This document shows, piece by piece, positions 1 to 64,000 of a stretch of DNA of 64,000 nucleotides. The translations under genes and the position numbers were made by a program. This stretch comes from Patescibacteria group bacterium (GTDB taxonomy: Bacteria; Patescibacteriota; Minisyncoccia; Phycocordibacterales; UBA918). Positions within the stretch are counted from its first letter, which is position 1. Every line of letters begins with the position of its first letter. Under the pieces are notes generated by a model. The model saw nothing but the letters and a program-made list of their open reading frames with translations, was not told the origin of the DNA and made no database searches. The stretch lies in assembly GCA_019752815.1 (NCBI GenBank), contig JAIELQ010000005.1, forward strand, positions 49,625-113,624, given 5' to 3'.

Positions 1-1
1 C

Positions 2-460
2 TGGGTTGGGTTGCTTCCGGGAGTAACTTCAATTGGGCTCTACGAGGTGCATGATGGAGCAGAACACTTTACTCCACTCCTGTATCCAGCAGCGACGGAT
101 CTCAATATCACTATTGGATTTGCCATTGCAGCAGTAGTGGCTATTCAGCTAGCTGGGGTACTAGCACTAGGGTTATTCAAATATGCCGGTAAGTTCATTA
201 ACTTTCACTCACCGATTGGTTTTGCGGTTGGTATTATTGAGTTAATTTCTGAACTAGCCCGTTTAATCTCGTTCTCATTCCGATTATTTGGGAATATTTT
301 TGCCGGAAAAGTTCTTTTGTTAGTAGTATTGTTTTTTGTTCCGTATGTTGTTCCAGTGCCACTTATATTTTTTGAGGTGTTTGTTGGTTTTATTCAAGCC
401 TTTGTGTTTGCCATCCTGACACTCTTCTTCATTAAGTTGGCGATGGAAGCCCCGCACTAG
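2..460 (+). CDS. atpB: F0F1 ATP synthase subunit a (C-terminal part; 5' end lies outside the window)
   Basis: Reading frame is open to the window edge. Multi-pass membrane protein with the a-subunit motif ARLISFSFRLFGNIFAG (conserved Arg). Followed by atpE and atpF. Confidence 0.85.
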   Translation, partial: WVGLLPGVTSIGLYEVHDGAEHFTPLLYPAATDLNITIGFAIAAVVAIQLAGVLALGLFKYAGKFINFHSPIGFAVGIIELISELARLISFSFRLFGNIFAGKVLLLVVLFFVPYVVPVPLIFFEVFVGFIQAFVFAILTLFFIKLAMEAPH

Positions 461-557
461 TGAATAATCACGAGTCTCGTAACTGCAGAGTATGTAGTGG
501 ACGAGTCTCGTACTTGTTTGGTAACGGGTACAGTATTATAAAAATAAAATAAATATT

Positions 558-821
558 ATGTCAGAATTAGAAATTGCAAAACAAATTGCTGAACTTGATT
601 TAGAGTCTATGAAAGCGCTTGCGATGGCGATTGCGGTTGCTATCGGAGTATTTGGTCCGGCTATTGGTATCGGTATGTTGGTATCAAAGGCACTTGAAGC
701 TATCGGACGCAACCCAGAAGCAGCACCAAAGATTCAAGCTACAATGATTATCGGTGTGGCTTTCGTTGAAGCGCTGGCGATTTTTGCGGTAGTGGTTGCG
801 TTCGTAATCAAATTCGCTTAA
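558..821 (+). CDS. atpE: ATP synthase subunit c
   Basis: 87-aa two-helix hairpin proteolipid rich in Gly and Ala, with the motif IIGVAFVEALAIFA carrying the conserved carboxylate. Position is within the atp operon. Confidence 0.9.
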   Translation: MSELEIAKQIAELDLESMKALAMAIAVAIGVFGPAIGIGMLVSKALEAIGRNPEAAPKIQATMIIGVAFVEALAIFAVVVAFVIKFA

Positions 822-845
822 TTTCCGCGAAATTGGCTAATTACA

Positions 846-925
846 GCGTTGTGCTGAGGTAAAATATTTTCTCACCGTATAAAAATACGGCTCGCAAAAT
901 TTTCCTTGCACGCCTTGTACTTCAT
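846..925 (+). repeat. Structured intergenic repeat, copy 1 (about 85 nt, family of 6)
   Basis: Shares GCGTTG..GGTAAAA..internal hairpin CCGTAT/ATACGG..TTTTCCTTGCACGCCTTGTA with copies at 6294, 29755, 30962, 41985 and 54781. Begins 25 nt after the atpE stop. Confidence 0.7.
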
Positions 926-1153
926 ACAATTTAGCGAAAATTACTCACACTGTGTTTGTTTAACATAAACTTTAGCGTAAAGTTTAAAGTTTAAAACACA
1001 CTCTGTTTATTAGTTAAGCTCATTGCAAGATTGTCTAAGATTCGCGAAGTACAAAAGAAATAATTCGACACGTACTACTGTACGGAGAGAATAATTTCTT
1101 GCAGTACGACAAAGAAGATTGGATGATATTGCGATAAGCGCTCTCTCAGCACT

Positions 1154-1603
1154 ATGGAAGATATTATTAAAGCTTTCGGAATCGACGGTCGTCTGATCCT
1201 CATTCAAATTGTAAACTTCGCCATTTTGATGGTGGCGTTGGTGTATTTTTTGTACAACCCAATCTTGAACATGCTTAAAGCGCGTGAAGAAAAGATTGTG
1301 CAGGGGATCAAAGACGCCGAAGCAGCTGCTGCTGCCAAAGCCTCTGCGGATGCCGAGAAAAAAGTAATTTTGACTGATGCACACACCGAGGCTGCAGCAG
1401 TTAATGCTCGTGCTAAATCAGCGGCCGATGCGACTGCAAGCGACATTGTTGCCAAAGCTCAAACTGATGCCGCTGCTGTTATGGCAGACGCTGCGCTGAA
1501 GGCGCAGCAACTAAAGCTCCAGGCTGAACGAGATAGTCAAGCGGAAATTGCCAAAACAGCTATACTCGCTGCTGAAAAAATTCTCACCCAAAAGAACGCG
1601 TAA
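1154..1603 (+). CDS. atpF: ATP synthase subunit b
   Basis: One N-terminal TM helix followed by a long Ala/Lys/Glu-rich helical stalk. Operon position is between atpE and atpH. Confidence 0.8.
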   Translation: MEDIIKAFGIDGRLILIQIVNFAILMVALVYFLYNPILNMLKAREEKIVQGIKDAEAAAAAKASADAEKKVILTDAHTEAAAVNARAKSAADATASDIVAKAQTDAAAVMADAALKAQQLKLQAERDSQAEIAKTAILAAEKILTQKNA

Positions 1604-1609
1604 TAAACT

Positions 1610-1993
1610 ATGAAAGACACCTACGTACACGCACTGTTGGAACTCATTCAATCTGGGCAACCGATTGATACTGTTTTGATGAATCTGACAAAGGTGTTGG
1701 CGTCACGTGGGCACAGTAAACTGCACGGATCAATTCTAAATGACTTGATGCATGCCTTAGAGTTGGCACAGGAGAATAGCTTACCAAAAGTCACGGTAGC
1801 AAAAGAAGGAAGTGTGAGTGAAGCTGAAATAAAAGCAGCACTTGTAAAGCTTTCCGTACCACATGATGAGTACAAAGTTACCTATAATCCTAACATTATT
1901 GGAGGACTGATTGCCACGTACCAGAGTAAACAATTAGATCAAAGTTACCAAACCAAGTTACGAGAGTTATATCAATCCATTATCACCACTTAA
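1610..1993 (+). CDS. atpH: ATP synthase subunit delta (OSCP), short form
   Basis: 127-aa helical protein directly upstream of atpA. Call is by synteny only; the match to delta subunits is weak but recognisable. Confidence 0.65.
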   Translation: MKDTYVHALLELIQSGQPIDTVLMNLTKVLASRGHSKLHGSILNDLMHALELAQENSLPKVTVAKEGSVSEAEIKAALVKLSVPHDEYKVTYNPNIIGGLIATYQSKQLDQSYQTKLRELYQSIITT

Positions 1994-2007
1994 TTATCAT
2001 AACCATT

Positions 2008-3573
2008 ATGAGCACCACAATTATCGACCGCATTAAAAAAGAAATCGCTGCCTTGGATGTAACGGCCACCCCCAAAGAGGTTGGGGTAGTGACTGCTGTA
2101 TCAGACGGTATCATTGAAATCTCTGGACTGACTTCTGCCCGAATGATGGAAATGGTGGTGTTTGGTGTGGGCGAAGGCGCAACGCTGGAAACTGCACTCA
2201 AACAAACGACTGTTCTCTATGGTCTCGTGTTGAACCTCGAAGAGGATGTGGTGAAGGTGGTGGTACTTGGTGAAAGTGCGGGCATCCGTGAAGGGATGAC
2301 TGTGTTCCGCACCAACACGCTCCTGTCTGTTCCCGTTGGTGACGGGATTGTGGGTCGAGTGGTGAATGCCCTTGGTGAAATGATTGATGGTAAAGGGGCA
2401 ATCACAACTGATAAAAACATGCCGATTGAACGCGTGGCGTACGGAGTAATGGATCGTTCATCGGTAAACGAACCAATCCACACGGGGATTAAGGCTATCG
2501 ACTCAATGATTCCAATTGGACGTGGGCAGCGTGAGCTCATCATTGGTGACCGCGGAACTGGTAAAACTACCATTGCCATTGATACTATCATCAACCAAAA
2601 GTACGAACCGGCCGCCAAGCGACCAATTTGTATTTATGTAGCGATTGGTCAAAAGCGTTCAAAAACTGCCAACATCATGGCTCAGCTTGAAAAAGCGGGC
2701 GCAATGGAGTACACCACCATCATCGCAACATCAGCGTCTGAAGCATCACCACTACTATTCCTCGCACCATTTACGGGAATGGCGATTGGTGAATACTTCA
2801 TGCAACAAGGGAAAGACGTTTTGATTATTCTCGATGACCTTAGTAAGCACGCCGTGGCCTACCGTCAAATGTCACTGTTGCTTAGGCGTCCACCAGGACG
2901 TGAAGCGTACCCAGGAGACATCTTTTACCTCCACTCACGTCTGCTCGAACGTTCAGCAAAATTGTCTGCTGAATTAGGTGGCGGCTCAATCACCGCGTTG
3001 CCGATTATCGAAACCCAAGAGGGTGACGTGTCGGCGTACATTCCAACGAACGTTATTTCTATTACCGACGGTCAGATTTTCCTCGAAACTGATTTGTTTA
3101 ACAAAGGCATCCGCCCAGCGCTTAACGTTGGTATTTCCGTATCACGTGTAGGTAGTAGTGCACAAACTAAAGCCATGAAGGCCGTAGCCGGAAAGATTCG
3201 TCTTGAGCTCGCACAGTTCCGAGAACTCGAAGCTTTTATGCAATTTGCCTCTGATCTCGATGCAGACACCAAAGCTCGTATCGATAGTGGTCGCAAATAT
3301 GTGGAGATGCTCAAGCAAACACAAAACAACCCAATGCCGTTCTACAAACAAGTAGTGTCTATTTATGGAGCGAACACTGGATTGTTTGATGGGGCTGATC
3401 CAAAAAATGTCCGTGCTATTGAAGATGCGTACCAGGCATTTATTGAACGAGACCGAAAAGCAACACTCGATGCAGTAGAAAGTACCCGAGCATTGTCTGA
3501 TGAACTCAAAGCCGACCTCGATAAATCAATTGTAGATTTCAAAGAAGCGAATAGTAACCTCTACACAGCGTAA
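2008..3573 (+). CDS. atpA: ATP synthase F1 alpha subunit
   Basis: Walker A GDRGTGKT and the alpha-subunit signatures QRELIIGDRGTGKT and ILDDLSKHAVAYRQMSLLLRRPPGREAYPGDIFYLHSRLLER. Confidence 0.97.
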   Translation: MSTTIIDRIKKEIAALDVTATPKEVGVVTAVSDGIIEISGLTSARMMEMVVFGVGEGATLETALKQTTVLYGLVLNLEEDVVKVVVLGESAGIREGMTVFRTNTLLSVPVGDGIVGRVVNALGEMIDGKGAITTDKNMPIERVAYGVMDRSSVNEPIHTGIKAIDSMIPIGRGQRELIIGDRGTGKTTIAIDTIINQKYEPAAKRPICIYVAIGQKRSKTANIMAQLEKAGAMEYTTIIATSASEASPLLFLAPFTGMAIGEYFMQQGKDVLIILDDLSKHAVAYRQMSLLLRRPPGREAYPGDIFYLHSRLLERSAKLSAELGGGSITALPIIETQEGDVSAYIPTNVISITDGQIFLETDLFNKGIRPALNVGISVSRVGSSAQTKAMKAVAGKIRLELAQFRELEAFMQFASDLDADTKARIDSGRKYVEMLKQTQNNPMPFYKQVVSIYGANTGLFDGADPKNVRAIEDAYQAFIERDRKATLDAVESTRALSDELKADLDKSIVDFKEANSNLYTA

Positions 3574-3585
3574 CCAAATACATTT

Positions 3586-4494
3586 GTGGCACTCAAACAA
3601 ATTAAAAACAAAATAATCTCCACCAAGAAAACCGGTAAAGTTACCAAGGCGATGGAAGCAGTGTCGGCGGTAAAAATGCGCAAGTCACAAGCACGGGCTT
3701 TTGATAGTCGTCCGTACGTGCATGCAGCGATGCGGATTTTGTCACGTCTGTCACAATCGGGAGATATAACTACACACTCACTTGCGCAAAAGCGCGATGC
3801 TGGAAAGAAACTGGTAGTGATGGTAACGAGTGATAAAGGGCTCGCCGGAAGTGTGAACAGTGCCATCATTAAAACTGTTGAGACAATGCTCCGTAACGGA
3901 GAAGAGTTTGATGTGATGACCATTGGTCGTAAAGCCACTGAGTTTGCGGGACGAGCTAACCTCACTGTTTTAGGTCAATTCACGAACGTGAGTGATGATG
4001 TAACGGTCGCTGATGTCTACAATATGGCCGAGGTAGTGCTTGATGCCTACAAAAAAGCCGAAACATATTCCAAGGTTGAAGTAGTGTACCAAAACTTCAT
4101 TTCTACTTTTGAACAGGAACCAACGAAGCGTCAGATTCTCCCACTTGATCCAGCTGAAATTCACTACATCATGCAGGGTATCAAACCAAAAGTTGGGAAG
4201 TTCAGTGAGTCTGTGGTTGCGGCTGATACGGTCATCAATTACGAAATTGAGCCAAATGCAGCAGCAGTGCTTGATGTTCTGATTCCACAATTGGTGCAAA
4301 TCATGCTCTTCCACGCTCTACTTGAGAGTAAGGCGAGTGAACACAGTGCCCGTATGGTAGCGATGAAGAACGCCACTGATAAGAGTAAGGAAGTAACTAA
4401 GTCTCTCACCCTTAAATACAACAAAGCCCGTCAGGCAGCGATTACTGCTGAGGTAGCTGAGATAACCGGTGGTATGGAAGCAATGAAAAAATAA
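3586..4494 (+). CDS. atpG: ATP synthase F1 gamma subunit
   Basis: GTG start. N-terminal IKNKIISTKKTGKVTKAMEAVSAVKMRK and C-terminal ITAEVAEITGGMEAMKK are typical of gamma. Confidence 0.9.
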   Translation: MALKQIKNKIISTKKTGKVTKAMEAVSAVKMRKSQARAFDSRPYVHAAMRILSRLSQSGDITTHSLAQKRDAGKKLVVMVTSDKGLAGSVNSAIIKTVETMLRNGEEFDVMTIGRKATEFAGRANLTVLGQFTNVSDDVTVADVYNMAEVVLDAYKKAETYSKVEVVYQNFISTFEQEPTKRQILPLDPAEIHYIMQGIKPKVGKFSESVVAADTVINYEIEPNAAAVLDVLIPQLVQIMLFHALLESKASEHSARMVAMKNATDKSKEVTKSLTLKYNKARQAAITAEVAEITGGMEAMKK

Positions 4495-4495
4495 T

Positions 4496-4825
4496 ATGGA
4501 ATCAAATCGCCAAGAAAAATTTCAGAATTCAATTCGTAATGAATCACAGATTCAGCTACTTTTTACTAAGGCCATCAATCAAAGTGTTGATTTGTTTTCT
4601 GTAGATTTGCAAAAAAATGAGCTAGAGCAATTAACTGCCTTGGCAGCAGAAGAACATACAACACCCTTTGGTAAAGTTGCTGAAATGAGAAGGCTCGCTC
4701 GTGAGTCGGACAGAGCAGCATTTAAAGGAGTTATTAGTAATATACTTCTTACTATTTCTGAAAATCTGACTGATGCAGAACGAAATCAGTTCGCTGGTAC
4801 AAGCACAAGTTTGCTTGACATCTAG
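4496..4825 (+). CDS. Hypothetical protein inserted between atpG and atpD
   Basis: 109-aa ORF. Its start overlaps the atpG stop, and it sits inside an otherwise canonical operon. No recognisable domain. Confidence 0.5.
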   Translation: MESNRQEKFQNSIRNESQIQLLFTKAINQSVDLFSVDLQKNELEQLTALAAEEHTTPFGKVAEMRRLARESDRAAFKGVISNILLTISENLTDAERNQFAGTSTSLLDI

Positions 4826-4887
4826 TAGTTCTTAGTAGTTAGAGCCTCAGGGGCTTTCACTACTCAGTGGTACTGAGTCATTATTAA

Positions 4888-6270
<1,383 letters not shown>

Positions 6271-6293
6271 AAGCGATAGCAGGCAACCTACTG

Positions 6294-6375
6294 CGTTGCG
6301 CTGCGGTAAAATAAGTTTCAACGTACAATAAAGTACGTCTCAAATTATTTTCCTTGCGCGCCTTGTATCTTACCT
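6294..6375 (+). repeat. Structured intergenic repeat, copy 2
   Basis: GCGTTGCGCTGCGGTAAAA..hairpin ACGTAC/GTACGT..TTTTCCTTGCGCGCCTTGTA. Begins 24 nt after the atpD stop. Confidence 0.7.
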
Positions 6376-6418
6376 ACTCTAGCTCCTCCTGATAATCTGA
6401 TATAAATTACTAAGAATT

Positions 6419-6568
6419 ATGCAAAAAATTATCAATTTTGTTAAAAAATTTGCAGTCAGTATTGTTGTCATGATTTGTGTGGCAATTCTGGCGTTCATAT
6501 ACACGTGGGGAGGTATGCTTGAAGTTTGGTTTCCAACTGGAACAACATTAATTCCACCTCAAAATTAA
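6419..6568 (+). CDS. Possible small membrane protein (49 aa, MQKIINFVKKFAVSIVVMICVAILAFIYTWGG...)
   Basis: Absent from the ORF track because it is under 60 aa. Hydrophobic single-TM peptide filling the atpD-atpC gap and ending 3 nt before atpC. Confidence 0.35.
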   Translation: MQKIINFVKKFAVSIVVMICVAILAFIYTWGGMLEVWFPTGTTLIPPQN

Positions 6569-6571
6569 AAC

Positions 6572-6814
6572 ATGAAACTACTTAAACTAACTATTTCAAA
6601 AGTAGACGCACCGGTCTTTGACGGGGATGTGGTTTCAGTGACGGTGCCCGGGACAGAAGGGGAGATGACTATTCTCGCTGACCACACCGCACTCATTTCA
6701 GTCCTAAAAGCGGGAGTAATCACCGTCGTATCAGAGGGTGGCAAAAAAGAATCATATGATTCGGTCGGTGGCACGCTCGAAATCAGCAATAATCACGCCA
6801 CTGTTTTGATTTAA
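6572..6814 (+). CDS. atpC: ATP synthase F1 epsilon subunit (beta-sandwich domain only, 80 aa)
   Basis: N-terminal MKLLKLTISKVDAPVFDGDVVSVTVPGTEGEMTILADH matches the epsilon beta-sandwich. Lacks the C-terminal helical hairpin. Terminal gene of the operon. Confidence 0.85.
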   Translation: MKLLKLTISKVDAPVFDGDVVSVTVPGTEGEMTILADHTALISVLKAGVITVVSEGGKKESYDSVGGTLEISNNHATVLI

Positions 6815-6878
6815 AACTCAGAATATCCTTTATTTGAGGGAGGCTTAGCCTCCCATGAATACAGAAAATTTTTACTAA

Positions 6879-6906
6879 AACCCTCCATAGTCATGGAGGG
6901 TTTTAG
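6879..6906 (+). terminator. Rho-independent terminator after atpC
   Basis: AACCCTCCAT-AGTC-ATGGAGGGTT stem followed by a T run. A second hairpin, GGGAGGC-TTA-GCCTCCC, lies just upstream. Confidence 0.7.
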
Positions 6907-6956
6907 TTTGAAATAAACTTCTACAGAAATACGTATTAATAAGATAAAATACATAT

Positions 6957-7625
6957 ATGGATAAAAATAAAATTGTCATGATAGCGGTGGGGGCAGGTAT
7001 TGTGGGATTGCTCGTTGGTATGGTAGTAAGTTCATTTCAACAGGATGGACGGGGTGGATACGGTCACGATATGATGCGTCATGGGGATGATAAGTGGGAC
7101 AAGATGGACAGACGTGGTGAATATGGTGATACCAAGGAACAGAGTGGCATGATGGGTATGGATCACTCTAATATGGACCATGGCATGATGATGGTCAGTA
7201 GTGAACGCGAGTTTATCATGGGTATGATTCCACATCATGAAGAAGCCATTGCAACCGCCAAGCAAGTGATTGAACGTGGCGGTAGTACATCAGAAATTAA
7301 AACACTTGCTGAAAATATAGTTAAAGCTCAAGAAGCCGAAGTGGCGCAGATGAAAGAGTGGTATAAAAATTGGTATGGTGAAGAGTATATTGCCGATGGA
7401 AAATATAAACCAATGATGCGACCGCTCGAATCATTGTCTGGTGCTGAATTAGATAAGGTGTTTTTGACCGATATGGTAATGCATCACCAAATGGCTATTA
7501 TGATGGCGATGAGCGTCGATGCCCATATTGAGCACGAGGAAATGAAGGCGCTTTCAACGAATATTAAAACTACCCAATCTGCCGAAATAGAAACAATGCA
7601 AAATCTCCTCAACAGTTTGAATTAA
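6957..7625 (+). CDS. DUF305-family protein with N-terminal TM helix and a Met/His-rich segment
   Basis: Paired DUF305-like motifs MIPHHEEAIATAK and MVMHHQMAIMMA. His/Met/Asp-rich stretch GGYGHDMMRHGDDKWDKMDRRGEYGDTKEQSGMMGMDHSNMDHGMMM resembles periplasmic copper-binding Met-rich motifs. Confidence 0.7.
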   Translation: MDKNKIVMIAVGAGIVGLLVGMVVSSFQQDGRGGYGHDMMRHGDDKWDKMDRRGEYGDTKEQSGMMGMDHSNMDHGMMMVSSEREFIMGMIPHHEEAIATAKQVIERGGSTSEIKTLAENIVKAQEAEVAQMKEWYKNWYGEEYIADGKYKPMMRPLESLSGAELDKVFLTDMVMHHQMAIMMAMSVDAHIEHEEMKALSTNIKTTQSAEIETMQNLLNSLN

Positions 7626-7654
7626 CTTTATTCTTTCAGGTCCTGACTAAAAAT

Positions 7655-7681
7655 CCTTTCAGTTAACCGAAAGGTTTTTTG
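7655..7681 (+). terminator. Rho-independent terminator
   Basis: CCTTTC-AGTTAACC-GAAAGG followed by TTTTTT. Confidence 0.7.
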
Positions 7682-8227
7682 GTTGCAATTATAAGATTAG
7701 ATAGTAGAGTATCACCCAGACACAGTTCAGGAGGCTGGCAGATGGTTCAAATCCCAAACCCATTCAAATTGATGGATGACTTGTTGTTGGATTATGTGTT
7801 CAACCCAATTACTTGGAAAATCGAGTATCGCTATGGCAAAAATGCGATGGATGTGAGGATTGTATTGAAGTATATTGGCATCGCAACCCTCATGCTGTTG
7901 TGTGTACTCGCTCAAGCGCACCTGCTGTTTATATTGTTGCTCGCTTTGTGGGTACTGCAGTCTTGGGTGGGAGATGATGCGGCTCGAGCCAGCTGGAAAA
8001 TAAACAACAAAACAGGGAAAAATATTTGGCGAATAAATGGTTTTTCTGTGAGAAGAATAAATGATTTGCTGATGCTGTACTGTGTAATTATGCCAAGCGG
8101 AGACTTTGTGTGGGATATTTTAGGAAATGCTGGTTGGTTGCTGGTGCTATCAATTCCTGGCTACCTCGACGCCACTGATGCACTGCCACCATATTACCGC
8201 GAGCTTAAAACAGCACCGCAGACGTGA
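7679..8227 (+). CDS. Hypothetical membrane protein
   Basis: 182-aa ORF with several hydrophobic helices. The likely start is the internal Met at 7742 (MVQIPNPF). No domain recognised. Confidence 0.45.
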   Translation: MVAIIRLDSRVSPRHSSGGWQMVQIPNPFKLMDDLLLDYVFNPITWKIEYRYGKNAMDVRIVLKYIGIATLMLLCVLAQAHLLFILLLALWVLQSWVGDDAARASWKINNKTGKNIWRINGFSVRRINDLLMLYCVIMPSGDFVWDILGNAGWLLVLSIPGYLDATDALPPYYRELKTAPQT

Positions 8228-8264
8228 AATCAAATCCCAAAGCTGGTAACGGCTTCGGGATATT

Positions 8265-9131
8265 TTATTTCTGACACCCTGGGCAATAGTGCGTGCCGCG
8301 GCCGGCACAGCGGATTTTTATAATCGTAGTTTTGCAACGGGGGCAGGGTGTGCCTTGTTTACCAAATACTTTGAGATATTGTGTGAAATTTCCAACATTA
8401 CCATCACTATCGACAAAATGTTGGAATGTTGTACCACCAACTTTGATTGATTCGTTCATGACGTCACCAGCGACTTTAGCCAGTAACTTCGCCTCTTTGT
8501 CCGTTAGTTTGTCTGCACGCCGGGTGGGGGCTATTTTAGCCCTCCAGAGTGCCTCGTCGACGTAGATGTTCCCTAATCCAGCTATGAATGATTGATTGAG
8601 CAAGACTGCTTTAATTGCTGTTTTACGTTTTTTGAGTGCATCGGTAAATTTAGGAATATCAAAATCAGCATGGATTGGTTCTGGTCCATATTTGCTTTTA
8701 ACGTGGTTGAGTTCAATATTGTCGACAATTTTAAGATACCCAAACAGTCGCATGTCGTTGAAATACAATGTGCCGGCATTGCCAAAATGAACCGCCAAGC
8801 GAGAATGTTTGTGGGGAAATCCGGAACCATCGCCCTCAGTCATCGAGTGTCCACCACCGATAATTGCACCTTTAGTGTCAACAAAGAAAAATTGCCCCGT
8901 CATTTTGAGGTGCCCTAGCATAAACACGTTAGGCTGATCGGCAAAACAGAAAATAAGTAGCTTACCAATCCGGTCTATATGATCAATTGTTTGTCCCGTA
9001 ACTTTTTTAGTAAATTTAGCATCACCGGCCGTAGTTTTAGGGTGATAGATAGTGACCCCTGTGATGGTTTTGCCACGTAGTTTATGGAGTAGTTGCAATC
9101 GGACAGTCTCGACTTCAGGGAGTTCAGGCAT
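8265..9131 (-). CDS. mutM: Formamidopyrimidine-DNA glycosylase / endonuclease VIII family (Fpg/Nei)
   Basis: Canonical N-terminus MPELPEVETVR (Pro2 and Glu3 catalytic). C-terminal zinc finger CPRCKTTIIKIRCAGRGTHYCPGCQ. Confidence 0.9.
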   Translation of the reverse strand: MPELPEVETVRLQLLHKLRGKTITGVTIYHPKTTAGDAKFTKKVTGQTIDHIDRIGKLLIFCFADQPNVFMLGHLKMTGQFFFVDTKGAIIGGGHSMTEGDGSGFPHKHSRLAVHFGNAGTLYFNDMRLFGYLKIVDNIELNHVKSKYGPEPIHADFDIPKFTDALKKRKTAIKAVLLNQSFIAGLGNIYVDEALWRAKIAPTRRADKLTDKEAKLLAKVAGDVMNESIKVGGTTFQHFVDSDGNVGNFTQYLKVFGKQGTPCPRCKTTIIKIRCAGRGTHYCPGCQK

Positions 9132-9265
9132 AGTGAGGTTATTTTACGCCATAATAGCGCAGGAGGCGAGTTATTCCGTATTGCAAAGCAGAGGCGCGGC
9201 AATTCACAGCTATCGAAGTGAATTGCCGCCCTCTGCTGACAATATGAGGCTGGTTCTTTAGGCTA

Positions 9266-9296
9266 AGAAAAAACCGGTCGTGAGACCGGTTTTTCT
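9266..9296. terminator. Bidirectional hairpin terminator
   Basis: AAACCGGTC-GTGA-GACCGGTTT with A and T runs on both sides. Confidence 0.65.
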
Positions 9297-9297
9297 G

Positions 9298-9414
9298 TTA
9301 GCCTTCGCAACTGACACAGACGGATTCGCTTGCCATATGTATCCGCGGTTTAGTAGGAGCACTACTCGCGACTTCTGGTAAGTCAAAATCAACGTTAAAT
9401 GTGTTATTTGCCAT
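9298..9414 (-). CDS. Small Cys-containing peptide (38 aa, MANNTFNVDFDLPEVASSAPTKPRIHMASESVCVSCEG)
   Basis: Absent from the ORF track. On the minus strand it is followed immediately by the hairpin terminator above. Lies upstream of mutM. Confidence 0.4.
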   Translation of the reverse strand: MANNTFNVDFDLPEVASSAPTKPRIHMASESVCVSCEG

Positions 9415-9534
9415 ATGATGTCATTTTAGCATGGTGCGAAAATGACCGGTTGTGACTGCCTGTGTATAGCGGGAGGCAAGTGACCATTTAAGCGTCTCTT
9501 GGAGACGAAAAAAATCATCCGTCAAGCACAGTGT

Positions 9535-9704
9535 CTCATCGAGTCAGTTTGAAGGTGATATAAATCCCAATAATCGCACCAATAGCATTTCCTAGGAGAG
9601 AGCTAAAGGAAAAAATACTGGCGCCCCATACAAGTGCGGGAATATACCCGCCAATCAAACCACCAAGAAACATTCCAAAATAAATAGTCTTCCGAGATTC
9701 CATG
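9535..9704 (-). CDS. GlsB/YeaQ/YmgE-family small membrane protein (56 aa)
   Basis: MESRKTIYFGMFLGGLIGGYIPALVWGASIFSFSSLLGNAIGAIIGIYITFKL. Gly-zipper two-helix peptide typical of the transglycosylase-associated protein family. The listed ORF 9603..10019 is in another frame and is spurious. Confidence 0.6.
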
Positions 9705-9837
9705 TCTCATAATACTAACATGGTCACTAATATAAAAACTCCCAGAGACTAAATCCCTAAGAGTTCTTGATAAGTGCCAGTAATTAACATTACAACACAT
9801 TTTTTTGAAGTAGGAGGCAGGACCTCCTACTTGATGG

Positions 9838-10257
9838 TTACGTACCGGCAGGGAGGGATTGGCAGGCAATGCCATCGCCGTCGCGATCAAGGCCGTGACG
9901 GTCAGGATTCTCGGCGGTGTTGCAGGTGTCGTAGACTTCTTGGGCTTCGGGCTGGGTTTTAAAGTTGCTGCAGTTATAGACATTCTCCTCGCAGGTTGCG
10001 CCATAGAGCGCTTTACCATTCTCGTCTCTTTGAATCATCGATTCAGATAGGGAGCCGGTCTCGACCAGCTTTCCTAAATCGACATCGGTATTCGTGGCTT
10101 CAAGTCCGAGCGCAATTAAAAGGACTGCACCAATACCAATCATAAATATCCGAGTTTTTTCAAAAAAGAACCCAATGATAACAACGAGTAGTAGTAATCC
10201 AATGATGATAATCAGTCGTGATTTTTTATTTTGGCGCCAATCTGCTACGTCTTTCAT
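9838..10257 (-). CDS. Membrane-anchored Excalibur calcium-binding domain protein
   Basis: N-terminal TM helix. C-terminal [10 protein letters not shown] matches the Excalibur motif (DxDxDGxxCE-like). Confidence 0.7.
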
Positions 10258-10328
10258 ATAACAAGTTATAAAACAAATAATACCCTAAGTGTAGGGTATT
10301 ATGTGTGAAAGTAAATATGCTGTCAGGG

Positions 10329-10682
10329 TTATTCCTGGCTGTGTAAACGGTCCGCTGCTTCTACGGTCGATACATTCTGGCTCATCAAAAGGAGGTTAAG
10401 AATTCCGTACGCTAACAACGCGTAGATAAATGCCGCCAATAAGGTAGTCCACTCAAAAATTGCTCCTGATTGGTAGCTGGTGCGAAATACTGACACAAAT
10501 GGGCTAACCAATACATTAGTAAGCGAATAAACAATATCTGTAAAGGTGGCAAGTGGGTTAGCTCCCAGTAACTTCATCACAAATCGTAGGGCGAGTAATA
10601 TTTCAATCGCACCAAAAATGAACCACACAATTTGTGTTCCAAAATATAATGGTTTAGTGCTTTTTGAGTTGTACGTAGACAT
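10329..10682 (-). CDS. YggT-family membrane protein
   Basis: 117-aa protein with two YGGT-like TM repeats (LALRFVMKLLGANP..., TLLAAFIYALLAYGILNLLLM). Confidence 0.6.
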   Translation of the reverse strand: MSTYNSKSTKPLYFGTQIVWFIFGAIEILLALRFVMKLLGANPLATFTDIVYSLTNVLVSPFVSVFRTSYQSGAIFEWTTLLAAFIYALLAYGILNLLLMSQNVSTVEAADRLHSQE

Positions 10683-10823
10683 AAATGAGAAATTTTTATT
10701 TGTAATATTTCTTTTTTATAGCCGTGCGAGGACAACTTTGATTGCAAATATCTCACAAAAGGGTACAGTTAATATGTTGATAGTTTTTGTTAACAAATTT
10801 ATTTCTTAATTTAAATTAATTGT

Positions 10824-11360
10824 ATGTTAACCAAAAAGGAAAAAATCCAATTACAAATCGTCATGACTAATGCTCATGCTGAGTTTGAGCAAGGTCTGTT
10901 GCGACATGCTCATTTTCGGGTGAGTGACAGTGGTCGGTGTGATGACTTGGTACAAGACACCTTTCTCAAAACCTGGGTGTACCTTATAAAGGCAGGCAAG
11001 ATATCTTCTATGAAACCTTTTCTGTATCACGTATTGAATTGCTTAATTATTGATGAGTACCGAAAAAAGAAAAGCGTATCACTTGATATATTGCTGGAAG
11101 CTGGATTTGAACCCGGATCGGATGATTTTGACAGAGTTGTAGACACTATTGATGGTAAGGCAGAGGTAGCTCTCATTATGACTCTGCCAGTAGCGTATCA
11201 AAAGATTATGAGTTTGCGCTACATAGATGACTTGTCACTCTCAGAGATTGCGCTGGAAACTGGTTTGACGAAAAATTTAGTAGCAGTAAAAACGCACCGT
11301 GGCATGGAAAAATTACGACAACTGTATGACGAGCGTTTTTCAAAAAAAGTTTTAGTGTAA
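10824..11360 (+). CDS. ECF-type RNA polymerase sigma-70 family factor
   Basis: Region 2 is VQDTFLKTWVYL. Region 4 HTH is LSLSEIALETGLTKNLVAVKTHRGMEKLRQ. Length is 178 aa. Confidence 0.8.
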   Translation: MLTKKEKIQLQIVMTNAHAEFEQGLLRHAHFRVSDSGRCDDLVQDTFLKTWVYLIKAGKISSMKPFLYHVLNCLIIDEYRKKKSVSLDILLEAGFEPGSDDFDRVVDTIDGKAEVALIMTLPVAYQKIMSLRYIDDLSLSEIALETGLTKNLVAVKTHRGMEKLRQLYDERFSKKVLV

Positions 11361-11438
11361 TAGAGGAGTGGGTTTCGCGGTAGTACGTAAGCTGACTGAA
11401 GTGTAATCAGTCAATCTACTAGTTTAATTAAAAAATCT

Positions 11439-11840
11439 ATGCAAAACATCATCGATACTGCGATAAGTAATCCGCAATTCTCTACTCTGGTAACGGCCAT
11501 TAAAGCAGCTGATTTAGTGGAAACACTCAGTGGTGCCGGACCGTTCACTGTTTTTGCTCCAACAAATGAAGCTTTCAAAAAGATAGCCCCAGATACGCTC
11601 ACTGCGGTACTAGCAGATAAGGATAAGTTAACCAATATTCTGACCTATCACGTTGTGTCAGGAAAAGTAATGTCAGCTGATGTGATGAAGCTCACAGAAG
11701 CAAAAACTGTACAGGGTACAATGTTGGCCATTGATGCAACTGACGGAGTAACTGTAAATACTGCAAAAGTAACCTCAGCTGACATTGAATGCACTAATGG
11801 TGTCATTCATGTGATTGATACGGTATTAATGCCGGCATAA
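11439..11840 (+). CDS. Fasciclin (FAS1) domain protein
   Basis: FTVFAPTNEAFKK and HVVSGKV..TNGVIHVIDTVLMP are classic FAS1 motifs. Confidence 0.85.
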   Translation: MQNIIDTAISNPQFSTLVTAIKAADLVETLSGAGPFTVFAPTNEAFKKIAPDTLTAVLADKDKLTNILTYHVVSGKVMSADVMKLTEAKTVQGTMLAIDATDGVTVNTAKVTSADIECTNGVIHVIDTVLMPA

Positions 11841-11857
11841 ATTGCATTGCATATTAC

Positions 11858-11884
11858 AAAAAACCGATTACCATCGGTTTTTTG
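11858..11884 (+). terminator. Rho-independent terminator
   Basis: AACCGAT-TACC-ATCGGTT followed by TTTTT. Confidence 0.7.
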
Positions 11885-11983
11885 TAATATTTAAGCAGTA
11901 GTGACGGCTTGATAGTGTAGAGGCAGATAACTCTCTAGGTACGTTATATGAATCTTATCCTTAATTAATTTTAATTAACTTAT

Positions 11984-12253
11984 ATGTTTACAAATACACT
12001 CTCAACCCAATTTACCCTGAAACTCGCAGTGGCTTCAACTATCGCTCTTAGTGGGTTTGTTGCTCTGACTGGTTTGGCTAATGCTGCAACGTACGCATAC
12101 GTAGATGCAGCTGGTGATGTAAAATCAGTGGTAGCAAACGACTGGAAAACAGCCATTGCCACCGCCCCAAATATTCATATCCATAGTGGCGTGATGTTGC
12201 TTACAACAGCAGCGGACTACACGATTGTGGGTGACTCAGTCTCAGGCTACTAA
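11984..12253 (+). CDS. Small secreted hypothetical protein
   Basis: Signal-peptide-like N-terminus ([21 protein letters not shown]). 89 aa. Confidence 0.45.
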
Positions 12254-12370
12254 ACCTCGTTGTGTGACCTACCAACTAAATGCACGGCATTTGGCTGGTA
12301 GAGAGTGACTGCGAGCGTGGGGGAGGTAAGTAGAGCAAGTTCTTTATTCTGAGTTAAAAATTGAACAATT

Positions 12371-13462
12371 ATGAAAAAAATTTCAACCGCCGCGCTGACA
12401 CTGGTGCTACCACTTTTGGCCTTGAGTGCGTTTTTAGTAGGCGTACCACAAACTGAGGCAGCCACAACTGATCCGGCCTGTACTCTCTATATCATCCATA
12501 ATAATCAAGTGAGCGAAACAAAATCACAGATTAACATCCAAGTAGCAAAAAACGATTTTGTGGGATTGATTTGGTATGGCATGAATGTCACGTCTGCAGT
12601 CGATACAGATGCTAAAACAGTGCCTACACTTGGTGCTCAAATAATTTTACCCACACGTGATAAGTCGTATTCGTATACCTTTAGCAATGGTGTAAAAAAT
12701 GTTACCTGTAACATTGATATTGAAGTAATTTCAGGGAGTGTATCAACAAAAAGTACTGCCAAATCAGATGAAAAATTTACCCTGACAGGAAAAGTTGAAG
12801 GAGCAACCAAAGCGGTTATAGCGTTTTATGCTCCCGGTGCTACCACACCGATTTATACTACAAAAGCAGTGACACTCAAGCGTGAAAAATTTAGTTTTAA
12901 AATGCCAAAAGCATTAGTTGATGATACGTATCATATCGTATTGCAAACCACTGATGCAAAGCCAATTGTGCTCGCCACGAGTACCATTACTGTTGGTAAG
13001 CCAAAGCCAGTGGCGCAAACGACCCTAGTAGTGCAAACAGTCCCATTACTATCGGGTGGGGTGGTCAAGGTAGGACGCGGGGTCGCCGTGGCGTACCTGC
13101 AAGTAATCAATGTTGGTACCACTCCAGCTCAATTAACGGACTTTACCTTTGGGCAAGTAGGAACTGCGCCGACTACAGCAATTGTAGGAGTGAGTATTAA
13201 TGATGAACTGGGATTAAGTAAGGGCTCAGTAGGGAATATGGTATCCGGGACACCGTTTACGGGGAATAAAGTAGTAATACCAGTGCCGGTAACCCTCGCT
13301 GCTAAAGAATCACGACTCTTTACGGTTCGGGCGGTGGTGGGTGCTAATGCTACTGCTAACATCGGCCAAACGATGTTGCTGTCGCTACAATCAATCACCG
13401 GTAACGCCAAAATTCAGAGTTCTCTTCCGGTAAACGGTGTGACGTGGACGATAGGGCAGTAA
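12371..13462 (+). CDS. Secreted hypothetical protein (363 aa)
   Basis: Signal peptide MKKISTAALTLVLPLLALSAFLVGVPQTEA. Thr/Val-rich beta-type sequence. No domain recognised. Confidence 0.55.
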   Translation: MKKISTAALTLVLPLLALSAFLVGVPQTEAATTDPACTLYIIHNNQVSETKSQINIQVAKNDFVGLIWYGMNVTSAVDTDAKTVPTLGAQIILPTRDKSYSYTFSNGVKNVTCNIDIEVISGSVSTKSTAKSDEKFTLTGKVEGATKAVIAFYAPGATTPIYTTKAVTLKREKFSFKMPKALVDDTYHIVLQTTDAKPIVLATSTITVGKPKPVAQTTLVVQTVPLLSGGVVKVGRGVAVAYLQVINVGTTPAQLTDFTFGQVGTAPTTAIVGVSINDELGLSKGSVGNMVSGTPFTGNKVVIPVPVTLAAKESRLFTVRAVVGANATANIGQTMLLSLQSITGNAKIQSSLPVNGVTWTIGQ

Positions 13463-13519
13463 TGTGTGATTTTTTACCTGAACAGGTTCAGAACACTTGG
13501 TTCAGGAATTTAGACAAGC

Positions 13520-13600
13520 AAATTGGTCACAAATTCAGAGAGCGTTGGATAGGAGTGGAATTTTGTATTTCTACCCAAGTCAGGTACTTCAGAACTCGAG
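13520..13600 (+). repeat. Direct repeat DR1 (about 80 nt); about 80 percent identical to DR2 at 15085..15170
   Basis: Shared core AAtTGGTCaCaAATTCAGAGAGcGTTGGATAGgAG...GGATTtT...TTCAGAACTcGAgT. Confidence 0.6.
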
Positions 13601-13606
13601 TGGATA

Positions 13607-13640
13607 AAAAGAAAGACCGCCCCCCAACGGTCTCTCAAAT
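13607..13640 (-). terminator. Terminator for the minus-strand gene 13684..14256
   Basis: On the minus strand: GAGACCGTTGGGGGGCGGTCTT hairpin then TTCTTTTT. Confidence 0.55.
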
Positions 13641-13683
13641 GAGATGGGTTGTGGCGATCATCTTACCTCCATTGTTTGCATTC

Positions 13684-14256
13684 CTAGCTTAAGCCTAAGT
13701 ACCGGACCGCCCGTTCGGGGTCTATCCTGTAGGGTGTTTCGTGACCCTCTAGGAAATGATGCTCGCGTATCAAGTGAGGATGTAGGTCTGAGAATATCAT
13801 TGCCCAGTCGTATTTCACCAACATCGTATAGTAGTCGAGTGGTATTGTTGAGTTTTGGACGAATCTCGTCTTCACTCCTTCAGGACAATCTTTATTGACT
13901 ACAAAGATCTGAGTGACCTTTAACGAAAGCCCGAAAGGTCCAGTAGTGCAAAAATCTCCCCAAGGACAAACGGGACTGTGTATGTAGTATTCCCGAAATA
14001 TCCGATTTCCACACACATGCTCATCATCGGTCTGGAATAGTCGTTCAATAGCACTGGCTAGTTCTTCATACGAAAGGTTGAGACGCTTTATAGTTTCTCG
14101 ATCCTTTTCAATCAACTGGTATAGATCTTCATTTGCGCCTAGGTAGCCAAAACGCAACTGTTCGTCAGGATGGTTTGGACGTAGTCTTTTCAATAACTCG
14201 TTTTTCGACGGTCGAGGCATTGAAAAGGGGAGTTCATTTTGTAAATTTCGTCCCAT
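13684..14256 (-). CDS. Hypothetical protein (cassette 1 cargo)
   Basis: ORF 13684..14334. Likely start is the ATGATG at 14256, preceded by GAGGAT. His/Cys-containing (CPWGDFCTTGPFG, HPHLIREHHFLEGHE). No domain recognised. Confidence 0.5.
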   Translation of the reverse strand: MGRNLQNELPFSMPRPSKNELLKRLRPNHPDEQLRFGYLGANEDLYQLIEKDRETIKRLNLSYEELASAIERLFQTDDEHVCGNRIFREYYIHSPVCPWGDFCTTGPFGLSLKVTQIFVVNKDCPEGVKTRFVQNSTIPLDYYTMLVKYDWAMIFSDLHPHLIREHHFLEGHETPYRIDPERAVRYLGLS

Positions 14257-14360
14257 CATTATCCTCGTTTTCAGGTACTGAAGCTTATCTGAGAAAAACT
14301 CTACACTAAATAATTTTGAAAGACAACAGTTCAAATTTTAGTTAACTTTTCTTTACAATA

Positions 14361-14383
14361 GCTCCCCAGGCAGGATTCGAAGC
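14361..14383 (+). repeat. Degenerate copy A of the tRNA-Asn 3' end (att-like)
   Basis: GCTCCCCAGGCAGGATTCGAAGC versus the tRNA 3' end GCTCCCCGGGCAGGATTCGAACC at 20410..20432. A roughly 60-nt imperfect palindrome follows (CTTTCGC...GCGAAAG). Confidence 0.65.
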
Positions 14384-14545
14384 TTACTTTCGCAAGTGAG
14401 TAAGGAATACAAAATTTACTTGGTTTTGAGTTACTAACTCAGCGAAAGAATATTTGCATACAGCTTCAGCACAGGTTGTCGCTCGCTTGTTTCTAAATCA
14501 ACAATATCACTGGATAAAATTAAGAAACTGCTTTCTGAGCTTACG

Positions 14546-14947
14546 TTACATAAACGCAGACAGTAGGAAGTACGCCACAATGGAGTTGATTACAAGACCA
14601 AGGACAAATGTAAAAGCAAAACTAAATGACCCCCTACTCATATGACTGCCAAGTTGTGACGTAAAGTAGAACAACATTCCTAACACCGAACAAACAATTA
14701 ATGCCTCTAGTTGAGAAATATCTATGATTGTGGCCTGCCAATAGTCACCCGCCATGTACTGTCTAGTTGTATATGCATTAGGACGACCATAGCCTAAAAA
14801 CACCCCTAACGTTGGATCTAATCGAATAAAAACAAAAAGTACAATGGCATATAAAAATGACCAAAAGAACCCGTTTTCTTTTTGTTTCGATATCCCTTTG
14901 AGTTGTTTATAAAAAAAGCAACAGATTACATAAGTAATTGCATGCAT
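14546..14947 (-). CDS. Hypothetical polytopic membrane protein (AT-rich gene)
   Basis: 133 aa with four hydrophobic helices. Local GC is clearly below the window average. Confidence 0.5.
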   Translation of the reverse strand: MHAITYVICCFFYKQLKGISKQKENGFFWSFLYAIVLFVFIRLDPTLGVFLGYGRPNAYTTRQYMAGDYWQATIIDISQLEALIVCSVLGMLFYFTSQLGSHMSRGSFSFAFTFVLGLVINSIVAYFLLSAFM

Positions 14948-15084
14948 ATTTAGGCACTATACGCTTCAAAGAAGAAGGGGTGTGGAGTCATAAGTTGATA
15001 TGTATATGCGTTCATATGTAAACAAAATGATTGCAATATTAATTATGTTAGCACGAATGGTTCGAACTCCGCCAAGGTACGTGG

Positions 15085-15170
15085 ATTTTGATAAGTAACT
15101 GGTCGCTAATTCAGAGAGAGTTGGATAGAAGCCGGATTATATTTGGTAATCATAGTTAAATATTTCAGAA
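15085..15170 (+). repeat. Direct repeat DR2 (partner of DR1)
   Basis: AACTGGTCGCTAATTCAGAGAGAGTTGGATAGAAGCCGGATTAT...TTCAGAACTAGAATTCAG. Confidence 0.6.
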
Positions 15171-15222
15171 CTAGAATTCAGTAAATGAAAAGGCCAGCAA
15201 AAAATCTGCTGGCCTCCAATGA

Positions 15223-15648
15223 TCAATCATTCAATGGTGCTGACACTGGTGTCCGGTATTCATACGCTAGGACATCAGCGGGCGGCTCTTCAATCGCCGT
15301 GTGGCGAATGAAGAGAACGCCATTCCGCAGCAGCATGTTCGGCCCTGCGCTACCTCGGTAGCGGCCAAACGAAACTGCAACAGCGCCGGCCTTTGCAAAT
15401 GCCTTGCACAGCTCGATCAGCAATCCTGTCGGCTTATTGTCTTCTGAGATATACTTTTCAATCTGACCATCCACATCGATGTGGGCCACACCGTGGTCTG
15501 AGCAATTCAACGCCTTGCTGTTATCACCCTTGAGGGTGATAGTGAGAAAAGGCTGTTTGAACGGCAACGGGTTGTCTGCATTTGCCGACATGTGCGGGTT
15601 ATACCGCGCCATAATCTTCTCCATAAAGTCACCTATCGCATTATCCAT
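15223..15648 (-). CDS. Hypothetical protein (GC-rich, cassette 2 cargo)
   Basis: 141-aa ORF. GC is roughly 58 percent versus about 45 percent in the window, suggesting foreign origin. No domain recognised. Confidence 0.5.
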   Translation of the reverse strand: MDNAIGDFMEKIMARYNPHMSANADNPLPFKQPFLTITLKGDNSKALNCSDHGVAHIDVDGQIEKYISEDNKPTGLLIELCKAFAKAGAVAVSFGRYRGSAGPNMLLRNGVLFIRHTAIEEPPADVLAYEYRTPVSAPLND

Positions 15649-15715
15649 CTGTCTTCTCCTTCTGTTTCTGAACCAAAAATACAGTAATACAAAATATAAA
15701 CCATGTCAATATAAA

Positions 15716-15738
15716 GCTCCCCGGGCAGGATTTGAAGC
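15716..15738 (+). repeat. Degenerate copy B of the tRNA-Asn 3' end (att-like)
   Basis: GCTCCCCGGGCAGGATTTGAAGC. Copies A and B share the GAAGCTT variant. Confidence 0.65.
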
Positions 15739-15767
15739 TTTTAGGTCCGTGTGTTTCTAAGTGGTGA

Positions 15768-18164
15768 TTACAATGCCCACTTCGGTCGACGGTAGTAGGT
15801 AAAGGCAAGTAACACACTAATAAATATCAAGGGTATAAGTAATCGCTGGCGAAAAGTATTGGTTACTGGGGTGTCTTGTGTGCCATCGTCAGCTTGGGCG
15901 ATATTGGTGCCGAGTATAGTTGGTAGACTATCAATAATAGTTTCAGTGGTGGTAGCTACTCCCAGCACAGTCGGGAGTGTGTCGTCAGTCAGAAAGCTAG
16001 CATTTGATTGCATCAAGAGTGGGTAGGTGAGGGCCGTGGGTAGATTAGTTGCACGGTAGAGAATTGTACCGTGGGCCAAATTCTGTCTCGACGCTACGTT
16101 ATTTTGCAGTAGGGTAGTATCGAGGGTGTAGGTGCCTGGATTAGCACCCCCCATAAAGGTAATCTCGTATAAAACGGTTATTTCCTCATAGGGCAGGAGA
16201 GTGCCAATGTCCCAGACCTCGGTTTGAATTATATTCCCAAGCTCGTCTCGTAAATTATCGGTGAGGCTTATGTTCATAAAGGTCTTGCTCGTTGGATTAT
16301 TGATGATGATGTGCTGCGGGGAGACTTCTCCTTGGTGTGTAATACTGCTGGTCGATAGACGATTAATTGTGATATTACTCAGATTAGTCATAGCGGGTGT
16401 ATCGGATAGATTTTTTAACACCGTATTTTTCTTGCTGGTATTAGAACCGCCACTACTAACTTTTTTACTGGCGTAAATTGTTCCGGTATCAGAATTGTCT
16501 TGTGTATTATTATCGTTTTCGTGTGAGGTTACATTAACGGTGTTAGTAATTTCTGTACCAGGGACCGTGTTACGAACTTTTGCTTGATATGATATTTGGC
16601 TTGATTCGCCTACTGCGAGTGGCTCGGGTAAGTTGAAGGAAATCGTTCCGTCACTTAGGGTTGTGTAGGTATGTGAGGAATCAATGATCGAGAGGTGTGC
16701 GGTATCAAAATCGTCACGAACGATGACGTTGTTGGCGATGGCGTCACCTTGATTGATGATGGTGTAGGTATAGGTAACTACGCTATCGTTTTTTATGGTT
16801 GCAGGAGTAGAAATCTCCTCACCAATCCAAAGGTCAGGTCGGCCAAAGGCGAGGTTGCCGGTAAAGTCGCCAAAGATATTAATTATAGCGAGTGTCCAAT
16901 TTCTTCCGATGACGGTGGCGTTAGCAACAGTGACCACATTGGCGCCAATCAATGCGTCACCGGTGGTAATCAGGGACGAATCTGCTCCGGTAATGGTATT
17001 TTGTCCACTGTTGGCAGTGAGGGTTGCATTGGTAGTGATAGCGGCGGTGTTGGTGGCGCTGACTGTACGTTGTGCCGCAGCAGTACTGCCCTGATTTGAG
17101 TTGGTGAGGTAGTATGAACCATCATCTCCTTTGATTACTTCTATCTCGGGAATTAATCCTTGAATTTCACCCAGCCAATCACCATGAACTTTGAGCATAA
17201 TAACCATTGAGTCACCACCAAGGAGGGCGCTGTTAATAGAATTAATAGTTTGAGTGACACTTTTGGCATTGCCGGTTAGGGTGGTAGTAACGTTACCGTC
17301 TACGGTGTTATTGCCAGTATTAGAATTAGACTCAATGTTGCTTGTTACTAAAGCTTGATTTTGAATATCGATATTGGTCGGAACGGTTGAGACCGCTGAG
17401 GTAAAAAAGTTATTTAGTCCAGGAAAAATAATATCACCCGTAACATCACGAAAGGCATTTACTGTGACTACCAAATAGTGTGAATCAATAAAGGTACTGT
17501 TAGCGATTGTGACGAGATTCAGGCCCGTAAATGCGTCGCCCGTTTCAATCAGAGCATTACCTAGATTTGTTTCCAGTTCGTTGTTCCCGGTAATCGATTC
17601 AAGGAAAATTGTATTATCGATTGTAGCGCCGTTTATTACGCCAACACTGACTGCGTCAGAAGATAAGCAGGTATGTAAATCGCAGGGGACGCTTGTGCTA
17701 CTTTGTGGACGGAAATCAAGCGCGTTAGTTTGGTTGTTGTGTAGCTGAGCAAAAATAATTTCACCTTGGGAATTAACAGAAGTGGTATTCACGACATTTA
17801 AAATATTAGCGGCAGCGAGCGCATCACCAGTAACGATACTGGTGGTAGTCGCTATGATTGCTGTTTCCGTGGTGGTTGCCTGTGCATCGCTTGTAGTAGC
17901 GGGGGTAGATTCGAGATCGCTCGTGGTAGCCACGCTTTCGCTACGCTCTTCGCTTGTCGTAGAAATCGGTTTTGTTACCTGAGGAGGGGTGTTAGTTACT
18001 ATATCCACAATGACGCTTGTTTCTGCTGGGTTTGTTTCTGTTTGTGACTGACCGGCTTCTGTATCTTCATCCGCATATACGGAGGTTGAAAATAGGGGAG
18101 TGCTGAGGAGAAGCATCAGGGCAGCAAATATTCCAGCGGCAAATTTTTTGATGTATGTTTTCAT
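15768..18164 (-). CDS. Large surface/adhesin-like protein (798 aa) with signal peptide and C-terminal TM anchor
   Basis: N-terminal signal peptide MKTYIKKFAAGIFAALMLLLSTPLFSTSVYA. Thr/Asn/Ser-rich beta-repeat body. C-terminal LLIPLIFISVLLAFTYYRRPKWAL is a hydrophobic anchor with a basic tail. Confidence 0.7.
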   Translation of the reverse strand: MKTYIKKFAAGIFAALMLLLSTPLFSTSVYADEDTEAGQSQTETNPAETSVIVDIVTNTPPQVTKPISTTSEERSESVATTSDLESTPATTSDAQATTTETAIIATTTSIVTGDALAAANILNVVNTTSVNSQGEIIFAQLHNNQTNALDFRPQSSTSVPCDLHTCLSSDAVSVGVINGATIDNTIFLESITGNNELETNLGNALIETGDAFTGLNLVTIANSTFIDSHYLVVTVNAFRDVTGDIIFPGLNNFFTSAVSTVPTNIDIQNQALVTSNIESNSNTGNNTVDGNVTTTLTGNAKSVTQTINSINSALLGGDSMVIMLKVHGDWLGEIQGLIPEIEVIKGDDGSYYLTNSNQGSTAAAQRTVSATNTAAITTNATLTANSGQNTITGADSSLITTGDALIGANVVTVANATVIGRNWTLAIINIFGDFTGNLAFGRPDLWIGEEISTPATIKNDSVVTYTYTIINQGDAIANNVIVRDDFDTAHLSIIDSSHTYTTLSDGTISFNLPEPLAVGESSQISYQAKVRNTVPGTEITNTVNVTSHENDNNTQDNSDTGTIYASKKVSSGGSNTSKKNTVLKNLSDTPAMTNLSNITINRLSTSSITHQGEVSPQHIIINNPTSKTFMNISLTDNLRDELGNIIQTEVWDIGTLLPYEEITVLYEITFMGGANPGTYTLDTTLLQNNVASRQNLAHGTILYRATNLPTALTYPLLMQSNASFLTDDTLPTVLGVATTTETIIDSLPTILGTNIAQADDGTQDTPVTNTFRQRLLIPLIFISVLLAFTYYRRPKWAL

Positions 18165-18263
18165 GAAAATATTTTGTAATGATAAATCCTGTCCTTAGAT
18201 ACCCTGACGAAGTAGCTTCGCAATGGTATCTAAAAACAGGGGGTCCTGTTTTTAGAGTAAACC

Positions 18264-19364
18264 TTAGTTACGGACGATTCGGGTCATGGTACGACCTGAG
18301 GTAGTCACAATAGTAGCCAGCGAGTCAGAGACACCGGTATTAACCGCGCCGCCATTTCCACCGTTACCACCAGTACCGCCGGTGCCAGCAGTTGAATCAT
18401 TTGATTCAGATCCACTACCACTTGTGTTACCTCCGTCACCACCACGCTCTGCCCGTGCACCACGAGAGGTATTGTCTCCGGTTTGGGCATTCACCGCGAC
18501 GGCGTTACCGACATTAGCTGTATTGGTGTTTGCTGCAGCAATGTCATCTTCGTCATCAACATGAGTGCGAGTGTATTCAATTGATAGGTTGTCGTATTCG
18601 ACAAGACTAATGTCTGAAGTAAGTGTTACATCATCAGAAATGGCGTTATTTGACGATGAATTTGATTCAGATGAATTGTCGTACTCACTCGCTGATTCTG
18701 ATTCAGTGTTGTTTGACTCTGATTCAGAGTTTGATGAACTAGATTCTGAATTAGAGCTTGAACTTTCGTCAGTGTCATCTGATGAATCACTATCAGATGA
18801 AGAGTCAGACGCTTCATTTTCAGAAGCTGATTCTGAGTTAGCTTCCTCACTTTCAGATTCACTTCCTGTTACAGAAGTACTTTCTGATTCTTGTTGTGAA
18901 GAGTTTTCATCGTAGTCTTGAACATATGATGTAGATTCATCATAGGTCATGCCAGTTTCAGATTGGTATGACAATGTTTCATCATAATTTTCGTCGTTTC
19001 CGTTATTGTCTTCGATAACGGTATCGGTAGTGTTAACATCATTGCGAATGTCAGCAGTGGCGATAGCATCACCGGTCGTGATGCTGCCACCATTTCCGCC
19101 ATTTCCACCATCGCCACCGTCGCCGGCAGTACTACTGCCGTCATTAGAACCGCTGACGTTACCACCTTCACCACCACGATTCGCCCGAGCGCCTCGAGAA
19201 GTGTTTCCACCAGTGTTGGCTCCAACTGTTACTTGGTTAGTAACCGTTGCTTCGTTGTCGTTAGTAACGGTTATTGCTCCAGCCAAAGCTGTTTGTCCAC
19301 CGACAGCCACCATACTTAATATGGCGAGTGTCGCAGTAGATTTTGCTAAAATGTTTGTTCTCAT
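18264..19364 (-). CDS. Secreted polyanionic low-complexity protein with an internal duplicated Gly/Asn domain
   Basis: Signal peptide. Two similar Gly/Asn-rich segments (..GGNTSRGARA.RGG.GGN.SGS..STAG.GG.GGNGGNGG..) flank an extremely Ser/Asp/Glu-rich stretch (SESESEEANSESASENEASDSSSDSDSSDDTDESSSSNSESSSS...). Confidence 0.6.
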   Translation of the reverse strand: MRTNILAKSTATLAILSMVAVGGQTALAGAITVTNDNEATVTNQVTVGANTGGNTSRGARANRGGEGGNVSGSNDGSSTAGDGGDGGNGGNGGSITTGDAIATADIRNDVNTTDTVIEDNNGNDENYDETLSYQSETGMTYDESTSYVQDYDENSSQQESESTSVTGSESESEEANSESASENEASDSSSDSDSSDDTDESSSSNSESSSSNSESESNNTESESASEYDNSSESNSSSNNAISDDVTLTSDISLVEYDNLSIEYTRTHVDDEDDIAAANTNTANVGNAVAVNAQTGDNTSRGARAERGGDGGNTSGSGSESNDSTAGTGGTGGNGGNGGAVNTGVSDSLATIVTTSGRTMTRIVRN

Positions 19365-19574
19365 AATGTGTAAGATTATTTATTAATTTGTCGAAGCAAA
19401 ATTGTTTGATATAAAAAAATAACAAATTACCTCCAGACAAAACTAATACCGCGGTGGTCAAATGTAGATTACAAACTGAGTTCAAAAGTTGCTCACTAGG
19501 CAACAGAAAAATAGATACGTCATTAATTTAAAAAAAATTACCACCCGAGTTTCATCGGGTGGTTTTGATAATAA

Positions 19575-20165
19575 TTACTCTGATTCTGTGATGTCTTGCA
19601 CAGATGGTGTTTTGAGTTTTATCTTTTGTTTAATTTCGTCACCTTTGGCAAACTGTATGTAAATTGTTTCGCTGGCGGCTCGTTTGCTTATGCCTTCAAT
19701 TGCGGTCGCTTCGTCGGGACTCGCCTCCATTGCTTCAACATTCAGTTCCCATTTTCGGCGCAGAAATTTCAACTTCCGTAACGTAATTAAACGCTCAATA
19801 AGGGTGACCACTTCTTTAGCACTACGTGGCACACTGATGCCTGCAGGCGTATTTCTCCAACCTAACGTGCCAGTTGCCCAGGTAACGGAACGTTGTTTGC
19901 CGTTGTCGGTGAGCGTTGTTTTATGAGTGCGTGCGTACTCTTTTAGAATGGTGAATTTTTCAGCAAACTCGTCTGACACTTTTGCTGCCTTTTGGTCAGC
20001 TACCACCACCAATACATTGATGGCTTGATTCAGTTCAACCTGCTGCTGCTCAAGTTTGAGCTTCAGTTTCTCTAGTTCTCCCAACAACTGGGCAGCTTCA
20101 GCATCGTTTGTCGGTATAGGGAAGGTATGTTTTTTGGCCACGATAGGCTCCTTTGAAATGAACAT
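19575..20165 (-). CDS. Phage Mu Gam-like host-nuclease inhibitor family protein
   Basis: N-terminal coiled coil (LLGELEKLKLKLEQQQVELNQAINVL) then the Gam-like core KTTLTDNGKQRSVTWATGTLGWRNTPAGISV..AKEVVTLIERL. Confidence 0.6.
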   Translation of the reverse strand: MFISKEPIVAKKHTFPIPTNDAEAAQLLGELEKLKLKLEQQQVELNQAINVLVVVADQKAAKVSDEFAEKFTILKEYARTHKTTLTDNGKQRSVTWATGTLGWRNTPAGISVPRSAKEVVTLIERLITLRKLKFLRRKWELNVEAMEASPDEATAIEGISKRAASETIYIQFAKGDEIKQKIKLKTPSVQDITESE

Positions 20166-20296
20166 TTCTTATATAAGGCCGATTGTGTTTTGAGATGATT
20201 GCAGGTTGTTTTCTTCTTGGGTAGGATTCGATTCCTACAGAATCTATGCAGCGTTTGGATATTTTGTGCGCAAGCTACAAAATATCTCAAAACGCT

Positions 20297-20398
20297 TTTC
20301 GAATCCTGACGCAAGGCACGTGTAGTGCCTTGCTCCCGGGGAGCGTGTGATCATAGGTACAGTAAAAGCCACAAGCTGATGCTTGTGGCTTTTACTGT
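20297..20398. repeat. Palindromic structure next to the tRNA-Asn 3' end
   Basis: Perfect 18-bp inverted repeat ACAGTAAAAGCCACAAGC-TGAT-GCTTGTGGCTTTTACTGT at 20361..20398. At 20297..20346 there is an inverted copy of the tRNA 3' motif (CGCTCCCCGGGAG...CAGGATTCGAA on the minus strand), split by the hairpin GCAAGGCAC-TACAC-GTGCCTTGC. Confidence 0.6.
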
Positions 20399-20410
20399 AT
20401 GATTACTACG

Positions 20411-20743
20411 CTCCCCGGGCAGGATTCGAACCTGCGACCAATCGATTACACGAATCTCCTAATTTCTTAGAGGGGTGGACTATATCATCACCGGTTGTAT
20501 TTCTACACGACGGTGCAAGGCGCTTCGAATGCATTTTTGCATCCTACTCCCGTAAGGGATAGTCTCTGAACCTTCAATTGGATTTCTCCAAAAGCTTGGC
20601 TGCTGATTGCCCACAGCACACGAATGTCTGTTTCGGGGTTCCAGCAATTCACCTTGTTTGCAATAACGATTTCTCGATAAGGCTGCTATTTTGAACTTTG
20701 TCCACTGTTACAGTCGACTGCTCTACCGCTGAGCTACCGAGGA
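20411..20743 (-). tRNA. tRNA-Asn(GUU) interrupted by a group I intron. Exon 1 is 20710..20743, the intron is 20449..20709, exon 2 is 20411..20448.
   Basis: Exons on the minus strand read UCCUCGG-UA-GCUC-AGCGGUA-GAGC-A-GUCGA-CUGU / UAA-UCGAU-UGGUC-GCAGG-UUCGAAU-CCUGC-CCGGGGA-G. The acceptor stem, D arm and discriminator G73 match bacterial tRNA-Asn (compare E. coli UCCUCUGUAGUUCAGUCGGUAGAAC...). The intervening 261 nt ends in G and carries the group I R element GUUCAGAGACUA, the S element AUAUAGUCC, and P/Q-like elements AAUUGCUGGAA and AAUCAGCAGCC. Confidence 0.8.
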
Positions 20744-20854
20744 GCGTAATAATCATGCGCACTTAATTCCCTAATGGGAAATAAGTGCCTGTATTGTACA
20801 GAAAAATAGGATTTATTCAACCGTGGGGGCGGGGAGGGGGTAAATGGGGTGAGG

Positions 20855-21322
20855 TTAATCGTTTTGGTCGTTTAACGTAACCGTTTTCATGACGGTGATA
20901 AAACCTTTGACATCAAGTGGTCCAGCACCTCTGAGCCATTTCCGGCTCTCTTTGCGGAGGATGGGTTCGATAGTGGTGACAAGTTCTGAACCGGCAGACG
21001 TGATAGTGGCCAAGCGTTCACGTTTGTCTGTTTTGCCGGCAGTGATGCTAACCAGGTTTCGATCCTGCAGGCGTTTGATGCGCAGGGTTATGAAGGGGGC
21101 CTCGACACCCAATTCTTCTGATAAAACACTCAGTTTCATTCCGGTACGTTTATCGTCATGCAAGAGCCCAATAATAGCCCAGTCGACACTGGTGAGGTCG
21201 TAGGGGGCGAGTACGGCATCGGTGTGGGATTTGAGTACCCGGTGGGTGCGAGCCACCAAAACGCCAATTTGGTACGTGGTAAGTGTGAGGTGTTTGACAA
21301 TTAACCGTTTGAGTAATGACAT
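20855..21322 (-). CDS. MarR-family transcriptional regulator
   Basis: 155 aa. Winged-HTH segment SVLSEELGVEAPFITLRIKRLQDRNLVSITAGKTDKRERL is typical of MarR. Confidence 0.8.
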   Translation of the reverse strand: MSLLKRLIVKHLTLTTYQIGVLVARTHRVLKSHTDAVLAPYDLTSVDWAIIGLLHDDKRTGMKLSVLSEELGVEAPFITLRIKRLQDRNLVSITAGKTDKRERLATITSAGSELVTTIEPILRKESRKWLRGAGPLDVKGFITVMKTVTLNDQND

Positions 21323-21494
21323 GTGACTAGCTTATGTGGTTATACAAAATTAGTAAAGAGGGATTGTAATGAAAGGAGTGAAGATACGGCATAAAGGCAG
21401 TTGCGCAAAATGTGGCCTTTGCGTACAATACTATAAATACTTAATCAAGTTAAGTATATTACCAACTGACCAAATTAAAAAACTTAAACTTCGT

Positions 21495-22148
21495 ATGAAC
21501 AACTATGTAATTGCAGCCATTATTGGGGTCATTATCATTGCGGGTATTGTATACGCATCACAAAATGATGAAGTGTCTATGCAAGAAAAAGTACAGATGG
21601 ACCAAGAGGCTAAAATGAAAATGGAAGCCGAAGCTCGGGAAAAAGCCGCTATGGAAGCTAATGCAAACATGGATGCAAAAACCAACACTGAAGCAGGGGT
21701 AATGGTTGGAGGAGCAATGATGTTACCAACACTCGACATTGTTGATAATGCAGCCAAAGCCAGTAATGTAACCACTGTAGTCACTGCAGTAAAAGCGGCT
21801 GGTTTGCTTGACACCCTTAAAGGTCCTGGACCATTCACTGTTTTTGCACCAACAAACGATGCGTTTGCTAAGTTACCAGCAGGAACAGTTGATTCGTTAC
21901 TAAAGGCCGATATGAAAGCTGACCTCACAAGTATCTTGACTTATCACGTGGTCGCGGGACGCTACACCGCTGCGGATCTAAAAGATGGTATGACACTAAA
22001 GACGGTAAATGGAGCTACACTTAAAGTAAGTAATGTTAACGGAGTCGTTAAAATTAATGGATCTTCAACTGTGCAAACAGCTGATGTGATTTCTAGTAAC
22101 GGAGTAACTCATGTTGTTGATACGGTTTTGATGCCACCAAAGATGTAA
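21495..22148 (+). CDS. Membrane-anchored fasciclin (FAS1) domain protein
   Basis: ORF 21369..22148. The likely start is the Met at 21495, followed by a TM helix (YVIAAIIGVIIIAGIVYA). FAS1 motifs FTVFAPTNDAFAKLP and HVVAGRY..TNGVTHVVDTVLMP. Confidence 0.85.
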   Translation: MNNYVIAAIIGVIIIAGIVYASQNDEVSMQEKVQMDQEAKMKMEAEAREKAAMEANANMDAKTNTEAGVMVGGAMMLPTLDIVDNAAKASNVTTVVTAVKAAGLLDTLKGPGPFTVFAPTNDAFAKLPAGTVDSLLKADMKADLTSILTYHVVAGRYTAADLKDGMTLKTVNGATLKVSNVNGVVKINGSSTVQTADVISSNGVTHVVDTVLMPPKM

Positions 22149-22167
22149 TCATAGCTAGAAGATCAGA

Positions 22168-22196
22168 AAAACGTCGACTGAGAAGTCGGCGTTTTT
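22168..22196 (+). terminator. Rho-independent terminator
   Basis: ACGTCGACT-GAGA-AGTCGGCGT followed by TTTTTCT. Confidence 0.65.
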
Positions 22197-22237
22197 CTGA
22201 TATACTTACCGTGTTATAGGCTAATTATCTTTTACAT

Positions 22238-22525
22238 ATGCTTAATCTCTATATCAAAACGGGTTGCCCCTACTGTCTGCGGGTGCTTGAAGCAAACGAA
22301 ACTATCAAAGCGCCGCTTGTGCTACGAAATATCTCTGAAAATCCTCAATTACGAGAGGAACTTATCGAGAAAGGAGGTAAGGCTCAAGCTCCGTATTTAG
22401 AAGATACTGATCGTGGTGTATCAATGTATGAGTCACTCGACATCATAGAGTATCTCAAAGTAAATTATGGTAATGGGGAGACGGTTGAAATAAAAACGGT
22501 GGGTAACGTGTGTCCAATAGACTAG
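22238..22525 (+). CDS. Glutaredoxin-like protein
   Basis: N-terminal LYIKTGCPYCLRVLE has the CPYC active site. 95 aa thioredoxin fold. Confidence 0.75.
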   Translation: MLNLYIKTGCPYCLRVLEANETIKAPLVLRNISENPQLREELIEKGGKAQAPYLEDTDRGVSMYESLDIIEYLKVNYGNGETVEIKTVGNVCPID

Positions 22526-22621
22526 AAGAGCGATACTTTTATAAGTGGTATACTATGAATATCAGTACGATAGTAAATGTCAGACAGGTTGCAGATGTAG
22601 TTATTAATATAAATCTACACA

Positions 22622-22987
22622 ATGTCATTCCCAAACATTTCATTCAAACACACTCAAACGGAAGTGAATTATAAATTGCAGGATTTAATAACTACCAAAT
22701 TACAGACACTCGAACGATACATTGGGGGTAAAAGTGATAATCGGTGTGAGGTAGAGTTTTCTAAAGTAGCTCCGCATCAAAGTGGCGATATTTATAAAGT
22801 AGAAGTAAATATCTGGAGTGATGGGGTACTGTACCGCGCGACTGACACAGCTAGCACCTTTGAAAATGCCATTGATGCGGTGCGCAGTGATCTAGACAGT
22901 GAGCTTAACCGCGCTCGAACCAAAAAAATGAACTTGTGGCGTAAAGGCGCACGCAAGATGAAAGAAATGATGCGATTTGGCCAGTAA
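22622..22987 (+). CDS. hpf: Ribosome hibernation promoting factor / RaiA (YfiA) family
   Basis: 121 aa. FKHTQTEVNYKLQDLITTKLQTLERYI...YKVEVNIWSDGVLYRATDTASTFENAIDAV has the beta-alpha-beta-beta-beta-alpha pattern of the sigma-54 modulation protein family. Confidence 0.8.
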   Translation: MSFPNISFKHTQTEVNYKLQDLITTKLQTLERYIGGKSDNRCEVEFSKVAPHQSGDIYKVEVNIWSDGVLYRATDTASTFENAIDAVRSDLDSELNRARTKKMNLWRKGARKMKEMMRFGQ

Positions 22988-23022
22988 GGAAAATTGAATA
23001 GTGAAAATTGAATATTGAAGAT

Positions 23023-23052
23023 AAAAAACAAGCGCATGGCGCTTGTTTTTTT
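23023..23052. terminator. Bidirectional terminator between hpf (+) and fmt (-)
   Basis: AAAAAACAAGCGC-ATG-GCGCTTGTTTTTTT. Confidence 0.75.
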
Positions 23053-23067
23053 ATGATTATCTTTAAA

Positions 23068-23946
23068 CTATTTGTTTTTGAAGTATTGATTCCAATCCAT
23101 TTCGTTTTTACCTTCGGGGATGATGCGGGTAATCATGAGTTTGCCAGTTGGGGTGAGGGTGGCTTGTTTGATTTTGATGCGTTTACCCTCATGGATGAAG
23201 AATGTTTCGGGCCAGCCATCAAAGGCACAGATTTTGCGGTACGTTGCGAGAGCCTCGTCGCCGGTGGGTAGCTTGGCAGGGTCGATTTTTAGCTCGGACA
23301 TGTCCTTGGTGATTTTGGTACAGAAGGTGGCCTGGGTGTCGTCTTGTGCTGTGGGCGTTAGGGTGCCTTTTTGTAGTTCAACCATCACGTGTACGAGCAA
23401 ATCGCCACTGATGAGTGCCATAGTGCGATCGAGTTCGGCTCCGGGGATTGGTTCGGGTAACATCACTGGTTGTTGATGCAAAATTGGTCCGTGATCTAAT
23501 TGTGCATCCATTTGCATGATGGTAACGCCGGCGGCCGAGAGGTTGGACAGGAGTGTACTACGAATTGGACTGGCACCGCGTAGTTTGGGAAGAAGTGATG
23601 GGTGGGCGTTAATCGTGCCGTACTTCGGTAGATTAATAAGCCAATCGGGCATAATTTTGCCATAGGCAAACACTACAAAAAAATCAAACGTTTCAGCTGT
23701 CAGCGGTCCTAGTTCCTCAGCATTTTTGAGTGTCGTTGGTTGAAAGACAGGAATGTTGCGTTCAGCTGCCCAAACTTTGGTTGGTGGGGGAGTAATGACT
23801 TGTTTGCGACCAACTGGAGCGTCTGGGTTGCAGACAATTAGTGCGGGCACAAAACCAAATGTCTCCATTTCGGTGAGGGCTGTGGAAGCTATTTCCGGTG
23901 TGCCAAAGAATGCAAAACGGGGATTGGGGTAGCTTGTTTTTTCCAT
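23068..23946 (-). CDS. fmt: Methionyl-tRNA formyltransferase
   Basis: N-terminal FFGTPEIASTALTEM..PALIVCNPDAPVGRKQ..TPPPTKVWAAERNIPVFQP. Also the formyltransferase motif INAHPSLLPKLRGASPI. Confidence 0.92.
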   Translation of the reverse strand: MEKTSYPNPRFAFFGTPEIASTALTEMETFGFVPALIVCNPDAPVGRKQVITPPPTKVWAAERNIPVFQPTTLKNAEELGPLTAETFDFFVVFAYGKIMPDWLINLPKYGTINAHPSLLPKLRGASPIRSTLLSNLSAAGVTIMQMDAQLDHGPILHQQPVMLPEPIPGAELDRTMALISGDLLVHVMVELQKGTLTPTAQDDTQATFCTKITKDMSELKIDPAKLPTGDEALATYRKICAFDGWPETFFIHEGKRIKIKQATLTPTGKLMITRIIPEGKNEMDWNQYFKNK

Positions 23947-23996
23947 AGATTCATCTACTATACCCGATAGAAACGTATCGGCAACAGGAGTTTGTC

Positions 23997-24209
23997 ATGT
24001 CTGCGAAAAGTTATGCAGAAAAAATTTCTCGGATGCAAAATCGTTCAAAATTTTTTACTACAAAAAATATAGCCTATTGGAACTTTGTTACAGTGTGGCA
24101 GGCTAAACTCTATTTTGAAGCGTGGGATGCATGGAAAAAAGGTGAAGGTAGAAAATGGTTTTTTATTGCGGTTGCACGCTGGCTTGAGGTACCAATCAGG
24201 TTTAAGTAG
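23997..24209 (+). CDS. Possible small Trp-rich protein encoded opposite the def-fmt pair
   Basis: 70-aa ORF (..WNFVTVWQAKLYFEAWDAWKKGEGRKWFFIAVARWLEVP..). A + strand hairpin (CCCGCACG-GCAA-CGTGCGGG, then T-rich) follows at 24240..24290. Confidence 0.3.
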   Translation: MSAKSYAEKISRMQNRSKFFTTKNIAYWNFVTVWQAKLYFEAWDAWKKGEGRKWFFIAVARWLEVPIRFK

Positions 24210-24275
24210 GTAACCAAAAAGCATCAGAATCTTACACATAACCCGCACGGCAACGTGCGGGCTTTCAATCTTTTT

Positions 24276-24824
24276 TTAAACAGCTTCTTTTTTATCTTCA
24301 CGTTTCAATTTCCTCTTTTTTCTATCCAATTCGTCTTTGTGCCAGACCTTTTCGGCTCGGTCAGTGAATAGTATCCCATCGAGATGGTCGTATTCGTGTT
24401 GGATAATTTGGGCGAGGAGTGAGCCGGCCCCGCGTTCGTACCATTTACCTGTTTCGTCCTGGGCGCGCAAAGTAACATTGGTTGAGCGACGAACTATGCC
24501 GTAGTACTCGGGAATCGATAGGCAGCCCTCACCGACTTCATGAGTTTTCTTAGAGAATTTCACAATTACAGGATTAATGGCGACAAGTGACGGTAGGGCA
24601 TCGCGGTCTTTGGATTGGTCCTCGATTAAAAAAATTCGCTTACTAATCCCAATTTGCGGTGCGGCAATCGCGACCGCGGTAAAGCCATCTACCTTATAGG
24701 TGTGGAGGGCGGTACGCATGTCTTTAAGAATTTTAGTGACTGTGCCATCAGAAAATTCCTCCGAAGTAATTTCTTCGGCGATAGCATGCAGAGCAGGGTG
24801 GTTTTCAGGGACTAATTTAGCCAT
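24276..24824 (-). CDS. def: Peptide deformylase
   Basis: Motifs GIGISAPQ-like (AAPQIGISKRIFLI), EGCLSIPEYYG and HEYDHLDG. Confidence 0.93.
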   Translation of the reverse strand: MAKLVPENHPALHAIAEEITSEEFSDGTVTKILKDMRTALHTYKVDGFTAVAIAAPQIGISKRIFLIEDQSKDRDALPSLVAINPVIVKFSKKTHEVGEGCLSIPEYYGIVRRSTNVTLRAQDETGKWYERGAGSLLAQIIQHEYDHLDGILFTDRAEKVWHKDELDRKKRKLKREDKKEAV

Positions 24825-24933
24825 ATGAATATTTGGCTACTATAGCCTAGATATGATGAAAAATAAATAGTCTTCATAACGAAGATGCCGCACGTTCGAT
24901 ATGAATCGATCGTGCGGCAAAGTTTTGGGTGGG

Positions 24934-25386
24934 TCACTCGTGTAAGGCGGATAAAATTTCCTGGGATTCCTCAGTAACCATGTAGTAGATAGTTCCGAGT
25001 AAGAGTGTATCGGCAATCATTTCTCGGTACGTCGCTTTATACTCGGAGCACGGTAGTGGACCTGAGATGCTCCCCAGGCAGTACTGCTCGTAGTTGTGCT
25101 CAATTCTGTTAAACATCGCTTGACCACGCTCGCGCATTTCATCAACGAGCTGCAACATATCATCAGCCTTATAGCGGAGCAGTGTTTGGTCGAACTCGCT
25201 CACTTCAGAAAGTGAACCATGTCCAGAGAGGGCAAAATTCAGTTCTTCAAGAAAAGATATAAGGTACTGTGCGTCTGTAACCAGTTGGTGTTGATACGCG
25301 GTGTACACCTCATCTCCAATTGTTTGGGCATGAGTTACATTTGCCGGCAGTGCCATCAATAGTGCGGCCAGTATTGTCTGACGCAT
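24934..25386 (-). CDS. Secreted hypothetical protein
   Basis: ORF 24934..25455. The likely start is the Met at 25386 (MRQTILAALLMALPANVTHAQT signal peptide). Confidence 0.5.
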   Translation of the reverse strand: MRQTILAALLMALPANVTHAQTIGDEVYTAYQHQLVTDAQYLISFLEELNFALSGHGSLSEVSEFDQTLLRYKADDMLQLVDEMRERGQAMFNRIEHNYEQYCLGSISGPLPCSEYKATYREMIADTLLLGTIYYMVTEESQEILSALHE

Positions 25387-25541
25387 GATTTCCCCCTGTT
25401 TGGTAAAGACCTCGTTACTAATTTGTATAGTATGTTTCTCTGCTTCAAACGTCAATTATTTATGGTGCGGATGTATGTACTTTATCTTATGTAAAAAATA
25501 TGCCGCGTAGTCCCTCGGAGGGAGTGCGCGGCAAATGTTGG

Positions 25542-25853
25542 TTACTCTTGGGGTGTGGGACACCCGTCTTCGGAACAGATAATGGTCGGTGGTTCCCCGT
25601 GGATAAGACGCACCAGGATATCGGCTTGGAGTGTGAAGTTTGCTCGCGCTTCATCACAGCCTTCTATCCTTATCCGCAGTAGTCTCTGTGCCTGTCCCGC
25701 ATCATCCAAATTGATGCACTTACCAAGGTAGTGCTCATAGGCCGAGCTGACTCGGTCACTCTGATTATTGATGCTTGCTCCAGCAGCGAAGGTCTCTTGA
25801 GCAATGGTCGGATGCGCCATTAGCATCAAGCATGCAGAGAGAACAGTTCTCAT
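25542..25853 (-). CDS. Small secreted Cys-containing hypothetical protein
   Basis: Signal peptide MRTVLSACLMLMAHPTIAQE. Four Cys. 103 aa. Confidence 0.5.
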   Translation of the reverse strand: MRTVLSACLMLMAHPTIAQETFAAGASINNQSDRVSSAYEHYLGKCINLDDAGQAQRLLRIRIEGCDEARANFTLQADILVRLIHGEPPTIICSEDGCPTPQE

Positions 25854-25923
25854 GACATTTCCTTTCGATGAGATGTTTGGTAGTGTACTGCAGTTTTCTC
25901 AAAAAGCAATTTTACAAATGCTT

Positions 25924-27819
25924 CTATACGATGCGGTCGGGGTTGATGGTTATGGCCACATACGGTGGCAAATGTCGCAACGTTTCGATCAGCTCTTTGG
26001 TGTCAGATCGGGGATCTAGTCGCAATAAACAATGTCGCAACTGTTCTTTTTGTTTGGAGTGAGGGTTGGTATAGAAGGCGCCTGAAACATTGTGAGCGGC
26101 AAACATTTTTTTGATTATAGTTTCGGTATCAGAGATGATTTGGGGGGCACCTTGCCACGAAAGGAAGATAAATTTTGCAAACGGTGGGTACTTGAGCATT
26201 TGGCGTAAATTAATTTCATCATCATGAAAACGATCTACTGCACCACGGCTGGCATACATGAGTAAGTCATCAGTTTCGCTGCGTGTTTGAATCATAACTT
26301 CACGTCCGGAGTGTTCCCGTAATTCGAGGATTAAACGAAACACCGTTTCATCTGCTCGCCATGAGGGAATAGCCCGTACCGCATCAAGCGACACAATTGC
26401 AGAAAGGGCGATATTTGACGGGAGGTACGGCATGACCATTTGGGTGGCGAGCAAAATTGCCCCTTTTTGTTTTTCAAAATCAGTTTTAATGACTGTGGCT
26501 TTTTTGTGAGTGGTGGCGGTGGTGTGGTCAAAAATACTAAGGGGAGTTTTAGGAAAAAGTTTGCGACACTCGTCTTCAACTTGTTGGATACCAATACCAC
26601 GTTCACGCAGACGCCATGAGCCACAGTTTTCGCAGACGTCCGCTGCGCGCACGCGCTTACCTGATGTGCTCGATACAAACCACCGTTCCTCCACATGTTC
26701 GGCATTTATGGTACGCAGGAGTGAATAGGGGGTTCCCGAATCAGGGCAACGAAATATAAACCCACAATCAACACAGGCAACAACTGGTGCTAAACCGCGC
26801 CTCGCGGCAAATAAAAATACGTTGTGACGACCTTCAAGTGTTGTTTCAATACGTTTAATCAACTCCGGTGAAAACAGCTGAAACGGCACATCGTTTTTTG
26901 GTTTGTCGGTTTGATTAACAATGGTGAGTTTGGCGGGTAGTTCCAGTCGTACCGGGTGCTCGCCATATGTTTGGTAGATGTCACTGCGTCGCTTGTGTTC
27001 ATCTTCAGTGGTCGTGAGGGTGTCACCGAGGATAATGCTGCGCTTAGAGACCGAGGCTAGTATTTTTAACACGATGCGGTGATCGAGGTTGGGGCGGGTG
27101 CGCATAATGTAGTGGGAGCTGGCCGCTTCTTCGACAATGATGGTGGTACTATCTGCTCGGTCGAGATAGGCGAAACTTGGCGTGGTGATGGTGAGGGTGG
27201 CTTGTGATAAGTCAGAAAACGCAGCGTAGGCAGCCTCGCGTTGCTTTTTAGTTTGGTGACTACTAAAACATATCACCCGTTCACTAATCCCACGTTCGAG
27301 TGCCTGGCGCATTTTTTCTACTGTGGTGCTCGTGGGTACCACGAGGAGTACCGAACCACGGTGTGCAAAGGCACTGCGAATAATGGTTTGGTAGCTAATG
27401 ATGCGGTCGGCTTCGCTTGCGCACAGTATTTGTGGCGTGCTGTCCTCGGTGGAGATGCTACTGCTGGTTGCTGGGTACGGGGAGAGTCCTGATCTAATGT
27501 CGGGGGGGAGTAAATTAAACAAAATGGCTCCGCGTTTGCTTGGGTTATCTTGGTACAGTTTTTCGACGGTCGCAAGGAGTGAAGGGGCAATGGTAACAAC
27601 GTCTTTTTGTTCTGGTAGTTTACGTAACGAGAAGGTCGCTGCTTTGAGGGCGGTTTTGGTGCTTGAGACGGCCTTGCCATCAATTACAATACCTTGAATA
27701 GTCTTGCCACGTACTGGAATCGCAATAATTGAACCAACGGGGTAATTTGTAGCAGAAAAGTATGACAGTGACTCAATTTGAATACCACGGACCAGCGGAA
27801 TGACTTCGATGACGAACAT
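25924..27819 (-). CDS. priA: Primosomal protein N' (PriA helicase), short form
   Basis: Helicase core with an atypical Walker A region. Cys-rich zinc-binding insertion CVDCGFIFRCPDSGTPYSLL...CENCGS. C-terminal helicase domain. 631 aa. Confidence 0.8.
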   Translation of the reverse strand: MFVIEVIPLVRGIQIESLSYFSATNYPVGSIIAIPVRGKTIQGIVIDGKAVSSTKTALKAATFSLRKLPEQKDVVTIAPSLLATVEKLYQDNPSKRGAILFNLLPPDIRSGLSPYPATSSSISTEDSTPQILCASEADRIISYQTIIRSAFAHRGSVLLVVPTSTTVEKMRQALERGISERVICFSSHQTKKQREAAYAAFSDLSQATLTITTPSFAYLDRADSTTIIVEEAASSHYIMRTRPNLDHRIVLKILASVSKRSIILGDTLTTTEDEHKRRSDIYQTYGEHPVRLELPAKLTIVNQTDKPKNDVPFQLFSPELIKRIETTLEGRHNVFLFAARRGLAPVVACVDCGFIFRCPDSGTPYSLLRTINAEHVEERWFVSSTSGKRVRAADVCENCGSWRLRERGIGIQQVEDECRKLFPKTPLSIFDHTTATTHKKATVIKTDFEKQKGAILLATQMVMPYLPSNIALSAIVSLDAVRAIPSWRADETVFRLILELREHSGREVMIQTRSETDDLLMYASRGAVDRFHDDEINLRQMLKYPPFAKFIFLSWQGAPQIISDTETIIKKMFAAHNVSGAFYTNPHSKQKEQLRHCLLRLDPRSDTKELIETLRHLPPYVAITINPDRIV

Positions 27820-28182
27820 TTAGGTAGTATAGCAAATCAAAGAGGGAATAGAGAATATGGAATATTGAAGATAAAATAGTCATTTGCATATTGGAAACAA
27901 GTGGTATAATTAAATCATGTTAGAACCTCATGACATTCAAAAATTGATGGAAGTCCTTGCAACGAAAGAGGATATTCGTGACGTTAAAGAGAACTTAGGG
28001 TCAGTCGAAGATATTTTGAGTAATCTCGTAACGGCAACTGATCGCTTTGGTAAGTAGAACTGAAATGCTAAATCAGGAATATCTGGTGTTAAAAGATCGT
28101 GATAGTCGGTATGAACGGTGGTTTTTACAAATTGCAGAAAAAGTTGGCGTTACATTAACTCCTTAATATATTGCTAAATAAC

Positions 28183-28216
28183 AAAAAAGTCCTCACAAAT
28201 TGTGAGGACTTTTTTG
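28183..28216. terminator. Bidirectional terminator (murA on minus, small ORFs on plus)
   Basis: AAAAAAGTCCTCACAAATTGTGAGGACTTTTTTG. Confidence 0.75.
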
Positions 28217-28225
28217 TTGAAGTTA

Positions 28226-29725
28226 TTAAAACTCATCGAGATATTTAATGTCTGCACCGAGACTGGCTAATCGTGCAACGAGGTTTTCATAACCGCGGTT
28301 GATACTGTAGATATTACGCAGGACCGAGCGGCCGGATGCGCCCAACATCGCAATCAAGAGAATCGTAGCGGGACGCAAGGCGGGCGGGCAGATGAGCTCA
28401 GCTGATTTTAGCTGTGTTGGTCCGGTGATGTAGATACGGTGAGGGTCGGCCAAAACGGTGTCAGCACCGAGTTTTTCGAGCTCGGTAAAATAAATGGCGC
28501 GTTTTTCATACATCCAATCGTGAATGAGGGTTTGACCAGCTGCCTGGGTCGCAATCACCGCGTAGAAGGGGAGGTTGTCGGCATTGAGTCCAGGGTAGGG
28601 CCTGGAGTGTACTTTTTCTGGTGAAGCGTGTAGTTTGCTTGGTTTGATTTTTAAATCTACCAGTTTGGTGTATTCATTGACTGCTAGGTATGGTTTTGAT
28701 GTGCTGTATTGCAGACCCATTTTTTCGAGTACCAACAGTTCAAGCTCAAGAAACTCAATTGGAGCTCGGGTAATAGTGATGGCAGAATTAGTAACAATTG
28801 CAGCTGCAATAAAAAACATACTGTCGGTTGGATCCTCGGCCAGGGTGTATTCAATATCGACATTGATAGTACGAACACCGGTAACGGTTAGTGTGGTGGT
28901 GCCGATACCTTCAATTTGCACCCCAAATAATTTTAAGAAGACACAGATTTCCTGCACCATGTAGTTGGCACTCGCATATTTGATGACCGTTGTGCCTTCG
29001 TTAAGTGCTGCTGCGAACAGGACATTTTCAGTCACGGTGTCCCCGGATTCGTAAAGAATAATTTCAGACGGTTTTTTAAGTACGGTTGCGACTCTGAATT
29101 CTTTTTCTGTGGTTTCTATACTGACACCATAGTGTTCAAGGGCGTAAAAATGAGGGCGAACGGTGCGACTGCCGAGTTTGCAACCGCCTGATTGCGGAAG
29201 TGCAAAACTCGGCATAGTGTGAATCAGTGCACCAATAAACATTACAATACTGCGGGTTTTGCGGGCAGCATCAACATCGATTTTTTTGAGATCAAATTTT
29301 TTGGGTGGGGTGATCGTAATGGTACTGCCGCTCCAAACAATATGCATGCCGATACTCTGTAGCACCTCGATAATGCGGTGCACTTCCTCGATACGAGGCA
29401 TTCTGTGGAGGGTGGTGACGCCGCGGTTTAATAGTGACGCACATAGAAGTCCCACTGCACCATTTTTACTGGTATTAGTTTCAATGGTGCCAGATAGCTT
29501 CTTGTTCCCATTGATTTCGACATTAACGGTCCCAGGTGAGAGGGTGATGAGATTTTTACCGAGTGCGGTCCCGATTTTTTTCAGCATCTCGGCACTGATG
29601 TTTTGGGTGCCTGATTCAAGACGAGCAATAGCGCTTTGTGTAGTTTTAAGTTTTTTAGCGAGTTGTGTTTGGGTGAGTCCGACTGACTCTCTCAAATCAG
29701 CAATTCTGTTTCCAATATTTTCCAT
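28226..29725 (-). CDS. murA: UDP-N-acetylglucosamine 1-carboxyvinyltransferase fused to an N-terminal XRE-type HTH domain
   Basis: Residues 1-60, IADLRESVGLTQTQLAKKLKTTQSAIARLESGTQNISAEMLKKIGTALG, form an HTH_XRE. The remaining roughly 430 aa has the MurA/EPSP fold (SKNGAVGLLCASLL and related motifs). 499 aa in total. Confidence 0.85.
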   Translation of the reverse strand: MENIGNRIADLRESVGLTQTQLAKKLKTTQSAIARLESGTQNISAEMLKKIGTALGKNLITLSPGTVNVEINGNKKLSGTIETNTSKNGAVGLLCASLLNRGVTTLHRMPRIEEVHRIIEVLQSIGMHIVWSGSTITITPPKKFDLKKIDVDAARKTRSIVMFIGALIHTMPSFALPQSGGCKLGSRTVRPHFYALEHYGVSIETTEKEFRVATVLKKPSEIILYESGDTVTENVLFAAALNEGTTVIKYASANYMVQEICVFLKLFGVQIEGIGTTTLTVTGVRTINVDIEYTLAEDPTDSMFFIAAAIVTNSAITITRAPIEFLELELLVLEKMGLQYSTSKPYLAVNEYTKLVDLKIKPSKLHASPEKVHSRPYPGLNADNLPFYAVIATQAAGQTLIHDWMYEKRAIYFTELEKLGADTVLADPHRIYITGPTQLKSAELICPPALRPATILLIAMLGASGRSVLRNIYSINRGYENLVARLASLGADIKYLDEF

Positions 29726-29754
29726 ATATTTAATAGTAAAAACGACGCACTTCA

Positions 29755-29838
29755 GCGTTGGTCTACGGTAAAACTTTTCTCACCATACCAGTACGTATGG
29801 CTCGCAAAGTTTTCCTTGCCCGCCTTGAATTGCATTCG
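29755..29838 (+). repeat. Structured intergenic repeat, copy 3
   Basis: GCGTTGGTCTACGGTAAAA..hairpin CCATAC/GTATGG..TTTTCCTTGCCCGCCTTGAA. Confidence 0.7.
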
Positions 29839-29932
29839 TTTATAACTATCAAATAATATAGCATATCTGCTATATACATGTCATTTTCTAATTGGTGGAA
29901 AAGTGCTGAAGGTGGTACACTAGGGGCCTTAT

Positions 29933-30946
29933 ATGTTCGACAGATTTACTCCTAAAATTGGTATCGACCTCGGGACGACGAGTGTCTTAGTGTTTGTGCC
30001 TGGACAGGGAATTGTACTCAATGAGCCGTCGGTAGTAGCGGTAGGTGAAAACAATACGGTCCTCGCCGTGGGAGCAGAAGCCAAACAAATGATTGGACGA
30101 ACACCGGACACTATTCGGGCGTACCGGCCGATGAAAGATGGAGTAATTGCTGATTATCGCGTGACTGAGGCAATGTTACGATACTTTTTGCAAAAGGCAC
30201 TGAGCAAATACAATATTTTTAAACCTGATGTGATGGTATCGGTACCAGCGGGAGTAACCTCAACCGAACGGCGCGCAGTGGTAGAAGCCACGATTAAAGC
30301 GGGTGCGCGTAATGCCTACGTAGTAAAAGAACCAATTCTCGCTGCTATTGGGGCGGGGGTTCCGATCTATGAACCCCAAGGACACATGATTGTTGATATT
30401 GGTGGTGGAACGATTGACGTGGCAGTGATTTCTCTCGGTGGGATTGTAGCTGCAAACTCAGTCAAATGTGCCGGTAACCGCATTGATGCTGCTATCATTA
30501 ATTTTGTTAAAAAGACACGGAATTTATCGATTGGTGAAAAAACGGCTGAAGAAGTAAAAATCAAAGTAGGTTCAGCTCTGCCCCTTGAAGAAGAGTTGGT
30601 GATGGAACTCAAAGGTCGCGATGTCTTTACCGGATTGCCACGGACAACGGAGATTAAAACTAATGAAGTGGTGCGAGCAATTGCTGTTGAACTGCGTGAA
30701 ATGGTTAAAGCCATTAAAGATGTATTCCAGGATACGCCCCCAGAATTAGCATCAGATATTATTGATGGAGGGATTATTATGACCGGAGGAACTTCACAGT
30801 TACGAAATTTTCCAGAGTTAGTTAAACGACGGACGGGAGTGAAAGCACAGCTCGCAGATCAGGCGTTGTTTTGTGTGGTTAAGGGGACGGGTGTGGCACT
30901 GGAGCACCTCACCACTTACAAGCGTGCCATTTTAACAAAACGCTAA
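29933..30946 (+). CDS. mreB: Rod shape-determining protein MreB (paralog 1)
   Basis: IGIDLGTTSVLVFV..LNEPSVVA. Actin/Hsp70 fold motifs DIGGGTIDVAVISLGGIV and IIMTGGTSQL. Confidence 0.92.
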   Translation: MFDRFTPKIGIDLGTTSVLVFVPGQGIVLNEPSVVAVGENNTVLAVGAEAKQMIGRTPDTIRAYRPMKDGVIADYRVTEAMLRYFLQKALSKYNIFKPDVMVSVPAGVTSTERRAVVEATIKAGARNAYVVKEPILAAIGAGVPIYEPQGHMIVDIGGGTIDVAVISLGGIVAANSVKCAGNRIDAAIINFVKKTRNLSIGEKTAEEVKIKVGSALPLEEELVMELKGRDVFTGLPRTTEIKTNEVVRAIAVELREMVKAIKDVFQDTPPELASDIIDGGIIMTGGTSQLRNFPELVKRRTGVKAQLADQALFCVVKGTGVALEHLTTYKRAILTKR

Positions 30947-30961
30947 ATTTGAGTGATTACT

Positions 30962-31040
30962 TTGTTGTGCTCGAAATTGTTTCGGTCAACGTATAAACAT
31001 ACGTCTCTCTCAAAAATTTCAACCACGCCTCGTACTCATC
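30962..31040 (+). repeat. Structured intergenic repeat, copy 6 (more diverged)
   Basis: TTGTTGTGCTCG..TCAACGTATAAACATACGTCTC..CAACCACGCCTCGTACT. Begins 16 nt after the mreB stop. Confidence 0.6.
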
Positions 31041-31257
31041 TCACATTAAGTATTTTGTGACGAAGCGGTAATTTGGCGCATCTGCTTTGTTGCTCTTCAA
31101 AAAATTGTTTTCAATGTGCAAGAAGCACACCTCAAACAATTTTTTTTCGTGCGCCGCGCATCTATCGCCAAATAACCACTTCTTTTGAATATTGACATAA
31201 CGTATTTTAATGTTATTGTGTAGCAAGTTTTTAACTGGCTACTAAAGGGAGAAAGCC

Positions 31258-31827
31258 ATGAAGTTCATCAAGATCCTTCTCACCATCTGTGCTCTCAACA
31301 TCGGTGGTGGTATGGCCACTGCACAAGAACAGTCGTATTGTGATCAGTACTTCTACGGTATCATCGACCAAGATACGGTCGGAATGTTCATCGACAAAGT
31401 TCTCCTCGATGAATGTGATGCTGGTTCACAATTGCGAGTCTTTATCAGTTCCGCTGGCGGTGATCCGCAAGCTGCAATGGGTCTCTACGACTGGCTCCAG
31501 CTACTTGAGGCGGATACTGTAGCCATGGGCGATGTAGCTTCCGCAGCGGTACCGCTCTTTCTGGCAGGTAAGGTCCGTACGGCGCTGCCGAATGCGAGGT
31601 TTTTGATACATCCAGGATACACGTTTGTTCAAGAAAAAATGACTGATCGAGATTTTGCAGAACTCAAAGAGAGGGATGCTTGGGACGATGAGATGTACAA
31701 TCGCATCATCGCTGAACGTACCGGTTTGGAGCGAAGCAAAGTAGATAAAATGGTCGATCCCTTCACCGTGTTTGGAGTAGATGAAGCAAAAGAATGGGGG
31801 TTCATTACTCAAGCGTCGCTTAACTGA
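31258..31827 (+). CDS. Secreted ClpP/S14-like serine peptidase homolog
   Basis: Signal peptide MKFIKILLTICALNIGGGMATA. ClpP-like core ISSAGGDPQAAMGLYDWLQ..VAMGDVASAAVPLFLAGKVRTALPNARFLIHP. Confidence 0.6.
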   Translation: MKFIKILLTICALNIGGGMATAQEQSYCDQYFYGIIDQDTVGMFIDKVLLDECDAGSQLRVFISSAGGDPQAAMGLYDWLQLLEADTVAMGDVASAAVPLFLAGKVRTALPNARFLIHPGYTFVQEKMTDRDFAELKERDAWDDEMYNRIIAERTGLERSKVDKMVDPFTVFGVDEAKEWGFITQASLN

Positions 31828-31972
31828 AAAGAGCTTAGCTCAACTTCGGTTGGGCGGCTTTTTTATTTTGTTTCACCGCATTCATGATTGAGCTGTGTAG
31901 AGGGTGGGGTGAGTACGTGAGCTGATGCGGTACACTATAGATATACTATATGTACGTTGTTTGTTCTTAAGT

Positions 31973-33085
31973 ATGTTTGAGCGGTCATCAAAACAATTCT
32001 CTAGTCCAGAAGAGGAAGTGCAGTACTTGCGCGAGCGTATTGCGGTGCGTGAACGTGAGCTCTTGGGTAGAACAACCGAGGTAGATCATGCTGATTACGA
32101 AACGATTGCGAAACAGGAACTTTATGAGTATGGGATGTTTACGCCTAAAGTGATTTTAAATCCTGACCATGCGTTTGATGATCACGACTTGGCGTCGCAC
32201 ACTGAATTAATCGTAACGAGTCATGATCCTGCGACAGAAATCGTGACTGTTGCCTTTGAAAAGGGAATTCGCAATGCCTTGACACTACTCGAAAATGTTG
32301 AGAGTCCATACGTGATTGATGAGGTGCATCGTCAGCTCATTGAGTACATCAAACAAGGAAGGACAACTCAGGATTTAAAAGAAGGAGTACCACCGTGGGC
32401 CATTATGCATATGTCACTATTTGAAGTGACGTTGCCAGAACTCAAAGGGGCAAATGACAAAGAGTATCAACTGGCGGATTTGGTTGGCATGATGGAACAG
32501 TTATTTGCCGGAATGCGCAGTATTGCTCATAAAGATCCTCGTAATACCATGGTATTTGAAATTGCAGTCGCAGACAGTAGTGAGGATATTGTGTTTTATA
32601 CTGCAGTACCAAGCGAATTTGTGACGTTGTTTGAAAAGCAAACCCTGTCACTTTTTCCACGTGCAGTAATTGTTGAACAACTTCACGACTACAATATTTT
32701 TGTACCAGAAGGTACTAGTGTGGTGGCTGATGTGACTCTCAAGAAACACCCGATCTATCCAATTCGTAGTCACGCAGAGTTCACAACGGATCCACTTAAC
32801 GTTATTCTTAATGCGTTTTCTAAAATTGAACATGATGGTAGTGGTGCTGCCATGCAGTTTATTATTCGGTACCCGAAAACTGACTACCGAAAAAATTATT
32901 CAGAAATTCTTAAAAAAGTACAAAAGGGGACTAAACCAAAAGAAGCAATTGCGCGCAGTACGTTTAGTGGAGAGCTTACTGCTTCGGTATCCGAATTATT
33001 TTTTACTAAACCAAAAAAGAAGGTGAATTCGAACCGGCCAAAGAAGTCGATCAAGAAGCGGTTGAGCTGTTTAATAAAAAACTAA
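31973..33085 (+). CDS. Hypothetical protein (370 aa, Lys-rich C-terminus)
   Basis: ORF 31925..33085. The likely start is the Met at 31973. No domain recognised. Immediately upstream of the P-loop ATPase. Confidence 0.5.
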   Translation: MFERSSKQFSSPEEEVQYLRERIAVRERELLGRTTEVDHADYETIAKQELYEYGMFTPKVILNPDHAFDDHDLASHTELIVTSHDPATEIVTVAFEKGIRNALTLLENVESPYVIDEVHRQLIEYIKQGRTTQDLKEGVPPWAIMHMSLFEVTLPELKGANDKEYQLADLVGMMEQLFAGMRSIAHKDPRNTMVFEIAVADSSEDIVFYTAVPSEFVTLFEKQTLSLFPRAVIVEQLHDYNIFVPEGTSVVADVTLKKHPIYPIRSHAEFTTDPLNVILNAFSKIEHDGSGAAMQFIIRYPKTDYRKNYSEILKKVQKGTKPKEAIARSTFSGELTASVSELFFTKPKKKVNSNRPKKSIKKRLSCLIKN

Positions 33086-33156
33086 ATTCACAAATTGTTG
33101 AGACTAATATTCGGATTATAGTCTCGGCCAAACTACCACACCGAGCGAGTCAAATC

Positions 33157-34740
33157 ATGTCGGAATTGGCAGCTACACTTCATCAATTTGCAACCGTTGA
33201 TAGTAATCAGTTTGTGATCAATGAGCGTAAGGGTAGTGTATTGCGCGCAGTCGAAAAAAGTTTTTCATTCAGAGAGTTTAATCCAAAAACGAGCGTCCCG
33301 CTGTCACTTACAGAATTATCAACCATTATGCACTTTACCGGCAATGGTATTACATCCTCGCCACAATATAAGCAGTCTGGAGCGATGACTGCAGCAGCGC
33401 CTACTGATACACCTACAGAAGGTACACTTTTGGGAGTCAATAAACACCGTAACACCGAAAAGGAGATTTATATGACTGAGCGTGATCGCATGCGACATTT
33501 TTACGTGATTGGTCAAACGGGTACTGGTAAATCAGTATTGCTTAAAAATGTCATCATTCAAGATATTTTAAATGGTGACGGTGTTTGTATGATAGACCCG
33601 CATGGAACCGACATCGTAGACGTACTAGGCTCAATTCCACCAGAGCGTGAAAAGGATGTAATTTACTTTGATCCATCGGATCTAGAGAATCCAATTGGGC
33701 TTAACATGCTGGAGTTTGATGAACAAAAACCAGAGCAGAAAACATTTGTGGTTAATGAATTATTTTCAATTTTCCAAAAATTGTATGGAGGAAATCCAGA
33801 ATCAATGGGGCCAATGTTTGAACAGTATTTTCGTAACGCAACGTTGCTCGTGATGGAAGATCCAGATTCAGGGAATACCCTAATGGATATTTCACGGGTA
33901 ATGGCTGACGCCAAGTATCGGCGGATGAAATTAGAGAAAGCTAAAAATCCGGTCGTGGTACAGTTTTGGCGTGAGATTGCGACTAAAGCCGGTGGTGAAG
34001 CTTCACTCGAAAACATAGTGCCCTATATCGTATCAAAATTCGACGTGTTTACCGCCAACGACTACATGCGTCCAATTATTGGTCAGCAAAAATCGGCTTT
34101 CAACTTTAGACAGATTATGGATGAGAAGAAAATCTTACTTGTGAATCTTTCTAAAGGCCGTTTGGGTGAAATTAATGCCAATCTTATTGGTATGATTATT
34201 GTAGGTAAAATCTTGATGGCAGCATTGTCTCGAGTAGATAATGAAGCGATGGACTTTCCACCGTTCTATTTGCATATTGATGAGTTCCAAAACGTATCAA
34301 CTCCATCAATTGCTTCAATTTTGTCAGAAGCTCGAAAGTATAAATTGAGTCTCACTATGGCTCATCAATTTATTGCGCAACTTGATCAAGATATTAAAGA
34401 TGCGGTATTTGGTAACGTGGGCTCAGTCGCAGCATTTCGAATTGGATCTGAAGATGCTCATTTTTTGGAGAGTCAGTTTGCTCCTGTATTTAGTGCAAAC
34501 GACCTAATGAATGTGCCAAATTGGAACGCTATGATACGGATGTTAGCTAATGGTACTCCAACAAAACCATTTAGTATTGGTACCATGCCACCTTTTAAAG
34601 CGGATATTACCAGAGTGGCAGAACTAAAAGCTATGTCCGCGAAAAGGTACGGACGTCCACGCGCCGAAGTTGAGGCTGAAATCGCTGCCCGCTATGCCAA
34701 GGAGCCTGTTTCGCTCCCCCCGCTAAGTGCTATGATATAG
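33157..34740 (+). CDS. FtsK/HerA/TraG(VirD4)-superfamily P-loop ATPase (soluble, 527 aa)
   Basis: Walker A HFYVIGQTGTGKSVLLKN. Walker B FYLHIDEFQN. Downstream ARKYKLSLTMAHQFIAQLD resembles the RKYG..L.TQ motif of HerA/TraG/VirB4-type ATPases. No TM helices. Confidence 0.65.
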   Translation: MSELAATLHQFATVDSNQFVINERKGSVLRAVEKSFSFREFNPKTSVPLSLTELSTIMHFTGNGITSSPQYKQSGAMTAAAPTDTPTEGTLLGVNKHRNTEKEIYMTERDRMRHFYVIGQTGTGKSVLLKNVIIQDILNGDGVCMIDPHGTDIVDVLGSIPPEREKDVIYFDPSDLENPIGLNMLEFDEQKPEQKTFVVNELFSIFQKLYGGNPESMGPMFEQYFRNATLLVMEDPDSGNTLMDISRVMADAKYRRMKLEKAKNPVVVQFWREIATKAGGEASLENIVPYIVSKFDVFTANDYMRPIIGQQKSAFNFRQIMDEKKILLVNLSKGRLGEINANLIGMIIVGKILMAALSRVDNEAMDFPPFYLHIDEFQNVSTPSIASILSEARKYKLSLTMAHQFIAQLDQDIKDAVFGNVGSVAAFRIGSEDAHFLESQFAPVFSANDLMNVPNWNAMIRMLANGTPTKPFSIGTMPPFKADITRVAELKAMSAKRYGRPRAEVEAEIAARYAKEPVSLPPLSAMI

Positions 34741-34745
34741 GTACT

Positions 34746-37502
34746 ATGAAAGAGGGCTATCCATCAAATAAATTGGATGTGGCGTATCGAGGCGACTTCG
34801 AAGACCCTGCGCGGACTGCTTTTTCTAATGCACAGTTGCCGCCCCAAAGAGTGACACTCGAAGATTTTGCAAAATATCCGTTTGGTCCTTCTGAGATAAC
34901 TTCAAAAAGTGATTACGTAAAACATGTGCTCACCTGGTTTTCAAAAGCACTCATCGATGCTGGATATAAACCCAATGAAGTTGATAATCTCATTCGTAAA
35001 TCATTAGATACTATTGATTTTAATAGACCGGAAGCGATGTACGTAGCTGATATCAATCGTATTATTCAAAATTTTTATAAGGCAGCTCCTGGTAAAAATA
35101 GTTCGACTGAGGCAACTGAGGTTCCAGCTCCAGTTGCTGCTGGGCAAGCTGAGATTATTGAGACTTCTGTTCAGTCAACACCAACACCAATAACGCCTGT
35201 TGTACCGCAACAGAGTGAAACGCACATTTCTCCTTTTGCACAAAAAGTTGAACCGTTTCGGTCGGCAGATGATGGTGTGCCCAAAGAGGTCACAATTAAT
35301 ACTAGAACTCCAGATCTGAGTTCGGTTTCGAGTGTAGAAATACAACAAGAAGAAGAAACTCTGCCACTCGCTACAGAATTTGATGATCGAGCGCAAGAAT
35401 ATGCCGAATACGGTAATCGTTCAATAAAAATAACACCTTCTTTCCCTGAAGCTACTAACGTGACAGCGGTTAAAAAAGATAATTTCGAAAATCCTCCTCA
35501 GGTGACTCGTAATGAACAGTTAGCTTCGACACCGCTCATTCTAACCCCTGAAATGCGGGTTGTTGATCCGAATGAACCAATTGTGCTTGAGACAGTGAGT
35601 GCTGATGACGAGGTCGCGTTGGAGAAGCGGAATGTTGGTTTAGAATATCAAAGCAAGCTTGATGCGCTCAACACACAAGCGTTTAATCATGAAGCGTACA
35701 TAGAATTTGTGTTTGATGTGCACACGGGTCTTAGACATGAATATGATGGAGTAATCAATTCAGCGCGAAATAACCTAAAGCGATTTGATGGCTTTTATGC
35801 ACCGTCCACAATTGAAAAACAAGCACTGCAATTATTATCAAGTCTCCAAGGTCAGTACGCCAAGATGCAGAATGTACAATCTGATTACGGTCTTATTCGA
35901 GGCGCACTGACTGAGAAATTAAGTGAGAGTCCTACCGACGCAATCGAAGCCGAAATTAAGTCTTTGTCACAGAGTTATCTTGATGCTACACAAAAACTTT
36001 TTGCAAACATTAGCAAGCTTGAAGGTTTGATAGAAGAAGTGAAACAAGAAGAAAAACCGTCAGTAGCAGAAGTGTATCGGGCACAATTTGAAAAACTGCA
36101 GACTGAAGGTAATCAGGTGTTGCGGTCACTATCAGCCAGTCACCCCTTGTATGAGCGGCTAAAGACAGCTGTAGAAGTTGATTTACAAAAAATTATTGCA
36201 CAAGCGTCTGTTGAAAATGGGGGAGATAAAGCGGTACTTGAAAACTCCTCGAACTTTATAGCGAGAAGGGATCAAATTAAAGAGCTGATTTCATTTATCA
36301 AAAAAGAACAAGAGTATCAAGATTTCTTTGCGCGTGCTCGGGCGCGGGTGCAAAAACTTGAATCACAATTTGAAATAATTCCGACGGGAGATAAAGGAAT
36401 GCAGGTAAAAACAATCCTTGCAGAAAATATTGTAAAAATTAAACAGGCTCTTAGTGGAACTGATTCACAAACCGCCACCGTAGGCGTGCTTGAGAACTTG
36501 AATCAACAAAAAAGCATTATTGAGATGTTACTTCGTGATTCAGAAGAGTCAATTTCGTCATTACCGCAGAGTGAGACTGTCGTACAACAAGAAGTGGGGT
36601 CAAGGGTGTTAACTGATGCTGAGTTGATTGCCGTTGTTGAAAAAACTCCGCTTGTTGAAAATATGGCAGAAGTGCAGGATCGCTATCAGATGCAGCGGGC
36701 AGAGATTGAAAAATATCTAACGTACCAACGTGAGCAACAGAGCAGGGAACGTTTCTCTGGACCCGTGTATGAAAAAGCAAAACGACTAGCAGGCATGCTA
36801 CATTTGGGTACGATTGGTAAAGCGGCTGCGGTACTTTTGACGCTCGCTGGACCAGCTGGTGTCTCGAGTCAAAAATCAGACCTGAATATTCTTGGTGATC
36901 TCAACATGTCAGCAGGTGTGTTAGCGCAACCGGATTTTGATTACGCCGCTATTTCAGAATTTCTCCGGACGGCTGAGGGATTTAGGGTGATTTCTGAAAC
37001 AGTAGCACCGGCAGTGTCAACTGTTGCTCCAGAGTTACCAAAAGTACCAGTGTCAGTAGAGACTGTGCCCGGTGTGATTTTGCCAGACATGGTCAGTCGT
37101 TCAAATGACGAAACCCAGGATATGCCATCAGAAATCTTTAGTGATTTAGCTGATGAGGTACCAAAAGACAAGGGTATTGAATTTGCAAGTCCAAATAAAT
37201 CTAATGTTCCAGAAGCTTTACGTAAGCCATACAAAATAAATTTTGGTGATAAATTCTGGGATATTAATGAGGGAAAAACGCTCGCTGGTAAATTGCCGGT
37301 CATGTCACAAATAAATCCTTCCTTAAAACAAGCACTCATAGACCGTATGCGCGATAAAATTAATAATGACAGAGCACTCAGAGACGCTATTGGCGGGTTT
37401 GGTAAAAATGCTGATCAGCTCCGTACCGGAGAATTAATGAATCTCGACAAACTTAATGAACTGGGGGTGAGTGTAGCCGCTGACTACAGTTATCTAAAAT
37501 AA
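34746..37502 (+). CDS. Giant hypothetical coiled-coil protein (918 aa)
   Basis: Long predicted helical or coiled-coil regions with one internal hydrophobic segment (AAAVLLTLAGPAGV). No enzymatic motif recognised. Start is 6 nt after the ATPase stop. Confidence 0.55.
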   Translation: MKEGYPSNKLDVAYRGDFEDPARTAFSNAQLPPQRVTLEDFAKYPFGPSEITSKSDYVKHVLTWFSKALIDAGYKPNEVDNLIRKSLDTIDFNRPEAMYVADINRIIQNFYKAAPGKNSSTEATEVPAPVAAGQAEIIETSVQSTPTPITPVVPQQSETHISPFAQKVEPFRSADDGVPKEVTINTRTPDLSSVSSVEIQQEEETLPLATEFDDRAQEYAEYGNRSIKITPSFPEATNVTAVKKDNFENPPQVTRNEQLASTPLILTPEMRVVDPNEPIVLETVSADDEVALEKRNVGLEYQSKLDALNTQAFNHEAYIEFVFDVHTGLRHEYDGVINSARNNLKRFDGFYAPSTIEKQALQLLSSLQGQYAKMQNVQSDYGLIRGALTEKLSESPTDAIEAEIKSLSQSYLDATQKLFANISKLEGLIEEVKQEEKPSVAEVYRAQFEKLQTEGNQVLRSLSASHPLYERLKTAVEVDLQKIIAQASVENGGDKAVLENSSNFIARRDQIKELISFIKKEQEYQDFFARARARVQKLESQFEIIPTGDKGMQVKTILAENIVKIKQALSGTDSQTATVGVLENLNQQKSIIEMLLRDSEESISSLPQSETVVQQEVGSRVLTDAELIAVVEKTPLVENMAEVQDRYQMQRAEIEKYLTYQREQQSRERFSGPVYEKAKRLAGMLHLGTIGKAAAVLLTLAGPAGVSSQKSDLNILGDLNMSAGVLAQPDFDYAAISEFLRTAEGFRVISETVAPAVSTVAPELPKVPVSVETVPGVILPDMVSRSNDETQDMPSEIFSDLADEVPKDKGIEFASPNKSNVPEALRKPYKINFGDKFWDINEGKTLAGKLPVMSQINPSLKQALIDRMRDKINNDRALRDAIGGFGKNADQLRTGELMNLDKLNELGVSVAADYSYLK

Positions 37503-37507
37503 ACACT

Positions 37508-37801
37508 ATGATCACTTCACAACACATTCAAGCGGCGCAAACTAAATTAGGTCTCGATACGCTATCACCGTCAGACGCGGAAGCAATTTTAAATAGATTT
37601 GGCTACGATATTGTGGTGGCCACGATGACTGAGTTCATGACGTCTCTGGGGGAATGGGAGCAGAATTCATTTGAAAGTTGGATTGAAGCACATCAAGCTG
37701 AACCAGACATGCTCGAACAATTGATGTTGCTCTATCCACAATTTGGAAAAATCCTCACGGAAGAAATTTTAAAATTAAAAAACGCACACGAAGTAGTGTA
37801 G
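37508..37801 (+). CDS. Small helical hypothetical protein (97 aa)
   Basis: Starts 6 nt after the giant ORF. Acidic helical protein. Confidence 0.5.
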   Translation: MITSQHIQAAQTKLGLDTLSPSDAEAILNRFGYDIVVATMTEFMTSLGEWEQNSFESWIEAHQAEPDMLEQLMLLYPQFGKILTEEILKLKNAHEVV

Positions 37802-37867
37802 TTTTGTAAAGTAATACACAGAAGCGTAGGTGCATATACTTTTGTCTCGTAACGACAGTGGTATGAT

Positions 37868-39631
37868 ATGCGTATGACAGCTGATGCTCGTTCTTTGGGG
37901 GTAACCGTACCTGAACAGTTTGACTTCGATTCTCAAGCGGGAATTTTGTTTGTGTTACGTGCTATTAGAGCAGCAGATTTAAGTGGTGCCGATAAAAACA
38001 GTCTTAAAGATTTAGTCTTTCTCTACAATACAGGTGGAAAAGATGAATCGGTAAAGAAAAAATTAGCTGATACTCTGAGTGTACATGGAGTTACTCCGGC
38101 TACAGTTTTACTCGAGGTGCCCAAGCAGGCTGCAGTTCCGAGAGAAGAAGCGAAACCATTAACTACTCCTGGTTTTATGGGTGGACGATTGACACCAGTA
38201 TTTCATCCACCAGTCGTAGCAACTCCTGCCGCCCCAATACCGGTTACAGCACCAGCACCTGTGTCAGTTGTACAAGTTCCTCAAGTTGATGTTCCGGTGA
38301 TACAAATTAAACCCGAAACCCAACCAAACGTTGTAGTACCTAAAGTAGAAAAAGTTACTCCTGTTGCACCAGTAGCTCCGCCAGTTCGACCAATAGTACC
38401 AGTGCCACAGCCGGTAACTCCAGTGCCAAACGTGACGCCTGAAGCAGTCAATATCGAGGTTAAAAAAGATATCCCAACACCTGTTCAGACTCCGGTTGAG
38501 GTGGCGCCTGCCTACGTCGCGAGTCGTATGGAGCGTATCCGAGTTATTAAATCTGATGTTAACGCTCGAGTAGGTAATCCGGTGAATCTTGTAGATGTCG
38601 ACAATGCGCTTGGTCGCGAATATATGAGCGCGCTGCTGGAAGCAATGAAGCTGCTCAGTAGTGCCAGTGAACAAGAGTCAACTATTGCGATGAACCGATT
38701 AGAGACAGTATACGCCCAGGTGCTGTTACTGCTTGATGCCCAGCAAAAAACCGAATCCGCTGTTGTGTCACCCGTTACGCCCCCGGCACCAGTGATGCCA
38801 GTTGTTCCAGTTACTCCCGTGCCACCAGTACTGCCGGTGGTGCCAGTTGTACCTGTAGCCCAGCCAGCAGCTCAAACACCAATGCCTGAGGTCGTAGCAC
38901 CGGTTTCAATTCCTGTGGTGTCGAGTCCGGTTGTGCCGTCTCCGGTGGTAGTACCACAGCCAGTTTTACCATCGATTGTCGAGCCCGCACTTGATGTGAT
39001 TGTTCGCAGTAAAGTATCTGATAAACCGACTACACCACCGGTAGTGAGCAATTGGGAAACGGCTGCTCATGCTCCAGTCGATATGGTTTCAAGTGTGGGG
39101 GCTACAGTCACACCGCCTGATGTAGTAATGGTAAACCGTATGAGTACTCCACCAGCGGAACCATTGCGTCCGGTAGTGTCACCAGTAGCACAGGTGTACC
39201 AGCCGGAAGTTACTCCGTCTGTAGGTGAAGTACAGCCACTGCGAGCCATCACCGAATTACCAACTGCTGACGAGGTGAGTGCGGTAGAAGCTATGAGTAG
39301 TAATCCTCTGTACACCAAAGATATTGATGCCGGTTTGGATCAATTGCTCAGTGAGTGGGCAATCTTCAAAAAAAGTGGTTTGTTTGGAACGGGACCGAAA
39401 GGGCGTGAACATCCGCTCTATATCAAAATATCACCGATGCAAGTTCCACTTATCCTCTCTGGTCGTTTTGAAGGTTCGACCCAGGAAATTAAACAAAGTA
39501 TTACTGATTACATGAATGGTTGGCGGTATGAACAGGGAATTGTGTACGAACCAAACGAAACGTTTGATCAGTATCTCAGACGCGTTATCAGGCATATCTT
39601 AGATTTGCAGAAAACAAAACGTCGTTCATAA
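37868..39631 (+). CDS. Pro/Val-rich repetitive protein with a conserved C-terminal globular domain (587 aa)
   Basis: Central PV-rich repeats (PVTPVPNVTPEAV, PVMPVVPVTPVPPVLPVVPVVPVAQP). C-terminal domain ..LYTKDIDAGLDQLLSEWAIFKKSGLFGTGPKGREHPLYIKI.. Confidence 0.55.
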   Translation: MRMTADARSLGVTVPEQFDFDSQAGILFVLRAIRAADLSGADKNSLKDLVFLYNTGGKDESVKKKLADTLSVHGVTPATVLLEVPKQAAVPREEAKPLTTPGFMGGRLTPVFHPPVVATPAAPIPVTAPAPVSVVQVPQVDVPVIQIKPETQPNVVVPKVEKVTPVAPVAPPVRPIVPVPQPVTPVPNVTPEAVNIEVKKDIPTPVQTPVEVAPAYVASRMERIRVIKSDVNARVGNPVNLVDVDNALGREYMSALLEAMKLLSSASEQESTIAMNRLETVYAQVLLLLDAQQKTESAVVSPVTPPAPVMPVVPVTPVPPVLPVVPVVPVAQPAAQTPMPEVVAPVSIPVVSSPVVPSPVVVPQPVLPSIVEPALDVIVRSKVSDKPTTPPVVSNWETAAHAPVDMVSSVGATVTPPDVVMVNRMSTPPAEPLRPVVSPVAQVYQPEVTPSVGEVQPLRAITELPTADEVSAVEAMSSNPLYTKDIDAGLDQLLSEWAIFKKSGLFGTGPKGREHPLYIKISPMQVPLILSGRFEGSTQEIKQSITDYMNGWRYEQGIVYEPNETFDQYLRRVIRHILDLQKTKRRS

Positions 39632-39639
39632 TAGACAGC

Positions 39640-40257
39640 ATGCACAACCACCATGCTGTTTTATTATTGAGTGACTCTTATGCCCAAAGTGGTTATGCGC
39701 CTACTTCAGACAAGGAAAAAATAGAGATTGAAATCAATACCTTTGATACGTTAGCTATTTCTGATGTACGCAAGATTATTCAATCGGCCTTTGTAAAACC
39801 GCTTGCAGCTGAGGTAAAAATTGTGGTCATTGAAGCCAAGGGGATAGCTCGCGAAGCACAACAGGCACTTTTGAAAATATTTGAAGAACCACCGCTCACC
39901 ACAAAGTTTATTTTGGTGCTGCCGGGTATAGAGGGGTTGCTCCCAACGGTACTCTCGCGTGTCAGTGTGCCATTTGGGTATTCGCTGGCGGCGCGAACTA
40001 CCAATCCTTTTTTTACGATTTTTCAATCAAGTTCCTATGCTGGCCGACTTGAGTGTATTGCCAGAATTACCAAAGATAAAGATAGTGATCAAATTGAGCT
40101 ATTACGCTCGGGAGTACTGTGGCTTTTGTCACAAACACCACTACCTCCGCATGCAGCACAGTTAGCATATTGCGTAGATACTATGAATGTACGTGGCGCC
40201 TCAAAAAAAATGTTGCTTGAAGAAATTGCTTTGCTTTTGCCTGTACAGGTTAACTAG
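39640..40257 (+). CDS. holB: DNA polymerase III delta-prime-like subunit (truncated, 205 aa)
   Basis: IEAKGIAREAQQALLKIFEEPP matches the NALLKtLEEPP motif of clamp-loader delta-prime. Lacks the N-terminal Walker region. Confidence 0.6.
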   Translation: MHNHHAVLLLSDSYAQSGYAPTSDKEKIEIEINTFDTLAISDVRKIIQSAFVKPLAAEVKIVVIEAKGIAREAQQALLKIFEEPPLTTKFILVLPGIEGLLPTVLSRVSVPFGYSLAARTTNPFFTIFQSSSYAGRLECIARITKDKDSDQIELLRSGVLWLLSQTPLPPHAAQLAYCVDTMNVRGASKKMLLEEIALLLPVQVN

Positions 40258-40307
40258 TGCTATACTCTGTTAAATAGTGGGATAATTAATATAATGAGTA
40301 AGAAATT

Positions 40308-40850
40308 ATGGATAACGGATACGAAAAAAGACTAAAAGAGGTAATCGAATTTTTACAAAAAGAATTTGTGGCAATTAGGACCGGACAAGCGACTCCGGCG
40401 CTCTTGGATAGTGTAAAGGTAGAAAGTTATGGCACGTATATGCCCATCCAGCAAATAGGTTCAATTGGCGTTGAAGATGCGCGCACCCTCCGTATTTCTA
40501 CCTGGGACACAACGCAGATTCCAGCCATTGAACGAGCAATTCGCGATTCGGATTTAGGGGTTTCTGTCTCTTCTGATTCAGCTGGCCTGCGAGTTATTTT
40601 CCCTGATTTAACCGCCGAACGTAGGACTCAGATTATAAAGATAGCTAAAAGTAAACTCGAAGACGCACGTGTGTCAGTTCGGGCCGTGCGTGATGACGCC
40701 ATGAAGGAGATTGAAACTGCCCTTAAAGCTGGAGATATTAGTGAAGACGAAAAACATACCAAGCGTGAACAAGTACAGAAAAATGTAGATCTCACCAACC
40801 GTACCTTAGAAGCTGTGTTTGAGAAGAAGGAAGAGGAAATTTCCCACTAG
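40308..40850 (+). CDS. frr: Ribosome recycling factor
   Basis: 180 aa. FVAIRTGQATPALLDSVKVESYG...IPAIERAIRDSDLG is typical of Frr. Confidence 0.92.
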   Translation: MDNGYEKRLKEVIEFLQKEFVAIRTGQATPALLDSVKVESYGTYMPIQQIGSIGVEDARTLRISTWDTTQIPAIERAIRDSDLGVSVSSDSAGLRVIFPDLTAERRTQIIKIAKSKLEDARVSVRAVRDDAMKEIETALKAGDISEDEKHTKREQVQKNVDLTNRTLEAVFEKKEEEISH

Positions 40851-40870
40851 CCTTATTTGATATTTATATT

Positions 40871-41956
40871 ATGACTACTGTTCTCATTTTTTTAGCCGTA
40901 CTATTCGTACTTATTCTGGTACATGAGTGGGGTCATTTTATTGTGGCAAAGCTCACCCGGATGCGGGTTGATGAATTTGCCATTGGGTTTCCACCGCGAT
41001 TGTTCTCTCGTAAATATGGTGAAACTGAATACAGTTTAAATGCTTTGCCACTCGGTGGATATGTACGTATTTATGGTGAAGATCCAACAGCGGTTGAGGG
41101 TGAGGTTGCTGATAAAAGTCGAGCCTTTGGATCGCGACCAAAATGGGCCCAGGCCCTGGTATTGCTCGCTGGGGTGACCATGAACTGGATTTTTGCTTGG
41201 TTTTTGCTGGTAGTTATTATGTTAGTGGGTGTCCCAACCCAGATTACAGAAAAGGACGCAACCGACAATTCGGTAATATATATCGAAAGTGTGCTCGAGG
41301 GTTCTCCGGCAGATACCGTATTACCGCCACAATCAAAACTTATCAGGGTAGAAAGTGGTGACTCTGTGCTCAATCCAATTCTGCCGTCTACCTTTAGTGA
41401 GTTTGTGGCGAGTCGTGCGGGAGAAACAATTGATATAACGTATCAGGATGTGAATGGTGCAGAAAATACCGTGTCAGTTATTCCGCAGACCGGTGTTATA
41501 GAATCTTCACCAGAACGGGCAGCGCTTGGTGTTTCAATGTCATTAGTTGAAACTGTACAAAAACCGCTTGGTACGGCGATTGTGGATGCTGGTATACAAA
41601 CCTGGACGATGACAAAAACTATTGTGGTTGGATTTGGAAAATTAATCACTGGCCAAGTCAGTTTAAATCAAATTTCTGGCCCGGTAGGTATTGCTGGTTA
41701 TGTGGGTGATGCAGCAGCTGTTGGGGTAACAACACTGTTGTACCTTACTGCGTTTATTTCGGTAAACTTGGCTGTGATTAATTTATTACCAATTCCAGCA
41801 CTAGATGGTGGACGACTAGTATTTGTGGCCATTGAAGCGGTAACTCGTCGACCAATTCCGCCAGTGTGGGCGTCGCGAGTTAACTTGGTTGGGTTTGCGG
41901 CACTGATGTTACTTATGTTGCTAGCAACCATTAGCGATATATCCAAGTTATTTTAG
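40871..41956 (+). CDS. rseP: RIP zinc metalloprotease RseP (site-2 protease)
   Basis: HEWGHFIVAKL (HExxH) in TM1. PDZ-containing middle. LNLLPIPALDGG near the C-terminus. Confidence 0.9.
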   Translation: MTTVLIFLAVLFVLILVHEWGHFIVAKLTRMRVDEFAIGFPPRLFSRKYGETEYSLNALPLGGYVRIYGEDPTAVEGEVADKSRAFGSRPKWAQALVLLAGVTMNWIFAWFLLVVIMLVGVPTQITEKDATDNSVIYIESVLEGSPADTVLPPQSKLIRVESGDSVLNPILPSTFSEFVASRAGETIDITYQDVNGAENTVSVIPQTGVIESSPERAALGVSMSLVETVQKPLGTAIVDAGIQTWTMTKTIVVGFGKLITGQVSLNQISGPVGIAGYVGDAAAVGVTTLLYLTAFISVNLAVINLLPIPALDGGRLVFVAIEAVTRRPIPPVWASRVNLVGFAALMLLMLLATISDISKLF

Positions 41957-41984
41957 AGAAGACATCCATAAACGACACACTTCT

Positions 41985-42068
41985 TCGTTGCTGCTGCGGT
42001 ACATTTTCTTCCACCGTACAAGAAGTACGTTTCCAGAAAATGTCCTTGCGCGCCTCGAATTGTACTCG
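41985..42068 (+). repeat. Structured intergenic repeat, copy 4
   Basis: TCGTTGCTGCTGCGGTACATTTTC..hairpin CGTAC/GTACG..ATGTCCTTGCGCGCCTCGAA. Begins 29 nt after the rseP stop. Confidence 0.7.
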
Positions 42069-42237
42069 TTTCTGAATGTCTAATTGAGCATTTGCGTTTA
42101 AAACAATAAAAGGTCGCTTTGCGGCCTTTTATTGTTTTGTGCTACACTTTGAATTATGAAGATTTTTAACTCTCGCCATCTGCCCGTGGGGTAATCTCAC
42201 TACTTAATGCTGTTTTTACTATTTAAAAAAAATTAAT

Positions 42238-43494
42238 ATGCGACAATCACACCTATTCACAAAAACTCGAAAAGAAGCGCCAGCAGACGAAGTGGCTAAA
42301 AATGCCCAACTTTTAATCCGTGCTGGGTACGTTTATAAAAACATGGCTGGTGCCTATACTTTTTTGCCGTTAGGTTTAAAAGTGATTGCAAAAATTAACC
42401 AAATTATCCGTGAAGAAATGGATGCGATTGGGGGGCAAGAGCTTACAATGCCAGCATTACAGGATACTCAATTGTGGGAGAAGTCTGGTCGCTGGTCAGA
42501 TGACGTAGTCGATGTGTGGTTCAAATCAGAGTTAAAAGCCGGAGGGGTAGTTGGTTTTGGCTGGACACATGAAGAAGTGATAACAGACCTGATGCGCCAG
42601 TTTATTTCGTCCTACAAAGATTTACCAAAATTTCCGTACCAAATTCAAAAAAAGTTTCGTAATGAAATGCGCGCCAAAAGTGGCATTATGCGTACTCGTG
42701 AGTTTGATATGAAAGACATGTACTCATTTTGTGCTAGTCAAGAACAGCACGATGCATTTTATGCAGCTGCAGCTGAAGCCTACAAAAGGGTATTTGAACG
42801 GTTAGGTATAGGAGCAGAAACGTTTCAAACATTTGCATCAGGCGGGGCGTTCTGTAAATTCAGTCATGAGTTTCAAACACTGGCTGAAGCCGGAGAGGAT
42901 ATTGTATATGTGAACGAAGCAAAAGGTATAGCCGTAAACGAAGAAGTGCTTGAAGAAGCTGATTTAAGTGAGCTCGGTGTGACACGCGAAGAATTAGAAA
43001 AACGCAGTAGTATTGAAGTAGGAAATATCTTTTCACTTGGTACTAAGTTTTCTGAAGCGCTTGATTTGACGTTTACTGATGAAAACGGGGATCAAAAACC
43101 AGTCATTATGGGTAGTTACGGTATTGGCCCGGCTCGTTCAATGGGAACAATTGTTGATTTGCTATCAGACGAAAAAGGAATTGTGTGGCCGGAATCAGTG
43201 GCGCCGTTTAAAGTGCACTTAGTAGCACTTAATACTGATGACTCAGAAGTAAAAGACTTTGCCGAAGGTGTTTATGCGTCATTCAAAGATAGAGGTGTCG
43301 AAGTGTTATTTGATGATCGGGATGCGCGGGCTGGAGAAAAATTTGCCGACAGTGATTTATTGGGGATGCCGTACCGCGTGGTCGTGAGTAAAAAACTGAA
43401 AGAATCAGGACAATTTGAAGTAGTGACCCGCAAAACTGGGGAAGTACGGCTACTGTCCGAAGAGGAGTTGTTTGCTGATCTAGTGGGTGAATAA
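42238..43494 (+). CDS. proS: Prolyl-tRNA synthetase, short form lacking the editing insertion domain
   Basis: Class II aaRS motifs. The N-terminus MRQSHLFTKTRKEAPADEVAKNAQLLIRAGY is bacterial-type ProS, but the protein is only 418 aa. Confidence 0.85.
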   Translation: MRQSHLFTKTRKEAPADEVAKNAQLLIRAGYVYKNMAGAYTFLPLGLKVIAKINQIIREEMDAIGGQELTMPALQDTQLWEKSGRWSDDVVDVWFKSELKAGGVVGFGWTHEEVITDLMRQFISSYKDLPKFPYQIQKKFRNEMRAKSGIMRTREFDMKDMYSFCASQEQHDAFYAAAAEAYKRVFERLGIGAETFQTFASGGAFCKFSHEFQTLAEAGEDIVYVNEAKGIAVNEEVLEEADLSELGVTREELEKRSSIEVGNIFSLGTKFSEALDLTFTDENGDQKPVIMGSYGIGPARSMGTIVDLLSDEKGIVWPESVAPFKVHLVALNTDDSEVKDFAEGVYASFKDRGVEVLFDDRDARAGEKFADSDLLGMPYRVVVSKKLKESGQFEVVTRKTGEVRLLSEEELFADLVGE

Positions 43495-43520
43495 TTGATT
43501 TTAGTTATAACTAATGTAAC

Positions 43521-43546
43521 AAAAACAGCGATTAATCGCTGTTTTT
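43521..43546 (+). terminator. Rho-independent terminator after proS
   Basis: AAAAACAGCGATTAATCGCTGTTTTT. Confidence 0.75.
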
Positions 43547-43743
43547 TGTTTAGTTATTAAAGTAAACAGAATTATTGACCCTGTTTCAATAATCGAAAAG
43601 TACAAGGCGGCAAGGAGTAAGTGAAGAATCCGTACCTTATGTACGGTGACTGAACTTGCGACGCAGTCAACACAGTAATTTTTGATTATTGGGACAGGCG
43701 CTATTTTGGAGATAAATCTTTTTCATAGTAGAATAGGGGACTT

Positions 43744-44820
43744 ATGAGCTTATTCGGTCGCACATTTTCCAAACTGCTTAATTCTGTATCGACAGACATT
43801 GGGATTGATTTGGGTACCGCCAATACATTAATGTATGTGAAAGGTAAAGGAATCATTCTAAACGAACCAACTATTGTTGCTATCAACAAAAAAACGGGAC
43901 AACTCGTGGCAGTGGGTAATGAAGCGAGGGCGATGCAGGGGCGAACACCGACGCACATTGAAGTTGTGCGACCACTTGTTGATGGAGTAATTTCAGACTT
44001 TGAAGTGACAGAGGAAATGCTCGGCTACTTAATTGCTAAAGTTCGCAATGAGATGCGTACGTTGATTGCACCACGGGTGTTAGTAGGCGTGCCGTCAGGT
44101 ATTACTAATGTGGAAATGCGGGCAGCACGTGATGCGGCTCGTAATGCGGGAGCACGCGAAGTATTTTTGATTGAAGAACCAATGGCGGCAGCCATAGGCG
44201 CTAAGTTACCAATTGGTAAAGCAGTTGGTAGTATGATTATTGATATTGGAGGCGGCACTACTGATATTGCCGTCATTTCACTCAATGGAATTGTAGTAGC
44301 AAAAAATTTGCGCGTAGCTGGCGATCATTTAAGTGCGTCCATTTCAACGTATATTCGTGACCAATTTAAAGTGTATGTCGGTGAAAAAACAGCTGAAGAT
44401 GTGAAAATTGCCTTAGCTGCCGTTGAGCACAAAGATGGCGCCAAAGAACATGTTATCCGCGGTCGAGATGTAATGACGGGTTTGCCGCGTGAAGTAGTCA
44501 TCACCGATAGTGATGTCCGAGATGCAATTGCGCCTCAGGTAGATAGTATTGTTGAGGCGGTACGAACGGTGCTTGAAAAAACTCCTCCCGAAGTGCTGGC
44601 AGATATCATGCAACGGGGAATTCATCTCTCAGGCGGCGGCGCACTTATTCCTGGCCTGCAGTCACTTTTGGAAGAGGTACTTGAAGTGCCAGTAATCGTC
44701 GTTCCTGATCCGTTGCGTGCAGTAATTCGTGGAGCTGGTATTGTGATTGAGAACTTAGAATTTTATGAAGAAATCCTTATTGATAAAGAAGGCGAACTCT
44801 CGCCACATCTCTCTAACTAG
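43744..44820 (+). CDS. mreB: Rod shape-determining protein MreB (paralog 2)
   Basis: IGIDLGTANTLMYV..LNEPTIVA, DIGGGTTDIAVISLNGIV and IHLSGGGALI. Confidence 0.92.
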   Translation: MSLFGRTFSKLLNSVSTDIGIDLGTANTLMYVKGKGIILNEPTIVAINKKTGQLVAVGNEARAMQGRTPTHIEVVRPLVDGVISDFEVTEEMLGYLIAKVRNEMRTLIAPRVLVGVPSGITNVEMRAARDAARNAGAREVFLIEEPMAAAIGAKLPIGKAVGSMIIDIGGGTTDIAVISLNGIVVAKNLRVAGDHLSASISTYIRDQFKVYVGEKTAEDVKIALAAVEHKDGAKEHVIRGRDVMTGLPREVVITDSDVRDAIAPQVDSIVEAVRTVLEKTPPEVLADIMQRGIHLSGGGALIPGLQSLLEEVLEVPVIVVPDPLRAVIRGAGIVIENLEFYEEILIDKEGELSPHLSN

Positions 44821-45736
44821 AAAAGTTGGATTTGGAATTATCGCATTACTTATTTGTTTGGTTTTGTATTTTGTTGTACCAAAAGTAGTTACTGCCGTTG
44901 TGGCTGTTGTCTGGTATCCCTTTGATGCGGTCAGAGTGTGGGTTGCTGAATCAGGTAGTTCATTGCCACAGTATATTCGTGAACGAAAAGTATTAGTTGA
45001 CGAACTAGAAGCCTTGAAAATTAAAGTGGCCACCGAGCAGGGGACTGAAAACACCATTAAAAAATTGCAGATTGAAAATGATGAGTTGCGTGAACTTGCC
45101 GGCGCAGTGCCTGAGGCTCGGGTCCTCGCTCGAGTGATTGGTCGACCGGGAACATTACCGTACGATATTGTGATGCTCGATAGAGGTAGAACTCACGGTA
45201 TCATCGAAAACGCACCTGTGTTTTTAGGGGCAGATCAAGTGATTGGATTTGTCTCCAAGGTGAATGAAAAAACATCCTTCGTCACACTCGTGACTACTCC
45301 GGGATTTAGTTCATCGGCCTACGTGATTGGTCCAAATATTTATACCTTTGCCGAAGGTATGGGCAGTGGTATTTTACGTGTTCGGGTACCGCAAGGAATC
45401 ATGCTGCGGACGGGCGACATGGTGTTGTTGCCCGCAATCGATTCAGGTATCTACGGTGTAATTTCGTATATCGAAACATCGTCCACCCAGCCAGAACAGT
45501 ACGGTTTTGTAACTACAAATATTCCAACCCAGAGTCTCTACTATGTTTCGGTGGGTAAAGAGGGGATAGTCCCACATTCGTTTGCTGAAGCAGAGTCGCT
45601 CGTTGATACTACTCGCGAGTCTTTATTCACTGTCGATGTGCCACTGGATGTGCTGGTCACTCCGGAAACAAGTACGTCAACAGCGACAACTTCGACTTCT
45701 ACGGTGTCAAATGCGACCTCAACCTTACCACAATAA
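44765..45736 (+). CDS. mreC: Rod shape-determining protein MreC
   Basis: N-terminal TM helix, coiled coil (LEALKIKVATEQGTENTIKKLQIENDELRE), then a beta-domain. The real start is probably downstream of 44820, because the listed ORF overlaps mreB by 56 nt. Confidence 0.75.
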   Translation: MKKSLLIKKANSRHISLTRKVGFGIIALLICLVLYFVVPKVVTAVVAVVWYPFDAVRVWVAESGSSLPQYIRERKVLVDELEALKIKVATEQGTENTIKKLQIENDELRELAGAVPEARVLARVIGRPGTLPYDIVMLDRGRTHGIIENAPVFLGADQVIGFVSKVNEKTSFVTLVTTPGFSSSAYVIGPNIYTFAEGMGSGILRVRVPQGIMLRTGDMVLLPAIDSGIYGVISYIETSSTQPEQYGFVTTNIPTQSLYYVSVGKEGIVPHSFAEAESLVDTTRESLFTVDVPLDVLVTPETSTSTATTSTSTVSNATSTLPQ

Positions 45737-46008
45737 TGATCATGACAAATCGTTCTGTATTAATTCGGATCGTGACATTTCTGACACTGTGTATAGTGTG
45801 GTATTTTGATAGTGTGATAATTGCAGTACCGTTGTCAGTTTGGTATCTCTATAATTTTCGTGCGTATGAACTTGTGCTGCTCGGGCTATTTATCGATGCG
45901 TACTTCTTATCTTCTCTAGGTCTTCCATACTACACCCTCAGTTTTTTGGCGGCCGTTATTTTTATGGAGTTGCTTAAACCAAGTCTACGTAACCGAGATA
46001 TCATATGA
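45736..46008 (+). CDS. mreD: MreD-like small membrane protein
   Basis: 90-aa polytopic membrane protein between mreC and pbp2, with start and stop overlaps on both sides. Confidence 0.55.
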   Translation: MIMTNRSVLIRIVTFLTLCIVWYFDSVIIAVPLSVWYLYNFRAYELVLLGLFIDAYFLSSLGLPYYTLSFLAAVIFMELLKPSLRNRDII

Positions 46009-47711
46009 AATTTCGCTCCAATAAAAAAAAGTTTGTTGAATTAGACGAGATTTTGCTCGATGCTTCTAATTTACCGTCATTTAATACGGGTCGAATGGAG
46101 GGGCGACGGGAATTGCCGATTCGGGCCCTCAATGTCTATTTGGTGGGCATTTGTTTTACTATTATAGCAATAGCCTTTTTTGGAAAAATTTTTCAGCTGC
46201 AAGTGGTCGAAGGGGCCCGGTTTAGGACCATAAGTGATAACAACAGTGTAAACACGAACGTAATCATTGCCGAACGTGGGGTGGTATTTGATAGGCGGGG
46301 CGAACCACTCATTTGGAACGAACACGATTTTTCTAATCAGTATGATTTCCCTGTTCGTGCCTATACTGATCGGTTAGGAATTGGACAACTTATTGGCTAT
46401 GTTAGTTACCCGCAACGAGATAATAAAGGTATTTACTATCGCACTGAATATATTGGTCGTACCGGTGTTGAGAGTGCATTCGAGAGTGAGCTCCATGGTG
46501 TCAATGGTGAAAAAATTATTGAACAAGATGCCTTAGGGGCTGTTGTGGGAGAGCACGCACTGGCAGCACCTGTTGATGGTCGAGAAGTCACGTTGTCAGT
46601 GGATGCAGCACTATCTGAAGCGATGTATCAAATTATTTCAACCAGTAGTATCAGTGCAGGTTTCCGTAGTGGCGCTGGAGCTATTATGGATATTCATACC
46701 GGGGAAATTTTGGCGATGACAAGTTATCCATCTTATGATCCCGAAGTAATGGCAGATGGAGACAATACTGAACTTATTTCGCAATATAACAATGATGACC
46801 GGCTGCCGTTTTTGAATAAGGTGGTGAGTGGGGTGTATACACCGGGCTCGATTGTAAAACCATTTGTCGCGTACGCAGCATTGTCTGAAAAAATAATTGA
46901 TCCTAATAAAACCATTGTCAGTAATGGTTCAATTGTAATACCGAACCCATATAATCCGAGTAATCCATCCCGGTTTAATGACTGGCGCGCTCATGGAGCG
47001 ATGACGATGCGCGAAGCGATAGCTTTCTCATCAAACGTATACTTCTACATTATTGGTGGAGGGTTCGGAGATCAGCCGGGGCTCGGGATTACAAAAATGA
47101 GTCAGTACTATAAATTGTTTGGTATGGGTACGACAACCGGCATTAATATTGCGCAGGAGCAAGCCGGAGTTGTACCAACACCAGAATGGAAAGCAACCAC
47201 CTTTGATGATGATTGGCGTTTGGGTGATACGTACTTTACCTCAATTGGGCAGTATGGTTTTCAAACTACGCCATTACAAATGTTACGAGCGTATGGGGCT
47301 CTCGCTTCAGGCGGAACGTTAATTACCCCGCACGTGATTAAGGGAGAGGTCGGAGCTTCAGTTGACCTAAATCTTAACCCGGCACACGTTCGCATCATTC
47401 ATGAGGGGATGCGCAAAACTGTAAACTTCCCTGGTGGAACAGCGCGTGGTCTCGAACGCTCGGATGTCGCGATTGCTGCTAAGTCTGGGACTGCGGAAAT
47501 TGGTGCCGGTAACGCGTACGTAAACTCGTGGGCTGCAGGCTTTTGGCCGTATGAAGATCCCAAGTACGCCTTCATTCTTATGATGGATAAGGCACCGCGA
47601 AGTAACGCCTTGGGGGCAACGCGTATCATGGGTGGAGTCTTTGATTGGATGGCCATCAATCGTCCTGAGTATATGGGACTGTCTACCTCGAGTCCTGAAA
47701 TTACTCGGTAA
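46005..47711 (+). CDS. mrdA: Penicillin-binding protein 2 (elongasome transpeptidase)
   Basis: N-terminal TM helix. SxxK (GSIVKP), SxN (SSNVYF) and KSG/KTG (KSGTAE). Confidence 0.88.
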   Translation: MKFRSNKKKFVELDEILLDASNLPSFNTGRMEGRRELPIRALNVYLVGICFTIIAIAFFGKIFQLQVVEGARFRTISDNNSVNTNVIIAERGVVFDRRGEPLIWNEHDFSNQYDFPVRAYTDRLGIGQLIGYVSYPQRDNKGIYYRTEYIGRTGVESAFESELHGVNGEKIIEQDALGAVVGEHALAAPVDGREVTLSVDAALSEAMYQIISTSSISAGFRSGAGAIMDIHTGEILAMTSYPSYDPEVMADGDNTELISQYNNDDRLPFLNKVVSGVYTPGSIVKPFVAYAALSEKIIDPNKTIVSNGSIVIPNPYNPSNPSRFNDWRAHGAMTMREAIAFSSNVYFYIIGGGFGDQPGLGITKMSQYYKLFGMGTTTGINIAQEQAGVVPTPEWKATTFDDDWRLGDTYFTSIGQYGFQTTPLQMLRAYGALASGGTLITPHVIKGEVGASVDLNLNPAHVRIIHEGMRKTVNFPGGTARGLERSDVAIAAKSGTAEIGAGNAYVNSWAAGFWPYEDPKYAFILMMDKAPRSNALGATRIMGGVFDWMAINRPEYMGLSTSSPEITR

Positions 47712-47783
47712 TACACCCCATAAATCACTTTGTGCACAGTTTGACCACAGCGATTAAGTGCGTATAATTGTGGTAAATTAATT

Positions 47784-48260
47784 TTGCATATGAATGATCA
47801 ACAATCCTATCTGACTGCTGAAAAGTTTGATGAGTTGAAGAAAGAGTTGGACCATTTAAAAACTGTTCGTCGCAAGGAAGTAGCTGAATCACTTGAGTAC
47901 GCACGTAGTCTCGGAGACCTCTCTGAAAACGCTGAGTACCAAGAAGCTCGCGATATGCAAGGAGCAATCGAAGAACGCATTGGTCACCTTGAAAAAGTTA
48001 TCAAAGAAGCAAAAATTGTTGCTCACGACAAAAAAGGTGACGTGATTGTACTCGGATCAACCGTGACAATCCAAAAAGATAAAGACAAAGACAGTCACAC
48101 CTACACCATCGTAGGAGCCGAAGAAGCCAACATCCACGAAAAGAAACTATCCTACCTCTCACCACTGGGTGAATCACTCATGGGGAAGATCAAGGGAGAT
48201 GAGTTCAGTTTTGAGACTCCGGCTGGGAAACAAAAGTACAAGGTCTTGAAAGTTGAGTAA
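47784..48260 (+). CDS. greA: Transcription elongation factor GreA
   Basis: LTAEKFDELKKELDHLKTVRRKEVAESLEYARSLGDLSENAEYQEARDMQ is the canonical GreA coiled coil with acidic tip residues. Confidence 0.92.
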   Translation: MHMNDQQSYLTAEKFDELKKELDHLKTVRRKEVAESLEYARSLGDLSENAEYQEARDMQGAIEERIGHLEKVIKEAKIVAHDKKGDVIVLGSTVTIQKDKDKDSHTYTIVGAEEANIHEKKLSYLSPLGESLMGKIKGDEFSFETPAGKQKYKVLKVE

Positions 48261-48264
48261 AATA

Positions 48265-48525
48265 GGGAGGGAAATCCAAAATCCATCATCTGCGTTGTTG
48301 GTTGGCAAAAAATTTTGTTCAAGGTGAGAAAGTCTGGGAGACTTTCCCAAGAGGTTGCCAGCTAGTTTGAAAAACTAGCGACAACCTGAACAGCTTCTGT
48401 AAGAAGCAGAAAGCACACCTCACAATATTTTTCACCACCCGCCTAGCAGCTGAAAGAATTTTGAACTTCCATCGACCATTTAGGTGTTTACAAAACCGAC
48501 CGCTCACGCGGTCGGTTTTTGTTAT
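48265..48525 (+). ncRNA. Candidate structured non-coding RNA (unclassified) between greA and lysS
   Basis: About 260 nt without a credible ORF. Stable hairpins (GGTTGCCAGCTAGTTT-GAAA-AACTAGCGACAACC, and CTTC-TGTAA-GAAG). Ends in the terminator CCGACCGC-TCAC-GCGGTCGG followed by TTTTTGTT at 48496..48522. Confidence 0.35.
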
Positions 48526-48583
48526 TGCTTTTGATTTCTAATCATGATAGTTTTCTGTTAGTTCTCCAGCAAAAGGAAAGACT

Positions 48584-48775
48584 ATGCTCAGATTGATCAG
48601 AAAAGTCCGGCGAGTGATTTTCCGAAATGTAATCAAAAAGTACTATAAGTATGGATTTACTCATGCTGCCGGGGTGCGAGGAAAAAAACCTTCCTCGTTC
48701 AATCACCGCTCGCTGGAACAGGCATTCCGGCGAGGAGTAAAAGAGGTAAAAAGACAACATCAACGTATGATGTAG
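48584..48775 (+). CDS. Possible small highly basic protein (63 aa)
   Basis: ORF MLRLIRKVRRVIFRNVIKKYYKYGF..., preceded by AAAGGAAAG. Arg/Lys-rich. Confidence 0.3.
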   Translation: MLRLIRKVRRVIFRNVIKKYYKYGFTHAAGVRGKKPSSFNHRSLEQAFRRGVKEVKRQHQRMM

Positions 48776-48846
48776 AAAATGTGACCGGCTCCAACGGGGC
48801 CGGCATTTACTTTGCCAAACGTACATTTAAACGCTAATATATTCAA

Positions 48847-50349
48847 ATGTCTACACACGATGATTTAATGAACGAACGCCGAAAAAAGCGCGACGCCCTA
48901 CAGGCGGCCGGGATGAACCCGTATACCGCGACGGCCAAAGCCACTCATACTAATGGGGCAGTTTTACAGAATTTTAACGAGCTCGTGGCTTCGGCCGAAT
49001 CCGTAACTCTCACTGGCCGGGTGATGGCATTGCGTCTCCATGGGGCCTTAGCGTTTGCTGACATTTTTGATGGTACTGCTCGAGTGCAAGCTATGTTCAC
49101 GAAGGAAAATGTCGGGGAGGAGCTGTTTGATTTATTTGTCGCTACTATTGATGCCGGGGACTTCATTGAAGTTACCGGGACAGCATTTATTACCAAGCGC
49201 GAAACCCAAGCTATCCAAGTTGCGACCTGGCGAGTTTTAACCAAGTCACTGGCACCAATGCCAACTGAACACTTTGGTATCAAAGATGAAGACATGCGCT
49301 ACCGCAAGCGATACCTCGACTTACTACTCGACGATGAAGCGCGTGCGCTGTTTATACAAAAAGCCAAGTTCTGGGAAGTCACGCGACGATTTATGGTTGA
49401 TCATGGTTTTCTCGAGGTAGAAACACCAACCATTGAAGTTACAACCGGTGGTGCTGAAGCTCGTCCATTTAAAACGTATCACAACGATTTTGATATGCCG
49501 GTGTTTATGCGTATCTGTATCGGAGAACTGTGGCAGAAGCGTTTGATGGCGGCTGGTTACCCAAAAACATTTGAAATTGGTCGCGCCTATCGCAATGAAG
49601 GAACGAGTCCGGAACACCTCCAAGAATTCACTAACTGCGAGTTCTATTGGGCGTATGCTGACTATCGTGACGGGATGACGTTTGTGCGTGATTTGTATCG
49701 GGCGATTGCCACCGAGGTGTTTGGTACCACCAAATTCACTATGCGTGATCATACGTTTGATTTGGCTGATGACTGGGTGGAGATTGATTATACGGAAACC
49801 ATCAGAGAAAAAACTGGCATTGATATTCATACAGCCACCGAAGCCGAGATGGAAACTAAATTGCGCGAACTGGGTGTTAAGTACGACGGTAACAATCGGG
49901 AACGATTAACAGATACACTTTGGAAATATTGTCGTAAACAAATTACTGGTCCAGCGTTCTTGATTAACCATCCAACACTAGTAGCACCGCTGGCGAAAAA
50001 GCGACCAGGTACAGATACAGTTGAAATGTTCCAGCCAATTATCGCTGGTAGTGAAGTAGGTCGTGGCTATAGTGAACTAAACGACCCCGATGATCAGCGC
50101 GCCCGATTCGAAGTACAAAAGAAACTGCTTGATGCGGGTGATGACGAGGCTATGATGGCCGATTGGGAATTTGTGGAGATGCTCGAACACGGCATGCCAC
50201 CAACCTGCGGGTTTGGATTTGGCGAACGTTTGTTTGCGTTCTTGGCAGGGAAGCCACTACGTGAAGTACAGCTATTTCCACTGATGAAACCAAAAAATGA
50301 GGCTGATAAAGATTCTGCACAGTCAGATTGTGTAGCGTGTGAAGGGTAG
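48847..50349 (+). CDS. lysS: Lysyl-tRNA synthetase, class II
   Basis: N-terminal OB domain. Class II motifs FLEVETPTIEV, FEIGRAYRNEG and the C-terminal GFGFGERL. Confidence 0.95.
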   Translation: MSTHDDLMNERRKKRDALQAAGMNPYTATAKATHTNGAVLQNFNELVASAESVTLTGRVMALRLHGALAFADIFDGTARVQAMFTKENVGEELFDLFVATIDAGDFIEVTGTAFITKRETQAIQVATWRVLTKSLAPMPTEHFGIKDEDMRYRKRYLDLLLDDEARALFIQKAKFWEVTRRFMVDHGFLEVETPTIEVTTGGAEARPFKTYHNDFDMPVFMRICIGELWQKRLMAAGYPKTFEIGRAYRNEGTSPEHLQEFTNCEFYWAYADYRDGMTFVRDLYRAIATEVFGTTKFTMRDHTFDLADDWVEIDYTETIREKTGIDIHTATEAEMETKLRELGVKYDGNNRERLTDTLWKYCRKQITGPAFLINHPTLVAPLAKKRPGTDTVEMFQPIIAGSEVGRGYSELNDPDDQRARFEVQKKLLDAGDDEAMMADWEFVEMLEHGMPPTCGFGFGERLFAFLAGKPLREVQLFPLMKPKNEADKDSAQSDCVACEG

Positions 50350-50363
50350 AAGTGAGTATGTTC

Positions 50364-50400
50364 GAAAAAAGCGCAAGGATTTACATCCTTGCGCTTTTTA
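50364..50400. terminator. Bidirectional terminator
   Basis: AAAAAAGCGCAAGGAT-TTAC-ATCCTTGCGCTTTTT. Confidence 0.75.
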
Positions 50401-50406
50401 GCTGCA

Positions 50407-51066
50407 TCAGTCACCACTGAACCAGCCGAGACGTCGACCTTCCTGTTCGCTAACCGCTTCCTTGACCTGGACTTCTTCCCGTACTAGCTGTAGGTGTGAG
50501 GGTAAAGATTTTGCAATGGCATCAAGAGCTTCATTAAGGGTGGTGAAATAGGAAGCGTTGTATTGCTGGCACCCCGTCTCATATGAGAAGGAACCGTCAC
50601 CGATATTTTTTATTTTACGCACTGGCCCATGTTCAACCACTCGATTTTCGTGTTGATTTACACTATACAGTAAAGTGCCAAGTGGATGATACTCAGGGAG
50701 AGGTTCAAACTTAGCAGCTTTAGCCATAAGGCACGCTATAACTGCATCAATGTTGAAATACTCTCGTATAAGGTCGTTCAACTGAACATCTTCGCGCCGA
50801 GTAATTGTGTCGTCAGCCATCCTCAGAGCGATTTTTTGCAGTGCATAAGCAACGGCGATACGTATGTTTTCGTTGCTTGCTAGCCAGACGTTTTTGTTAT
50901 CTCCACCTTGAAAAACTGTCAATCCAGCGATGACTGGTCCGTCGAGTTTTTCCTCGTCTTCGAATCGTAGAGAATTGATACTTATGACACTTAGTGTGTG
51001 ATTGCTATTGCAAACCACCACTGGTGTCCCGAGTAGCGGTGCAGTAGCAAGGGAAGTGAATTTCAT
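50407..51066 (-). CDS. Ntn-hydrolase, proteasome beta / HslV-like protein (possibly Anbu-type)
   Basis: Aligns by eye to HslV. GTPVVVCNSNHTLSVI corresponds to TTIVSVRRNGHVVIAG. VIAG is conserved. GDGSFSYETGCQ corresponds to GSGGPYAQAAA. No adjacent ATPase. Confidence 0.45.
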   Translation of the reverse strand: MKFTSLATAPLLGTPVVVCNSNHTLSVISINSLRFEDEEKLDGPVIAGLTVFQGGDNKNVWLASNENIRIAVAYALQKIALRMADDTITRREDVQLNDLIREYFNIDAVIACLMAKAAKFEPLPEYHPLGTLLYSVNQHENRVVEHGPVRKIKNIGDGSFSYETGCQQYNASYFTTLNEALDAIAKSLPSHLQLVREEVQVKEAVSEQEGRRLGWFSGD

Positions 51067-51360
51067 TTCCTATCTCCAGGTTTGAACTAATATCGTCTGG
51101 TTGCATAGTAGCAAAATATATTCAATTTACAATGAACGTGAATTTAAGTCGTTTTTTCAATATTGTAAGAGTTATCCACTTGAAACGTGTGCAAAAGTGC
51201 TAGGCAGTGGGATGAAGTGGTGTATAGTGTATGTGTGGTGGGAGATAGTGGTATACGAGACCGAAAGGTACCGTATGCAGGAGGGAGGTACTCTCTAAAC
51301 CTACTGGAATCACTCCACTGATTGCGGTTGGTTTAGAGGGTACCTTCAAACTATTAAGAT

Positions 51361-51795
51361 ATGTTAATTGGCGAATACAAGCACACGTTGGACCCTAAGA
51401 AAAGGCTGTCACTGCCGTCTAAATGGCGGGGTGAACTTGGGGCATCGCTTGTCGTCACACGCGGTCTTGATAATTGTCTCTTTGTATATCCGCTCCAGGA
51501 GTGGCAGAAAATCACCGACAAAATTGGTGAACTGCCACTTGGGACAGCGGACACCAGAAGTTTCAACCGATTCTTCTTATCAGGAGCAGTAGAGGTGGAG
51601 GTAGATTCAGTTGGACGTATTCTCGTGCCAGATTTTTTAAAGGAGTTTGCCAAACTCGACTCAAAGGTAGTCTTGGCTGGTATCCATAACCGAATAGAAA
51701 TTTGGGATGAGAACAAGTGGACAGAGTACAAAGCACAAATTGAACTCGAAGCAGATTCCCTCGCGGAGAAGCTTGGAACAATCGGTGTCCTCTAA
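51361..51795 (+). CDS. mraZ: Transcriptional regulator MraZ
   Basis: MLIGEYKHTLDPKKRLSLPSKWRGELG...LVVTRGLDNCLFVYP. The duplicated MraZ fold begins the dcw cluster. Confidence 0.92.
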   Translation: MLIGEYKHTLDPKKRLSLPSKWRGELGASLVVTRGLDNCLFVYPLQEWQKITDKIGELPLGTADTRSFNRFFLSGAVEVEVDSVGRILVPDFLKEFAKLDSKVVLAGIHNRIEIWDENKWTEYKAQIELEADSLAEKLGTIGVL

Positions 51796-51819
51796 GTCAC
51801 CCAACCACTCTCTATATTT

Positions 51820-52707
51820 ATGAAGCATATTTCAGTCTTGCCCCAAGAAGCAGTCGATGCACTCGCGCTTACAAAAGATGCGATTGTCGTTGATGCTACC
51901 TTGGGTGCTGGCGGACATGCACGATTGATTTTGTCAGAGCTAGGTCATAAAGGCACCTACATCGGGTTTGATGCAGATAGTACTGCCATCGAAGCTCTGC
52001 AAGATTTAAAAAAAGCCAAAGCCACGGTGCACCTGGTGCATAGCAACTTTGTGAATATTCAATCGGAATTGCAAAAGCTTCATATTGAGAGCGTAGACGC
52101 GATACTCGCTGACCTTGGTTGGCGTACAGATCAGTTTACGGATGGGGGAAAGGGGTTCTCGTTCACTTCAGATGATAGTTTGTTCATGACCTATGGTGAC
52201 CCGAGTCAGTATGCATTTACGGCCGGTGACATAGTAAATGGATGGGATGCAGATGATATCGCAAACGTCTTGTTTGGGTACGGTGAAGAACGATACTCAC
52301 GGCAAATTGCTAAAGCAATAGTCGAGTACCGTAAAAAAAATACCATCAAGACCGCTGCTGAATTGGCAGAAATAATCTTTACCTCAGTACCGATGTCGTA
52401 CCGGCATGGACGAATTCATCCCGCCACCAAATCCTTCCAAGGTTTGCGCATTGCGGTTAATGATGAATTCAAAGTTCTCGAAGATTTTTTAGCACATGCA
52501 TGGCAGTGTCTCTCGCCTAACGGGCGACTCGCCATCATCTCGTTCCATAGTCTTGAAGATCGAATTGTAAAACATACCTTTCGAAACTTAGTACAAGCTC
52601 AGTCTGGTGTCCTCATAACCAAACGACCAATTGTAGCAAGTAGTGAAGAACTAAAAGCTAATCCGCGCGCCCGCAGTGCCAAATTACGAATTATTCAGAA
52701 AATTTAG
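51820..52707 (+). CDS. rsmH: 16S rRNA (cytosine1402-N4)-methyltransferase RsmH (MraW)
   Basis: HISVLPQEAVDAL...VDATLGAGGHA SAM-binding motif and the ADLGWRTDQ..GFSF motif. Confidence 0.92.
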   Translation: MKHISVLPQEAVDALALTKDAIVVDATLGAGGHARLILSELGHKGTYIGFDADSTAIEALQDLKKAKATVHLVHSNFVNIQSELQKLHIESVDAILADLGWRTDQFTDGGKGFSFTSDDSLFMTYGDPSQYAFTAGDIVNGWDADDIANVLFGYGEERYSRQIAKAIVEYRKKNTIKTAAELAEIIFTSVPMSYRHGRIHPATKSFQGLRIAVNDEFKVLEDFLAHAWQCLSPNGRLAIISFHSLEDRIVKHTFRNLVQAQSGVLITKRPIVASSEELKANPRARSAKLRIIQKI

Positions 52708-52713
52708 TCGCCT

Positions 52714-53034
52714 ATGAAAACCATCGTCGCCATTATTAAACAACCAAGTTACGGATTCTATTTCAACGTTGGAATTATACTCTTCTTTGCCTTGGTTTTT
52801 TTGTATATGTATTTTCTGTCGATGTCGGTAGTGCACGTGGTGTTGCGCAAAGAAGTCATCCAAAAGGTAGGAACCGTTGAGTCAGATATTGCCATGCTCG
52901 AAGCCTCGTATATTGATGCGCAACATAAAGTTAGTAACAAAATTGCAGCCTTAGAAAACTTTACTGAAACCGAAGCCAAGATTTTTGTCAGCCGAACGGA
53001 ATCAACCTTGGTATTGTCTGACACAGCACGGTAA
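52714..53034 (+). CDS. ftsL: FtsL-like cell division membrane protein
   Basis: 106-aa single-TM protein between rsmH and ftsI. Call is by synteny. Confidence 0.55.
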   Translation: MKTIVAIIKQPSYGFYFNVGIILFFALVFLYMYFLSMSVVHVVLRKEVIQKVGTVESDIAMLEASYIDAQHKVSNKIAALENFTETEAKIFVSRTESTLVLSDTAR

Positions 53035-53038
53035 AACT

Positions 53039-54754
53039 ATGCGGAAAACAACCAATCTCCGTATTCGAATAATTTCCGCCTTCATTTTTTTTATTGGTTT
53101 TTTGTTAATTGTTCGCTTGTATCAAATTCAAATTCAGCAAGCCAGTGCCTATCAAGAAAAAGCTGAGCGTCAGTACGTACACACCGCTAAAGATGTGTAC
53201 AATCGTGGCAGTATTTATTTTACAACTAAAGACGGTGAAAAGGTGTCAGCCGCCTCAATCACCTCGGGCTATTTGCTCGCGGTTAATCCATCTCTGATTA
53301 CAAATCCAGACGAGGTCTATGAGAAACTAAGTCTCTTTACCACCCTTTCACGCGAAGAGTTTGTTGAAAAAGCTACTCTGCCAAACCGCACCTACGTAGA
53401 GATTGAGCCAAAACTAGATGAAGAAACGTATAAAAAGATTTCTGAATTGGATGTAAAAGGCGTGATGTTATACCGCAATCAGTGGCGCTATTATCCTGGA
53501 GATGCTGTATCAGCCCGTACGATTGGGTTTGTTGGATTTGGCAGTGATGATGGGCAGTTGCGGGGTAAGTACGGACTTGAGCGCTACTATGACGAAACAT
53601 TGTATCGCGATAACACCATTTTATCGGTAAACTTTTTTGCGGAGATTTTTTCGAACCTGGGTAGTTTAGTATTTGAAGATGAGACTAAAAAGAGCGGTAG
53701 TGTGGTCACGACTATTGAGCCGACTGTAGCCCGTATGCTCGATCGTATTTTGCAGGAAACCCAAGAGCAATACCAGAGTAAGCTAAGCGGCGGAATTATT
53801 ATGGATCCAAAAACCGGAGCAATATACGCAATGAATGCGATACCTACGTTTGACTTAAATTCTCGTGGTACTACGTCAATTGAACAATTTGAAAATCCGT
53901 TAGTGGAGGATGTATACGAAATGGGTTCAATCATTAAGGCACTTACGATCGCTGCGGGACTCGATAGTAAAGTTATCACACCTGAATCAACCTACTACGA
54001 TGCAGGTTTTCTTGAACTTAACTCAAAAACAATTAAAAACTTTGACGGCAAGGGTCGCGGTACGGTATCTATGCAGGAAGTAATTAATCAGTCCCTTAAC
54101 ACTGGAGTGTCACACATTGTGAAGTTAATGGGTAAGGACAAATTTCGAACGTATTTCGAAGGCCTCAAATTAGGTAGTGAAACCGGCATTGATTTACCGA
54201 GCGAGGCGCAGGGTTTGATGCAGAACTTGAAGTCTCCGCGCGACGTAGAATATGCGACCGCATCGTTTGGACAGGGGATTGCGATGACGCCGGTTGCGAC
54301 CGCGCGAGCACTCGCTACCTTGGGTAACGGTGGACATTTGGTTACACCCCATATTGTAAAAGAAATTGAATATGATGACGGTACGAAAAAAGAAGTCGCC
54401 TACCCAAATGGTGCACAGGTATTTACACCTGAAACTAGTGAGACTGTCTCACGAATGTTGACCAATGTAGTAGATGATGCCTTGCGTGGTGGTAAAGTCG
54501 CTTTGCCTCATCACAGCATTGCTGCCAAAACGGGTACCGCTCAAATGGCTAATCCTAATGGAGGAGGGTATTACGAGGATCGCTACCTCCACTCTTTCTT
54601 TGGATATTTTCCATCGTATGATCCAAAATTTATTGTGTTCCTATATACGGTAGACCCGCGTGGAGTGCAGTATGCGTCAGAAACATTGACTGAGCCATTT
54701 ATGGATATTACAAAGTTTCTCATCAATTACTATTCCATCCCCCCAGACCGATGA
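53039..54754 (+). CDS. ftsI: Penicillin-binding protein, FtsI/PBP3-like transpeptidase
   Basis: ORF 52985..54754. The likely start is the Met at 53039 (MRKTTNLRIRIISAFIFFIGF TM helix). SxxK (GSIIKALT), SxN (SLNTG) and KTG (KTGTAQ). Confidence 0.88.
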   Translation: MRKTTNLRIRIISAFIFFIGFLLIVRLYQIQIQQASAYQEKAERQYVHTAKDVYNRGSIYFTTKDGEKVSAASITSGYLLAVNPSLITNPDEVYEKLSLFTTLSREEFVEKATLPNRTYVEIEPKLDEETYKKISELDVKGVMLYRNQWRYYPGDAVSARTIGFVGFGSDDGQLRGKYGLERYYDETLYRDNTILSVNFFAEIFSNLGSLVFEDETKKSGSVVTTIEPTVARMLDRILQETQEQYQSKLSGGIIMDPKTGAIYAMNAIPTFDLNSRGTTSIEQFENPLVEDVYEMGSIIKALTIAAGLDSKVITPESTYYDAGFLELNSKTIKNFDGKGRGTVSMQEVINQSLNTGVSHIVKLMGKDKFRTYFEGLKLGSETGIDLPSEAQGLMQNLKSPRDVEYATASFGQGIAMTPVATARALATLGNGGHLVTPHIVKEIEYDDGTKKEVAYPNGAQVFTPETSETVSRMLTNVVDDALRGGKVALPHHSIAAKTGTAQMANPNGGGYYEDRYLHSFFGYFPSYDPKFIVFLYTVDPRGVQYASETLTEPFMDITKFLINYYSIPPDR

Positions 54755-54780
54755 TTTGCGCTTGATCACACGCATCTGCT

Positions 54781-54865
54781 GCGTTGTTGCGGGTAATTTT
54801 TTCAGTCAACGTACATTTAGGTACGCCTCCCGAAAAAATTACCCGCACGCCTTGCATCTGCATGC
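54781..54865 (+). repeat. Structured intergenic repeat, copy 5
   Basis: GCGTTGTTGCGGGTAATTTTTT..hairpin CGTAC/GTACG..AAAAAATTACCCGCACGCCTTGCA. The outer stem is a perfect 15-bp pairing. Confidence 0.7.
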
Positions 54866-55028
54866 GCTGAAACACAAATCATGAATTTAAGAGGATTTGG
54901 TTATATCAATAAAGCTAAATAGATTCATAAGTTGTGTCTTTGCGAGGAGTTCACGACGAAGCAATCCACGTCTTCATAAAAGATGTTAGAATATCTACAT
55001 TAAGTTTATATAAACAAACCTATTCGAC

Positions 55029-56318
55029 ATGAAAAACGTGCTTAAAAAAGTGGTGGTGGCGGTGCTGACGTTTGAGGCAAAGGTGCTACTAAAACGTACT
55101 AAGCCGACGATTATTGCGATTACAGGAAGTGTGGGGAAGACGTCGACCAAGGATGCTATTTTTACCGTTCTCAAAAACCATAAAAAAACGCGCAAGAGTC
55201 AAAAAAGTTTTAACTCTGAAATCGGGGTGCCACTCTCAATTCTCGGACTACCAAATGGTTGGGATAATCCGTTCACGTGGTTTAAAAATTTCTTTGATGG
55301 TTTTATAATTGCGTTCTTTAGTCGTAACTATCCCGAGGTGCTGGTACTTGAATGTGGTGTTGATCGGCCGGGCGACATGGCGAATCTCACAAAATGGATG
55401 AAGCCAGATATTGTGGTGATGACGAGGTTGCCCGACGTGCCCGCGCACGTGGAATATTTTGTGACGCCCGAAGCGGTGGTGGCCGAGAAAATGGAGCTTT
55501 TAAAGGCCTTAAAACCCGATGGAGTATTTGTGTACAATCACGATGATATGAAGCTCCAGGAGGCTGTAGCGGGCGTCAGACAACAAGCTATCGGCTTTGC
55601 CCGGTATCTCCCAACTCATTACATGGCGTCGGCTGATGCCATTGTGTACCATAACGACGAACCGGTCGGTTCAACCTTTACATTGACCCATCTTGACGAG
55701 AAAACCCCAATCAAGGTCATGGGTTCAATTGGTATGCAAAATGCCTATGTGGTAGCGGCTGCAGCCGCGGTAGCAGCGCAATTTGATATTAGTCTTGAGT
55801 CGGTGGCTACCGCGATGCTTGAACACACGGCACCATCAGGGCGCATGCGCATGATACCGGGGATCAAGGGGACACTCATTATTGACGATACTTATAACTC
55901 CTCACCAGTGGCCGCTGAAGCAGCACTTACGTCACTATCTGAGATTCGTGGGGCTAAGCGTAAAATTGCTATTTTGGGTGATATGCTTGAGCTGGGGCAA
56001 TTTTCATCACGGGCTCATGAAAAACTAGGGGAGCAAGTACCAAAATGCGCTGATGTGTTATTTACTGTTGGTGTCCGGGCACGAAAAATTGCCGAGACTG
56101 CCGTTGAGTTTGGGATGCATGAAAAATTTGTGTTTCAGTATGACGATGCGATTCGTGCTGGTAGGGAACTACAAAACTTTATCCAGCCTGGTGATGTCAT
56201 TTTAATAAAAGCCTCCCAAGGGATTCGAGCCGAAAAAATTGTCGAAGAAATAATGGCCCATCCTGAACAAGCTGCTACGCTCCTGGTGCGGCAGGATTCA
56301 TCCTGGAAAACAAGATAA
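55029..56318 (+). CDS. murF: Mur ligase family protein, most likely MurF
   Basis: P-loop IIAITGSVGKTSTKDAI. Mur ligase middle and C-terminal domains. 429 aa. Position is after ftsI. Confidence 0.75.
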   Translation: MKNVLKKVVVAVLTFEAKVLLKRTKPTIIAITGSVGKTSTKDAIFTVLKNHKKTRKSQKSFNSEIGVPLSILGLPNGWDNPFTWFKNFFDGFIIAFFSRNYPEVLVLECGVDRPGDMANLTKWMKPDIVVMTRLPDVPAHVEYFVTPEAVVAEKMELLKALKPDGVFVYNHDDMKLQEAVAGVRQQAIGFARYLPTHYMASADAIVYHNDEPVGSTFTLTHLDEKTPIKVMGSIGMQNAYVVAAAAAVAAQFDISLESVATAMLEHTAPSGRMRMIPGIKGTLIIDDTYNSSPVAAEAALTSLSEIRGAKRKIAILGDMLELGQFSSRAHEKLGEQVPKCADVLFTVGVRARKIAETAVEFGMHEKFVFQYDDAIRAGRELQNFIQPGDVILIKASQGIRAEKIVEEIMAHPEQAATLLVRQDSSWKTR

Positions 56319-56406
56319 AATATTTCCAAAATTTCGACAATAAACTTCAAAAAACTAGGTTTTATATACCTAGTTTTTTCGTTAAAATATGATATAATGT
56401 AATTAT

Positions 56407-57282
56407 ATGAATAAATATATAGTTTCATTAATGGTTGTACCGGCACTATTTTTGGCTCTTGCGACACCCGCACTAGCCAATAGTCAGGTGAAATATTATC
56501 AAACTAACTACCAAACGAACTCAAGTTCACAACAGCAACAAATTGCACAGCTCTATGCATTAATCGCTCAGTTACAAGCTCAACTCGCAGCACTACAAAT
56601 CTACAATCCAGGGTACCCCACATACAATAACGGTAGTTACCAAAATTCAAACGAGATTACTCGCGTTACGACTGGCACTGTTGAAGGTGATGGGGATGAT
56701 GCGGTTCGGATGGAAGGCTCAGTAACTTTTAGACGAGATTCTGAAGCCCGTGTCTGGTTCGAATACGGCACTAGCAATAAACTGTCATACAGTACTCAGT
56801 CAATCGAGATTGATGGAGACAGTGGTGATACTGAAGATTTCGAAATTACGGCCACTGATTTAGATGACAATGATGTCTACTACTACCGTGCAGTAGCTGA
56901 AGATGACGATGGACGTTATGTCGAAGGAGTAGTGCGATCATTCCGTTTTGACGGCCGAAATGACGATGACGATGATGACGACGATTATTACGATGATGAC
57001 TCTGATGATGGTGATTGGTCTCTTGAAGTAGAAGATGATTATTACGAAACTGGTGATACAATCCGTGTTGATTACGAGGTAGAAGATGAAGACGACAATA
57101 ACTGGATTGGTCTCTACGAAGTGGGTGACAGTGACTCAAACTACGTTTCATTCAAGTACGTACGAGATGAAGAAGGGTATGTAACATTCCGGATTAACCG
57201 AGAAGGTGAATACGAATTCCGCCTCTTTGACGAAGATAATGATGAACAAGCTACCAGTGACGAATTTGAAGTTGAGGATTAA
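56407..57282 (+). CDS. Secreted acidic protein with a Gln-rich coiled coil
   Basis: Signal peptide MNKYIVSLMVVPALFLALATPALA. QQQQIAQLYALIAQLQAQLAALQ. Long Asp/Glu-rich C-terminal half. Confidence 0.55.
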   Translation: MNKYIVSLMVVPALFLALATPALANSQVKYYQTNYQTNSSSQQQQIAQLYALIAQLQAQLAALQIYNPGYPTYNNGSYQNSNEITRVTTGTVEGDGDDAVRMEGSVTFRRDSEARVWFEYGTSNKLSYSTQSIEIDGDSGDTEDFEITATDLDDNDVYYYRAVAEDDDGRYVEGVVRSFRFDGRNDDDDDDDDYYDDDSDDGDWSLEVEDDYYETGDTIRVDYEVEDEDDNNWIGLYEVGDSDSNYVSFKYVRDEEGYVTFRINREGEYEFRLFDEDNDEQATSDEFEVED

Positions 57283-57302
57283 TCACTACTTCACACCACT
57301 AA

Positions 57303-57328
57303 AAAAGCGGGCACAGGCTCGCTTTTTT
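57303..57328 (+). terminator. Rho-independent terminator (+ gene)
   Basis: AAGCGGGCACAGGCTCGCTTTTTT. Confidence 0.7.
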
Positions 57329-57344
57329 AGTTGGTAACGTAAAA

Positions 57345-57372
57345 GGTCCTGTTGCTTGCGCAACAGGACCTG
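57345..57372 (-). terminator. Rho-independent terminator (minus gene 57608..58669)
   Basis: Perfect palindrome GGTCCTGTTGC-TTGC-GCAACAGGACC with TTTTAC on the minus strand. Confidence 0.7.
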
Positions 57373-57607
57373 CTCGTCTTGTCCTCTTTTTCCTACCGTA
57401 CATGAAGCTCATTGTGAGCCCTTCCCAGGTAGTTTTTAATCCTTCACATGAAAGGACCAGAGTTACGTTACGGACTGAGCTTTGTCCGGGATTGTTCTAC
57501 CGCAGAAGGGTTCAGGAGCATCGGCAGAACTCATAGCTTTTACCATAGCTGTCGGATGTGCTCCTTCGTACTGCCAATAAAGTATCATTATTTTAAAAAA
57601 TGTCAAG

Positions 57608-58669
57608 TTACAGTGGCAGCGCAAAATGTACCACGACGTAGACTTTGCCATTCTCGACACTCACTCCAACTCCTTGATGGGTAAACGTAGGGGATAGAAT
57701 GTTTTTGCGGTGACCGGCACTCTTTTGCCACTGGGTCATAAAGAAGTTGGCGACATATTCGGCAGTTGGTCGGTCGTCGTATTCCATCATGGCGAGATTC
57801 TCGCCCCATGAACTAGCTGCATATCCTGACTCATCAAACCGGCAGGTGAGATCACACCCATTTCTATCAATGTGGGCGAGGTAATTGCCAGAGAGTAACC
57901 GGCCACTGTATTTTTGAGCGCTCGCCGCTAAATCTGAATCTGATTGGTAGATTGGGAGCGACTCGCGCTGACGCAGTTTTTTAGTAGCCTCAGTAATAAG
58001 GGCGGTAACTTCCACCCCAAAGGCACTGTCAGTTTGGAGGGTGGTTGGTTGTGGGGTCGCTGCAAGTGGTACAGGGGTAGTTGGTTTTGTAACTTGTGCT
58101 CCCGCTACCGTTTGTTTGGGGATAGTTGTTTTAGAGATAGGTGACGTGGGGTTATCTTTAGTAATGCGTATCGTCGCAGTGTTTTCAGTTGCAGTTTCAA
58201 GCGTAACGGTATAGGCACCAATTGTTTGTGGCTCCATGCGGGATGTTCCGAGTGAGAGCTGGGATATTGTGTCGGTAAAATCACCACCGGTAAAAGTAAA
58301 TTGTGGTGACAGTTCACCGGCCCAAATACACTGCACGTCAGGTTTACACCGCGAATCGTTAATCGTGGTTAAGGTAACTACGAGGCCGTCAGGGTAGGTA
58401 ACTGTTTCTGCAAGAGTGAATGTGTGTGCAGTATCAAAATTAATTACGACCGTAGGGGATGGTTCTGCGGGAGTGTTCACTACGGGTACCGGTGGTGTAG
58501 GCGATGGTACGGTGCAGTCAGGCTGACCGACAGTACCACACGCAGGTGTGGTATAGGTGGTTAGTATCGTTGTAGCAGGCGTCGAGGAAGTAAAAAATAA
58601 CGTGGCGACCAAGCTGCCACTTATCAATCCCAGTAATAGGGCAGTAGTACAAATAATCGCCTTATGCAT
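57608..58669 (-). CDS. Secreted protein with a C-terminal CAP/SCP/PR-1 domain
   Basis: Signal peptide or TM helix. Thr/Pro-rich linker. C-terminal ..WQKSAGHRKNILSPTFTHQGVGV..GKVYVVVHFA matches the CAP-domain signature. Confidence 0.7.
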   Translation of the reverse strand: MHKAIICTTALLLGLISGSLVATLFFTSSTPATTILTTYTTPACGTVGQPDCTVPSPTPPVPVVNTPAEPSPTVVINFDTAHTFTLAETVTYPDGLVVTLTTINDSRCKPDVQCIWAGELSPQFTFTGGDFTDTISQLSLGTSRMEPQTIGAYTVTLETATENTATIRITKDNPTSPISKTTIPKQTVAGAQVTKPTTPVPLAATPQPTTLQTDSAFGVEVTALITEATKKLRQRESLPIYQSDSDLAASAQKYSGRLLSGNYLAHIDRNGCDLTCRFDESGYAASSWGENLAMMEYDDRPTAEYVANFFMTQWQKSAGHRKNILSPTFTHQGVGVSVENGKVYVVVHFALPL

Positions 58670-58763
58670 TCGTCTATTCTACCATTAATACGGATTAGGT
58701 ACTGGTATCGTCAATAGCAAAAACCCCTCCATAGGGGTTTTTTGTACATTTGCTAATGGGTAA

Positions 58764-59240
58764 TTACTCCAATACCTTGATGTAGAATCCGGCACTCCCA
58801 TAGAGGGTATAGGTACCGTCACTGTTGTCTTGGGCGTAGACCTCGACTGCTTTACCAATATAATTTTCTAAATCACCAAATCCCTCCACGCCAATGACAC
58901 TCCCAACTTCGGCTTGGTTAAATCCAAACAGGGTCGTGACTTTTTTTCCATCAACCTCAACAAAACACTCCCCGTCAGAGAAACATCTGGTATCTACCTT
59001 GGTCAGGGTACCGGTAAATGTATCAGCCTTAAGTTTGCCTGGGGTGGTTGTCACTGAAGTAACGGTGGTTGTCGAGTTAGTAGTAATAACGGCTCCGTTG
59101 TCAATTGTATCAGTTTCTTCAGTCATGGGGTCTTCGGTGGTCGCAGTGGTAGGGGCAGACATTTCTTTTGGTTTGCCAAGCAACACTATGAGTCCCAAGA
59201 CAACGATGATCAAAGCTCCTAAAATTAAAATGTTTTTCAT
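58764..59240 (-). CDS. Small membrane-anchored or secreted hypothetical protein
   Basis: N-terminal TM helix ILILGALIIVVLGLIVLL. Thr-rich. 158 aa. Confidence 0.5.
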   Translation of the reverse strand: MKNILILGALIIVVLGLIVLLGKPKEMSAPTTATTEDPMTEETDTIDNGAVITTNSTTTVTSVTTTPGKLKADTFTGTLTKVDTRCFSDGECFVEVDGKKVTTLFGFNQAEVGSVIGVEGFGDLENYIGKAVEVYAQDNSDGTYTLYGSAGFYIKVLE

Positions 59241-59324
59241 ACCCTTATATTATCCCACGGTTTGTATAACCTGACTACCAAAAACCGCATAGGAAAAGGC
59301 GCCACCGGTTGGGGCGCCTTTTAG

Positions 59325-59816
59325 TTATTGTTGCGCTGTGGCAATTTCAAGCCAGCGTTCATGACGATGACGATACAGACTATCTGCAATGCGGGCCACA
59401 ATACCCGTCGCCCAGCCAGCTTCAAGCAAAATGGTATCGGTGTACATGCAAAAATCGCAGCCTGGCACTGGTTCAATTTTCATCACGTGATGCCAGTACT
59501 CAACGACACCGCCCGACTCAACTGTTTCGATGAAGAGTTGATTATGATCAACTTTGATGACTTCGACTAGGTGCCTGCCTTCAGGCAGTAGTGACCACGG
59601 TAGCTTTAGGAACTTTGGTCTGATATCTACTTTGGTGCCTACTTCCCATTCTTCGGGGAGCTCTCCATGGTAGGTGACGAAACCTTTAGCAACATCACGC
59701 AACGTTTGGGTTTTTTTAAGCAGCTCCCACATGTCTACGGTCGCAAGTGGCAGCAAGCTGGAATAGTTGAGTTCAACTGAATGTTTTGTCGTGAGTTTTG
59801 TTGCAGAAGACAGCAT
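59325..59816 (-). CDS. SRPBCC (START/Bet v1-like) superfamily protein
   Basis: ORF 59325..59942. The likely start is the Met at 59816, preceded by GGAG. Beta-grip pattern similar to the polyketide_cyc2/COQ10-like fold. Confidence 0.5.
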   Translation of the reverse strand: MLSSATKLTTKHSVELNYSSLLPLATVDMWELLKKTQTLRDVAKGFVTYHGELPEEWEVGTKVDIRPKFLKLPWSLLPEGRHLVEVIKVDHNQLFIETVESGGVVEYWHHVMKIEPVPGCDFCMYTDTILLEAGWATGIVARIADSLYRHRHERWLEIATAQQ

Positions 59817-59952
59817 CGTTTTCTCCAGATCTTTGAACGGACTAACAATAAATATACAACAAATATTTAAAATGTAAATAGCGGGTAAATCTAAAGAAAG
59901 ACCCAGTTCCTTTATGCGATCAGAAAAATTGGTATGGTACACTCATACCAAT

Positions 59953-60660
59953 ATGAACAAGACAGTAACGATATTCACCGATGGTGCCGCCAAGGGTAAT
60001 CCCGGCCGAGGCGGGTATGGAGTAGTAATTTCAGATGGTGAGACCATAACTGAACTCGGTGGACACAAAGCTCGTACCACCAACAACGAAATGGAACTTA
60101 AAGCTGTCGTAGAGGCATTGACGTTCATGAGTGGAAAAACAAATGCAGCATCGATTTACACTGACTCAAAATATGTAGTTGAGGGAGCAACGGGTTGGAT
60201 ATTTGGGTGGATGAATAACGGTTGGCAGACCAAAGCCAAAACTGATGTTATAAACAAAGAATTGTGGCAGGATCTCGCAAAACTCCTAAAACAGGTAACA
60301 GTAGATTGGCACAAAGTCCCCGGTCACGTGGGTATCATTGGTAACGAACGAGCCGACGTGATTGCGTCAACTTTTGCCTCAGCGGGCACGTTCGAACTGT
60401 ATGCCGGTCCAAAAAGCACCTATGGCCACGCTATCGAAAACACACAGTATGATGAATCAAAAGCCAAAGACAGAAGTGACGCCCGCAAACGCTCTGCCCA
60501 AAAAGCCTACTCGTATGTCAGTGCCGTAGATGGGGTGGTAAAAATCCACCAAACCTGGGCCGAATGCGAAGCGAGGGTGAAGGGGAAGAGTGGTGTCCGG
60601 TTCAAGAAGTCTCTCGATGCCGGGAATGAGAGAGAAATTGTGAAGGAGTTTGGCGGGTAG
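59953..60660 (+). CDS. rnhA: Ribonuclease HI with a C-terminal RNA-DNA hybrid-binding domain
   Basis: VTIFTDGAAKGNPGRGGYGVVI, ..NNEMELKAV.. and HKVPGHVGIIGNERADVIAS carry the catalytic DEDD residues. The C-terminus KAYSYVSAVDGVVKIHQTWAECEARVKGKSGVRFKKSLDAGNE resembles a Cauli_VI/HBD domain. Confidence 0.85.
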   Translation: MNKTVTIFTDGAAKGNPGRGGYGVVISDGETITELGGHKARTTNNEMELKAVVEALTFMSGKTNAASIYTDSKYVVEGATGWIFGWMNNGWQTKAKTDVINKELWQDLAKLLKQVTVDWHKVPGHVGIIGNERADVIASTFASAGTFELYAGPKSTYGHAIENTQYDESKAKDRSDARKRSAQKAYSYVSAVDGVVKIHQTWAECEARVKGKSGVRFKKSLDAGNEREIVKEFGG

Positions 60661-60745
60661 ATGTATTGAAAAGAAAACCCGTCTACCATTTGTTGCTTGA
60701 AGTTGATTATCGTGTTATAATTTAGGTCGAATTGAAATGTAAGGA

Positions 60746-61072
60746 GTGGCCATGCCGAAACGAGATCGTATGCTCGGACCTGTGCAGATAGTATTGCTGC
60801 ACCTGATTGATACGAATGTGTCGAGATATGGTCAGGCACTTCGTGACAGTGTCGCTGTCTTATTTGGAGAGCACATCTCGGTTGCTCAAGTGTACATTGC
60901 TCTTAATAGGCTTCAAGAGCGTGGATTGGTTATTGAGGGAATGTCAGAACCGACTAAACGAAAAGGGCAACCAAGAAAAATGTACCTAATTTCTCCCGAG
61001 GGCGTAGAGGCCCTCGATGTGTATCGAAAAGTTGCAGCCCATATTTTGGCAGTTAATGAGTCAGCGCGCTAG
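60746..61072 (+). CDS. PadR-family transcriptional regulator
   Basis: 108 aa. ILLHLIDTNVSRYGQALRDSV..RKMYLISPEG winged HTH. Confidence 0.75.
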   Translation: MAMPKRDRMLGPVQIVLLHLIDTNVSRYGQALRDSVAVLFGEHISVAQVYIALNRLQERGLVIEGMSEPTKRKGQPRKMYLISPEGVEALDVYRKVAAHILAVNESAR

Positions 61073-61224
61073 CGCTGATTTTTTTATGCTCAAAGTTTAA
61101 TAAAATTAAAGCCTATTTGTGACCGTTGTGTCACATATACGGCGAACCCATACACAGTTGAGCTGGTTACTATTTTTTCACAACCAGTTTATACTATGCA
61201 CCTTATTACCTAATCTAATCGCCT

Positions 61225-61878
61225 ATGAAAAAACTCATCCTACTCACCAGTATTGCCGTGTTTATCCTAACTGGATTTTATCTGTTTGCTACTAGAAATA
61301 GTGAAGAGGTATCTTCACCAGATACTGAAATTACCTACTATGAAGACGGCACTCCAGTAGTCTATTGCGACGAAAATGGAAACCGCTACAACACAGTTGC
61401 CGAGGCAAAAGCCGCCGGTTTAACTGAGGCTCAATATGGCGCAACATACTGTCCTGAAAATACAGAACCCGTGAGTGCCGATTACGTCGGTATGACGGTA
61501 GTAGAAGCGCAAGCCAAAGCCGATGCAGATGGAGTTCCATTCAGAGTGGTGATAGAAGATGGACAGCCACAACCAATTACCAAAGATATTCGTGAAGGAC
61601 GGATTAATGCCACGGTCGCAAATGGAGTGGTTACTGAATACTCTGTAGAATCAATGACACCACCAGTTGAAGAAACAAATGTCCCTGCCAGTACTACTGT
61701 GAGTACCATCATCGGCATGACAACAGCCGAGGCCGAAGCCTACGCCACAACCCAAAACGTGCCCTTCCGAGTGGTAATGCGAGACGGTGAATCACTACCA
61801 GTCACCATGGATCTAAGACCAGGCAGAATCAACGCCGTGGTAGAAGCTGGATTGGTGGTTTCGTATACGATTGAGTAG
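61225..61878 (+). CDS. Secreted protein with two tandem peptidase-inhibitor-I78-like repeats
   Basis: Signal peptide or TM helix. Two repeats, VGMTVVEAQAKADADGVPFRVVIEDGQPQPITKDIREGRINATVANGVV and IGMTTAEAEAYATTQNVPFRVVMRDGESLPVTMDLRPGRINAVVEAGLVV. Confidence 0.6.
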   Translation: MKKLILLTSIAVFILTGFYLFATRNSEEVSSPDTEITYYEDGTPVVYCDENGNRYNTVAEAKAAGLTEAQYGATYCPENTEPVSADYVGMTVVEAQAKADADGVPFRVVIEDGQPQPITKDIREGRINATVANGVVTEYSVESMTPPVEETNVPASTTVSTIIGMTTAEAEAYATTQNVPFRVVMRDGESLPVTMDLRPGRINAVVEAGLVVSYTIE

Positions 61879-61987
61879 GGAGGGGTGGGTGGTTTGTGAC
61901 CCGCATCGTGATGAGGTAAAAAAATCATTACCTGGTAAGGCTTTTGTGGATTCTGAAAGTAAAACGTTCTTGCCCCTTCGTGATAGT

Positions 61988-62842
61988 CTATTTCTTGTAT
62001 CTATTTAGTAAGTATAGAATTTGATTAAGTTCTAGCCAAAGGTACACATACTCTTTCTCAGTAAATTTCTTTGGTTGACCCCCTTGCTCATGGTGAATAT
62101 TTGATACCACGTATCCGATGCGATTTTCAAAATCTGGGTGTTCACCATCAAAGAGAATGTTCGAGATTTGCTTCTTGTTACTTAGCTTAGGAAACGAACC
62201 ATCTTCCTTGGCGTAAAGTCTTTCGAGTGTATTTTCTACGATTCTCTTTAGCTTATCTAGAGATTGATTGTAAAAAAGATTCTTATTTGATTGACCATCA
62301 TGTCTGAAGGCTAAAAATTCTGCGACACACTCTTCGTAGCGTAATTTGTTAGCGCTATCGGTATCAAGGTCAGAAGTGTTTTGATTAATAACTTCAGCTG
62401 TTACAACATCAAGTTTTCTTTTAAATAATCTATCTTTATTGTCATAGTAAAAGTCTAGATCAAAAACCTCAGCATCGTTAGTGCTAATAACTAATTCAAT
62501 AAAATCTAAAAGTGTTTCGCTGAGTTTATTGTTTATGTTATCAAGTTCATATTGCTGTCGCTGAAAAAGATTTAATACTTCTGGAATTATTTCATTCAAA
62601 AATGAGACGAATCCCTCTTGGTCTTCCCTTAAAATATAAGAACTCTCCAAAAAACTGATCAATCCAAGATGATTGCGACTATATTCACTGTATCGATATT
62701 GCTTACCGATTTTTTCAGGTAGGATGTGAAGCAGAGTATTGTTTATGTATGCATTTTTTAGTACATGGTTTGCAGCGTCAAAAAATGTACTATAGCTATG
62801 TGAAAATTTTTTTAAATTTAAATTAGGAAATTTATTGTTCAT
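61988..62842 (-). CDS. Hypothetical protein (AT-rich orphan gene beside tRNA-Glu)
   Basis: ORF 61988..62890 overlaps the tRNA. The likely start is the Met at 62842 (MNNKFPNLNLKK). Asn/Lys/Tyr-rich, low GC. No domain recognised. Confidence 0.5.
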   Translation of the reverse strand: MNNKFPNLNLKKFSHSYSTFFDAANHVLKNAYINNTLLHILPEKIGKQYRYSEYSRNHLGLISFLESSYILREDQEGFVSFLNEIIPEVLNLFQRQQYELDNINNKLSETLLDFIELVISTNDAEVFDLDFYYDNKDRLFKRKLDVVTAEVINQNTSDLDTDSANKLRYEECVAEFLAFRHDGQSNKNLFYNQSLDKLKRIVENTLERLYAKEDGSFPKLSNKKQISNILFDGEHPDFENRIGYVVSNIHHEQGGQPKKFTEKEYVYLWLELNQILYLLNRYKK

Positions 62843-62871
62843 GATAATGCTCCTTGGTGTTTGAACCAACG

Positions 62872-62943
62872 CTCTCTTTTGTGACCTCACGGGGAATCGA
62901 ACCCCGATTGCAGGAATGAGAATCCTGCGTCCTAGCCGTTAGA
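62872..62943 (-). tRNA. tRNA-Glu(CUC)
   Basis: Minus strand reads GGCCUCA-UC-GUCU-AACGGCUAG-GAC-G-CAGGA-UUCUCAU-UCCUG-CAAU-CGGGG-UUCGAUU-CCCCG-UGAGGUC-A. D arm and acceptor are like bacterial tRNA-Glu. Anticodon CUC. Confidence 0.8.
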
Positions 62944-63166
62944 CGATGAGGCCGTCTGTTGTTTCTTCAATTGGGTGTCAGTATAGTAGCAAACTTATAT
63001 ATAAATTACCAAGTAAAAAGTCAGTATTTATATCTTAGTAGTAAGTGCCAGTCGTTATTGGTGTAGGGAAGTTACAATGTTGATTCATTGACAAAAATGA
63101 CAATAAATGCATAATTCCTCTTGGACTTTAGACGTTACTCCTCACTCAAACAAACGAGGAATATAG

Positions 63167-63643
63167 ATGAAACTGACAGCCAGCCAAGTTTGGGAGGTCG
63201 CTCTCGCAGATCCCAAGTTCGCCGCCAAAATTCCCGAGGGCAGCCCGCAACGCGATGTTATCCGTCCCTTTGTCGAAGGGTCGGTCGAGGTACTTGCTGA
63301 CCAACTTGAGACAGTTGTTTCATTGCAGACAATTGCCGATGCGAAGATGAAATTTCTCCGCTACTGTGTCGACAATGGTCTCGGCAAAGCCATGGGCGAC
63401 GCGACCGGTATGGGCGGGACAATGCTCGATGGGATGCTTGAGCAACTCATCGAAATGCTTGAACCCATTGTCGCAGACTCCATTACGTTTCTCGAAGAAA
63501 ATGGCGTGACCGAAGAGCAGGTGATGCTCAGTTCGCAGATGGGTTTGAATCCTGACAACCAAGAGAAGTGGCGCGCAGGAACGCTGACCATCGGTGAGCT
63601 GCTTTTGACGCAGCCTTCAGATATTCTGCTGACCGACAACTGA
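63167..63643 (+). CDS. Hypothetical protein (higher-GC segment)
   Basis: 158-aa acidic ORF followed by a strong terminator. GC is higher than the window average. Confidence 0.5.
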   Translation: MKLTASQVWEVALADPKFAAKIPEGSPQRDVIRPFVEGSVEVLADQLETVVSLQTIADAKMKFLRYCVDNGLGKAMGDATGMGGTMLDGMLEQLIEMLEPIVADSITFLEENGVTEEQVMLSSQMGLNPDNQEKWRAGTLTIGELLLTQPSDILLTDN

Positions 63644-63648
63644 CAATC

Positions 63649-63688
63649 GACTGCGCGCACCCAACGGGATGTGCGCAGTTTTTTTATG
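63649..63688 (+). terminator. Rho-independent terminator
   Basis: CTGCGCGCAC-CCAACGGGA-TGTGCGCAG followed by TTTTTTT. Confidence 0.75.
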
Positions 63689-63818
63689 TTTTAAATAACT
63701 TTGTTAAAACAAAAAGACGGTCCGGGGACCGCCTTTCTTTTTATTTCCCGCGGCCGATTCTGATCGGATTGCGGGTGATGGTGGACTGGGTTTGGTCACA
63801 GTGACGCATGGCGGCTTC

Positions 63819-64000
63819 TCAGTGGATGATGAATTCGCCTGTGACATTGCGCCACTCACCGGGGCGGATGAGTTTGCGGTGGGTGAACTCAACCGAGTGT
63901 AATGGACCGTCGATTTCACGTTGCCAGAACTCGATGAATCCAAAGAGCTTGGGGTAGTCAGGAGCTATATCGTACTGCTGCCAAATAAATTCACTCAGCA
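63819..64000 (-). CDS. Hypothetical protein, C-terminal fragment (5' end beyond the window)
   Basis: Open frame on the minus strand ending ...EFWQREIDGPLHSVEFTHRKLIRPGEWRNVTGEFIIH then a stop at 63819..63821. The minus-strand terminator at 63712..63745 follows. Confidence 0.45.
   Translation of the reverse strand, partial: LSEFIWQQYDIAPDYPKLFGFIEFWQREIDGPLHSVEFTHRKLIRPGEWRNVTGEFIIH

Follow-up and report, generated by a model that had tools for sequence, protein, structure and literature searches.

A fixed chromosomal locus of Paceibacteria encoding a soluble VirD4/TraD/HerA-type ATPase with three putative partner proteins

Introduction

Does a soluble ATPase of the HerA/FtsK/VirB4/VirD4 clade, encoded among large proteins of unfamiliar type in a Patescibacteria chromosome, work as part of a dedicated machine, and if so of what kind? 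An earlier note proposed an undescribed six-gene system at positions 31258-39631 of the window (the whole 64,000-nucleotide stretch of DNA analysed here). VirD4-like proteins are abundant in this group: the available excerpts of Quinonero-Coronel et al. 2025 (PMC12102498) count 5,713 homologues across 2,918 Patescibacteria genomes, place just 148 of these homologues near virB4, and say of these proteins that exaptation 'cannot be ruled out'. The ATPase described below almost certainly belongs to this "orphan" set of VirD4-like T4CP homologues. Its DUF8128 architecture, its position between mreB and holB, and its three partner families are not described in those excerpts.

Results

Six ORFs lie on the + strand, at 31258-31827, 31925-33085, 33157-34740, 34746-37502, 37508-37801 and 37868-39631. 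The earlier note had located and oriented all six correctly and taken them for six co-directional genes, but the real genes number five. The second and third ORFs, presented there as proteins of 370 aa and 527 aa, are a single 922-aa ATPase gene split by a 1-nt deletion. The 5' part (31973..33019, +), which likely starts at the ATG at 31973, is in the frame of ORF 31925-33085 and encodes an N-terminal helical region and the DUF8128 alpha/beta domain. The 3' part (33019..34740, +) encodes a VirD4/TraD/HerA-type RecA-like core and a conserved C-terminal helical tail. The break itself is at 33013..33019 (+), an A6 run (33013-33018) where in-frame reading needs A7, one nucleotide having been lost relative to the relatives. 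The frame of the third ORF is open from 33010, and joining the two frames at CCA AAA AAG (33011-33019) gives a 922-aa product that is 87-90% identical, over 100% coverage, to the 922-aa orthologues P0001-P0006, which carry PF26449 (DUF8128). The model phrog_5156 likewise spans both halves, its positions 72-225 matching the 5' half, and relatives L001-L003 run uninterrupted through ...K(V/P)(K/R)KEGE... in one frame. The Lys-rich tail ascribed to the 370-aa protein is out-of-frame read-through.

The reading frame of the ATPase is broken in this genome. The deletion creates an in-phase A_AAA_AAG heptamer, and no stimulatory hairpin was found 3' of it (z = 0.6). The surrounding block (25924-43494) contains fourteen homopolymer runs longer than the A-run of the ATPase gene, and its priA, murA, mreB, holB, frr, rseP and aaRS genes match their relatives at full length.

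The ATPase core contains all of the motifs reported for it previously, namely GQTGTGKS (Walker A), HIDEFQ (Walker B) and RKYKLSLTMAHQ. Its assignment as a soluble member of the HerA/FtsK/VirB4/VirD4 clade is supported, and hydropathy confirms the proposed lack of a membrane anchor. The protein has a single ATPase domain and a soluble N-region of ~460 aa that contains DUF8128. The nearest folds are HerA, TrwB, FtsK and VirB4, with T4CP and HerA scoring above EccC. The NCBIfam TraD and VirD4 models fall far below their cut-offs on the ATPase, as does helicase_HerA, which reaches 14 bits where 970 are required, and neither a HAS-barrel nor a DNA-binding module was recognised.

Directly downstream, 5 nt beyond the stop codon of the ATPase gene, begins the gene for a fast-evolving 918-aa acidic mosaic protein with Pro-rich segments (34746..37502, +; hereafter the "big" protein). 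Searches against Pfam, NCBIfam, PADLOC and PHROG at E <= 0.1 returned only a sub-threshold match to Pfam DUF713 (E 0.056). Together with its same-position counterparts it makes up one single-linkage family of 40 proteins, ranging from 204 to 1652 aa, whose domains are shuffled among lineages. Residues 828-906 (37227..37463, +) form a LysM-like domain with a helical insertion, detected by comparing a profile with PDB chains. The top PDB matches of the profile, built from 17 such domains, contain LysM (LytE, E 8.8e-7; SafA LysM, E 2.9e-5), and the alignment to LytE and SafA takes in both ends of the domain; Pfam LysM itself gives a sub-threshold match to relative L080 (E 0.004). LysM domains are also known in cytoplasmic proteins, for example Kbp. 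The LysM-like domain is present in 22 of 46 "big" proteins, and in 20 of 22 LysM-bearing relatives the top hydrophobic 19-mer lies upstream of it, ~80-300 aa away in 19. These 19-mers are often G/A-rich and score 1.5-2.0 in 13 relatives and lower in the rest. The corresponding segment in the window protein (residues 684-702; 36795..36851, +) is weakly hydrophobic, with a Kyte-Doolittle score of 1.43, and includes a Lys; it is possibly a signal-anchor helix. Short forms of the "big" protein in ~15 species lack both the hydrophobic helix and the LysM-like domain, and in seven species the protein is missing altogether, the 587-aa gene there lying 45-71 nt downstream of the ATPase gene.

The next gene (37508..37801, +) encodes a 97-aa acidic helical protein, a divergent member of a DUF5663-like family comprising the window copy and 26 proteins from other loci (27 members). 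Pfam DUF5663 matches 4 of 24 members, at best with E 3.3e-5, and does not match the window copy. The presence of the 97-aa protein tracks that of a LysM-bearing "big" protein: both occur in 19 loci and neither in 27, with the LysM form alone in 1 and the 97-aa protein alone in 6 (Fisher p = 4e-8, uncorrected for phylogeny).

The last of the partners is a 587-aa scaffold (37868..39631, +) in which three small all-helical domains (~10-80, 212-297 and 465-585) are strung on disordered P/V-rich linkers. AF2 models the greater part of the three domains with pLDDT above 90, and large parts of the linkers with pLDDT below 50. The P/V linkers and conserved C-terminal domain noted earlier are both borne out, by alignments and by matches to the C-domain. 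The first linker carries an invariant F..RP.P.F motif across the family, and in the seven unusually long members that were read the additional length is linker. The C-domain has 541 cluster matches among 1.84 billion representatives and sits C-terminally in 150 of 150 among the matches listed. No match in the PDB was found by sequence or fold, and no relatives of the protein were found beyond its own family.

Spacing within the locus is less uniform than the earlier note's tightly packed genes with 6-nt gaps. Two junctions, after the ATPase gene and after the 918-aa gene, are indeed tight, at 5 nt each, which suggests translational coupling; the remaining gaps between ORFs are 97, 71 and 66 nt. 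The run of same-strand genes extends past 39631, since a short holB (DNA polymerase III delta'; 39640..40257, +; NCBIfam PRK08485, E 2e-17) starts 8 nt after the 587-aa gene, and across loci this gap is mostly below 30 nt. No terminator-like site was found between genes from the ATPase gene to 43521, the only + strand candidates lying within the ATPase gene. On the 5' side is an MreB paralogue (29933..30946, +), 94% identical to the copy in relative L084 and 41% identical to the second mreB of the window (43744-44820). It precedes the ATPase in 66 of 70 loci, with a gap of less than 100 nt in 30 of those 66, and in relatives the transcription unit may begin with it.

The first ORF does not belong with the others. 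Its ClpP-like gene (31258-31827) lies in a cassette (31192..31855, +) with its own promoter-like site (31192-31219) and terminator-like hairpin and T-run (31833-31855). The product fits the proposed secreted ClpP-like peptidase in having a match to Pfam CLP_protease (73.7 bits) and a hydrophobic N-terminus; aligned to ClpP, its Ser and His match but the position of the third catalytic residue, Asp, is Phe. What did not hold was membership of the operon, the gene being absent from the loci of the first 83 relatives. Among 5.8 billion proteins it has 6 other relatives (7 matches with its own source record). The gene recurs in the same slot at one further locus, L084, even though the two ATPases share only 71% identity; the distribution of the ClpP-like gene is therefore patchy. 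The ClpP-like gene is thus a rare, separate cassette outside the conserved core.

That core is widely conserved. Relatives of the ATPase occur in at least 550 genome stretches, the closest relatives of the locus being Kaiserbacteria-type MAGs. The order priA, murA, mreB, ATPase ... 587-aa gene, holB, frr, rseP is kept in 80 of 80 species loci, and 49 of the 50 loci with sufficient downstream sequence encode the 587-aa protein. The co-conservation expected from the earlier note stands for the ATPase and the 587-aa protein and, in most loci, for the "big" and 97-aa proteins, but fails for the ClpP-like protein (0/83). The conserved unit begins with the mreB paralogue and ends with holB; between them lie the genes for the ATPase, the variable "big" protein, the ~97-aa protein and the three-domain scaffold. 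The locus is part of a chromosomal operon that the tiny bacteria of the class Paceibacteria (Parcubacteria, CPR) inherit vertically, single-copy and at one fixed position between mreB and holB class-wide, in a cell-envelope and replication neighbourhood. The remaining window genes are housekeeping genes, including mreB, murA, mreBCD-PBP2 and the start of the dcw cluster. The window contains no T4SS gene and no paralogue of the ATPase, the +-10 kb around the ATPase gene in 83 relatives yielded no paralogue either, and no nuclease (e.g. NurA) was found at the locus, in keeping with the earlier view that this is no canonical T4SS, T7SS, FtsK or HerA-NurA locus.

Discussion

We are confident of the anatomy of the locus as given above. 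That the ATPase, "big", 97-aa and 587-aa genes encode one machine is somewhat favoured, the coupling of the partners being indicated by the 5-nt gaps, the presence of the 587-aa protein in 49/50 loci and the co-variation of the 97-aa protein with LysM-bearing "big" proteins. Gene order alone is no proof of a functional system, as the whole ~20-kb stretch (priA, murA, mreB ... holB, frr, rseP) is equally syntenic. It is conceivable, if rather unlikely, that there is no dedicated system and that the four are unrelated, lineage-specific housekeeping genes caught in a frozen "super-operon" alongside mreB, holB, frr and rseP; the ATPase would then work by itself, for instance in DNA repair or processing as HerA does. 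The suggested translational coupling, the co-variation just mentioned and the placing of the 587-aa gene directly after the ATPase gene (45-71 nt) in seven loci that lack "big" all speak against this, as does the lack of a nuclease partner such as NurA.

Equally improbable in our estimation is an orphan type IV coupling protein. On this view the ATPase would bring substrates to a Patescibacteria T4SS (VirB4, VirB6, pilins) encoded elsewhere in the genome, the 587-aa and 97-aa proteins serving as its adaptors; the variable "big" protein could then be either a substrate or a docking factor for host interaction. Type IV coupling proteins (VirD4, TraD, TrwB, DotL, Cag-beta) have an N-terminal transmembrane domain where the ATPase has its DUF8128 N-region. 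The ATPase gene adjoins neither a T4SS nor a relaxase; it lies on the chromosome in single copy, at a fixed position, and is inherited vertically. The low TraD and VirD4 scores and the lack of T4SS genes in the window and of an ATPase paralogue within +-10 kb in relatives' loci also count against it. In Ca. Southlakia epibionticum, moreover, the T4SS is essential but the t4cp homologue is not, and the T4SS locus has no recognisable coupling protein, according to the excerpts of two studies (PMC12102498, PMC10633639).

T7SS-like export of the 97-aa and/or "big" protein by an FtsK-clade ATPase is very unlikely: the alignment of the 97-aa family shows no conserved WxG motif, the ATPase has one ATPase domain and lacks both an FHA domain and a TM helix, EssA, EssB and EsaA-like membrane proteins are not present, and EccC scores below T4CP and HerA folds. 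An anti-phage defence system of HerA or DndH type with non-canonical effectors, also raised earlier, can be dismissed almost entirely, since PADLOC recognises no system proteins at the locus, no NurA, Sir2, DUF4297 or other effector domain accompanies the ATPase, a pattern scan found no relatives in viral contigs, and a fixed, single-copy, vertically inherited gene with 57-90% identity among species, in hundreds of species, is the opposite of a defence island and equally argues against a mobile element.

The best explanation overall, which we put forward tentatively, is a housekeeping "orphan coupling complex" consisting of a ring translocase, helical adaptors and, in many lineages, an envelope tether. 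By analogy with all of its structural relatives, the ATPase would be a hexameric, ATP-driven polymer translocase, with DNA the favoured substrate because the nearest folds are HerA, TrwB, FtsK and VirB4. The 587-aa scaffold and the 97-aa protein may act as helical adaptors on the ATPase, as the scaffold domains are three small helical bundles on disordered linkers and the C-terminal tail of the ATPase is conserved; the arrangement would resemble TraM on TraD, CagZ on Cag-beta and the DotL adaptor complex. In place of the transmembrane domain that coupling proteins have, the 918-aa protein could locate the ATPase in trans: its cytoplasmic part would position the motor, and its LysM-like domain would bind peptidoglycan outside the membrane. 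The tether is suggested by the profile match to LytE and SafA and by the hydrophobic helix upstream in 20/22; the weak, Lys-containing segment of the window protein (1.43) counts against it, and it cannot be universal given the seven species without "big" and the ~15 with short forms. Counting against the reading as a whole are the broken ATPase frame in this genome and the failure to recognise a DNA-binding module.

Bitopic wall-anchored division and landmark proteins offer parallels, among them FtsN and DamX (SPOR) and FimV and HubP (LysM). Like these, the 918-aa protein would combine a large cytoplasmic part, one hydrophobic helix, a Pro-rich spacer and a domain of peptidoglycan-binding type. 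It differs from FimV and HubP in that its LysM is C-terminal and its topology N-in, which is the opposite, and in that the tether is missing in some lineages. Targeting of FtsK-like motors is paralleled by SmeA-SffA and the soluble SftA, to which the ATPase may be likened as a soluble motor that would need a partner for localisation. No sequence homology to FtsN, DamX, FimV, HubP, SmeA-SffA or SftA was found.

A contact-dependent transfer or attachment apparatus, as the earlier note envisaged, is a possible, putative function. Most Patescibacteria bins are reported to carry FtsK/SpoIIIE (PMC10469934), so a simple replacement for FtsK is not needed. An envelope-tethered housekeeping translocase is a reading we hold more tentatively still; such a machine would be linked to growth or division in Paceibacteria, serving neither defence nor mobility.

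Results

A single ATPase gene is split by a frameshift

The region contains all six plus-strand open reading frames described in the earlier note, encoding a ClpP-like protein (31258-31827), a 370-aa protein (ORF2, 31925-33085), a 527-aa ATPase (ORF3, 33157-34740), a 918-aa protein (34746-37502), a 97-aa protein (37508-37801) and a 587-aa protein (37868-39631). They do not, however, amount to six genes, as ORF2 and ORF3 are parts of one. The 824-position profile phrog_5156 matches ORF2 over its positions 72-225 and ORF3 over positions 384-806, and the ORF3 frame is open upstream as far as 33010, encoding there ...TKKEGEFEPAKEVDQEAVELF.... Joining the frames at CCA AAA AAG (33011-33019) gives a 922-aa product that aligns along 100% of its length with proteins likewise of 922 aa, at 87-90% identity; more than 100 further matches reach 67% identity or above. 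The matched proteins of this type bear PF26449 (DUF8128) together with DUF87 and T4CP domains, and orthologues are called as single proteins of ~920 aa. Since one profile spans both reading frames and the 922-aa matches are full length, the Lys-rich tail formerly ascribed to the 370-aa protein is an out-of-frame read-through.

Loci L001-L003, from the three closest relatives checked, read ...K(V/P)(K/R)KEGE... within one frame at this point. By comparison the window has CC followed by A6 where A7 is needed, a 1-nt deletion, which may be a sporadic assembly error or a recent mutation. Systematic homopolymer assembly errors were not seen: the same block holds 14 other, longer homopolymer runs, and the genes checked in it have full-length matches in relatives. 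The deletion (33013-33019) creates an A_AAA_AAG heptamer in phase for -1 slippage, and this heptamer is a classic dnaX-type slippery site. If the deletion is real, spontaneous -1 slippage could partially rescue the full-length ATPase. We rejected a conserved programmed -1 frameshift of the dnaX type because the frameshift is not common to the relatives and because no stimulatory hairpin was found downstream of the heptamer, where the RNA fold is no better than that of shuffled sequence (z = 0.6). The case carries a lesson for annotation, namely that split ORFs at homopolymers can pass for extra 'system' genes.

The ATPase is a soluble member of the VirD4/HerA clade

The split gene encodes one soluble VirD4/HerA-clade ATPase. 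Its C-terminal half matches Pfam DUF87/HerA, T4SS-DNA_transf and TraG-D_C, each above cut-off, and its core conforms to the HerA fold. A RecA-like nucleotide-binding domain with Walker A and Walker B is present, as is a T4CP profile match, and the Walker A GQTGTGKS, the Walker B HIDEFQ and the RKYKLSLTMAHQ motif were all found as originally read. Across 69 orthologues, Walker A, Walker B, the RKY region and the C-terminal tail (RYGRPRAEVEAEI..RY) show little or no variation. The original assignment to the clade of HerA, VirB4 and VirD4 is supported. The cut-offs of the NCBIfam equivalogs for TraD, VirD4 and VirB4 are missed by a wide margin: SXT_TraD reaches 51.8 of the 366 bits required and conju_CD1115 (VirD4-like CD1115) 34.5 of 250. 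As to the all-alpha domain that coupling proteins carry within the nucleotide-binding domain, Pfam TrwB_AAD_bind reaches 17.7 bits, under its 20.5 cut-off, and covers the P-loop region only.

In canonical coupling proteins (VirD4/TraD/TrwB) an N-terminal transmembrane domain anchors the hexamer, whereas no N-terminal transmembrane segment was found in the window ATPase, whose sole hydrophobic stretch (731-756) lies within the ATPase region. The protein is thus without a membrane anchor, as first supposed. The FtsK/SpoIIIE combination of motor profile, gamma (KOPS-reading) domain and N-terminal membrane domain was likewise not found in it. An AF2 model of an intact 922-aa orthologue (P0001) has a mean pLDDT of 68; the N-domain (145-460) is mostly confident and a helical insert (580-710) is poorly predicted (pLDDT below 50).

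Distant homologues at 21-34% identity occur in Bacillus phage G (gp156) and SPO1 (gp27.4) and on Priestia, Haladaptatus, Streptomyces and Sulfolobus plasmids. In phage G, phage YungSlug, Priestia and one Haladaptatus the matching stretch takes in most of the DUF8128 region as well, and the gene adjoining the phage G homologue is annotated as VirB-like. A phage origin was considered on the strength of phrog_5156 and the distant Bacillus phage and plasmid homologues and set aside: the neighbourhoods of these homologues are uninformative, and a pattern scan found no relative of the ATPase in viral contigs.

The locus is conserved among housekeeping genes

Conservation of the ATPase is class-wide and vertical, at a fixed housekeeping locus. 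A scan of the genome collection returned at least 550 matched stretches encoding a relative, from which 80 species loci were kept, labelled Kaiserbacteria, Nomurabacteria, Paceibacteria, Parcubacteria or generically; ATPase identity among the retrieved species loci is 57-90%. ORF calling and phmmer on 83 loci, the neighbourhood check that the earlier note had proposed, yielded one recurring order: priA(-), murA(-), mreB(+), ATPase, [variable protein], [~97-aa protein], 587-aa protein, holB, frr, rseP, an aminoacyl-tRNA synthetase gene and a second mreB. The first mreB paralogue (29933-30946 in the window) immediately precedes the ATPase operon in 66 of the 70 species, with a gap below 100 nt in 30 of those. 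The second (43744-44820) heads mreC-mreD-PBP2, and the two are ~41% identical when the copy of the first from L084, a more distant relative, is compared with the window's second. The 587-aa protein is encoded in 49 of 50 loci, mostly less than 30 nt from holB, which in the window (39640-40257) encodes a short, 205-aa delta' subunit best matched by the PRK08485 model (206 positions).

Within the window, the uniformly tight 6-nt spacing first described is nearly correct at two junctions, 3' of the ATPase gene and 3' of the 918-aa gene (5 nt each); the remaining gaps are 97, 71 and 66 nt. The co-directional run extends into holB across an 8-nt gap and on through frr, rseP and the aminoacyl-tRNA synthetase gene, and the first strong terminator-like hairpin is at 43521. 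As the whole block is syntenic, gene order alone does not prove that the four genes from the ATPase to the 587-aa protein cooperate.

Other genes in the window encode ATP synthase, Fpg, Fmt, PriA, an HTH-MurA fusion, MreBCD-PBP2 and RsmH-FtsI-Mur ligase. A Pfam search of 20 other large ORFs in the window found housekeeping and surface-type proteins only, and neither T4SS components (VirB4, VirB6) nor a relaxase; no ATPase paralogue was found in the window or in the 83 loci. Given these surroundings, the idea that the ATPase belongs to a T4SS lying just outside is refuted for the window and for 10 kb on either side of the relatives' loci. A mobile or defence-island setting is very unlikely. A defence system, which the earlier note had entertained, retains next to no probability in our assessment: PADLOC does match the ATPase, weakly (mad8, E 8e-15, and HerA models), but none of its partners, and NurA, Sir2 and DUF4297 were not found beside it, the neighbours having no above-threshold Pfam or NCBIfam match and no PADLOC match.

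Some further features of these loci deserve mention. The MurA encoded at 28226-29725 (-) combines an N-terminal XRE-type HTH (HTH_3, E 4.9e-14, residues 8-59) with the enolpyruvyl transferase; the fusion was also called in L001 and L084, while L003 shows the HTH end only, at a contig edge. One locus labelled 'Acidimicrobiales bacterium' (L046, JBLIMJ010000020.1) carries the Paceibacteria-typical block of ATPase, variable, 97-aa and 587-aa proteins, holB, frr and rseP on a contig that begins just 5' of the ATPase, and is probably mis-binned. Surface or secreted-type proteins in the window comprise a 798-aa DUF11 protein (15768-18164, -), a fasciclin-domain protein (21369-22148, +) and a CAP-domain protein (57608-58669, -).

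Three lineage-specific families accompany the ATPase

Three lineage-specific partner families stand in tight order with the ATPase. The most variable is that of the 918-aa protein. Proteins encoded at this position range from 204 to 1652 aa, and seven species have none; single linkage joins 40 of these proteins, with the window's among them, into one family in which domains are shuffled. This variable partner ends in a LysM-like domain of ~80 aa (window residues 828-906), present in 22 of 46 members, with the consensus KEYTVQKGDTLWDIAE...GLRSGNADLIYPGEKLNL. The top matches of its profile are LysM proteins (LytE, E 8.8e-7; SafA, E 2.9e-5), with start and end motifs aligned, and the domain carries an insertion of ~35 aa. 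Pfam searches of nine diverse members returned just sub-threshold LysM; the model scores 17.5 bits against a cut-off of 20.9 on the L080 protein, and none is reported for the window protein. In 20 of the 22 proteins the 19-mer of highest hydrophobicity precedes the LysM-like domain, at a distance of ~80-300 aa in 19; that of the window's lineage scores weakly (1.43) and includes a Lys. Such an arrangement is consistent with a bitopic protein in N-in, C-out orientation that binds peptidoglycan at its outer end, a topology suggested by sequence; short forms have neither the hydrophobic helix nor the LysM-like domain. The upstream helix in members from L009-L083 is often G/A-rich (for example VVGAGVLGAVTGGAAAAAL), resembling glycine-zipper oligomerising helices. 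A second C-terminal domain of ~120 aa, 'Y', is widespread in the family and missing from the window's lineage.

The 97-aa family has 27 members, of which 24 were scanned; four match Pfam DUF5663 (PF18908; best E 3.3e-5) and the window's copy does not. It tends to occur with the LysM-bearing form of the variable protein: 19 loci have both, one the LysM-like domain only, six the 97-aa protein only and 27 neither (Fisher p = 4e-8, uncorrected for phylogeny). T7SS-like export, in which the 97-aa protein would be a WxG-type substrate, is very improbable. Its match to HP0062 is non-significant (E 0.043), no WxG motif is conserved in the family alignment, and the ATPase carries just one ATPase domain, without any TM helix, where a type VII motor would have the multi-domain form with TM and FHA.

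The 587-aa protein is predicted by AF2 to consist of three small helical domains (~10-80, 212-297 and 465-585), most of each at pLDDT above 90, joined by linkers that are in large part below 50. An invariant F..RP.P.F in the first linker (residues ~101-110; R105, P108, F110) stands out amid this disorder and is probably a docking peptide. The C-terminal domain, rightly described as conserved, has phmmer matches in 541 clusters among 1.84 billion representatives, is C-terminal in all 150 listed, and its relatives are 60-84% identical; no relative outside the protein's own family was found among these representatives, and the PDB gave no sequence or fold match. Seven unusually long members differ in linker length and composition. 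Comparisons with hhalign among the 97-aa protein, the three 587-aa domains, the ATPase N- and C-terminal regions and the domains of the variable protein detected no homology.

The ClpP-like gene is a separate cassette

The ClpP-like cassette is independent of the core formed by the ATPase and these three partners. Its protein does have the signal-like N-terminus and ClpP-like character first attributed to it, scoring 73.7 bits on Pfam CLP_protease (cut-off 20.2) and matching ClpP chains in the PDB down to E 6e-15, though falling far under the cut-offs of the NCBIfam ClpP equivalogs. Two of the ClpP catalytic residues have counterparts, Ser in GDVASAA and His in LIHP. A complete Ser-His-Asp triad was not found in the alignment, as Listeria ClpP1 residue 172, which we take to be the catalytic Asp, aligns with Phe and an Asp stands two residues upstream. 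The protein has only seven matches in a database of 5.8 billion proteins, its own source record included. Its gene was not found in the first 83 loci and occurs again in the mreB-to-ATPase slot of L084, whose ATPase is 71% identical; in closer relatives (ATPase 86-90% identical) the slot is taken by a Bax1-I gene or a 157-aa gene, or no gene was detected there. It also has the region's best promoter-like site (31192-31219) and, right after its stop, a hairpin with a T-run (31833-31855). We treat the peptidase not as part of the system, where the earlier note had placed it, but as an accessory cassette in a variable slot.

Discussion

Neither the ATPase superfamily nor the occurrence of orphan T4CP homologues among Patescibacteria is new. 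What we did not find described is the module: the DUF8128 architecture, for which we found no mention in the literature, the fixed position between mreB and holB, the LysM-bearing mosaic protein, the DUF5663-like protein and the family-restricted scaffold.

Our leading, if tentative, interpretation is a housekeeping translocase linked to growth or division, with DNA the likelier substrate. The ATPase would work as a hexameric translocase and, as it has no membrane domain, the variable bitopic protein would hold it in place at the envelope. The 587-aa and 97-aa proteins, both helical, may act as adaptors of the ATPase, by analogy with TraM, CagZ and IcmSW, the adaptors of canonical coupling proteins. 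FtsK/SpoIIIE is reported from most Patescibacteria bins (PMC10469934), which weakens a simple replacement of FtsK.

Two alternatives are unlikely to about the same degree. One is that the module serves as coupling apparatus for a T4SS encoded at a distance. Against it, the T4SS locus of Ca. Southlakia epibionticum is without a recognisable coupling protein (Wang et al. 2023, PMC10633639), and Quinonero-Coronel et al. (2025, PMC12102498) describe the VirD4-like homologue of that organism as dispensable and its T4SS as essential, which in their view leaves room for exaptation. Their count is 5,713 VirD4-like homologues across 2,918 genomes of Patescibacteria, of which no more than 148 lie near virB4. 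The other alternative is that there is no dedicated system, and here the synteny of the whole block weighs against reading cooperation from gene order, while the paired occurrence of the 97-aa protein and the LysM-like domain speaks against this alternative.

A fuller reading, possible though doubtful as a whole, is that Paceibacteria exapted a conjugation-type coupling ATPase into a vertically inherited core cell-biology machine. A soluble DUF8128-VirD4/HerA ring motor would be co-transcribed with the MreB paralogue and held at the envelope by a bitopic protein that evolves fast and is anchored through its LysM end. Two lineage-specific adaptors, the DUF5663-like protein and the three-domain scaffold without relatives outside its family, would serve this motor, and DNA or protein would be moved at division or host contact, apart from the known Patescibacteria T4SS.

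Much of bacterial diversity belongs to the Patescibacteria, and to our knowledge hardly any of the core genes specific to their lineages has been assigned a role. What was vaguely an 'orphan T4CP homologue' has here become a defined module of a conserved ATPase and three partner families with domain boundaries, with a likely peptidoglycan anchor and a fixed place beside an MreB paralogue. For a phylum of which little is understood, the module is a solid lead that lends itself to testing. If the module is one machine, it would be a case of conjugation hardware exapted for housekeeping and would offer a handle on macromolecule segregation, import and export in ultra-small episymbionts.
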